Shown here in pieces: positions 1 to 64,000 of a stretch of DNA of 64,000 bases. Numbering within the stretch: the first letter of the stretch is position 1; every line of letters starts with the position of its first letter. This stretch comes from Eledone cirrhosa (taxonomy: Eukaryota), in the NCBI GenBank assembly GCA_964016885.1, contig OZ024740.1:14384001-14448000 (forward strand). Direction: 5' to 3'. The notes below the pieces were generated by a model, which was not told where the DNA came from, made no database searches, and was given only the letters and a program-made list of their open reading frames with translations. Position numbers and translations under genes: made by a program.

Positions 1-210
1 CCTGTAGTTGCTAGCTATATTAGCTCCGCATACAGGTCTTGTTGGTGGTCCTATTGTCGGGTCGTCGACTGTCTTGTGGTCTTTGCGGAGCCCATACAAG
101 GGTGGTATGCCATTGTTAGACGCCTGGAAGTTGTTGGCAGTGCGTCTGCTTGGCTTTAGGATGTCAGTCCACATCATCATGTGAGCGTTGAGGATTTTTT
201 CCTCTCCCAT
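1..210 (-). CDS. PLE-A ORF2, N-terminal part (truncated by the window edge)
   Basis: Matches 4148-4357. Confidence 0.8.
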   Translation of the reverse strand, partial: MGEEKILNAHMMMWTDILKPSRRTANNFQASNNGIPPLYGLRKDHKTVDDPTIGPPTRPVCGANIASNYR

Positions 211-1822
211 CGTGTGTTAGTTGTGCAACTTCGCTCGTGTTGGTGATGTGGGGTTGCATTGCCTCGATGTAGTTCGGCATGCTATCTATTGACATCCTAC
301 CAGACTTATCTGTGGGTAGACATACTACCTCACCATCCCTTGTGCGCTGCTTGAGGCTAACCAAGCCTTCTACAGGTTTTATCCCAAGTTGTTGGGCCTC
401 TGGTCTGCTCTGTCTCATAGTGTACCTGTCTACTACTTGTCTAATCTTATTTCTAGCTATGGTGAACTGTGCCTCCGTCTCGTCATCTATTTGTTGTGGT
501 ATGCAAACTCTTTTATTAAAGGGTAACCTCGTAGGATAGATATTACCCATCTTATATGTTTTGTCAGCTGGGTTGAAAAATAGTTTCTCTAAGGGGTTGT
601 CGTTATTTCTATCGTCATAGTTGTGTGTGTTGCTATTATTGTTATCATGGTGGTTGTTGTTGTTTCTATCCTTAGCATTAATATTATTATTGTTATGATT
701 GCTAGATGTATTGTTGTTTACTTCACCGTTATTGTTGTTGTTGTTACTGCTATTTCTACCATTGTGGTTGTTACTATTATTATGTTTCTTGTTTTTGTTG
801 ATGTTGCTACATGTACTATTTCCATTATTACCACTGTGGTTATTGTTGTTGTTGTTGTTCGTATTGTTACCGTTATTACTACTGTGGTCACTGTTGCTGT
901 GTCTGTGGTTAACGTTTCTATTATTATTATTATTGTGGTTGTTGTTGTTCTGTCTATCGCTAGTATTATTACCATTATCACTATTTCTCACTTTCCTGCC
1001 ATTGTTATGGTTATGGCTGTTATTTCTATACCCAGAGTTATTGTTTATATTACTACTACCGTTATTATTGTTGTTGTTGTTTACCTTTGCATTCCAACGT
1101 ATTTTTGTGAAACACTTTTCCAGCTCCGTTTTGCATTCCATAGGATTAATCTTTTTGTAGATGGCAAATTTTGGTGGTAACTTTAGGATTTGTTGTTCTT
1201 GTTCACTGATTAAAGTGTTCCCATAGATATTTACTGTGTGGTCATTGGTAAATTCTTCCGGTAGTTTTACATCACTCATACGGATGTTGTCGATGTTATC
1301 TGGGTATTTTTGAGAATATTCGATTTTCCTTTCTTGTAGTTTTTTCTTATTCATCCATTCTAATTTCTTCTTGAAATGCCTACAGCATTCGTTTTGAGCA
1401 TATTTCGTTTCGCGTCGGATGACGCTCATGAAGTCATCTCTCTCGTTTGCTGTGATGAGATTTCGGATTTCCTTACCGTTGATGCGTTTTTGTCTGTAGA
1501 GTGCGTTGACTTTTGTGTATGTTGTTCTTTTCATATTAACTGTTATTGTGTGTTTTAGCCGTTCAGCTTGTGTTTTGTTCAATAATAAATTATTTACTTG
1601 TTTTGATATGTTTGTTGTGTATGTTTTGGAGGAAACACAGTGTTTTAAGAAGCGGATTTGTTCTGTTGTTATTGTAGTTTTTATATAACAGAAAACAGTG
1701 TCTTTCAATAACCTTTCAGCTTGGCACAAGCTAATGCCATAGCGGCGATGAATTAGTTTTGCGAGGTTTTTTATATGAAATCGTGTGTCGAAACAGATAT
1801 TGTTATATTTGGGGAGGGTCAT
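164..1822 (-). CDS. PLE-A ORF1: PLE N-terminal region with Asn-rich insert and DKG-like motif (TDKSG), copy 1
   Basis: 552 aa. LPPKF...KIRW and GLVSLKQR..GEVVCLPTDKSG resemble the pre-RT region of PLE proteins. Confidence 0.85.
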   Translation of the reverse strand: MTLPKYNNICFDTRFHIKNLAKLIHRRYGISLCQAERLLKDTVFCYIKTTITTEQIRFLKHCVSSKTYTTNISKQVNNLLLNKTQAERLKHTITVNMKRTTYTKVNALYRQKRINGKEIRNLITANERDDFMSVIRRETKYAQNECCRHFKKKLEWMNKKKLQERKIEYSQKYPDNIDNIRMSDVKLPEEFTNDHTVNIYGNTLISEQEQQILKLPPKFAIYKKINPMECKTELEKCFTKIRWNAKVNNNNNNNGSSNINNNSGYRNNSHNHNNGRKVRNSDNGNNTSDRQNNNNHNNNNNRNVNHRHSNSDHSSNNGNNTNNNNNNNHSGNNGNSTCSNINKNKKHNNSNNHNGRNSSNNNNNNGEVNNNTSSNHNNNNINAKDRNNNNHHDNNNSNTHNYDDRNNDNPLEKLFFNPADKTYKMGNIYPTRLPFNKRVCIPQQIDDETEAQFTIARNKIRQVVDRYTMRQSRPEAQQLGIKPVEGLVSLKQRTRDGEVVCLPTDKSGRMSIDSMPNYIEAMQPHITNTSEVAQLTHDGRGKNPQRSHDDVD

Positions 1823-2335
1823 ATTTGCGTAATATTGCCAGAATTAATAACAGAACACACTCACTGTTTGGTTGGTTTTCGCTTCTCGCTGTCTTTTATA
1901 TATATATATCTGCGATCTAACTTACTCGGTCCTCAATGTTGCCATTGACTGGCCGGCGGTCAAAAATAATACAGATACAATATAGACAAACACATATATA
2001 TATAGTTTACATAAATCTTTCGTTGCACATCTGCAACATCGTCAGTGGTGTTATATTCATTGTTCCTCCTGTTGTGTTGTATGTCTACGCCATTTTTTTT
2101 TTTTTTTTTTTTTTTTTTGTTCAGTCTGTCTATATATTTATTTATTTATTTGCTTGTTTGTTTATCTTATTTTATTTTGTCTTCTTTGCGCATGCGTTTG
2201 CGTGTGTGTATAGTGTTATGTGTGATGTGTGACTAGTGTGTATAGTGTTGTGTCTGCTGGGTGACTAGTGTGTGTTTATGTGCTTGTGTATGTATTTATT
2301 TATCTTATTTTATTTAATTTAATTTACTTATTTAT

Positions 2336-4357
2336 TTATACTTCTCTTAGGTCAGTGTTGTTTGTTTGGGTGTTGTTGTTGTTCCACTCATTCTTTCTGT
2401 TTAGCTTTGGTCTTCTAATTTCTATTTCACTGGCCTCTCTGATTTGCCTATCTGCTGGGTCATTCCTATGTTTAGATATTATTCTAATTTCTATGTTGTC
2501 TATGTTACCGTCATGATGTTGTCTAGCATGTTCGTATAGTACTGACCCGTTTTTTCGTCCTTTTAGTTCCCCCCAGTGTTGGTCTATCCTTTCACCTATG
2601 CTACGAGCTGTCTCACCTATGTATGTTGTTGTCGTGTTTCTGCAAGTACCCTCTGTACATCTTATGCTATAGACTACGTTTCTAGTTTTACAGTTTATCC
2701 GGGGGTTCACCTTACATATGATACATTTCCTATTGGTACAGTGGGTTTTCTTAAAAGGGTAGGTTTTGCTGATCAGGGATTTTATGGTGGTTCCTGGCTT
2801 TTCTACTACCTTTATTTTTAAGTGGGTCTTTCTCAGGGCCTTTCTACACTGGTTAGCTAATTTCCCTCCAGGGGTGGCGTCCACAAACATGACACTCTGA
2901 TATCTCTGGTTGTCGTACCATGATGTGGCCTTCCCTATCTTATGTCTAGCCCTATCTAAGCTATTCCATGATTTGCTCCTGTATAGTGGGCAAATTCCTT
3001 TCATGTCCAGTTCTATGAGGGTCTTATACTTTTCCATGGCTCCTTCGTATACTCTGACTCTGTCTCTTTGGTTGTAGCCAGAGAACTGCATGCGGTTGAT
3101 GAAGTGTTGGATGTGTCCTTCCATTTCTGTTGGGTCGCACATGCTGGACACATTCTTCATCACTCGTACCAAATCTGCGATCAGAATATTAAACTTAGCA
3201 CTACTGGACATTGCTGAGTTTTTGAGTATCAGGTATTTGGAGGCCATGGGTTTAGCATAGTGTGAGTGGAGAATTTGGGCTCTCTCGTCTATAGTGTTAA
3301 TCCAGAGTTCTGTGTCTAATACAGGTAGTCTATTGTTAGGGTGTTTGGAAGGGAAGTCTATAGTTACAGTTATACTCTGGTGTATGGAATTAGCTATCTG
3401 CTGGATGCTTTCCATCGTGCTACGTTCTAAATCAAACTTGTTAGTGCTCTCTAGTGGGGGTGTTCTTATAACTATATTGATATCGTCTACATAACGAGAG
3501 TACATGATGAGGTCTATGGAGCTTTCATTAAGGAGATCTTTAAGTCTCCTTTCCCACCATACCATGAAAAGGTTGGCAACATCGCCAGCTATGCTGACGC
3601 CGATGGCTGCTCCCTCATTTTGGGTGTAGATTTTCTCATTGAACTTAAATATGTGGCCCTTTAGGGTAGTTTTGATACTAGCCCCTATTGCATGTGCGAC
3701 CATTTTTCTTACCTGATCAGTGTTTTGGGGGGTCCGTATAGCTTTGGTCCACCCAATCCACCTTCCTATGGGAGTCTTTTTAGCCATTGAGGTTATGGTG
3801 GGGGGTCTACCTCTTATAGGTCTACTAGGGCAGAAACATCTAAGGTCATGGCTGTCTAGGTAGTCAGTGTCGTAGGTAAGTCTAAGTAGGAGGCCCAGTT
3901 CGTCTGTGTCGACGTCGCAGAACTCCACCTCACTCTCAATGATCATCTCCACACATCTTTTCACAGCAAAATCAATGTTAATGGATGGGTACAGTGACAC
4001 CACATCCATGCTGCCTATTATGCAGTTGGATAGGCTCCTGTTTTTGTTGCACTCACTGATTCTGCTGAGGAGGTCCTCTGTACTTTCACATACATCTGGG
4101 GACATCTTGATTATGGGGCGTATAACCATTGAGAGGAAGTAGGAGATCCTGTAGTTGCTAGCTATATTAGCTCCGCATACAGGTCTTGTTGGTGGTCCTA
4201 TTGTCGGGTCGTCGACTGTCTTGTGGTCTTTGCGGAGCCCATACAAGGGTGGTATGCCATTGTTAGACGCCTGGAAGTTGTTGGCAGTGCGTCTGCTTGG
4301 CTTTAGGATGTCAGTCCACATCATCATGTGAGCGTTGAGGATTTTTTCCTCTCCCAT
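2336..4357 (-). CDS. PLE-A ORF2: reverse transcriptase, Cys-rich linker and GIY-YIG endonuclease, copy 1
   Basis: 673 aa. PPLYGLRKDHK, RPV, DVVSLYPSI, YSRYVDD, LPVLD, CTNRKCIIC, VVY-YIG, R...H, E...I..RPKLN. Confidence 0.92.
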   Translation of the reverse strand: MGEEKILNAHMMMWTDILKPSRRTANNFQASNNGIPPLYGLRKDHKTVDDPTIGPPTRPVCGANIASNYRISYFLSMVIRPIIKMSPDVCESTEDLLSRISECNKNRSLSNCIIGSMDVVSLYPSINIDFAVKRCVEMIIESEVEFCDVDTDELGLLLRLTYDTDYLDSHDLRCFCPSRPIRGRPPTITSMAKKTPIGRWIGWTKAIRTPQNTDQVRKMVAHAIGASIKTTLKGHIFKFNEKIYTQNEGAAIGVSIAGDVANLFMVWWERRLKDLLNESSIDLIMYSRYVDDINIVIRTPPLESTNKFDLERSTMESIQQIANSIHQSITVTIDFPSKHPNNRLPVLDTELWINTIDERAQILHSHYAKPMASKYLILKNSAMSSSAKFNILIADLVRVMKNVSSMCDPTEMEGHIQHFINRMQFSGYNQRDRVRVYEGAMEKYKTLIELDMKGICPLYRSKSWNSLDRARHKIGKATSWYDNQRYQSVMFVDATPGGKLANQCRKALRKTHLKIKVVEKPGTTIKSLISKTYPFKKTHCTNRKCIICKVNPRINCKTRNVVYSIRCTEGTCRNTTTTYIGETARSIGERIDQHWGELKGRKNGSVLYEHARQHHDGNIDNIEIRIISKHRNDPADRQIREASEIEIRRPKLNRKNEWNNNNTQTNNTDLREV

Positions 4358-5969
4358 CGTGTGTTAGTTGTGCAACTTCGCTCGTGTTGGTGATGTGGGG
4401 TTGCATTGCCTCGATGTAGTTCGGCATGCTATCTATTGACATCCTACCAGACTTATCTGTGGGTAGACATACTACCTCACCATCCCTTGTGCGCTGCTTG
4501 AGGCTAACCAAGCCTTCTACAGGTTTTATCCCAAGTTGTTGGGCCTCTGGTCTGCTCTGTCTCATAGTGTACCTGTCTACTACTTGTCTAATCTTATTTC
4601 TAGCTATGGTGAACTGTGCCTCCGTCTCGTCATCTATTTGTTGTGGTATGCAAACTCTTTTATTAAAGGGTAACCTCGTAGGATAGATATTACCCATCTT
4701 ATATGTTTTGTCAGCTGGGTTGAAAAATAGTTTCTCTAAGGGGTTGTCGTTATTTCTATCGTCATAGTTGTGTGTGTTGCTATTATTGTTATCATGGTGG
4801 TTGTTGTTGTTTCTATCCTTAGCATTAATATTATTATTGTTATGATTGCTAGATGTATTGTTGTTTACTTCACCGTTATTGTTGTTGTTGTTACTGCTAT
4901 TTCTACCATTGTGGTTGTTACTATTATTATGTTTCTTGTTTTTGTTGATGTTGCTACATGTACTATTTCCATTATTACCACTGTGGTTATTGTTGTTGTT
5001 GTTGTTCGTATTGTTACCGTTATTACTACTGTGGTCACTGTTGCTGTGTCTGTGGTTAACGTTTCTATTATTATTATTATTGTGGTTGTTGTTGTTCTGT
5101 CTATCGCTAGTATTATTACCATTATCACTATTTCTCACTTTCCTGCCATTGTTATGGTTATGGCTGTTATTTCTATACCCAGAGTTATTGTTTATATTAC
5201 TACTACCGTTATTATTGTTGTTGTTGTTTACCTTTGCATTCCAACGTATTTTTGTGAAACACTTTTCCAGCTCCGTTTTGCATTCCATAGGATTAATCTT
5301 TTTGTAGATGGCAAATTTTGGTGGTAACTTTAGGATTTGTTGTTCTTGTTCACTGATTAAAGTGTTCCCATAGATATTTACTGTGTGGTCATTGGTAAAT
5401 TCTTCCGGTAGTTTTACATCACTCATACGGATGTTGTCGATGTTATCTGGGTATTTTTGAGAATATTCGATTTTCCTTTCTTGTAGTTTTTTCTTATTCA
5501 TCCATTCTAATTTCTTCTTGAAATGCCTACAGCATTCGTTTTGAGCATATTTCGTTTCGCGTCGGATGACGCTCATGAAGTCATCTCTCTCGTTTGCTGT
5601 GATGAGATTTCGGATTTCCTTACCGTTGATGCGTTTTTGTCTGTAGAGTGCGTTGACTTTTGTGTATGTTGTTCTTTTCATATTAACTGTTATTGTGTGT
5701 TTTAGCCGTTCAGCTTGTGTTTTGTTCAATAATAAATTATTTACTTGTTTTGATATGTTTGTTGTGTATGTTTTGGAGGAAACACAGTGTTTTAAGAAGC
5801 GGATTTGTTCTGTTGTTATTGTAGTTTTTATATAACAGAAAACAGTGTCTTTCAATAACCTTTCAGCTTGGCACAAGCTAATGCCATAGCGGCGATGAAT
5901 TAGTTTTGCGAGGTTTTTTATATGAAATCGTGTGTCGAAACAGATATTGTTATATTTGGGGAGGGTCAT
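4311..5969 (-). CDS. PLE-A ORF1, copy 2
   Basis: Protein identical to 164-1822. Confidence 0.85.
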   Translation of the reverse strand: MTLPKYNNICFDTRFHIKNLAKLIHRRYGISLCQAERLLKDTVFCYIKTTITTEQIRFLKHCVSSKTYTTNISKQVNNLLLNKTQAERLKHTITVNMKRTTYTKVNALYRQKRINGKEIRNLITANERDDFMSVIRRETKYAQNECCRHFKKKLEWMNKKKLQERKIEYSQKYPDNIDNIRMSDVKLPEEFTNDHTVNIYGNTLISEQEQQILKLPPKFAIYKKINPMECKTELEKCFTKIRWNAKVNNNNNNNGSSNINNNSGYRNNSHNHNNGRKVRNSDNGNNTSDRQNNNNHNNNNNRNVNHRHSNSDHSSNNGNNTNNNNNNNHSGNNGNSTCSNINKNKKHNNSNNHNGRNSSNNNNNNGEVNNNTSSNHNNNNINAKDRNNNNHHDNNNSNTHNYDDRNNDNPLEKLFFNPADKTYKMGNIYPTRLPFNKRVCIPQQIDDETEAQFTIARNKIRQVVDRYTMRQSRPEAQQLGIKPVEGLVSLKQRTRDGEVVCLPTDKSGRMSIDSMPNYIEAMQPHITNTSEVAQLTHDGRGKNPQRSHDDVD

Positions 5970-6482
5970 ATTTGCGTAATATTGCCAGAATTAATAACAG
6001 AACACACTCACTGTTTGGTTGGTTTTCGCTTCTCGCTGTCTTTTATATATATATATCTGCGATCTAACTTACTCGGTCCTCAATGTTGCCATTGACTGGC
6101 CGGCGGTCAAAAATAATACAGATACAATATAGACAAACACATATATATATAGTTTACATAAATCTTTCGTTGCACATCTGCAACATCGTCAGTGGTGTTA
6201 TATTCATTGTTCCTCCTGTTGTGTTGTATGTCTACGCCATTTTTTTTTTTTTTTTTTTTTTTTTTGTTCAGTCTGTCTATATATTTATTTATTTATTTGC
6301 TTGTTTGTTTATCTTATTTTATTTTGTCTTCTTTGCGCATGCGTTTGCGTGTGTGTATAGTGTTATGTGTGATGTGTGACTAGTGTGTATAGTGTTGTGT
6401 CTGCTGGGTGACTAGTGTGTGTTTATGTGCTTGTGTATGTATTTATTTATCTTATTTTATTTAATTTAATTTACTTATTTAT

Positions 6483-8504
6483 TTATACTTCTCTTAGGTC
6501 AGTGTTGTTTGTTTGGGTGTTGTTGTTGTTCCACTCATTCTTTCTGTTTAGCTTTGGTCTTCTAATTTCTATTTCACTGGCCTCTCTGATTTGCCTATCT
6601 GCTGGGTCATTCCTATGTTTAGATATTATTCTAATTTCTATGTTGTCTATGTTACCGTCATGATGTTGTCTAGCATGTTCGTATAGTACTGACCCGTTTT
6701 TTCGTCCTTTTAGTTCCCCCCAGTGTTGGTCTATCCTTTCACCTATGCTACGAGCTGTCTCACCTATGTATGTTGTTGTCGTGTTTCTGCAAGTACCCTT
6801 TGTACATCTTATGCTATAGACTACGTTTCTAGTTTTACAGTTTATCCGGGGGTTCACCTTACATATGATACATTTCCTATTGGTACAGTGGGTTTTCTTA
6901 AAAGGGTAGGTTTTGCTGATCAGGGATTTTATGGTGGTTCCTGGCTTTTCTACTACCTTTATTTTTAAGTGGGTCTTTCTCAGGGCCTTTCTACACTGGT
7001 TAGCTAATTTCCCTCCAGGGGTGGCGTCCACAAACATGACACTCTGATATCTCTGGTTGTCGTACCATGATGTGGCCTTCCCTATCTTATGTCTAGCCCT
7101 ATCTAAGCTATTCCATGATTTGCTCCTGTATAGTGGGCAAATTCCTTTCATGTCCAGTTCTATGAGGGTCTTATACTTTTCCATGGCTCCTTCGTATACT
7201 CTGACTCTGTCTCTTTGGTTGTAGCCAGAGAACTGCATGCGGTTGATGAAGTGTTGGATGTGTCCTTCCATTTCTGTTGGGTCGCATATGCTGGACACAT
7301 TCTTCATCACTCGTACCAAATCTGCGATCAGAATATTAAACTTAGCACTACTGGACATTGCTGAGTTTTTGAGTATCAGGTATTTGGAGGCCATGGGTTT
7401 AGCATAGTGTGAGTGGAGAATTTGGGCTCTCTCGTCTATAGTGTTAATCCAGAGTTCTGTGTCTAATACAGGTAGTCTATTGTTAGGGTGTTTGGAAGGG
7501 AAGTCTATAGTTACAGTTATACTCTGGTGTATGGAATTAGCTATCTGCTGGATGCTTTCCATCGTGCTACGTTCTAAATCAAACTTGTTAGTGCTCTCTA
7601 GTGGGGGTGTTCTTATAACTATATTGATATCGTCTACATAACGAGAGTACATGATGAGGTCTATGGAGCTTTCATTAAGGAGATCTTTAAGTCTCCTTTC
7701 CCACCATACCATGAAAAGGTTGGCAACATCGCCAGCTATGCTGACGCCGATGGCTGCTCCCTCATTTTGGGTGTAGATTTTCTCATTGAACTTAAATATG
7801 TGGCCCTTTAGGGTAGTTTTGATACTAGCCCCTATTGCATGTGCGACCATTTTTCTTACCTGATCAGTGTTTTGGGGGGTCCGTATAGCTTTGGTCCACC
7901 CAATCCACCTTCCTATGGGAGTCTTTTTAGCCATTGAGGTTATGGTGGGGGGTCTACCTCTTATAGGTCTACTAGGGCAGAAACATCTAAGGTCATGGCT
8001 GTCTAGGTAGTCAGTGTCGTAGGTAAGTCTAAGTAGGAGGCCCAGTTCGTCTGTGTCGACGTCGCAGAACTCCACCTCACTCTCAATGATCATCTCCACA
8101 CATCTTTTCACAGCAAAATCAATGTTAATGGATGGGTACAGTGACACCACATCCATGCTGCCTATTATGCAGTTGGATAGGCTCCTGTTTTTGTTGCACT
8201 CACTGATTCTGCTGAGGAGGTCCTCTGTACTTTCACATACATCTGGGGACATCTTGATTATGGGGCGTATAACCATTGAGAGGAAGTAGGAGATCCTGTA
8301 GTTGCTAGCTATATTAGCTCCGCATACAGGTCTTGTTGGTGGTCCTATTGTCGGGTCGTCGACTGTCTTGTGGTCTTTGCGGAGCCCATACAAGGGTGGT
8401 ATGCCATTGTTAGACGCCTGGAAGTTGTTGGCAGTGCGTCTGCTTGGCTTTAGGATGTCAGTCCACATCATCATGTGAGCGTTGAGGATTTTTTCCTCTC
8501 CCAT
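6483..8504 (-). CDS. PLE-A ORF2 (RT plus GIY-YIG), copy 2
   Basis: Same as 2336-4357 except two substitutions (positions 6800 and 7287). Confidence 0.92.
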   Translation of the reverse strand: MGEEKILNAHMMMWTDILKPSRRTANNFQASNNGIPPLYGLRKDHKTVDDPTIGPPTRPVCGANIASNYRISYFLSMVIRPIIKMSPDVCESTEDLLSRISECNKNRSLSNCIIGSMDVVSLYPSINIDFAVKRCVEMIIESEVEFCDVDTDELGLLLRLTYDTDYLDSHDLRCFCPSRPIRGRPPTITSMAKKTPIGRWIGWTKAIRTPQNTDQVRKMVAHAIGASIKTTLKGHIFKFNEKIYTQNEGAAIGVSIAGDVANLFMVWWERRLKDLLNESSIDLIMYSRYVDDINIVIRTPPLESTNKFDLERSTMESIQQIANSIHQSITVTIDFPSKHPNNRLPVLDTELWINTIDERAQILHSHYAKPMASKYLILKNSAMSSSAKFNILIADLVRVMKNVSSICDPTEMEGHIQHFINRMQFSGYNQRDRVRVYEGAMEKYKTLIELDMKGICPLYRSKSWNSLDRARHKIGKATSWYDNQRYQSVMFVDATPGGKLANQCRKALRKTHLKIKVVEKPGTTIKSLISKTYPFKKTHCTNRKCIICKVNPRINCKTRNVVYSIRCTKGTCRNTTTTYIGETARSIGERIDQHWGELKGRKNGSVLYEHARQHHDGNIDNIEIRIISKHRNDPADRQIREASEIEIRRPKLNRKNEWNNNNTQTNNTDLREV

Positions 8505-10116
8505 CGTGTGTTAGTTGTGCAACTTCGCTCGTGTTGGTGATGTGGGGTTGCATTGCCTCGATGTAGTTCGGCATGCTATCTATTGACATCCTACCAGACT
8601 TATCTGTGGGTAGACATACTACCTCACCATCCCTTGTGCGCTGCTTGAGGCTAACCAAGCCTTCTACAGGTTTTATCCCAAGTTGTTGGGCCTCTGGTCT
8701 GCTCTGTCTCATAGTGTACCTGTCTACTACTTGTCTAATCTTATTTCTAGCTATGGTGAACTGTGCCTCCGTCTCGTCATCTATTTGTTGTGGTATGCAA
8801 ACTCTTTTATTAAAGGGTAACCTCGTAGGATAGATATTACCCATCTTATATGTTTTGTCAGCTGGGTTGAAAAATAGTTTCTCTAAGGGGTTGTCGTTAT
8901 TTCTATCGTCATAGTTGTGTGTGTTGCTATTATTGTTATCATGGTGGTTGTTGTTGTTTCTATCCTTAGCATTAATATTATTATTGTTATGATTGCTAGA
9001 TGTATTGTTGTTTACTTCACCGTTATTGTTGTTGTTGTTACTGCTATTTCTACCATTGTGGTTGTTACTATTATTATGTTTCTTGTTTTTGTTGATGTTG
9101 CTACATGTACTATTTCCATTATTACCACTGTGGTTATTGTTGTTGTTGTTGTTCGTATTGTTACCGTTATTACTACTGTGGTCACTGTTGCTGTGTCTGT
9201 GGTTAACGTTTCTATTATTATTATTATTGTGGTTGTTGTTGTTCTGTCTATCGCTAGTATTATTACCATTATCACTATTTCTCACTTTCCTGCCATTGTT
9301 ATGGTTATGGCTGTTATTTCTATACCCAGAGTTATTGTTTATATTACTACTACCGTTATTATTGTTGTTGTTGTTTACCTTTGCATTCCAACGTATTTTT
9401 GTGAAACACTTTTCCAGCTCCGTTTTGCATTCCATAGGATTAATCTTTTTGTAGATGGCAAATTTTGGTGGTAACTTTAGGATTTGTTGTTCTTGTTCAC
9501 TGATTAAAGTGTTCCCATAGATATTTACTGTGTGGTCATTGGTAAATTCTTCCGGTAGTTTTACATCACTCATACGGATGTTGTCGATGTTATCTGGGTA
9601 TTTTTGAGAATATTCGATTTTCCTTTCTTGTAGTTTTTTCTTATTCATCCATTCTAATTTCTTCTTGAAATGCCTACAGCATTCGTTTTGAGCATATTTC
9701 GTTTCGCGTCGGATGACGCTCATGAAGTCATCTCTCTCGTTTGCTGTGATGAGATTTCGGATTTCCTTACCGTTGATGCGTTTTTGTCTGTAGAGTGCGT
9801 TGACTTTTGTGTATGTTGTTCTTTTCATATTAACTGTTATTGTGTGTTTTAGCCGTTCAGCTTGTGTTTTGTTCAATAATAAATTATTTACTTGTTTTGA
9901 TATGTTTGTTGTGTATGTTTTGGAGGAAACACAGTGTTTTAAGAAGCGGATTTGTTCTGTTGTTATTGTAGTTTTTATATAACAGAAAACAGTGTCTTTC
10001 AATAACCTTTCAGCTTGGCACAAGCTAATGCCATAGCGGCGATGAATTAGTTTTGCGAGGTTTTTTATATGAAATCGTGTGTCGAAACAGATATTGTTAT
10101 ATTTGGGGAGGGTCAT
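8458..10116 (-). CDS. PLE-A ORF1, copy 3
   Basis: Protein identical to 164-1822. Confidence 0.85.
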   Translation of the reverse strand: MTLPKYNNICFDTRFHIKNLAKLIHRRYGISLCQAERLLKDTVFCYIKTTITTEQIRFLKHCVSSKTYTTNISKQVNNLLLNKTQAERLKHTITVNMKRTTYTKVNALYRQKRINGKEIRNLITANERDDFMSVIRRETKYAQNECCRHFKKKLEWMNKKKLQERKIEYSQKYPDNIDNIRMSDVKLPEEFTNDHTVNIYGNTLISEQEQQILKLPPKFAIYKKINPMECKTELEKCFTKIRWNAKVNNNNNNNGSSNINNNSGYRNNSHNHNNGRKVRNSDNGNNTSDRQNNNNHNNNNNRNVNHRHSNSDHSSNNGNNTNNNNNNNHSGNNGNSTCSNINKNKKHNNSNNHNGRNSSNNNNNNGEVNNNTSSNHNNNNINAKDRNNNNHHDNNNSNTHNYDDRNNDNPLEKLFFNPADKTYKMGNIYPTRLPFNKRVCIPQQIDDETEAQFTIARNKIRQVVDRYTMRQSRPEAQQLGIKPVEGLVSLKQRTRDGEVVCLPTDKSGRMSIDSMPNYIEAMQPHITNTSEVAQLTHDGRGKNPQRSHDDVD

Positions 10117-10712
10117 ATTTGCGTAATATTGCCAGAATTAATAACAGAACACACTCACTGTTTGGTTGGTTTTCGCTTCTCGCTGTCTTTTATATATATA
10201 TATCTGCGATCTAACTTACTCGGTCCTCAATGTTGCCATTGACTGGCCGGCGGTCAAAAATAATACAGATACAATATAGACAAACACATATATATATAGT
10301 TTACATAAATCTTTCGTTGCACATCTGCAACATCGTCAGTGGTGTTATATTCATTGTTCCTCCTGTTGTGTTGTATGTCTACGCCATTTTTTTTTTTTTT
10401 TTGTTCAGTCTGTCTATATATTTATTTATTTATTTGCTTGTTTGTTTATCTTATTTTATTTTGTCTTCTTTGCGCATGCGTTTGCGTGTGTGTATAGTGT
10501 TATGTGTGATGTGTGACTAGTGTGTATAGTGTTGTGTCTGCTGGGTGACTAGTGTGTGTTTATGTGCTTGTGTATGTATTTATTTATCTTAGAGGAGCAA
10601 ATCATGTATTTATTTATCTTAGAGGAGCAAATCATGGAATAGCTTAGATAGGGCTAGACATAAGATAGGGAAGGCCACATCATGGTACGACAACCAGAGA
10701 TATCAGAGTGTC

Positions 10713-11267
10713 ATGTTTGTGGACGCCACCCCTGGAGGGAAATTAGCTAACCAGTGTAGAAAGGCCCTGAGAAAGACCCACTTAAAAATAAAGGTAGTAG
10801 AAAAGCCAGGAACCACCATAAAATCCCTGATCAGCAAAACCTACCCTTTTAAGAAAACCCACTGTACCAATAGGAAATGTATCATATGTAAGGTGAACCC
10901 CCGGATAAACTGTAAAACTAGAAACGTAGTCTATAGCATAAGATGTACAGAGGGTACTTGCAGAAACACGACAACAACATACATAGGTGAGACAGCTCGT
11001 AGCATAGGTGAAAGGATAGACCAACACTGGGGGGAACTAAAAGGACGAAAAAACGGGTCAGTACTATACGAACATGCTAGACAACATCATGACGGTAACA
11101 TAGACAACATAGAAATTAGAATAATATCTAAACATAGGAATGACCCAGCAGATAGGCAAATCAGAGAGGCCAGTGAAATAGAAATTAGAAGACCAAAGCT
11201 AAACAGAAAGAATGAGTGGAACAACAACAACACCCAAACAAACAACACTGACCTAAGAGAAGTATAA
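10713..11267 (+). pseudogene. 5'-truncated PLE-A GIY-YIG fragment
   Basis: 184 aa identical to the ORF2 C-terminus. Confidence 0.9.
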
Positions 11268-11550
11268 ATAAATAAGTAAATTAAATTAAATAAAATAAGA
11301 TAAATAAATACATACACAAGCACATAAACACACACTAGTCACCCAGCAGACACAACACTATACACACTAGTCACACATCACACATAACACTATACACACA
11401 CGCAAACGCATGCGCAAAGAAGACAAAATAAAATAAGATAAACAAACAAGCAAATAAATAAATAAATATATAGACAGACTGAACAAAAAAAAAAAAAAAA
11501 AAAAAAAAAATGGCGTAGACATACAACACAACAGGAGGAACAATGAATAT

Positions 11551-11595
11551 AACACCACTGACGATGTTGCAGATGTGCAACGAAAGATTTATGTA
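11551..11595 (+). ncRNA. Hammerhead-like motif in the PLE-A pLTR (imperfect); minus-strand copies at ~2008-2052, ~6155-6199, ~10302-10346
   Basis: CTGACGA-t-GTTGCA-gatg-TGCAAC-GAAA-gatt-TA. Core and stem II are good; stem I is weak. Confidence 0.45.
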
Positions 11596-11861
11596 AACTA
11601 TATATATATGTGTTTGTCTATATTGTATCTGTATTATTTTTGACCGCCGGCCAGTCAATGGCAACATTGAGGACCGAGTAAGTTAGATCGCAGATATATA
11701 TATATAAAAGACAGCGAGAAGCGAAAACCAACCAAACAGTGAGTGTGTTCTGTTATTAATTCTGGCAATATTACGCAAATATGACCCTCCCCAAATATAA
11801 CAATATCTGTTTCGACACACGATTTCATATAAAAAACCTCGCAAAACTAATTCATCGCCGC

Positions 11862-12390
<529 letters not shown>

Positions 12391-12459
12391 TATGTAAGTA
12401 TGTATGTATACGTACATACATATATGTATACAGACGTACAGTAGCATGCATATATATAC

Positions 12460-12502
<43 letters not shown>

Positions 12503-13002
12503 TATACATATATACATACAGGTACACATACATATATGCACGCATCAGTTTAGCGGACGTTTATTACAACGCCGCTTTGTTCGTTTGTTTGTCAACAAAC
12601 CGAACAGCCTGAATTTATGCCATACGGTGTTAAGGCAACCACGTCACCTTTTTGTTCAACACTGACACAGGAACGATGTACTAGTTTCAAGCTTGTTAGC
12701 TATCATCAGCACCGTTTACCCATCTGCCAGATAGTTGAACGTTCGAAAGTATATACTTTCGAACGTTCAACTATCTGGCAGATGGGTAAACGGTGCTGAT
12801 GATAGCTAACAAGCTTGAAACTAGTACATCGTTCCTGTGTCAGTGTTGAACAAAAAGGTGACGTGGTTGCCTTAACACCGTATGGCATAAATTCAGGCTG
12901 TTCGGTTTGTTGACAAACAAACGAACAAAGCGGCGTTGTAATAAACGTCCGCTAAACTGATGCGTGCATATATGTATGTGTACCTGTATGTATATATGTA
13001 TA

Positions 13003-13067
<65 letters not shown>

Positions 13068-13524
13068 GCATGCTACTGTACGTCTGTATACATATATGTA
13101 TGTACGTATACATACATACTTACATTTAAGTAAGTGCCATACTAAGAGTGAGAAATGAAATTTCGTTTTCATTTTTTTCAACTTATCGTTTTCGGTATGC
13201 CTGACCGATTTAACTCACTCAATATGCAAATTAGGCTGCTCAGCCGTTAATTTTCATAAGGAAAGTATATACTTTCGAACGTTCAACTATCTGGCAGATG
13301 GGTAAACGGTGCTGATGATAGCTAACAAGCTTGAAACTAGTACATCGTTCCTGTGTCAGTGTTGAACAAAAAGGTGACGTGGTTGCCTTAACACCGTATG
13401 GCATAAATTCAGGCTGTTCGGTTTGTTGACAAACAAACGAACAAAGCGGCGTTGTAATAAACGTCCGCTAAACTGATGCGTGCATATATGTATGTGTACC
13501 TGTATGTATATATGTATATATATG

Positions 13525-13559
<35 letters not shown>

Positions 13560-13688
13560 GTATATATATGCATGCTACTGTACGTCTGTATACATATATG
13601 TATGTACGTATACATACATACTTACATTTAAGTAAGTGCCATACTAAGAGTGAGAAATGAAATTTCGTTTTCATTTTTTTCAACTTAT
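12391..13688 (+). mobile_element. Family B non-coding hammerhead repeat: inverted arm (12391-12752) plus ~1.8 direct units
   Basis: Palindrome centred at 12752/12753. Direct repeat with 516-bp offset (12791 vs 13307). Confidence 0.9.
12791..12831 (+). ncRNA. Type I minimal hammerhead ribozyme (family B); further copies at 13307-13347 (+) and 12674-12714 (-)
   Basis: CGGTG-CTGATGA-tAGCT-aaca-AGCTt-GAAA-CTAG-TA-CATCG: stem I CGGTG/CATCG, palindromic stem III CTAG. Confidence 0.85.
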
Positions 13689-13754
13689 GTATATATACAT
13701 ATATATATATGTATATATATGTATATATACATATATATATGTATATATACATAT

Positions 13755-13830
<76 letters not shown>

Positions 13831-13851
13831 ATATGTATATACACATTATAT

Positions 13852-13895
<44 letters not shown>

Positions 13896-13920
13896 CTATG
13901 TATATACACATATTTATATA

Positions 13921-13980
<60 letters not shown>

Positions 13981-13981
<1 letters not shown>

Positions 13982-14335
13982 AGGGCGGGTAAAATACCCA
14001 AGATCCGTCGACGAGTTCTTTCCAGCGGTCTCTGTCCCTCATTATCGCCGCCATGTCTGCGTCTCCATCAGAAACTCACTCAGATGGTGGATGGGTCTTA
14101 CACGAGAATGCTGAGGATGGCTCTGAACATTAATCAGTATACACTGAGGATGAAAAACTCAGAGCTGTATGGGAGCATCCCAAAAGTCAGCTCAAAAGTG
14201 ATACAGAGGAGACATTGCACTCAGTGCTCCTGTGGTAGCCTCTACATGGACACACTGGAAGAGGAAGACGAAGGTTAACGTATGTTGTTGCCCTAAGGAC
14301 AGACACTGGTTTGTTGGAGACGCAGCACATGGCAG
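13981..14335 (+). pseudogene. RTE-like LINE 3' remnant
   Basis: [15 protein letters not shown]...[19 protein letters not shown] resembles the post-RT region of RTE-like elements. Confidence 0.6.
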
Positions 14336-14357
14336 CGATATATATATATATATATAT

Positions 14358-14766
14358 ACGATATTAACAAATGGAAACTATATTTATAAAACCATATTTA
14401 TTTCATTATACATATTTCAAGGACACCAAGTGAAATTATTGTGTGCTTTCATCAAATAAAATATAATATAGAGCAGTTTTATAAATAAATATTGACATAC
14501 CCTTAAAGGAGCTTCCAACAGTAATGGTTGCATTCTTTAAGGGTATGTCAATATTTATTTATAAAACTGCTCTATATTATATTTTATCTGATGAAAGCAC
14601 ACCATAATTTAACTTGGTGTCCTTGAAATATGTTTATGAAATAAATATGGTTTTATAAATATAGTTTCCATTTGTTAATATCGTATGTTTACTCCAAATA
14701 CTTGTTGAGTGCTTTATATCAGTTATAAAAATATTTGCTTGTTGTATCCCAACAATTTAAATAGAA

Positions 14767-14772
<6 letters not shown>
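14358..14772 (+). mobile_element. Family C pLTR-like remnant with fold-back inversion and hammerhead motif (14580-14643)
   Basis: Inverted arms at ~14358-14506 and ~14536-14684. TATTTTAT-CTGATGA-stem II-GAAA...ATGAAATA. Related to 46333-46672 and 47712-47985. Confidence 0.75.
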
Positions 14773-14815
<43 letters not shown>

Positions 14816-14958
14816 ACACACACCCACACACCCACACACACCTCAAGAAGACAGAGAGAGCAGCACCTGGTCTTGTAGTAGAAACTCGCATGAAACTATT
14901 GAAGACAGAGGATAATAATAAGGGCATCTATTGCAACATACTATATATATATTGTATG

Positions 14959-15011
<53 letters not shown>

Positions 15012-15018
15012 GTATATA

Positions 15019-15101
<83 letters not shown>

Positions 15102-15102
15102 G

Positions 15103-15147
<45 letters not shown>

Positions 15148-15227
15148 GTATATATATATGTATATATATGTATATATGTATATATATATATATGTATATA
15201 TATGTATGTATATATATATATATATAA

Positions 15228-15263
<36 letters not shown>

Positions 15264-15387
15264 GTATATATATATATATATATATATATATTGTATGTTA
15301 TATATATATATATAATATATTGTGTTTATATATATATATATACATATATATGTATGTATATATATATGTATATATATATATGCATGC

Positions 15388-15480
<93 letters not shown>

Positions 15481-15618
15481 CATATTTATGTATGTATATT
15501 TATATATATATTATTGATGTATATGTATATATATTTATTTATATATTCTATATATATATGTATATATATATATACATACATGTATATTACACACCCATAT
15601 ATGGTAATACATGTGCAA

Positions 15619-15681
<63 letters not shown>

Positions 15682-16006
15682 ATATTTATGTGTGTGTGTG
15701 TATGTGTGTGTATACGCGCACACACACACACATACATGGTAATACATGTGCAATCATACACTCACACACACCTATCTATATATGGTAATACATGTGCAAT
15801 CATATACTCACAAACACACACCTATCTATATATGTCCAATTAGAAGCAGTTACGTCATCGTTCAGCAGAGATTGCCAAGCGACATTCTGCTGAACTCTCA
15901 CGCCACAATATTGTCTTCACTTGGAGAGCTTCCACCTTATCAAACACTCTTTTCATTCTCACTTTGGATTTAATCTCTCCCACTTTCTTTCTGTCGCCAT
16001 ATATAC

Positions 16007-16130
16007 ACGTGAAGGCGTGTGGTTGAGTGTTTAGAGAATTGGATTCACAATCTTGAGGTTGTGAGTTCGATTCCTGGACCGGGTGATGCGTTATCTCCTT
16101 GAGCAAGACACTTTATTTCACGTTGCTCCT
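16007..16130 (+). mobile_element. tRNA-derived SINE fragment
   Basis: A-box-like TGGTTGAGTGT, B-box GTTCGATTCC, then CCTTGAGCAAGACACTT central-domain-like sequence. Confidence 0.65.
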
Positions 16131-16294
16131 TCTGCCTGGACCGATAGATAGTATTAGCAACTGGAAAGACCGATGGAAACATTGTTACCTCTGTCCTATT
16201 TGACAAAAGTCGATCGATCCTTTTATATATAAATATATATAGTTATACACACACACAAACACACACACATATATATATATATATGTGTATACAT

Positions 16295-16400
16295 ATTATA
16301 ATGAGTTTCTGCCAGCCGGCTGAGCTTTTGCCGTTTCAACGTTATCGACTCACCGTTGAAATGGCAAGAGCTCAGCTGTCGGGCAGAAACTCATTATAAT
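16295..16400. repeat. Short palindrome containing the 3' half of a hammerhead-like motif
   Basis: ATTATAATGAGTTTCTGCC...GGCAGAAACTCATTATAAT, with internal GAAA-tggc..agctg-TC. Confidence 0.6.
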
Positions 16401-16511
16401 ACCTACACTTTATTTTATTAAGTATCGAACATTAAGCAGAATTATAGTCTTACTAGTCTAAACATGTATCTCTTACTCTATCTATCTATCTATCTATCTA
16501 TAATAACGGAA

Positions 16512-17662
16512 CGTTTACTCTTCAAGTTCCTTTGGAAGAAACAGGCTCCATTGGTGAGGAGATCCATCTGCTGCCAACACTCTTCTAACGGAGGACTGGG
16601 CATGCCGTAGCTGATGATGCGCAAACACGCGCTGAGGCAACGCTATCTCTCGGTATTCCTGACCGGTGAACCGGTGTGGTTGTCGATTGTGACATAAACT
16701 TTTCCACAACTCGTCTCGCTAACAAAACTGCAGTCCTGGGTCAAGCGAAGACCGAATATGGGCACCTGGTACCAAGCGGAAATGGCCATCAGCGCAGACT
16801 CCACGTCAACATTCTATAGGGGATTAGTGGAGGATAAGTGCGACAACATTCTCACGGAGACTCTGGGCATCGAAGAGGACGAACTGACCAGTCTATTCGG
16901 GATGACTTTCCGTCCAGGGCCTATGAATAACTTCTAGATGTCTGGCCTGGGAGTGTTACCGAGGAGCTCTACCAGTTCGAAACAAAATCTACGAGCACGG
17001 ACGTCCTGGCAGGGATCCTGCCAAAAGTACCTGTCCAAGATGCGAGCAGGATATTGAATCCGTTTTGCCCAGGGGTACCCGACCTGTGGAATTATGTCGA
17101 ACAGCTACTGACACGTGTGGGACGCATCCAATTGTCAGCCGAGTCCATCGTGAGGATTACCCCGTTGCCTTCATTTAAGAATGAAGGAGAGGCGGTTTTC
17201 CTCTGTCTGGTGGCTATGGCGAAAGAGGTAATATGGTGGACGAGATTAAAAGGACTGAAGGCAAACACCTTTCTCTCCGGACAACAACTCACCCCCTTCT
17301 TTAAGTACCACTTCAGAAGGAAGGTGAGAGTGGAGAGAGAGGTGCCAGATCCCAGTAAATTCGCTGAAAGGAGGGTGAATGTGGCGAAAATGGCTCGGGT
17401 GAATGGGCCTTCTCTGTATATAAACCTGTAGATTGAGGAAGATAAACAGAGGGAAGACGGGAACACCTACAAAACGTCTCCCTGGTGTTGAGGGTTGTTC
17501 TATCCACGGGGTGTAACCCCCCCCCCCCCCCAATGGGATTTCGATTGTTTTGTTTTATATATAGTTTATTGTTATTCATCATTGTTAAAGATTTTATGTA
17601 AAAACCCCGCCGTCACATTTTGTAATGTTCCATTTTGTACGCCCTTGTGGGAAATAAAAAAT
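16512..17662 (+). mobile_element. 5'-truncated degenerate LINE (Tx1/L1-like), post-RT region and 3' UTR ending in AATAAAAA
   Basis: FKFLWKKQAPLVRRSICCQH..GGLGMP motif with in-frame stops; ORF remnant 17054-17431. Confidence 0.65.
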
Positions 17663-17744
17663 CTATCTATCTATCTACTTATCTATCTCTCTAACTATCT
17701 ATATATCTCTCTACTTATCTGTCTCTCTAACTATCTATCCATCT

Positions 17745-18260
17745 AAGGATCAAACGGCCACCTTCATTTAAAAACGAAAGAGAGGCGGTTTTCCTCTGTA
17801 TAGTGGCTATGGGGAAAGAGGTTATATGGTGGACAAGGTTGAGAGGACTGAGGACAGATGCCTTTCTCTCCGGACAACAACTCATTCCCTTCTTTAGGTA
17901 CCACTTTAGAAGGAGAATCAGAGTGGAGAGAGAGGTACTTCACCCCAGTAAATTTACTGAAAGGTGGGTGAATGTGACAAAAATGGCCCGAGTGATTGGG
18001 CCTTCTCTGTATATAAACCTGTAGGTTGAAGAAGAGAGCAAAGGGAAGAAAGGAGCACTTGCACAACATGCTCCTGGAGTTGAGGGTTGTTCTATCTACG
18101 GGGTATAAAACAACCCATTTGTAACGCCTCCCCCCTATTGGGGATTTCAATTGTGGAATTTTGTATGTTAAAATTTTTTTTACAGGACTGTATGTAAAAT
18201 CCCCGCCATATGTCTTTATTGTACCCTTTTCTTGCGCGCCCTTGTGGCAAATAGAGAAAT
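17745..18260 (+). mobile_element. Second, diverged 3' fragment of the same LINE
   Basis: ORF 17803-18024 is similar to 17054-17431 (KEVIWWTRL...PSLYINL). Confidence 0.75.
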
Positions 18261-18756
18261 ATGTCTACTTATCTATCTATCTAACTATCCATCTATCTAT
18301 CTGTATCTATATCCATATATGTACATGATTCTGTCTTCTTCCCATCCTATCACTCAAACCTACATACACGCATCCTTAACCAAAATGGCGTCATTACGTC
18401 TAGTTAGAGGTTGGATGTCAGTTGTCTGAGAGTTGATAGAGTATTGTGAAACAAAGGAGAGAAGACGGTTTAGATCTTCTGTGAAGCTTTGGACTTATAG
18501 TCAAAACAATTGAAAACCCTCAGTCGGCTCTCACTAGCTAGAAATAGCAGCCAAATCTCCCAGAAATCACACCATATCTAGAAAATATACTGTATAATAA
18601 TAGCTAAATCACCTTTTATCATAGAACAGTTCAATTTGTGCCGGGTTAGGGATAAACAACTCACTCCACCTTTCTTTCTTTCTTTCTTTCTTTCTTTCTC
18701 TCTATCCCTCTATCTCTCTTTCTTTCTTTCTATCTATCTTTCTTTATTTCTTTCTC

Positions 18757-18800
<44 letters not shown>

Positions 18801-18808
18801 GCTTTCTG

Positions 18809-18850
<42 letters not shown>

Positions 18851-19184
18851 GAAGTCGGAGTACAATCGGCCCCTGGCCATGGAGGACCCTAGGTTAGCTC
18901 TACAATATCTGACCTCTTTCCCCAGTTATGTGTCCTATTCTCCTATACAAAATGACTTCAACTCTCAGTTTTGGTCAGCCGACGAACCTAGTTTTTAGTA
19001 CTTCTTGCTTTGTTTACACTAGAATATTACTAACCCTGAATCGTTCACTACACAGTCCACAGTTGCCCAGGCCAAATCACCTCGCAGGTCATAACACTTT
19101 ACGACCCTCTCCACCGCTTTGGATACTTCAACAACAATATATTTAGTGATATATTTATTAATTGTATGAAACCATTATATATTT

Positions 19185-19330
19185 AAGGCAAAGTTAATCT
19201 CGGCGGGATTATGGTCTGAGTTCAAATCCCCCCGAGGTTAACTTTGCCTTTCATCCTTACGGAGTCGATAAAATAAAGTACCAGTAATGGACTGGTATAA
19301 TTGCTGGTCTTGTGTCAAAAGTAGAAATAA
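19185..19330 (+). mobile_element. SINE fragment (B-box plus Nin-like domain)
   Basis: GAGTTCAAATCC followed by GCCTTTCATCCTTACGGAGTCGATAAAATAAAGTACCAG. Homologous to 50515-50695. Confidence 0.6.
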
Positions 19331-19751
19331 TTATATATTTAATTTAATTATACAAATTGTATAAAAATGTGATCCTTTAAAGTTCAGTAATGGAGCTGCC
19401 ACGGACGAGGACTTCAGAGTGCTGAAGCCCTTGCCCGAGGCGGCTGCCAAGTTGGCCTTAATAGTAGCTCCGTCCTTCACTGGGAGCAACAGTAAATATT
19501 GTCATTGCTGAACAAAACATATCTAATCAACCTGAAAATTCAGGTGAATATATTAATAATCAAACGACACTGATCATTATTAACAAACCATTTACCTGAT
19601 AAATTAAAGACCCGGAGGAGACGGAGTACAAGCTATATTTTCTACTCGCCTAACAAATATATACAAATAATAGACGAAATGAAGGCTGCAGTCTAAATTC
19701 ATAGCGACCCAAACGAGAATATGATAAAAAAAGAAAAGAAATAGATATCTC

Positions 19752-19860
<109 letters not shown>

Positions 19861-19883
19861 ATATATATATATATATATATATA

Positions 19884-20483
19884 TAAATTGAAACAAAATG
19901 AAAACGAAATTTCATTTCTCACTCTTAGTATGGCACTTACTTAAATGTAAGTATGCATGTATACGTACATACATATATGTATACAGACGTACAGTAGCAT
20001 GCACATATATATATATATATATATATACATATATATATACATATGCATACAGGTACACATACATATATGCACGTATCAGTTTAGCGGCGCTTATTATAAC
20101 GTCGCTTTGTTCGTTTGTAAACAAACTGAACAGCCTGAATTTATGCCATACGGTGTTAAGGCAACCACGTCACCTTTTTTGTTCAACACTGACACAGGAA
20201 CGATGTACTAGTTTCAAGCTTGTTAGCTATCATCAGCACCGTTTACCCATCTGCCAGATAGTTGAACGTTCGAAAGTATATACTTTCCTTATGAAAATTA
20301 ACGGCTGAGCAGCCTAATTTGCATATTGAGTGAGTTAAATCGGTCAGGCATACCGAAAACGATAAATTGAAACAAAATGAAAACGAAATTTCATTTCTCA
20401 CTCTTAGTATGGCACTTACTTAAATGTAAGTATGCATGTATACGTACATACATATATGTATACAGACGTACAGTAGCATGCAC

Positions 20484-20516
<33 letters not shown>

Positions 20517-21357
20517 TATATACATATGCATACAGGTACACATACATATATGCACGTATCAGTTTAGCGGCGCTTATTATAACGTCGCTTTGTTCGTTTG
20601 TAAACAAACTGAACAGCCTGAATTTATGCCATACGGTGTTAAGGCAACCACGTCACCTTTTTGTTCAACACTGACACAGGAACGATGTACTAGTTTCAAG
20701 CTTGTTAGCTATCATCAGCACCGTTTACCCATCTGCCAGATAGTTGAACGTTCGAAAGTATATACTTTCCTTATGAAAATTAACGGCTGAGCAGCCTAAT
20801 TTGCATATTGAGTGAGTTAAATCGGTCAGGCATACCGAAAACGATAAATTGAAACAAAATGAAAACGAAATTTCATTTCTCACTCTTAGTATGGCACTTA
20901 CTTAAATGTAAGTATGCATGTATACGTACATACATATATGTATACAGACGTACAGTAGCATGCACATATATATATATATATATATATACATATATATATA
21001 CATATGCATACAGGTACACATACATATATGCACGTATCAGTTTAGCGGCGCTTATTATAACGTCGCTTTGTTCGTTTGTGAACAAACTGAACAGCCTGAA
21101 TTTATGCCATACGGTGTTAAGGCAACCACGTCACCTTTTTGTTCAACACTGACACAGGAACGATGTACTAGTTTCAAGCTTGTTAGCTATCATCAGCACC
21201 GTTTACCCATCTGCCAGATAGTTGAACGTTCGAAAGTATATACTTTCCTTATGATAATTAACGGCTGAGCAGCCTAATTTGCATATTGAGTGAGTTAAAT
21301 CGGTCAGGCATACCGAAAACGATAAATTGAAACAAAATGAAAACGAAATTTCATTTC
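19884..21357 (-). mobile_element. Family B tandem array: three ~480-bp units plus a short partial unit, one hammerhead per unit
   Basis: Equivalent positions at 19898, 20377, 20859 and 21337. Hammerheads on the minus strand at 20201-20241, 20683-20723, 21161-21201. Confidence 0.92.
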
Positions 21358-21398
21358 GTCGAAACGGCTTGAGCTCAGCCGTCGGGGTCTTACTGGTT

Positions 21399-21474
<76 letters not shown>

Positions 21475-21486
21475 TATGTATATACA

Positions 21487-21556
<70 letters not shown>

Positions 21557-21589
21557 CGTATATGTACATATATATGTACATATATATTA

Positions 21590-22398
<809 letters not shown>

Positions 22399-22410
22399 TG
22401 TATATACATA

Positions 22411-22487
<77 letters not shown>

Positions 22488-22492
<5 letters not shown>

Positions 22493-22681
22493 AACCAGTA
22501 AGACCCCGACGGCTGAGCTCAAGCCGTTTCGACGGCTAATTCTGAGTCCAGAATTAGCCGTCGAAACGGCTTGAGCTCAGCCGTCGGAGTCTTACTGGTT
22601 CCTATTACCCACTCTACTACCCTAAGTATTGAGTACTTTGGTGCGTTATGGTCCACCTGGTTCCTTACCACATTTCCTTCG

Positions 22682-22683
<2 letters not shown>
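22488..22683 (+). mobile_element. Family D pLTR-like remnant: palindrome through a hammerhead stem II; related pieces at 21358-21401 and 30353-30700
   Basis: GACGGCTAATTCTG-agtc-CAGAATTAGCCGTC-GAAA-CGGCT-tgagctc-AGCCG-TC. The 5' CTGANGA is absent, replaced by the inverted copy. Confidence 0.7.
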
Positions 22684-22735
<52 letters not shown>

Positions 22736-22790
22736 TTTTAAAAATAATGAATAAACAAAGAAACAGTTCCTTATATTAAACAAAAAAAGT

Positions 22791-22932
22791 TCATTATTTT
22801 ACGATCGTTTCTAGGATATATATGTGTTAGAATTGGTATGCATATTCTATAGATCTATGTACAATATTTATACAAACTATCAGAGGGAATATACATACCT
22901 TCACATATATATGCTGTCTTCAGAAATAATGA
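22791..22932 (-). ncRNA. Type I hammerhead ribozyme with a long stem II region
   Basis: Minus strand: TCATTATTT-CTGAAGA-(~105 nt)-GAAA-CGATCG-TA-AAATAATGA. Perfect 9-bp stem I, palindromic stem III; stem II pairing imperfect. Confidence 0.75.
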
Positions 22933-24167
22933 TACTTGTTTATTGATAAGAACAAAGATTCAATACAATAGGTCTGTTTGGGAACAGGTTTTGAATTGAC
23001 CAATAGCATTAGGAGAACCTTAAATTATGGGTAGGGGAAGTAGATTTCAGTTTTAGAAGGAAAAGAGTATTATGAATGAAGGATTACTTTAGGGAAGAAA
23101 TAGGTCATATGTTGACCTCAGAAATAATTTTAATTGTTCATTGAATAAAACCAACAAAGATCCAATATAATAATGGATTACTTTAGGGAAGAAGTAGGTC
23201 ATATGTTGACCTCAGATATAAATTTATTTGTTCATTGACAAAAACCAACAAAGATCAAATATATTCTGTCTGTTAATATTTGGCCAAATGGTAAAATAGT
23301 AGTAATTGAAACTTATTTTAGGGGTGAAATTAGGTCAGGTGGTCAGTAGAAGGTATACAAGCAGTTGCTGTTATAAAATAGTGATGCCAATACAAATATC
23401 TAGGGTGACCAGAGTTTTAAGATAAGGATGTTAGTGAAAAAAATACATCTATGAAAAGGATATAAAATTAATTTAATTGATGGGTACATATATATATATA
23501 TATATTTTTTTTGATAAAATTATACTAATACATATAGATGTGATAAATAAGAGTTAGATGCAGTTTAAATTATAGGTTAACTAAATTAAAATTAATCTAT
23601 ATATTAATTTCCAAAGTGTATATTAATTAGGTTTATAACATTTAAATATTATAAACCTAATTAATATACACTTTGGATAACAACACGAGAGAGAGTTACC
23701 TTGGGAGAGATTTAATTGTCCCTATATATTTCGGATTCACATCTATCAACTGGGGTTTTTTTCCGGGGTGGGGGAAAGGTTGTCTGTCGAAAAGGTGCGA
23801 AACGTGTCCTCCGCTGTTCGTTGTTTTGAATATCTGAGGTATTCAGCAGAGCGCGCGTGCGCGTGAAATGGGGTCGGTCAGGCAGAGGTCAGCGGCCGAA
23901 GTAGTTCTTTCAATTGTGGGAGTGGGGTGGCGCTAGCTGTCAGTCCATTCTCTGCCTGTTTGTTGAATGTTACTCTGTGTGTGTGTGTGTGTGTGTGTGC
24001 GCGTGTGTTGTTGTCTCGCTTGAGTGTGTGTGTGCGTGTGTTGTTGCCTCGCTTGAGTGTGTGTGTGTGTGCGTGTGTTGTTGCATTGTTCCTCTGTATT
24101 GGCAGTGTAGTATGTTCGTATGGTGGAATGCTACTGTGTGTGTGTGTGCGTGTGTTGCTGTCTCGCT

Positions 24168-24198
<31 letters not shown>

Positions 24199-24219
24199 GT
24201 TGCTGCATCGTTTGTTAAC

Positions 24220-25505
24220 TTAAACCAACCATCTCATTTCGGTTCTCTCGGATCGGTTGTTTAATTGTTGCCCTAGGCGTTTGATCCAAAGTGCTTCCTT
24301 GATACGTAACGTGCCAACGTTTCTTTCTGTCGCTAGAATTGTGACAATGGGCCTTCCGTCTTTGTTTCCGCATTTGGCTATGTGTTTCCGGAAAGACGAG
24401 GCCCTGGTTTTAGCGTGTTCCTTGATCCGGATGTGCAACAGCCGGATTGTGCTACCTATATAGTATTGGTTGCACTTGTTACATTCTATCTTATACACGA
24501 CGTATGTGCGTAGGCAACAGTTCGCATTGCGCATCGGGCAGTCTCTGAGGGAGCACGCGTCAGTTGATTTCCCGGGTTTCCTGGAGAGGCATCTTCGCAG
24601 GGAGGGGCCCGAGTGGGTGAGGTGGATATCGAGGCCCTTCCTCCGTATAGCCTTGCGGATAGCGTTGGTGGTATTCTCACCCAGGTATGGCATTTTAAGG
24701 AAGCACTTGCCTTGGGTGCCTCTCTGTCTCTTGTGTCTGGTGTCTCCTACTCTGTCTGTGAGCGAGGTAGGGTACCCGTTCGTCTCCAGCACCTCGAGGA
24801 ATCGCTTGGTATGAGTGACACCACTCGCGGGATCGGTGCATCTGTTTTTGATTCGCGCGATCTCGTTCGTGATGTATCCTCTTTTGGCACTGTTAGGGAG
24901 GGCGGACTTGTAGTGGACGAACAGGTCCCTGCAGGCTGCCTTTCGGTGATGTTGATTCGGAAGTCGAGGAGGGCAAGTAACCTGTCTTCGTTGGGGTGTT
25001 CAACACTGAAGTCAATGTTCTCGTCCGTGTTGTTGAACGTCTCATAGATTCTGTTCGCCGTGTCTTGGGAAGATGTGAGGATGAGGATATCGTCCACGTA
25101 CCTTGAGAAAAAGGCGACGGCGTTGGGGTGGCAGGCGTTGAGTGCCATGTAAGAGATCGCTAGCACACCCGACAGGCTTGATCCCATGGGCAGTCCCGAG
25201 GTTTGTTGGTATGTTTGGTTAAGGAATCCGAAGTAGGTGTTGTCGACGACGATGGATAGGAGTTGGTGGATGTCAGTGGTGGTGAGCCCGAAGCAGTGTA
25301 GGTCGGTGGATTGGACGCGTTCCATCAGTATATTGACGGCCGGGAGTGCCGGGACCGAGGTGTAGAGAGCGACTACATCAAGGCTGAAGGCATATCTGTT
25401 ATTCTTTCTGGTGTCGGGATCCATTTGATGCAGGCGCTTCAACACCTCCTCGGAGCTGTTAACGTGTCCCGGCAAGGTGTCTAAGATGGGTTTGAGTATT
25501 CTGGC
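24220..25505 (-). pseudogene. Degenerate 5'-truncated PLE (RT plus GIY-YIG), frameshifted; 3' UTR extends to ~23680
   Basis: SLDVVALYTSV, GLPMGSSLS, SRYVDD; VVYKIEC..C..YYIGST.R..RIKEH. Confidence 0.9.
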
Positions 25506-25735
25506 TATATACAAATATGTATTTGAAAGGGACAACCGTCGTTGTATTTCCAACTTATATGGTTCTCGTCAGGACAGTGTTTCCCGGTCTCACTACTGCC
25601 GGACTTTATAAAAAAGGCGAAAATATTTACTTTTTTCGTCTATATAAATGAGGTGATTAATCTCATTTGCATATAAGTTGGCTCAACTTAAAATATAATT
25701 AGAATTTAGCTGTAGAAATACGAAATTCAAATACT

Positions 25736-25784
<49 letters not shown>

Positions 25785-25852
25785 CAGGGTTTAGCAAATA
25801 AGGAAAAAGTTTCAAAATAAATTTTAAAAGATTAACATTACTTACTATAGTT

Positions 25853-25936
25853 ACCTTTACCGAATCGGTTTCGAATCTCAAAAATAAACGGAGTCCATAC
25901 GGTCTTCGTTGCAAAGAAAGATTCTCGTCAGAAGGT
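25853..25936 (-). ncRNA. Type I hammerhead ribozyme
   Basis: Minus strand: ACCTT-CTGACGA-GAATCT...AGATTC-GAAA-CCG-att-CGG-TA-AAGGT. All three stems pair. Confidence 0.88.
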
Positions 25937-26273
25937 TCTTTACATTCGAAGAATATAAAATTCTCGAACTTAAATTACAAACTGGCGCTATTCAAATTTG
26001 TTCCCGAAATGAGAGTAAATGAAGTGGAATCAATTTTTTCAAGGGCCGAGTGAAAAGATAGAGGCAGAGGCAGGGAGGTCAATCGGCTACCGCTATAACT
26101 AGCAGCAGTCAGAACGACCAAATTTTTTCTCAACATAGAGGAGAATAGTAAGAATAGAATATGTGTTCCTACACGCACAAGGCGCTAAGGGACACATGTA
26201 TTGTCCAACCAAATGCCAATCTGGTTCTATGGAAGGTTAATAAATTAACGAGATATATATATATATATATATA

Positions 26274-29200
26274 TATTGGTAAAAGGAAAAGAAAATGCTG
26301 ACAAATTGTTCCTAGTGAAAAATAGTTTAATTAGGAATAAGTAAAAATTAGTAATAAGTATTGGTTAGTATTCAGTTTTGGTTTTAAGTTTTTACCGGTT
26401 GCGCATTTCTAATGCTTTTCAAAAATAATTTTGAGATAGAGCTTCCGTGATGTTTGCTCTAATCTGATTAGTTTGGGAAATTCTACCTGTTTTTATGTTA
26501 AAAAAAGTGGCTCCAGAGGTATTAAAATAAGTTTTGCGCCAATTCGTGTTGCAAAAATTCTTGTGGTCAAAACAATTTTGATTGGTCGGTAGAGGTCATG
26601 TGAATGTTAAAAATTGATTTTGCGCCAAATGTAGGTTTGTCTCGGCTGATTGAGAAGTCACTGAAAAATAAGTCTTTCAAAACAAATATCTGTGTGTGTG
26701 TGTGTGTAGTAGTAGTAGTAGTAAAGAGGTTCATTGTTGTGATAATGGTCAGTAGGGATGTGTGTGTGAATTGCAGTTTGTTGACAGGTCAACAGTTCAG
26801 GTGTCTATTAAGACAAGTGTGTGTGTGTGTGTGTGTGTAGCAGAGTAATTCGTGGTAGACGGATGGTCAGTAGGAATGTGTCTGTACGTGTGTGGGGGAT
26901 ATTTTAGCATGTTGAAAGATATTTTTCAGCTCTTGTCTTATACGGTGAAGTGCGTGTGTGTGTGTGTGTATATATATGTCTCTTTGTATGTTAGTGTACG
27001 CGTGTGTATGTGTGTGTGTATATATGTGTGTGTGTGTATATGTGTGTATGTGTGTGTGTGGCTGGACCAGTATTTTTGTGATACTGGTAAAAATGGTGTA
27101 CATTATTCTATATTTTCAGTAAAAACGATTCTCTCAATAGAACATCAAAAACCTTAATAATAAAAGGTGTGAAATGATATATATTAGGGAGGTGATTGAG
27201 CATATCTAGGTCGTCCCTTATATAGCTTTTGATGTGTTTGAGAAAAGGCTTGAGAAGGGTATCACTGAAGTTGCTAAGGCGGTGGGTTTCGCAAGCGGGG
27301 CCTGCTATTATAGGTCTTAATTTGAGATCATTGGGTGAGGGGACATTGATGACTATGTCTGTGGCTTCCTTGCATGCCTTACTTATTAATTCGCTTTTAG
27401 GTACGTTAGGGATACCGTAGAAAAGGCTGGATTTACTTGCGAAGTCTGTGATGAAGCTGAATTCCTTGTTAGTGAGTCTTTCTTTGTATTGGTTGATCAG
27501 AGTTTTTAGGTTTCTCATAATTTTCTGTTGATTATAGTGTTCAGCCTTTTCGTAGTATGTTTCGTTTTCCAAAGTGGAGAGCGCTAAGTTGATATAGAAT
27601 TCTGTCTCCATTAGGACTACTGTACTCCCTTTATCAGCCTCTTTAATTGTAATGGTTCTGTCGGTTTTTAATCTATTTAATTCTTCCCATTCTTTCTTGT
27701 TGAGGTTTGGCTTGTGTTTTTGTCTGTGCAGTGTTGGTAAGGGAAGTTTGTGATGTGTTCACAGAATTCGTCCAGGATTTTATTTCTACCTTTTGATGGG
27801 GTGTAGTTGCTTCTATTTCTGGCTAATGATTTATCCTCATTGTACTGGTCGAATAGTTCTTCACTGAGTCGTAACTTTCTACAGAAGTCTGTGATGTCTT
27901 CCTTCATTTCATAGTAGTTAGGACGTAGTGGGGTCGGTGTGAATTTAAGACCTTTGGAGAGTAAGTTGATAAGGTTGGGTGTTGGTTCTGCACTAGTTAG
28001 ATTGATAATTTTTATTACTCTCTGTTTCTCCTCCCTGTCTTGTGTTATTTTGTTTGCCTGTATCTGTGTGCTGTGTCTAAAAAATGGTTTGGGTAGAGGG
28101 GTTGTCTGCTGATGTTAAGTGGTCTCCTGTGTTTGTTATATTCCTTGTTGTTGTAAAATGTGGTTCGGGTTCGTGGTTGTAGATTGAATGGGGTGTTCCT
28201 GTATTGCGAGTATGGATGTGTGTTTCTATGTGCCATGTTAGATTGTGGTGTTATAGGTGGCCTACGTTGTTGGTTGTATCGTGTGGTGTGGGTTTGTTGA
28301 GTATTGTGGAAGCGAGAGTTGAGAAAATGGAAATTACCTTGCTGTCCCCTTGAAGCGGGGAAGTTGTTACATCTATCATGGTGGTGGTATTTTTCCCTAT
28401 GTTTGACAATGAGGCATCCGCGTAGTAGTTGAGTGATTTGGTATGGTGTCTCCTTGAAGGGGGAAAGTTGTAAATGTCATTCTGGGGGTGATGTTTTGTA
28501 GGGTTTTTGTTCCTTCTTATGGTAGCGAGGTTGGGAGGTTTATCTTCGGTGTGGTGCTTCCTTCTTCTTTTGTTAGTGGCTGGGGGGTTTGCGAAGTTTT
28601 GCGGTTCGGTTATGGGTTTTCCTATGTTTATGAACGGGTTATTGGAGGTGTAATCCGTTTGAAAAGTCGATTCATAGTGTAGGAACCAAGCGGCACTTTT
28701 TTCCCAGCGTTGAAGGGATTTCAGTTCTTCTCTGTTGCAGTCCCCTTTCCATAATTTAGAGATCTTCTCTACCTTGGGGTCTTCAGTCTTATTGTTGATT
28801 TCCAGGAGGATCTCTTCATCGATGGTTTTGATTTTTTCCTCATTTGTCTGGGCCCTCAATTTAAGAAGTTCAATTTCTGTCTTCATTTTTTCCAATGCCA
28901 TTCTTTCCCTAAGGTGTCTTTGAGGTTCGGGTTCATTTGGAATGGACTTTATTTGTATTTTACGGGGGAGAGTTAGAGGGGTTGAGTTAAGCCATTTTTC
29001 ATATATCTCCGCTTTGTTGTGATTTTGTATCATCTTTCAGAATGAGAACTTTCTGTGTCTGAGGGATTTGTTCCATTTTGGAATTGTTCGAATTTTCATT
29101 TTGTATGAATCAATCTCACATGGTTCTTCGTTGGTTTTTCCTGGGTTGGTAGTAGTGAACATAGTTTGGATAGTATCGCAAAGGTTCTGTAGTTAATCGC

Positions 29201-30313
29201 CGGTTTCGGAAGGTTTGTATCCGGTGACGGTTTCCTCATTTGTGGAGTCAAGTTTGTCGACCAGCACAGAGAGGTTGGTGTTAATTTTCTTGAGTTCCTG
29301 TAGAATCTCTTCATTTGTGTTGATAAGAGTTGTATCTGTTTTTGTTGGCATTTTCTGTATCTCGTGTGAGGATATGATATTTAAAAGAATAGAGGTGTAA
29401 CACACGAGTTATGATATATTGGTAAAAGGAAAAGAAAATCCTGACAAATTGTTCCCAGTGAAAAATAGTTTAATTAGGAATAAGTAAAAATTAGTAATAA
29501 GTATTGGTTAGTATTCAGTTTTGGTTTTAAGTTTTTACCGGTTGCGCATTTCTAATGCTTTTCAAAAATAATTTTGAGATAGAGCGTCCGTGATGTTTGC
29601 TCTAATCTGATTAGTTTGGGAAATTCTACCTGTTTTATGTGAAAAAAGTGGCTCCAGATGTATTAAAATAAGTTTCGCGCCAATTCGTGTTGCAAAAATT
29701 TTGTGGTTAAAACAATTTTGATTGGTCGTAGAGGTCATGTGAATGTTAAAAATTGATTTTGCGCCAAATGTAGGTTTGTCTCGGCTGATTGAGAAGTCAC
29801 TGAAAAATAAGTCTTTCAAGACAAATATCTGTGTGTGTGTGTGTAGTAGTAGTAAAGAGGTTCATTGTTGTGATAATGGTCAGTAGGGATGTGTGTGTGA
29901 ATTGCAGTTTGTTGACAGGTCAACAGTTCAGGTGTCTATTAAGACAAGTGTGTGTGTGTGTGTGTAGCAGAGTAATTCGTGGTAGACGGATGGTCAGTAG
30001 GAATGTTTCTGTAAGTGTGTGGGCGATATTTTAACATGTTAAAAGATATTTTTCAGCTCTTGTCTTATACGGAGAAGTGTGTGTGTGTGTATATGTCTCT
30101 TTGTATGTTAGTGTACGCGTGTGTATGTGTGTGTGTATATATGTGTATGTGTGTGTGTATATGTGTGTATGTGTGTGTGTGGGGGGGGGGGGGGTGGACC
30201 AGTATTTTTGTGATACTGGTAAAATGGTGTACATTATTCTATATTTTCAGTAAAAATGATTCTCTCAATAGAACATCAAAAACCTTAATAATAAAAGGTG
30301 TGAAATGATATAT
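26274..30313 (-). mobile_element. Internally deleted PLE: two ~900-bp direct repeats (26274-27182, 29416-30313) flanking a broken N-terminal ORF
   Basis: Fragments LLSKGLKFTPTP, FCRKLRL, ITIKEADKG, FYGIP, LRPIIAGP..ET.RLS. RT core and GIY-YIG core are missing. Confidence 0.85.
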
Positions 30314-30780
30314 AGTATTGGCATAACACCAAGGTGTGTGTGAGTATAGATATATATAACGAAGGAAGTGTGGTGGGGAACCAGGTGGACCATAATGCAC
30401 CAGAGTACTCGATACTTTTGGTAGTAGAGTGGGTAATAGGAAAAGAGTCAGGACTCCAACGGCTGAGCTCCAGCAGTTTCGACAGCTAGTTCTGTGTCGA
30501 AACAGCCGGAGCTCAGCCGTCGGGGTCCTGACTCTTTTCCTATATATATATATATACATATATATATATAGCAAAAGAGGGTGTGGTAAGAGGGTGTGGA
30601 CCATAACGCACCAGAATACTCAATACTTAGGGTAATATGAAAAGAGTCAGGACCCCGTCGAAACGGCCGGAGCTCAGCCGTCGGGGTCCTGACTCTTTTC
30701 ATATATATAAATATACTCATTAAAACAACAACAGGAAGCCGGACTGGAAAATTTACTTCAGAATTTTAATTTCACGAAAG

Positions 30781-30853
30781 AACTATATATATTTCGATGG
30801 CCGAGGCCTATCATCCGATTATGATGGAAGACTAGACGACTTCATCAGGAGTT
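30781..30853 (-). ncRNA. Degenerate hammerhead motif
   Basis: Minus strand: AACTC-CTGATGA-...-GAAA-TATA-TA-tAGTT. Confidence 0.5.
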
Positions 30854-30945
30854 AATTGCAGAATTATATAATAGGATTACGTTGAATCCAAACAGAGAAT
30901 AGATAAGAGATACAAAGAAATTGAATATATATATAGATTTCATTT

Positions 30946-31165
30946 TTGAATTTGTTTTGCAAAATTTCTTATCTGAACGCGTGTGTTGAAACAGATATTG
31001 TTATACTTTGGGAAGGTCAATAAAAACACACGCACCTGATGATTTATTATAAATTTCCGGTTGGCTGGTTCAATAACCGGAAATTTATAATAAATAGTAG
31101 TGAACACCAACACGTGCGTGTGTTTTTATTGGCAGCATGCCCCACCACAAATATAACAATATATA
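30946..31165 (-). mobile_element. Short terminal remnant related to the PLE-A ORF1 start, with fold-back; similar to 53985-54231
   Basis: GTGTGTTGAAACAGATATTGTTATACTTTGGGAAGGTCA is similar to 1783-1821. Confidence 0.7.
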
Positions 31166-31243
31166 TGTGTGTGCGTGCGTGTGTGTGTGCATGTGTGTGT
31201 GTGTGCGAGTGGGGGTGTGTGTGTGTGTGTGTGCATGTGTGTG

Positions 31244-31332
<89 letters not shown>

Positions 31333-31348
31333 ATGTGTGTGTGTGTGT
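31165..31348. repeat. (GT)n microsatellite
   Basis: Direct sequence. Confidence 0.98.
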
Positions 31349-31863
31349 ACTGTCAATAAATTTGGAAGTCACAGCCATACTTGAGATAAACAGTTTTCTT
31401 CTTCTTTTTCCTTTATTTATGTTTTTTAAAGATGAAAGACAAAAACTATGATATTATCTAATGTCTTGTTGTTTCCTAATTTATCCACGATTTTAAATTT
31501 ACTGCAATGCTTCAAATCCATAATACAATAAAGGGAGGGTGCGGGACAGCGTCCGTTTTATTATTTTTTTTATCTCGTTAGTAAAATAAGTTGGATTACT
31601 TTGAATAAATAATGAATGAATATTATATAATTTATCGACTAAATTTTGTAACACATGATTAAACATGAATAATTTAATGTATTGCTTATTTCAAGATTCA
31701 CTTCTCTTAAAAGTTTCAAGTTTCAACTTCTGGTATATCGCCGCCACGACCACCACTTCAACTATAATATATATATAGAGAGTGACAGAGCGAGAAAGAA
31801 AGAGAGAGTGGGTGGAGAGAGAGAGAGACATATAGAGTGACTGACATATATATATATATATAT

Positions 31864-31900
<37 letters not shown>

Positions 31901-31901
<1 letters not shown>

Positions 31902-31953
31902 GTAAGTATGTATGTATACGTACATACATATATGTATACAGACGTACAGTAGC

Positions 31954-32012
<59 letters not shown>

Positions 32013-32441
32013 CATACAGGCACACATATATATATGCACGTATCAGTTTACCGAACATTTATTATAATGTTCGCTTTGTTCGTTTGTAAACAAACGAACA
32101 GCCTCATTTACGCCGTACAGTGTTTAGGCAACCACGTCACCTTTTTGTTCAACACTGACACAGGAACGATGTACTAGTTTCAAGCTTGTTAGCTATCGTC
32201 AGCACCGTATACCTTTCTGCCAGATGGTTGAACGTTCGAAAGTATATACTTTCCTTATGAAAATTAACGGCTGAGCAGCCTGATTTGCATATCGAGTGAG
32301 TTCAGTCGGCCAGGCGCACCGAAAACGATAAATGGAATAGAATGAAACGAAATTTCATTTCTCACTCTTAGTACGGCACTTACTTAAATGTAAGTATGTA
32401 TGTATACGTACACACATATATGTATACAGACGTACAGTAGC

Positions 32442-32496
<55 letters not shown>

Positions 32497-32573
32497 CAGG
32501 CACACATATATATATGCACGTAAGTAAGTGCCGTACTAAGAGTGAGAAATGAAATTTCGTTTCATTCTATTCC

Positions 32574-32579
<6 letters not shown>
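31901..32579 (-). mobile_element. Diverged family B copy with hammerhead at 32167-32207 (CTGACGA variant) and short inversion (~32520-32579)
   Basis: Homologous to 19884-21357. Confidence 0.88.
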
Positions 32580-32643
<64 letters not shown>

Positions 32644-32852
32644 TATATATTATATATATAATATATATATATATATATATTATATATATAATATATATAT
32701 ATATATATATTTAATGGTTAAACAAGGTTTAATGAATAAATCAAAGAATAAAGTTTTACAATAGATTAGAAGCACTCCACAGTTTAGGTTTTCCGGAGTT
32801 ATTAATATTAATTCAAAATATTAACAAAAATAGACATTTGTGTGATCAAGTA

Positions 32853-32919
32853 TATTTTATAATACATATTTCAGAGGTACTGAGCTATCTTCAACAGTAC
32901 GTCCTCATCAGATAAAATA
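32853..32919 (-). ncRNA. Hammerhead motif (family E); copies at 47196-47262 (-) and 49022-49088 (+, C3 mutated)
   Basis: Consensus TATTTTAT-CTGATGA-ggac-GTACTG...CAGTAC-ctgt-GAAA-TATGTA-TA-ATAAAATA. Confidence 0.72.
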
Positions 32920-32950
32920 AGATGATGCATGACATAACCTGACTAAGTAG

Positions 32951-33498
32951 ATTCTAATACCACTTAAGAGATTTGGCCTGGGCAAACATCCCCTCAATTT
33001 TGGAACCGTCTGGGTTGTCCTGAATTGATTGGAAAAGACTTTACGTTCTTACCCTGTGCCTCTAGTAAAGAGGCCTGGTGCCTTACCTGGGACGTCACAG
33101 TTAGTGACTCTTTTCCTTCTTCTCTCATCTTTGATGCAGCGGTAAGGGCGAGAGCTACAGCATCCGCAGCCGAACGGAATAAAATCCTAAAATACCGTGT
33201 TCTGTCGGTCAACTACATTTTCCAGCCTGTGGCGTTCGAGACGTTTGGGGGAATCGGGCTACTGACTGAGAGGTTCTTATCTTCCCTGCGGCAGGCCTAA
33301 CCGAAGTAACTTGTGATACTCGTCAGGGCGCTTAGTTGTTCCAGCACCTCAGCCTCACCATCACCCAAGGTAACACCTCGAGCATGCTGGATTGCCTAAA
33401 TAATTATTAGAGAGGTTTCCCACTGCTCCTCGCGATATTGTTATCTTTTGTTCTGGTAGCGGCTGGGTTGTCCACCCCTTTCGCCTGCCTTTTGTATT
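32951..33498 (+). pseudogene. Head of satellite-bearing element: remnant of a CRE-like restriction-like endonuclease
   Basis: LTWDVTVSDSF...ATASAAERNKILKY..L..NYIFQPVAFETFGGIG, followed by in-frame stops. Confidence 0.75.
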
Positions 33499-36400
33499 AT
33501 GTGGTCCTAGATGTGTGTATTACCTGCTTGTGTGTTGTATGTGGTCCTAGATGTGCGTACTACCTGCTAGGTGTGTTGTATGTGGTCCTAGATGTGTGTA
33601 CAACTTGCTTGTGTGTTGTACGTGGTCCTAGATGTGTGTATTACCTGCTTGTGTGTTGTATGTGGCCCTAGATGTATGTATTACCTGCTTGTGTGTTGTA
33701 TGTGGTCCTAGATGTGTGTATTACCTGCTTGTGTGTTGTATGTGGTCCTAGATGTGTGTATTACCTGCTTGTGTGTTGTATGTGGCCCTAGATGTGTGTA
33801 TTACCTGCTTGTGTGTTGTATGTGGTCCTAGATGTGTGTACAACTTGCTTGTGTGTTGTATGTGGTCCTAGATGTGTATATTACCTGCTTGTGTGTTGTA
33901 TGTGGCCCTAGATGTATGTATTACCTGCTTGTGTGTTGTATGTGGTCCTAGATGTGTGTATTACCTGCTTGTGTGTTGTATGTGGTCCTAGATGTGTGTA
34001 TTACCTGCTTGTGTGTTGTATGTGGTCCTAGATGTGTGTATTACCTGCTTGTGTGTTGTATGTGGCCCTAGATGTATGTATTACCTGGTTGTGTGTTGTA
34101 TGTGGCCCTAGATGTGTGTATTACCTGCTTGTGTGTTGTATGTGGCCCTAGATGTATGTATTACCTGCTTGTGTGTTGTATGTGGCCCTAGATGTATGTA
34201 TTACCTGCTTGTGTGTTGTATGTGGCCCTAGATGTATGTATTACCTGCTTGTGTGTTGTATGTGGCCCTAGATGTGTATATTACCTGCTTGTGTGTTGTA
34301 TGTGGCCCTAGATGTATGTATTACCTGCTTGTGTGTTGTATGTGGCCCTAGATGTATGTATTACCTGCTTGTGTGTTGTATGTGGTCCTAGATGTATGTA
34401 CTACCTGCTTGTGTGTTGTATGTGGCCCTAGATGTGTGTATTACCTGCGTGTGTGTTGTATGTGGCCCTAGATGTATGTATTACCTGCTTGTGTGTTGTA
34501 TGTGGCCCTAAATGTATGTATTACCTGCTTGTGTGTTGTATGTGGCCCTAGATTATGTATTACCTGCTTGTGTGTTGTATGTGGTCCTACATGTATGTAC
34601 TACCTGCGTGTGTGTTGTATGTGGCCCTAGATGTGTGTATTACCTGCGTGTGTGTTGTATGTGGCCCTAGATGTATGTATTACCTGCGTGTGTGTTGTAT
34701 GTGGCCCTAGATGTATGTATTACCTGCTTGTGTGTTGTATGTGGCCCTAGATGTATGTATTACCTGCTTGTGTGTTGTATGTGGCCCTAGATGTATGTAT
34801 TACCTGCTTGTGTGTTGTATGTGGCCCTAGATGTATGTATTACCTGCTTATGTGTTGTATGTGGCCCTAGATGTATGTATTACCTGCTTGTGTGTTGTAT
34901 GTGGCCCTAGATGTATGTACTACCTGCTTGTGTGTTGTATGTGACCCTAGATGTATGTATTACCTGCTTGTGTGTTGTATGTGGCCCTAGATGTATGTAT
35001 TACCTGCTTGTGTGTTGTATGTGGCCCTAGATGTATGTATTACCTGCTTGTGTGTTGTATGTGACCCTAGATGTATGTATTACCTGCTTGTGTGTTGTAT
35101 GTGGCCCTAGATGTGTGTATTACCTGCGTGTGTGTTGTATGTGGCCCTAGATGTATGTATTACCTGCTTGTGTGTTGTATGTGGTCCTAGATGTGTGTAT
35201 TACCTGCTTGTGTATTGTATGTGGCCCTAGATGAATGTATTACCTGCTTGTGTGTTGTATGTGGCGCTAGATGTATGTATTACCTTCTTGTGTGTTGTAT
35301 GTGGTCCTAGATGTATGTATTACCTGCTTGTCTGTTGTATGTGGTCCTAGATGTATGTATTACCTGCGTGTGTGTTGTATGTGGCCCTAGATGTATGTAT
35401 TACCTGTTTCTGTGTTGTATGTGGCCCTAGATGTATGTATTACCTGCGTGTGTGTTGTATGTGGCCCTAGATGTGTGTACTACCTGCTTGTGTGTCGTAT
35501 GTGGTCCTAGATGTATGTATCACCTGCATGTGTGTTGTATGTGGCCCTAGATGTATGTATTACCTGCTTCTGTGTTTTATGTGGCTCTAGATGTATGTAT
35601 TACGTGCGTGTGTGTTGTATGTGGCCCTAGATGTGTGTACTACCTGCTTGTGTGTTGTATGTGGTCCTAGATGTATGTATCACCTGCGTGTGTGTTGTAT
35701 GTGGCCCTAGATGTATGTATTACCTGCTTCTGTGTTGTATGTGGCCCTAGATGTATGTATTACATGCTTGTGTGTTGTATGTGGCCCTAGATGTATGTAT
35801 TACCTACGTGTGTGTTGTATGTGGTCCTAGATGTGTGTACTACCTGCTTGTGTGTTGTATGTGGTCCTAGATGTATGTATCACCTGCGTGTGTGTTGTAT
35901 GTGGCCCTAGATGTATGTATTACCTGCTTCTGTGTTGTATGTGGCCCTAGATGTATGTATTACCTGCTTGTGTGTTGTATGTGGCCCTAGATGTATGTAT
36001 TACCTGCTTGTGTGTTGTATGTGGTCCTAGATGTATGTATTACCTGCTTGTGTGTTGTATGTGGCCCTAGATGTATGTATCCCCTGCGTGTGTGTTGTAT
36101 GTGGCCCTAGATGTATGTATTACCTGCTTCTGTGTTGTATGTGGCCCTAGATGTATGTATTACCTGCTTGTGTGTTGTATGTGGCCCTAGATGTATGTAT
36201 TACCTGCTTGTGTGTTGTATGAGGTCCTAGATGTATGTATTACCTGCTTGTGTGTTGTATGTGGCCCTAGATGTATGTATCCCCTGCGTGTGTGTTGTAT
36301 GTGGCCCTAGATGTATGTATTACCTGCTTCTGTGTTGTATGTGGCCCTAGATGTATGTATTACCTGCTTGTGTGTTGTATGTGGCCCTAGATGTATGTAT

Positions 36401-39400
36401 TACCTGCTTGTGTGTTGTATGTGGTCCTAGATGTATGTATTACCTGCTTGTGTGTTGTATGTGGCCCTAGATGTATGTATTACCTGCTTGTGTGTTGTAT
36501 GTGGCCCTAGATGTATGTATTACCTGCTTGTGTGTTGTATGTGGCCCTAGATGTATGTATTACCTGCTTGTGTGTTGTATGTGGCCCTAGATGTATGTAT
36601 TACCTGCTTGTGTGTTGTATGTGTCCCTAGATGTATGCATTACCTGCTTGTGTGTTGTATGTGGCGCTAGATGTATGTATTACCTGCTTGTGTGTTGTAT
36701 GTGGTCCTAGATGTATATATTACCTGCTTGTGTGTTGTATGTGGTTCTAGATGTATGTATCACCTGCGTGTGTGTTGTATGTGGCCCTAGATGTATGTAT
36801 TACCTGCTTCTGTGTTGTATGTGGCCCTAGATGTGTGTATTACCTGCTTGTGTGTTGTATGTGGCCCTAGATGTATGTATCACCTGCTTGTGTGTTGTAT
36901 GTGGCCCTAGATGTATGTATTACCTGCTTGTGTGTTGTATGTGGCCCTAGATGTATGTATTACCTGCTTGTGTGTTGTATGTGGCCCTAGATGTATGTAT
37001 TACCTGCTTGTGTGTCGTATGTGGCCCTAGATGTATGTATTACCTGCTTGTGTATTGTATGTGGCCCTAGATGTATGTATTACCTGCTTGTGTGTTGTAT
37101 GTGGCGCTAGATGTATGTATTACCTGCTTGTGTGTTGTATGTGGTCCTAGATGTATGTATTACCTGCTTGTGTGTTGTATGTTGCCCTAGATGTGTGTAT
37201 TACCTGCTTGTGTGTCGTATGTGGCCCTAGATGTATGTATTACCTGCTTGTGTGTTGTATGTGGCCCTAGATGTATGTATTACCTGCTTGTGTGTTGTAT
37301 GTGGTCCTAGATGTATGTATTACCTGCTTGTGTGTTGTATGTGGTCCTAGATGTGTGTATTACCTGCTTCTGTGTTGTATGTGGCCCTAGATGTATGTAT
37401 TACCTGCTTGTGTGTTGTATGTGGCCCTAGATGTATGTATTACCTGCGTGTGTGTTGTATGTGGCCCTAGATGTGTGTACTACCTGCTTGTGTGTTGTAT
37501 GTGGTCCTAGATGTATGTATCACCTGCGTGTGTGTTGTATGTGGCCCTAGATGTATGTATTACCTGCTTCTGTGTTGTATGTGGCCCTAGATGTATGTAT
37601 TACCTGCTTGTGTGTTGTATGTGGCCCTAGATGTATGTATTACCTGCTTGTGTGTTGTATGTGGTCCTAGATGTATGTATTACCTGGTTGTGTGTTGTAT
37701 GTGGCCCTAGATGTATGTATTACCTGCTTGTGTGTTGTATGTGGCCCTAGATGTATGTATTACCTGCTTGTGTGTTGTATGTGGCCCTAGATGTATATAT
37801 TACTTGCTTGTGTGTTGTATGTGGCCCTAGATGTATGTATTACCTGCTTGTGTGTTGTATGTGGCCCTAGATGTATGTATTACCTGCTTGTGTGTTGTAT
37901 GTGGTCCTAGATGTATGTATCACCTGCTTGTGTGTTGTATGTGGCTCTAGATGTGTGTACTACCTGCTTGTGTGTTGTATGTGGCCCTAGATGTATGTAC
38001 TACCTGCTTGTGTGTTGTATGTGGCCCTAGATGTATGTATTGCCTGCTTGTGTGTTGTATGTGGCCCTAGATGTATGTATTACCTGCTTGTGTGTTGTAT
38101 GTGGCCCTAGATGTATGTATTACCTGCTTGTGTGTTGTATGTGGCCGAAGATGTATGTATTACCTGCTTGTGTGTTGTATGCGGCCCTAGATGTATGTAT
38201 TACCTGCTTGTGTGTTGTATGTGGCCCTAGATGTATGTATTACCTGCTTGTGTGTTGTATGTGGCCCTAGATGTATGTATTACCTGTTTATGTGTTGTAT
38301 GTGGCCCTAGATGTATGTATTACCTGCTTGTGTGTTGTATGTGGCCCTAGATGTGTGTATTACCTGCTTGTGTGTTGTATGTGGCCCTAATTGTATGTAC
38401 TACCTGCTTGTGTGTTGTATGTGGCCCTAGATGTATGTATTACCTGCTTGTGTGTTGTATGTCGCCCTAGATGTATGTATTACTTGCTTGTGTGTTGTAT
38501 GTGGCCCTAGATGTATGTACTACCGGCTTGTGTGTTGTATGTGGCCCTAGATGTGTGTATTACCTGCGTGTGTGTTGTATGTGGCCCTAGATGTATGTAT
38601 TACCTGCTTCTGTGTTGTATGTGGCCCTAGATGTATGTATTACCTGCGTGTGTGTTGTATGTGGCCCTAGATGTGTGTACTACCTGCTTGTGTGTTGTAT
38701 GTGGTCCTAGATGTATGTATCACCTGCGTGTGTGTTGTATGTGGCCCTAGATGTATGTATTACCTGCTTCTGTGTTGTATGTGGTCCTAGATGTATGTAT
38801 TACCTGCTTCTGTGTTGTATGTAGCCCTAGATGTATGTATTACCTGCTTCTGTGTTGTATGTGGCCCTAGATGTATGTATTACCTGCTTGTGTGTTGTAT
38901 GTGGCCCTAGATGTATGTATTACCTGCTTCTGTGTTGTATGTGGTCCTAGATGTATGTATTACCTGCTTGTGTGTTGTATGTGGTCCTAGATGTATGTAT
39001 CACCTGCGTGTGTGTTGTATGTGGCCCTAGATGTATGTATTACCTGCTTCTGTGTTGTATGTGGCCCTAGATGTGTGTATTACCTGCTTGTGTGTTGTAT
39101 GTGGCCTAGATGTATGTATCACCTGCTTGTGTGTTGTATGTGGCCCTAGATGTATGTATTACCTGCTTGTGTGTTGTATGTGGCCCTAGATGTATGTAAT
39201 ACCTGCTTGTGTATTGTATGTGGCCCTAGATGTATGTATTACCTGCTTGTGTGTTGTATGTGGCGCTAGATGTATGTATTACCTTCTTGTGTGTTGTATG
39301 TGGTCCTAGATGTATGTATTACCTTCTTGTGTGTTGTATGTGGTCCTAGATGTATGTATTACCTGCTTGAGTGTTGTATGTGGTTCTAGATGTATGTATC

Positions 39401-41562
39401 ACCTGCGTGTGTGTTGTATGTGGCCCTAGATGTATGTATTACCTGCTTCTGTGTTGTATGTGGCCCTAGATGTATGTATTACCTGTGTGTGTGTTGTATG
39501 TGGCCCTAGATGTGTGTACTACCTGCTTGTGTGTTGTATGTGGTCCTAGATGTATGTATCACCTGCGTGTGTGTTGTATGTGGCCCTAGATGTATGTATT
39601 ACCTGCTTCTGTGTTGTATGTGGCCCTAGATGTATGTATTACCTGCTTGTGTGTTGTATGTGGCCCTAGATGTATGTATTACCTGCTTCTGTGTTTTATG
39701 TGGCCCTAGATGTATGTATTACCTGCTTGTGTGTTGTATGTGGCCCTAGATGTATGTATTACCTGCTTCTGTGTTGTATGTGGTCCTAGATGTATGTATT
39801 ACCTGCTTGTGTGTTGTATGTGGTCCTAGATGTATGTATCACCTGCGTGTGTGTTGTATGTGGTCCTAGATGTATGTATTACCTGCTTGTGTGTTGTATG
39901 TGGTCCTAGATGTATGTATCACCTGCGTGTGTGTTGTATGTGGTCCTAGATGTATGTATTACCTGCTTGTGTGTTGTATGTGGCCCTAGATGTATATATT
40001 ACCTGCTTCTGTGTTTTATGTGGCCCTAGATGTATGTATTACCTGCTTGTGTGTTGTATGTGGCCCTAGATGTATGTATTACCTGCTTCTGTGTTGTATG
40101 TGGCCCTAGATGTATGTATTACCTGCTTGTGTGTTGTATGTGGCCCTAGATGTATGTATTACCTGCTTGTGTATTGTATGTGGCCCTAGATGTATGTATT
40201 ACCTGCTTGTGTGTTGTATATGGCGCTAGATGTATGTATTACCTGCTTGTGTGTTGTATGTGGTCCTAGATGTATGTATTACCTGCTTGTGTGTTGTATG
40301 TGGTCCTAAATGTATGTATCACCTGCGTGTGTGTTGTATGTGGCCCTAGATGTATGTATTACCTGCTTCTGTGTTGTATGTGGCCCTAGATGTGTGTATT
40401 ACCTGCTTGTGTGTTGTATGTGGCCCTAGATGTATGTATCACCTGCTTGTGTATTGTATGTGGCCCTAGATGTATGTATTACCTGCTTGTGTGTTGTATG
40501 TGGCCCTAGATGTATGTATTACCTGCTTGTGTGTTGTATGTGGCCCTAGATGTATGTATTACCTGCTTGTGTGTTGTATGTGGCCCTAGATGTATGTATT
40601 ACCTGCTTGTGTGTTGTATGTGGCCCTAGATGTATGTACTACCTGCTTGTGTGTTGTATGTGGCGCTAGATGTATGTATTACCTGCTTGTGTGTTGTATG
40701 TGGTCCTAGATGTATCTATTACCTGCTTGTGTGTTGTATGTGGTCCTAGATGTATGTATTACCTGCTTGTGTGTTGTATGTGGTCCTAGATGTGTGTATT
40801 ACCTGCTTGTGTGTTGTATGTGGCCCTAGATGTGTGTATTACCTGCTTGTGTGTTGTATGTGGCCCTAGATGTGTGTATTACCTGCTTGTGTGTCGTATG
40901 TGGCCCTAGATGTATGTATTACCTGCTTGTGTGTTGTATGTGGCCCTAGATGTGTGTACTACCTGCTTGTGTGTTGTATGTGGTCCTAGATGTATGTATT
41001 ACCTGCTTGTGTGTTGTATGTGGCCCTAGATGTATGTATTACCTGCTTGTGTGTTTTATGTGGCCCTAGATGTATGTATTACCTGCTTGTGTGTTGTATG
41101 TGGCCCTAGATATATGTATTACCTGCTTGTGTGTTGTATCTGGCCCTAGATGTATGTACTACCTGCGTGTGTGTTGTATGTGGCCCTAGATGTATGTACT
41201 ACCTGCTTGTGTGTTGTATGTGGCCCTATATGTATGTACTACCTGCTTGTGTGTTGTATGTGGCCCTAGATATATGTACTACCTGCTTGTGTGTTGTATG
41301 TGGCCCTAGTTGTATGTATTACCTGCTAGTGTGTTGTATGTGGCCCTATATGTCTGTATTACCTGCTTGTGTGTTGTATGTGGCCCTAGATGTATGTATT
41401 ACCTGCTTGTGTGTTGTATGTGGCCATAGATGTCTGTATTACCTGCTTGTGTGTTGTATGTGGCCATAGATGTCTGTATTACCTGCTTGTGTGTTGTATG
41501 TGGCCCTAGATGTATGTATTACCTGCTTGTGTTTCGTATGTGTCCCTAGATGTATGTACTAC
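33499..41562 (+). repeat. 40-bp satellite array, ~200 copies (TGTGGCCCTAGATGTATGTATTACCTGCTTGTGTGTTGTA)
   Basis: Direct tandem periodicity. Confidence 0.99.
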
Positions 41563-41650
41563 CAGAACTATAAATATGAGCGGAACAAGTAAACATTAAA
41601 CAATCTTTTAAATAAATTAAAATACGATTTAAATATTCACCCGTTCTAAT

Positions 41651-41730
41651 GCTGTGACCGACGGTTTCGCTTATCAAAAGATTGGAAATTCAGAGAACTT
41701 GCAATGGAAAGAATCAGCTCTTCAGACAGC
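41651..41730 (-). ncRNA. Type I hammerhead ribozyme
   Basis: Minus strand: GCTGT-CTGAAGA-GCT...AGC-GAAA-CCGTCGG-TC-ACAGC, with a GUC cleavage triplet. Confidence 0.82.
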
Positions 41731-41802
41731 TATTTCCATACCCCAGGGCACAAAGCCTCGTAGTTTGCAATATATCGCTTTCTGCCCGATGCATGAGGTC
41801 AG

Positions 41803-41929
<127 letters not shown>

Positions 41930-42094
41930 AAGGAAAATAGGTGTAACCTCGACGGCGGCACCAAGCGGTTTCGACTATACATATATATAAATGAGCGCAG
42001 GAGAGTGTGATTTAACAGTGAACCCACCAATATGATGGAGCCTATGGTAAAAAATATTTTATTTCATATTTCCTTGTTTATCTGGTATTCGGGT

Positions 42095-42720
42095 TAACCC
42101 TTTTGTTATGAATCTTGGGTAATGACCGAAAGAATACGGTCACTAATACAAGCGGCTGAAATTGGGTTCCGCCGAAGGGTCTTTGGAGTAACGTTACTCG
42201 AAAGATGTGGAGCTCGGAGATGAGAGAGTACCTCCAGGCAGAGCTTCTACTTCTCTGAATTGAGAGATAACAGCTCTGATACTATGGACATGTGGTTAGA
42301 ATATCTCAGGAAAGAATTGCTGGACAGATTTTACGTGCAAAACCAACCAGCGAGTCTGTCAGAAGCAAAGATCTGTAACTGATCCAGCTGGACCCCAAAG
42401 CGTTACCAACCAAGCTCATGGATGTTATCCAACCATCTTGCTCAGGGCCTACCTCTGGGTCTCCTGGCGGTTGGTTTTGCCTGTAAAATATGTCCAGCGA
42501 TTCTTTCCTAAGACATTCTAACCACATGTCTATAGTATCGGAGTTGTGATCTCTCAATTCAGAGAAGTAGCAGCTCTTCCTGGAGTGACTCTCTGATCTC
42601 CGAGCTACACACTTTATCGAGTAACGTTACTCCAAAGACCCTTCGGAGGAACCATATTTCGGCCGCTTGTATTTGCAATCGTATTCTTTCGGTCATTACC
42701 CAAGATTCATGACCCTCAAT
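42095..42720. mobile_element. RTE-like LINE remnant present as two inverted copies (~42105-42350 plus strand; ~42470-42712 minus strand)
   Basis: VMTERIRSLIQAAEIGF...QL.YYGHVVR-like translation; the arms are reverse-complementary. Confidence 0.65.
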
Positions 42721-43155
42721 AAGGGGTGGCAGGAATACCAGGAAGACAACGAGTTTGGCTTTTACACCTACCCCCTTTTTCTGATTACTGAATATGGAGT
42801 TGGTACATTACTGCATCAGCTTTTGCAATTCTTGAACTTCTCAAACTGCTTCAGTAGAACTCCATTCACATGTCTACATTTGAGCGACTTCTGTCCATCA
42901 GTCTGTCACACGTGTGTATGTATTTGTGTGAATGTATGTGTGTGTGTCTGAATCTGTGTATGTGTGTGTGTGTGTATGTGTTTGTGTGAATGTATGTGTG
43001 GGTAAAAGGAAGGAATGGGATACACACATATATATGTCTCCAACTTAAAAACGGTGATACACGCACACACACACACACTCACACACACACACATATATAT
43101 ATATATGACACACACACATACATAACAAACTCAAGCACGCGCACATACGCACACT

Positions 43156-46190
<3,035 letters not shown>

Positions 46191-46205
46191 TATATAGATA
46201 TATAT

Positions 46206-46309
<104 letters not shown>

Positions 46310-46332
46310 TATATATATATATATATATACAT

Positions 46333-46672
46333 ACAATATTAAATAAATGGAAAACTATATTTATAAAACCATATCTATTTCATTATATATATTTCGGGGA
46401 TATCATATTAACAATATGCTATGCCTTCATCAGACAAAATACAATATAAACAGTTTTATAAAAACTGTTTATATTGTATTTTGTCTGATGAAGGCATAGC
46501 ATATTGTTAATATGATATCCCCGAAATATATATAATGAAATAGATATGGTTTTATAAATATAGTTTTCCATTTATTTAATATTGTAAATATACTCCAAAT
46601 ATTTGTCGAGTGCTTTTATATCAGTTATAACTATTTACTAGTTGTAACCCAACAATTTTAAATATAACTTTA
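46333..46672 (+). mobile_element. Family C-related pLTR remnant with fold-back (centre ~46459) and hammerhead 46478-46542
   Basis: TATTTTGT-CTGATGA-agg...cc-GAAA-TATATA-TA-ATGAAATA. Confidence 0.78.
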
Positions 46673-46673
46673 C

Positions 46674-47122
<449 letters not shown>

Positions 47123-47148
47123 TAATAATAATAATATATATTTATATA

Positions 47149-49124
47149 TATTAATTCAAAATATTAACAAAAATAGACATTCGTGTGATCAAGTATATTT
47201 TATTATACATATTTCACAGGTACTGAGCTATCTTCAACAGTACGTCCTCATCAGATAAAATAAGATGATGGATGACATACCCTGACTAAAATTCAGTCAT
47301 GGCAGTGAATAAGATATGAAAAAACTCTATATTTATATACCTTAAGATTGAGACATGAACAAATTACATATAATACAGAGGGTGCGTGTGAGAAAGCTTA
47401 TAAAGATACATAATAATAAACAACTACTAATATAATACAAACTTACATAACTGTTAGAGATTTAAATAATTTAAATTATTGAAGAAAGAGAAGTGAAAGA
47501 CAGAGAGAGAAATAGATGAGAAAAAAGAGAGTGACTAGAAGTATAGAAATATCTTATGCACGAAAGCAAAAGAAAATTGATTAAGGATAGAGAGACGAGG
47601 AGAAAATAATTTTTATAGTATAAACATAGGGAGGGAGACTTGTATTGTCATGGATAAATAGCGTATAATTAGATGATGCAAAAATATATATATAAATAAA
47701 TATATGTATAGGTTATATTTAATTTGTTGGGATACTACGAGCAAAATATTTTGATAACTGATATAAAGCACTCAACAAATTATTGGAGTAAATATACAAT
47801 ATATTAACAAATGGAGATTCCAACCAGAATGGTTGCATTTTTTAGAGTATGTCAATATTTATTTATAAAACTAACCAATATTATATTTTATCTGATGAAA
47901 GCGCACCATAGTTTGCTCTGGTGGCCCTTGAAATATGTATAATGAAATAAATATGGTTTTATAAATATAGTTTCCATTTGTTAATATATTGTATATAAAT
48001 ATATATTTGGGCATAGCTTTGTGAATGAATAATTTCGAATCGTTAAATTATCTAGAAATAATCAATCAATCAAAATATCAAATATATCTGGGTGTAGTTA
48101 TATGACGGTTTATTTTCGAATCTTTAAGTTAATTAGAAATAGTCTATTAATCAATTATATATATCCCAGCGTATCCGGATGACCATTAAATTTCGAATAT
48201 TTATGTTAGTTCGAAATAGTGAATTAATCTAAAGGCATAATATTTCAGGCTATAAAATTTATAAGTATTTATATTATAGTATAATATCATATTTGAAGTA
48301 TTTGCAAACATGAAGGTAATCCTGAAGGTAATCCAAATTAAATTATATTAAAAAAAATTTTTTTTTATAATAAAGAGATTTAATATTAAAAAATAATCAT
48401 TATATAATTTAGAAAATAATTACAATTATAAATTTAAAAATTAAAAATTAAAAATTAGAATGCCCTTAAGTATCCAAAGGCCATATAAGTATACTTAAAA
48501 AGGATATTATTAAACTAGATATTCGCATTTGTCTAAATTTATACAAAGAGTACATTGTTTAAAGTTTAAGACGATATTAGTCAGTTATATATAATATAAT
48601 AAATATAATTACTGTTAATAGTGTTAACAATAAAGTTTTACGTCAAGTATTATATTTAAAAAATTATTCAACTAGGATCATGTAATACATATATACTATC
48701 TTTTGCTTTCGTGCATAAGATATTTCTATACTTCTAGTCACTCTCTTTTTCCTCATCTATTTCTCTCTCTGTCTTTCACTTCTTCTTTCGTCAATAATTT
48801 AAATTATTTAAATCTCTAACAGTTATGTAAGTTTGTATTATATTAGTAGTTGTTTATTATTATGTATCTTTATAAGCTTTCTCACACGCACCCTCTGTAT
48901 TATATGTAATTTTTTCATGTCTCAATCTTAAGGTATATAAATATAGAGTTTTTCATATCTTATTCACTGCCATGACTGAATTTTAACCATCTACTTAGTC
49001 AGGTTATGTCATCCATCATCTTATTTTATTTGATGAGGACGTACTGTTGAAGATAGCTCAGTACCTGTGAAATATGTATAATAAAATATACTTGATCACA
49101 CGAATGTCTATTTTTGTTAATATT

Positions 49125-49130
<6 letters not shown>
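47149..49130. repeat. Long inverted repeat (arms ~47149-47573 and ~48700-49130, family E) around an AT-rich spacer containing a family C hammerhead (47884-47949)
   Basis: Arms are reverse-complementary over about 420 bp. Confidence 0.85.
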
Positions 49131-50695
<1,565 letters not shown>

Positions 50696-51051
50696 TTATT
50701 ATTATTAGAAAGTGACGTTTTTTTACAAAATGAAAAAGAAACGAGGTGTCCTACACGAGTGAAAATATAAGGAAAAAAGGTGAAATCGAAAATGCAACTG
50801 GAGTCTTTTTTTATAAAAATATATATTTATTTGGTTCCTTTACTGGTTTCCCAGTTCTTCTGCTTTTCAAAAGTAGAATTGAGATGGAGGGTTTGTGGTT
50901 TTTGTCACATCAGATGTGAGAAAAACCACAAACTCTCCATTTCAATTCTACTTTTGAAAAGCACAAGAACTGCTAAACCGGTAAAGGAACCAAATAAACA
51001 TATTTAAAAAAAACAAACTCCAGTTGCATTTTCGATTTCATCTTTTTTCCC

Positions 51052-53541
<2,490 letters not shown>

Positions 53542-53600
53542 TCCTGATGATTTCTAAAGAATGAAACACTTCTAGTCCTGTAGAATCTCATCTATATTAA

Positions 53601-53982
<382 letters not shown>

Positions 53983-53984
53983 TT

Positions 53985-54224
53985 TGTTTCTGAATTTGTT
54001 TAGCAAGATTCTTTATCTGAAATCGTGTGTTGAAACCGATATTGTTATACTTTGGGAGGGTCATGTTGCTATATATAAACAACTATCTGGTTGTGGAACC
54101 AACCAACCAGAAATTTATAAGTTTGTAGATTTGTAAATTTATAAATTTATAAATATATAATAAATTGAAGTGAAAGCAACTGGTACGTGTGTTTCTTATT
54201 GGCAACATGACCCTCCCAAAGTAT

Positions 54225-54231
<7 letters not shown>
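53985..54231 (-). mobile_element. Terminal remnant of a PLE-A relative with fold-back
   Basis: Encodes [22 protein letters not shown], compared with ORF1 [22 protein letters not shown]. Confidence 0.8.
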
Positions 54232-54290
<59 letters not shown>

Positions 54291-54294
<4 letters not shown>

Positions 54295-57200
54295 TTATTA
54301 AAATAACAGATTAAAGTTTAAGCAAAGAATCGCTGCTTTCACCCTTAACGGGATCTTCTGAAACTAACAAAGTCAATCTGTAAACGCAGAACTGGATATT
54401 TCAAAAAACGTTGCAACCGGAGGAAGACAGGAAGACGATACTTTGGTTCGTGGAAACGTTCGCTGGCAAAGAACGGGAAAAAACGAATAATACGTCATTA
54501 ATAGGAGCCGTGAAAAACAATTACGCGCAAAGACCGAACCACGTTTATGGTATAAAAGAGTTCGTAGACTAATGTTCTCTTAGGTGGTGCATAGAGACAT
54601 TCTCTGGCAATGAACGAAAAATCGAAGATAATAAGTCATATGTGGAGCGTGGAGAACAATAGCACGCAAAGACAAAACCACGTAAATGGTATAGCAGAAG
54701 TTGTAGACTAAAATTCTAACTAGGAGACCAAATGAATCTCCGCTACAGGGTTAAGAACAAAGTAAATAAATACAATACAGAAGTAATAGAAACAAATAAA
54801 TACATACACGCAAACAGATACTTACATACACAAGCATCAGCAAAACCTATTGTTCTCCACGCTCCACATATGACTTATTATCTTCGATTTTTCGTTCATT
54901 GCCAGAGAACGTCTCTATGCACCATCTAAGAGAACATTAGTCTACGACCTCTTTTATACCATAAACGTGGTTCTGTCTTTGCGCGTAATTGTTTTTCACG
55001 GCTCCTATTAATGACGTATTATTCGTTTTTTCCCGTTCTTTGCCAGCGAACGTTTCCACGAACCAAAGTATCGTCTTCCTGTCTTCCTCCGGTTGCAACG
55101 TTTTTTGAAATATCCAGTTCTGCGTTTACAGATTGACTTTGTTAGTTTCAGAAGATCCCGTTAAGGGTGAAAGCAGCGATTCTTTGCTTAAACTTTAATC
55201 TATTATTTTAATAAATATTTGCTCTACGGTTGTTATATATTTGATATATATTTTCCTTATCGAGCCCTCTTTGGATTTTAGTCTTCAATTTTATTATTAT
55301 TACTATTTGGCTCCTTCGGTTGAGCACTCTACTGACTTATATTCATCATGCAGAAACAACATCTGAATATTTCTACAAAGAACATACTCGTACCAAGCAG
55401 GAAAACATACCTAAAACTCCTGATACAGAAAACAGACGCGTTCATTAAAAGGTTGCGTTGGCGTGCCTTTTATTTCGATAATCCGCGAAAAGCAGACAAC
55501 AAACAGGATAAATTTGGATTTAAAACCTATAATAACCCTCCGTGGAACCCAGCATTGCTACCCTTCGAAAATGATGTCTTGGAACTCATTCGGAGTATCA
55601 AATTTCGGAATAGGAGCAATTCCTTCCAGCAAGACCTGAAGAATAGAATTCGTTCTATTAAGGATTCTAATGCCGTGCACGTCCATTCCGACAAAACTGG
55701 CAACCTATATCAAGTGGAGCGCAGTACTTACCATCAACTACTACATAATGCTGTAACTAAGGATTACCGTAAAACTAATCGGTGTGTCATCAATGAAATC
55801 AACGATGCTGGGTTTAAAATCAAAATCACATCTGATCTCAACATCCTGGACCGGACTGAACCTCTGGACCCTATCTCTCCCCACTTTACCCTGAAGGATC
55901 ACAAATCCAATTTTCCGAACAACCCCTCTATTCGGCTTATTAACCCTACGAAGTCCGATTTAGGTAGACTTAGTAAAACGATTCTTGATAGAATTATACC
56001 TGAAATTAGAAGTTTGGCCCCTCTCGCACTGTGGAACAATTCTTTCGCGGTGATTGATTGGTTCAACGGCATATGTAACAAGGAACATTGCCGTTTTATC
56101 CAATTCGACATCAACAATTACTACTCCTCCATCACTTTACCACTTCTCCTTAGAGCTATCAATTTCGCTAAAACACTCACAGTGGTTAAGGATTTCGAAG
56201 TTGATGTCATCCTTAATGCCCGAAAGTCAGTGATTAATTTCGACGACTCTATTTGGATTAAAAAATCCAATAGTACCCCATTCGACGTGAGTATGGGCGT
56301 CAGTGACTCTGCGGAGGTTACTGATCTTATTGGCCTTTTCCTTCTTTTCTCTATCAAGGACGAATTCCCCAACGCGGGCGGTGGTTTGTACCGTGACGAT
56401 GGTCTTTTGACCATGACTAAGTGCGGACCTCGTGCTTGCGACAGGTTCAGAAAAGAACTCACAGCCTTCTTTAAAGGCTTCAACCTCTCTATACAGGTTG
56501 AGGGCAATCTCTCGGTCGTTAATTACCTCGACGTTACCCTCAATTTATTGAATGGGTTGTATTACCCGTATAGAAAGCCGAATGATACGCTTAATTACAT
56601 AAGTAAGCATTCCAACCATCCTGCCAGCATAACCAAGAACCTGGTAAAAAACGTTTCGTTGAGACTTTCCCGTCTTTCCACCAACGAGCGCATTTTCAAC
56701 GACCATTCCACTTATTACAATGAAGCTCTTGCTCGAAGTGGATTTGTCGACAAGGTAGCATATACAGAGTACAAAAATAGACCTAGAAGAAATAGATCCC
56801 GTCGCATTTGTTGGTTTAACCCACCATATAATATGGAGGTGGCCACACCATTAGCTAAGATCTTTCTTTCCCTTATTACGAAGCATTTTCCCCCTACACA
56901 TAAATATAGTAAAATTTTTAATAGAAATACTATTAAAATTTCTTACTCTACGACTCCTAACCTTGCACATAACATCACAGCTTCAAATTTAGCTAAACTA
57001 CCTAGCCGTAGGAACACGTGCAACCCTGTAGTTAGTACTAACTGTAATTGTAGGAATCGGGCTGATTGCCCCCTATCCGGGAAATGCCTCTCTAGTAACA
57101 TTGTCTACAAATGTAAGGTTGTAACACCCACGTCCCGTAGGGCCTACATAGGGTTAACCGCCAATAGTTTCAAGCAGCATCTTTACATGCATACCCATTC

Positions 57201-58572
57201 TTTTCTTAGAAGGAATATGACGTCACTTTCAGCTTATATCTGGAGTCTAAAAGACAACCACACCCAATATAAGTTACACTGGGAGATCCTAGCTAGGGCT
57301 AGATCGTATAACGGAAATAAAAGACCATGTGACCTCTGCGCCGCTGAAGCCCTGGAAATACTCTACGCCACAGACCACATCTTAAACAAAAAATCTGAGG
57401 CAATTTCGGCTTGTAAACATAAATTGCACAAAACTTTCCTGTATTACAGCCCCACGTTATACCCTAACGGATAGCACGATCTATACGTGGATATTTTACG
57501 TCTTGATGTGGGAGCTAAGTATATGTTTGTTTATTCCTTTACTTATTTGCATAGGTAAGTATATATTACCCGTATGTTTTGTGAAGGTATGTATACCTTC
57601 TCGTATGTATATTTGACTGTTATGGCGTATAATTTTTACATATTCTGGCATTTAGGGTTTGGCTATGTGTATACGGGAGTTTTGCGTCTGCGTGAGTATG
57701 CAGGTTCGTACGTATGGTGGGTGTGTGTATATGTGTACTTCTTGTTTTAGTTGACTTACGTCTCCGAACATTCGTGTATTTATTTGTAGGTATGTGTGTG
57801 CGCTTGTTATATACGTATTTATTTACTTATATACGTTTATATAATTATTTATTTATTTGTACACAAGCATACACACACACACATATTTATATGCACGTGG
57901 TTTTGTATACCTATGGTAAGGTTTTGCTGATGCTTGTGTATGTACGTATCTGTTTGCGTGTATGTATTTATTTGTTTCTATTACTTCTGTATTGTATTTA
58001 TTTACTTTGTTCTTAACCCTGTAGCGGAGATTCATTTGGTCTCCTAGTTAGAATTTTAGTCTACAACTTCTGCTATACCATTTACGTGGTTTTGTCTTTG
58101 CGTGCTATTGTTCTCCACGCTCCACATATGACTTATTATCTTCGATTTTTCGTTCATTGCCAGAGAACGTCTCTATGCACCACCTAAGAGAACATTAGTC
58201 TACTACCTCATTTATACCATAAACGTGGTTCTGTCTTTGCGCGTAATTGTTTTTCACGGCTCCTATTAATGACGTATTATTCGTTTTTTCCCGTTCTTTG
58301 CCAGCGAACGTTTCCACGAACCAAAGTATCGTCTTCCTGTCTTCCTCCGGTTGCAACGTTTTTTGAAATATCCAGTTCTGCGTTTACAGATTGACTTTGT
58401 TAGTTTCAGGAGATCCCGTTAAGGGTGAAAGCAGCGATTCTTTGCTTAAACTTTAATCTGTTATTTTAATAAATATTTGCTCTACGGTTGTTATATATTT
58501 GATATGTATTTTCCTTATCGAGCCCTCTTTGGATTTTAGTCTTCAATTTTATTATTATTATTATTATTATTA
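54291..58572 (+). mobile_element. Full-length Naiad-like PLE: inverted pLTR (54291-54848), pLTR (54848-55300), ORF, pLTR (~58106-58572) ending in (TTA)n
   Basis: Direct and inverted terminal repeats flank an intact ORF. Confidence 0.9.
55348..57474 (+). CDS. PLE reverse transcriptase plus GIY-YIG endonuclease (Naiad-like)
   Basis: 708 aa, uninterrupted. SDKTG, LKDHK, FDINNYYSSI, YRDDGL, YLDVTL, CNCRNRADC (CxCx5C), IVY...YIG. Confidence 0.93.
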   Translation: MQKQHLNISTKNILVPSRKTYLKLLIQKTDAFIKRLRWRAFYFDNPRKADNKQDKFGFKTYNNPPWNPALLPFENDVLELIRSIKFRNRSNSFQQDLKNRIRSIKDSNAVHVHSDKTGNLYQVERSTYHQLLHNAVTKDYRKTNRCVINEINDAGFKIKITSDLNILDRTEPLDPISPHFTLKDHKSNFPNNPSIRLINPTKSDLGRLSKTILDRIIPEIRSLAPLALWNNSFAVIDWFNGICNKEHCRFIQFDINNYYSSITLPLLLRAINFAKTLTVVKDFEVDVILNARKSVINFDDSIWIKKSNSTPFDVSMGVSDSAEVTDLIGLFLLFSIKDEFPNAGGGLYRDDGLLTMTKCGPRACDRFRKELTAFFKGFNLSIQVEGNLSVVNYLDVTLNLLNGLYYPYRKPNDTLNYISKHSNHPASITKNLVKNVSLRLSRLSTNERIFNDHSTYYNEALARSGFVDKVAYTEYKNRPRRNRSRRICWFNPPYNMEVATPLAKIFLSLITKHFPPTHKYSKIFNRNTIKISYSTTPNLAHNITASNLAKLPSRRNTCNPVVSTNCNCRNRADCPLSGKCLSSNIVYKCKVVTPTSRRAYIGLTANSFKQHLYMHTHSFLRRNMTSLSAYIWSLKDNHTQYKLHWEILARARSYNGNKRPCDLCAAEALEILYATDHILNKKSEAISACKHKLHKTFLYYSPTLYPNG

Positions 58573-58683
58573 TTTCAACCTCTGTTTTTTTACACGCAGA
58601 AATGCCCATTTGTACCGTCCTGTATTGTCCTGTACTGTCCTTAATGTCTACTTTATGTGAACCCTTATGGTTAATAAAGAAAA

Positions 58684-58761
<78 letters not shown>

Positions 58762-58778
58762 ATATATATGTATATAGT

Positions 58779-59105
58779 TAAAAGAATAGAGGTGTAACAC
58801 ACAAGTTATTATATATTGGTAAATGGAATAGAAAATGCTGACAAATTGTTCACAGTTGAAAAATGGTTTAATTAGAAATAAAAGAGTATTAGTGATTGTA
58901 TGGGTTAGTATTCAGTTGTGGTTTTAAGTTTTTAAGTTTTTACCGGTTGCGCATTTCTAAATGCTTTTCAAAAATAATTTTGAGATAGAGTGTCCGTGTT
59001 GTTTGCTCTGATCTAACCCATACAATCACTAATACTCTTTTATTCCTAATTAAACCATTTTTCAACTGTGAACAATTTGTCAGCATTTTCTATTCCATTT
59101 AACAA
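58779..59105. mobile_element. pLTR remnant related to 26274-30313, with fold-back
   Basis: 58779-59015 is similar to ~29381-29605; 59015-59105 is an inverted copy. Confidence 0.8.
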
Positions 59106-59111
59106 TATATG

Positions 59112-59194
<83 letters not shown>

Positions 59195-59241
59195 GTATAT
59201 ATATATATGTATATACATATATATATGTATATATATATATT

Positions 59242-59438
<197 letters not shown>

Positions 59439-59465
59439 ATATATATATATATATATATGTATATC

Positions 59466-59566
<101 letters not shown>

Positions 59567-59687
59567 GTGAGGTTTTTTTTACAAAATGAAAAATAACCGA
59601 GGTGTCCTACACAGTGAAAGTATAAAGAAAAAGAGATGAAATCGAAAATGCAACTGGAGTCTTATTTTTTTTTAAAATATATATATT

Positions 59688-60228
59688 TATATGTATGTAC
59701 GTATACATACATACTTACATTTAAGTAAGTGCCGTTTTAAGAGTGAAAAATGAAATTTCGTTTTCATTTTATTACAACTTATCGTTTTCGGTACGCCTGA
59801 CCGATTTAACTCACTCGATATGCAAATTAGGCTGCTCAGCCGTTAATTTTCATAAGGAAAGTATATACTTTCGAACGTTCAACCATCTGGCAGAAGGGTA
59901 TACGGTGCTGATGATAGCTAACAAGCTTGAAACTAGTACATCGTTCCTCTGTCAGTGTTGAACAAAAAGGTGACGTGGTTGCCTTAACACCGTACGGCAT
60001 AAAATCAGGCTGTTCAGTTTGTTTACAAACGAACAAAGCGGGCGTTATAATAAACTGATACGTACATATATGTATGTGTACCTGTATGTATGTATATATA
60101 TATATATATATGCATGCTACTATACGTCTGTATACATATATGTATGTACGTATACATACATACTTACATTTAAGTAAGTGCCGAACTAAGAGTGAGAAAT
60201 GAAATTTCGTTTTCATTTTATTACAACT
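59688..60228 (+). mobile_element. Family B copy (~1.2 units) with hammerhead 59903-59943
   Basis: Homologous to 13090-13688. Confidence 0.88.
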
Positions 60229-60240
60229 GTATATATATAT

Positions 60241-64000
<3,760 letters not shown>

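Follow-up and report, generated by a model that had tools for sequence, protein, structure and literature searches.

The window analysed here, a stretch of 64,000 nucleotides from Eledone cirrhosa (contig OZ024740.1, positions 14,384,001 to 14,448,000), starts within a minus-strand tandem array whose unit measures 4147 bp. The array comprises three full units, a terminal pLTR and an inverted 5'-truncated piece, with (TA)n at both ends. Its features are as follows, with positions counted from the first letter of the window.

1..2335, minus strand: third (3'-most) unit, running about 2.3 kb past the left window edge to the terminal pLTR, which ends in (TA)n (locus L072).
2336..6482, minus strand: middle unit, 4147 bp.
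6483..10591, minus strand: first (5'-most) unit, differing from the middle unit by two substitutions and a shorter A tract.
10620..11864, plus strand: inverted copy truncated at the 5' end, made up of an endonuclease end, a pLTR and an ORF start, with (TA)n at its end; carries the array's allele at 2807.
5970..6482, minus strand: the unit's pLTR region, lying between ORFs and containing an A26 tract.
6165..6192, minus strand: putative core resembling a minimal hammerhead (CUGAnGA, a single additional base, a helix II of 6 bp, GAAA).
4311..5969, minus strand: 'ORF1', the 5' part of a broken single ORF (552 aa, counting from its first Met), comprising an N-terminal region, an insert rich in Asn and DKSG, then 12 out-of-frame codons and UGA.
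2336..4357, minus strand: 'ORF2', the 3' part of the broken single ORF; RT core (YVDD), thumb, C-x4-C-x2-C linker and GIY-YIG-type endonuclease (VVY...YIGET).
4348..4349, minus strand: the extra base, GG before an A6 run where 742 genomic copies have one G; it causes the frameshift (equivalents at 201-202 and 8495-8496).
4352..4357, minus strand: AUG and UGGGA; in continuous copies these letters belong to Asp-Gly-Arg codons in the other frame.
4337..4351, minus strand: 5-bp hairpin with an A5 loop (stem 4351-4347/4341-4337), formed only with the extra G; the best stem without it is 3 bp.
4311..4327, minus strand: three AUGs (4327-4319) and the ORF1 UGA (4313-4311); in continuous copies, Met-Met-Met-Trp-Thr-Asp of a conserved N-x-H-M-x-x-W helix.

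Minimal hammerhead ribozymes of Penelope-like elements (PLEs) are described in PMC4209133. The candidate core in the pLTR region was spotted by eye and its helix II folds; an Rfam scan of positions 1-6600 with E-values up to 1 returned no matches.

Counted from stop to stop, ORF1 spans 559 aa (4311-5990) and ORF2 675 aa (2336-4363), both free of stops, and they overlap by 53 nt, or by 47 nt when counted from the AUG at 4357. A first-pass annotation of this DNA had singled out the 47-nt overlap of two otherwise stop-free frames, identical at three junctions, and it is indeed to be seen in the sequence: the 56-nt junction is letter-identical in the three units (164-219, 4311-4366 and 8458-8513, minus strand). 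Also present is every motif that it listed there. The AUG at 4357 has A in position -3 and G in position +4, a Kozak context; UGGGA (4356-4352) falls 39-43 nt upstream of the UGA; the 5-bp hairpin with its A-loop follows; and the third of the three AUGs lies about 6-8 nt before the UGA. The pentamer itself occurs four times in each 4147-nt unit. The annotation offered three readings of this arrangement, namely a programmed +1 frameshift yielding a fusion of about 1210 aa, termination-reinitiation yielding two proteins, or a simple 1-nt insertion copied through the array.

By the features described for Neptune and Nematis elements in PMC8557442, which include a DKG-like motif, a reverse transcriptase (RT), a linker and a GIY-YIG endonuclease with two cysteines, the element is an endonuclease-bearing (EN+) Penelope-like retrotransposon of the Neptune/Nematis type. 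All of them are found in a natural intact copy (L084): besides DKSG there is YVDD in the RT core, the linker has the form C-x4-C-x2-C, and the GIY-YIG-type endonuclease contains two cysteines. The DKSG motif stands at residue 505, upstream of the RT core; the linker precedes the endonuclease, and the pair of Cys residues within the GIY-YIG core lies at 1077 and 1104. A C-x2-5-C-x2-C linker is found in 53 of 55 proteins with a YIG motif, the query included. The Penelope-like identity and the DKG-like motif proposed in the first-pass annotation are correct. In Pfam the ORF2 fragment has a weak match to RVT_1 (E-value 1.1e-4), below Pfam's own cut-off, and neither the ORF1 fragment nor the intact protein matches any family.

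Canonical PLEs are described as having one ORF and a tandem arrangement (PMC11167929). A single ORF with RT and, at its C-terminus, a GIY-YIG endonuclease characterizes the present family, and the window units are broken by one base. As in the EN+ PLEs of Neptune/Nematis type described in PMC8557442, we find a single ORF of 1209-1211 aa with DKS, linker and endonuclease, tandem units forming pLTRs, an inverted 5'-truncated copy and a (TA)n target; unlike them, the three window units are frameshifted. An in-frame Asn-rich insert of 162 aa (51% Asn) recalls the Penelope families of Adineta vaga as presented in PMC3846280, as does the occurrence of frameshifted beside intact copies. In contrast to the account given there, the insert here is N-terminal and precedes the RT, whereas theirs lies between RT and EN or between RT and thumb, and the copies here number in the thousands rather than a few.

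Seen against the genome at large, the split is very probably due to the insertion of one base into a single array of a Penelope-like family with one ORF. By exact junction patterns, which miss older diverged copies and leave variants one base shorter than the continuous form outside the counts, 742 of 753 copies in the whole genome are one base shorter than the window units, 5 have the extra G (+G) and 6 have an extra A (+A). Three of the five +G copies, which amount to 0.7% of the total, are those of the window; the other two lie on C4 and C10, one on each. The +A copies, six in number, are scattered; in L084 one of the two units has the extra A and its neighbour is intact. A similarity search returned 30 loci, 22 of them one base shorter, 5 with GG and 3 with A7, but because its hits are ordered by resemblance to the window, copies with an additional base are over-represented (8 of 30), and the exact counts are used instead. 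Ten complete ORFs of 1209-1211 aa, in seven arrays, each with DKSG, YVDD and YIGET in one chain, were found in a sample of 19 other 10-kb stretches hand-picked from hit lists, mostly for arrays or for copies with an additional base. The 'fusion' of about 1210 aa is therefore the normal protein of the family. The first-pass annotation had pointed to the A6 run as the place to check in raw reads; the inserted base is not in the run itself, being the G at 4348/4349 that adjoins it.

The annotation had named two observations as telling against recoding, a continuous ORF in independent copies and short reads with one base fewer, and both were made. Beyond the continuous copies just described, base 4348 is absent from the public contigs of four out of four runs. 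Raw reads from three runs under one species label, possibly not the assembled species, likewise lack it in 134 of 179, 220 of 248 and 136 of 149 cases; the remaining 45, 28 and 13 reads are not assignable to +G, many of them ending or going loose at the junction. These reads come from individuals other than the one assembled, and the G itself is without read confirmation. No RNA run was listed as containing the junction region, an outcome neutral as to expression. Other frameshifting indels are scattered across 19 of 75 copies, and the 3' part of the family is present in at least 2872 copies. The family is very young and abundant, with many intact ORFs. Judged by their reading frames, the window units themselves are likely to be non-coding for a working protein.

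The continuous state is ancestral, because both the sisters that share markers with the window and the older subfamilies are continuous. Of the copies retrieved because they carry a window marker allele, 22 span the junction and every one is continuous, 21 by alignment and one, L101, judged by its equal length. The copy L116 differs from the window at three places, the G among them (99.89% identity), and shares the allele at 4470; the older subfamilies (82-96% identity) match the continuous form in length and mostly lack the A6 run. The window's alleles at 4470 and 2807 were considered as private to it; this held in the sample of 75 copies and failed genome-wide, where 7 and 20 other copies carry them.

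Since the +G loci sit on different haplotypes, the +G arose repeatedly. Over six markers the haplotypes are 000000 in the window, 100000 on C4 and 011111 on C10; among 63 copies these classes have 20, 16 and 17 members. In an alignment of 75 copies, five linked markers are present in the C10 copy and absent from the window and from C4, and the C4 copy has a 3-nt deletion that the window lacks. Independence is read here from marker haplotypes rather than from a tree, and a single 3-nt repeat deletion separates the window from C4; accordingly we count at least two origins of +G, and probably three. On these haplotypes, the +G copies form no clade.

The agreement of the three junctions does not amount to three separate observations: the window units are mutually 99.7-100% identical and are copies of one insertion. 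Variants that all units of an array have in common, and that are missing from the rest of the 75 copies sampled, occur at 9 of 12 multi-unit loci. As the units of an array normally share variants, the three identical junctions represent one event, and the third of the annotation's own readings, one inserted nucleotide propagated along the array, is supported. The shared variants are most simply read as the copying of each array from one template; according to PMC4209133, a circular or more-than-unit RNA has been proposed as the template of PLE tandems. The extra G is likely to have arisen once for the array, by a polymerase slip at the G-A6 run in the array's template. The slipping enzyme would have been RNA polymerase II or the element's own reverse transcriptase, and repeated copying of the single template would have placed the G in all three units. 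The G may either have been present already in the source copy or have been new in its transcript. If the source copy was already broken, protein supplied in trans from intact sister copies would suffice; in the survey of PMC3846280, defective PLE copies are the majority and trans action is documented for Penelope.

It is worth asking whether the junction is unusually mutable. At two control G-A6 runs of the ORF, an additional base is found in 39 of 2911 copies (1.3%) and 20 of 459 copies (4.4%), compared with 11 of 753 (1.5%) at the junction (Fisher p 0.73 and 0.003, the control being the higher in the latter case). The junction run is not enriched for such gains. All 59 control events are +A and none is +G, while +G occurs at the junction at three loci, an excess with Fisher p 0.002 when loci are counted (3 of 9) and 0.013 when origins are counted (2 of 8). 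Plain slippage thus leaves the specificity for +G partly unexplained.

In quasi-palindrome mutation, a nascent strand briefly pairs with itself and copies a base that perfects the stem. Such a templated fold-back is a variant of the slippage explanation that concerns the origin of the G and not its function, and we regard it as possible, if on balance rather unlikely. If it were true, the hairpin would be the cause of the mutation and not a signal, since fold-back copying perfects the stem. With the G duplicated, the best stem at the junction grows from 3 bp to 5 bp; duplication has no such effect at the two control runs, the same runs at which +G is not seen; of 1950 isolated-base duplications, 74 create such a stem. 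RNA structure is also reported to influence RT indels at slippery runs in vitro (PMC5737552). However, the idea is post hoc, and stem-making substitutions in young copies reveal no general enrichment: 11 of 144 distinct substitutions make a stem of at least 5 bp, against 7.5 +/- 2.7 expected, and 8 of 60 random draws reach 11. The same letters could, moreover, result from a slipped, mispaired primer end, or from +A followed by an A-to-G change. Quasi-palindrome papers were absent from the literature matches listed.

A less probable alternative to a genuine one-base insertion is that the G is an assembly or polishing error across three near-identical units whose real copies are intact. The G adjoins a homopolymer, 1-4% of copies have an additional base at A6 runs, the L084 array has its extra A in just one of two units, and no public contig or read set examined positively shows the G. 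Yet a systematic fault would affect far more than five of 753 copies and would show at the control runs, where +G is missing from all 59 events. Furthermore, the three window units agree on the G while differing elsewhere, and other arrays share real variants in the same manner. We therefore consider such an error improbable.

Least probable of all is programmed recoding, in which the +G form would be a working two-ORF element expressed through TURBS-type reinitiation or a +1 ribosomal frameshift. The layout does loosely resemble the TURBS of calicivirus and influenza B treated in PMC3542737, in which UGGGA precedes the stop by about 40-90 nt and the restart codon adjoins the stop: here UGGGA comes some 40 nt before the stop, at the margin of that range, an AUG stands close ahead of the stop, a hairpin is present, and the +G arose at least twice. 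However, the arrangement differs from the TURBS of that account in being conserved neither in the family nor among homologues, and in cutting inside a conserved region of one protein, where TURBS couples two proteins. Neither a programmed frameshift nor termination-reinitiation is upheld: the split is not fixed in the family, occurs in 0.7% of copies that form no clade and in none of the 22 marker-sharing relatives, and its nearest sisters and the older subfamilies are continuous.

The homologues point the same way. The best named protein match is a hypothetical protein of Octopus vulgaris (72% identity over the region searched), and all 96 homologues covering both sides of the site have the same length across it, in a search admitting only proteins of 669-2130 aa, which favours unsplit forms and cannot show split relatives. 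In 110 homologues the helix N-x-H-M-x-x-W is conserved with N in 98, H in 98 and W in 81. The parts of the supposed signal are not: none of 103 homologues has Gly at the column behind UGGGA, the context being changed even so, and MMM, the source of the triple AUG, is present in 2 of 110. The DKG-like motif and the downstream RT motif lie in one chain in 92 of 110 homologues, and the break falls in the conserved helix, 36 residues after the DKG-like motif, so that reinitiation would sever this motif from the RT. The PLEs that are read in two ORFs with a frameshift and pseudoknot are of the endonuclease-lacking Athena type. Like them, the window units are a PLE read in two frames, and some PLE types do have an ORF1 separable in this way (PMC8557442); in the elements described there, though, ORF1 is separate and upstream, while the break here lies inside the RT protein, the minimum-energy fold shows no pseudoknot and an endonuclease is present. 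Endonuclease-lacking PLEs are the ones to which PMC6431247 assigns two ORFs. Our literature search found no programmed recoding in an EN+ PLE, and the recoding reading, if true, would be the first case as far as that search shows. It is tempting to imagine the +G allele as a viable two-ORF, endonuclease-bearing Penelope that makes its RT-endonuclease half by TURBS-like reinitiation, its signal caught at birth, but this is very hard to credit.

How readily such a junction arises by chance was gauged on a natural intact copy, by simulating a one-base insertion at 2733 internal positions in turn. An overlap of at least 53 nt resulted in 55% of cases, an in-frame AUG inside the overlap in 56% and a Kozak AUG in 22%; a 5-bp hairpin appeared in 12%, UGGGA preceded the stop by 20-90 nt in 12%, and an AUG fell within -20 to +10 of the stop in 29%. 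UGGGA together with a near-stop AUG was obtained in 6.3%. Taken together, the junction features are mildly uncommon and within chance for features chosen post hoc.

Our findings also carry a more general caution. Because the units of a Penelope tandem array share the mutations of their template, identity between units is uninformative on selection and should not be taken as evidence of it. The family, for its part, would serve well as natural material for measuring how often Penelope indels occur and for studying how tandem arrays form.

Exact matches to the element ORF across the genome numbered 2872 near its 3' end, 742 at mid-ORF and 439 near its 5' end, a steep gradient of 5' truncation. 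Many are more than 99.5% identical and carry intact ORFs; in this genome, the Penelope-like family is both very young and large. In one sister copy elsewhere in the genome, L092 (G000:C21:32299500-32309000), the RT region is interrupted by two insertions, one of (AT)5 and one of a single nucleotide.

Within the sampled genomic stretches L072-L091, elements terminate on their 3' side at one of two points, unit positions 539 and 597, which lie 58 bp apart within the start of the ORF. These resemble the two RT start sites and the 'tail' described in PMC11167929. Many of the insertions there take the form of head-to-head inversions that overlap by 1-6 bp. In the array of the window and beside it, we located the following:

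10574-10636: 30-bp direct duplication where the tandem units meet the inverted copy
12545-12965: long inverted repeat with (TA)n on its flanks, immediately right of the array
6240-6265, 2093-2118 and 11485-11510: A26 tract within the inter-ORF region (pLTR)

The corresponding A tract of the first unit (about 10387-10402) is shorter. The pLTR also holds, at the same position in every unit, a candidate minimal-hammerhead-like core spotted by eye (6165-6192, minus strand), for which an Rfam scan of window 1-6600 (E up to 1) returned no match. The N-terminal region of the element ORF contains an Asn-rich insert of 162 aa (51% Asn; 4760-5250, minus strand) that keeps the reading frame and whose length differs among copies by in-frame AAC variants.

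Elsewhere in the window lie further Penelope-like sequences and tandem repeats:

55336-57474, plus strand: 712-aa ORF unrelated to the array's element, with DKTG, RYRDD and YIG motifs by eye
24220-25568 and 27108-29036, both minus strand: broken RT / GIY-YIG-like fragments
33498-41563 (~200 copies), 43699-44773 (~27 copies) and 60682-64000 (83+ copies): 40-bp satellite
19883-21357: 478-bp tandem repeat

The 712-aa ORF found no match in Pfam and probably represents a second Penelope-like family. The broken fragments are likely to be decayed Penelope-like elements. Approximately 150 residues of P0085, a protein from the homologue search annotated as an Octopus vulgaris leucine-rich-repeat/F-box protein isoform, share 74% identity with the element; an exonised or mis-annotated insertion would be the likely source. 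The 40-bp satellite shows 94-95% matches and is present in both orientations.
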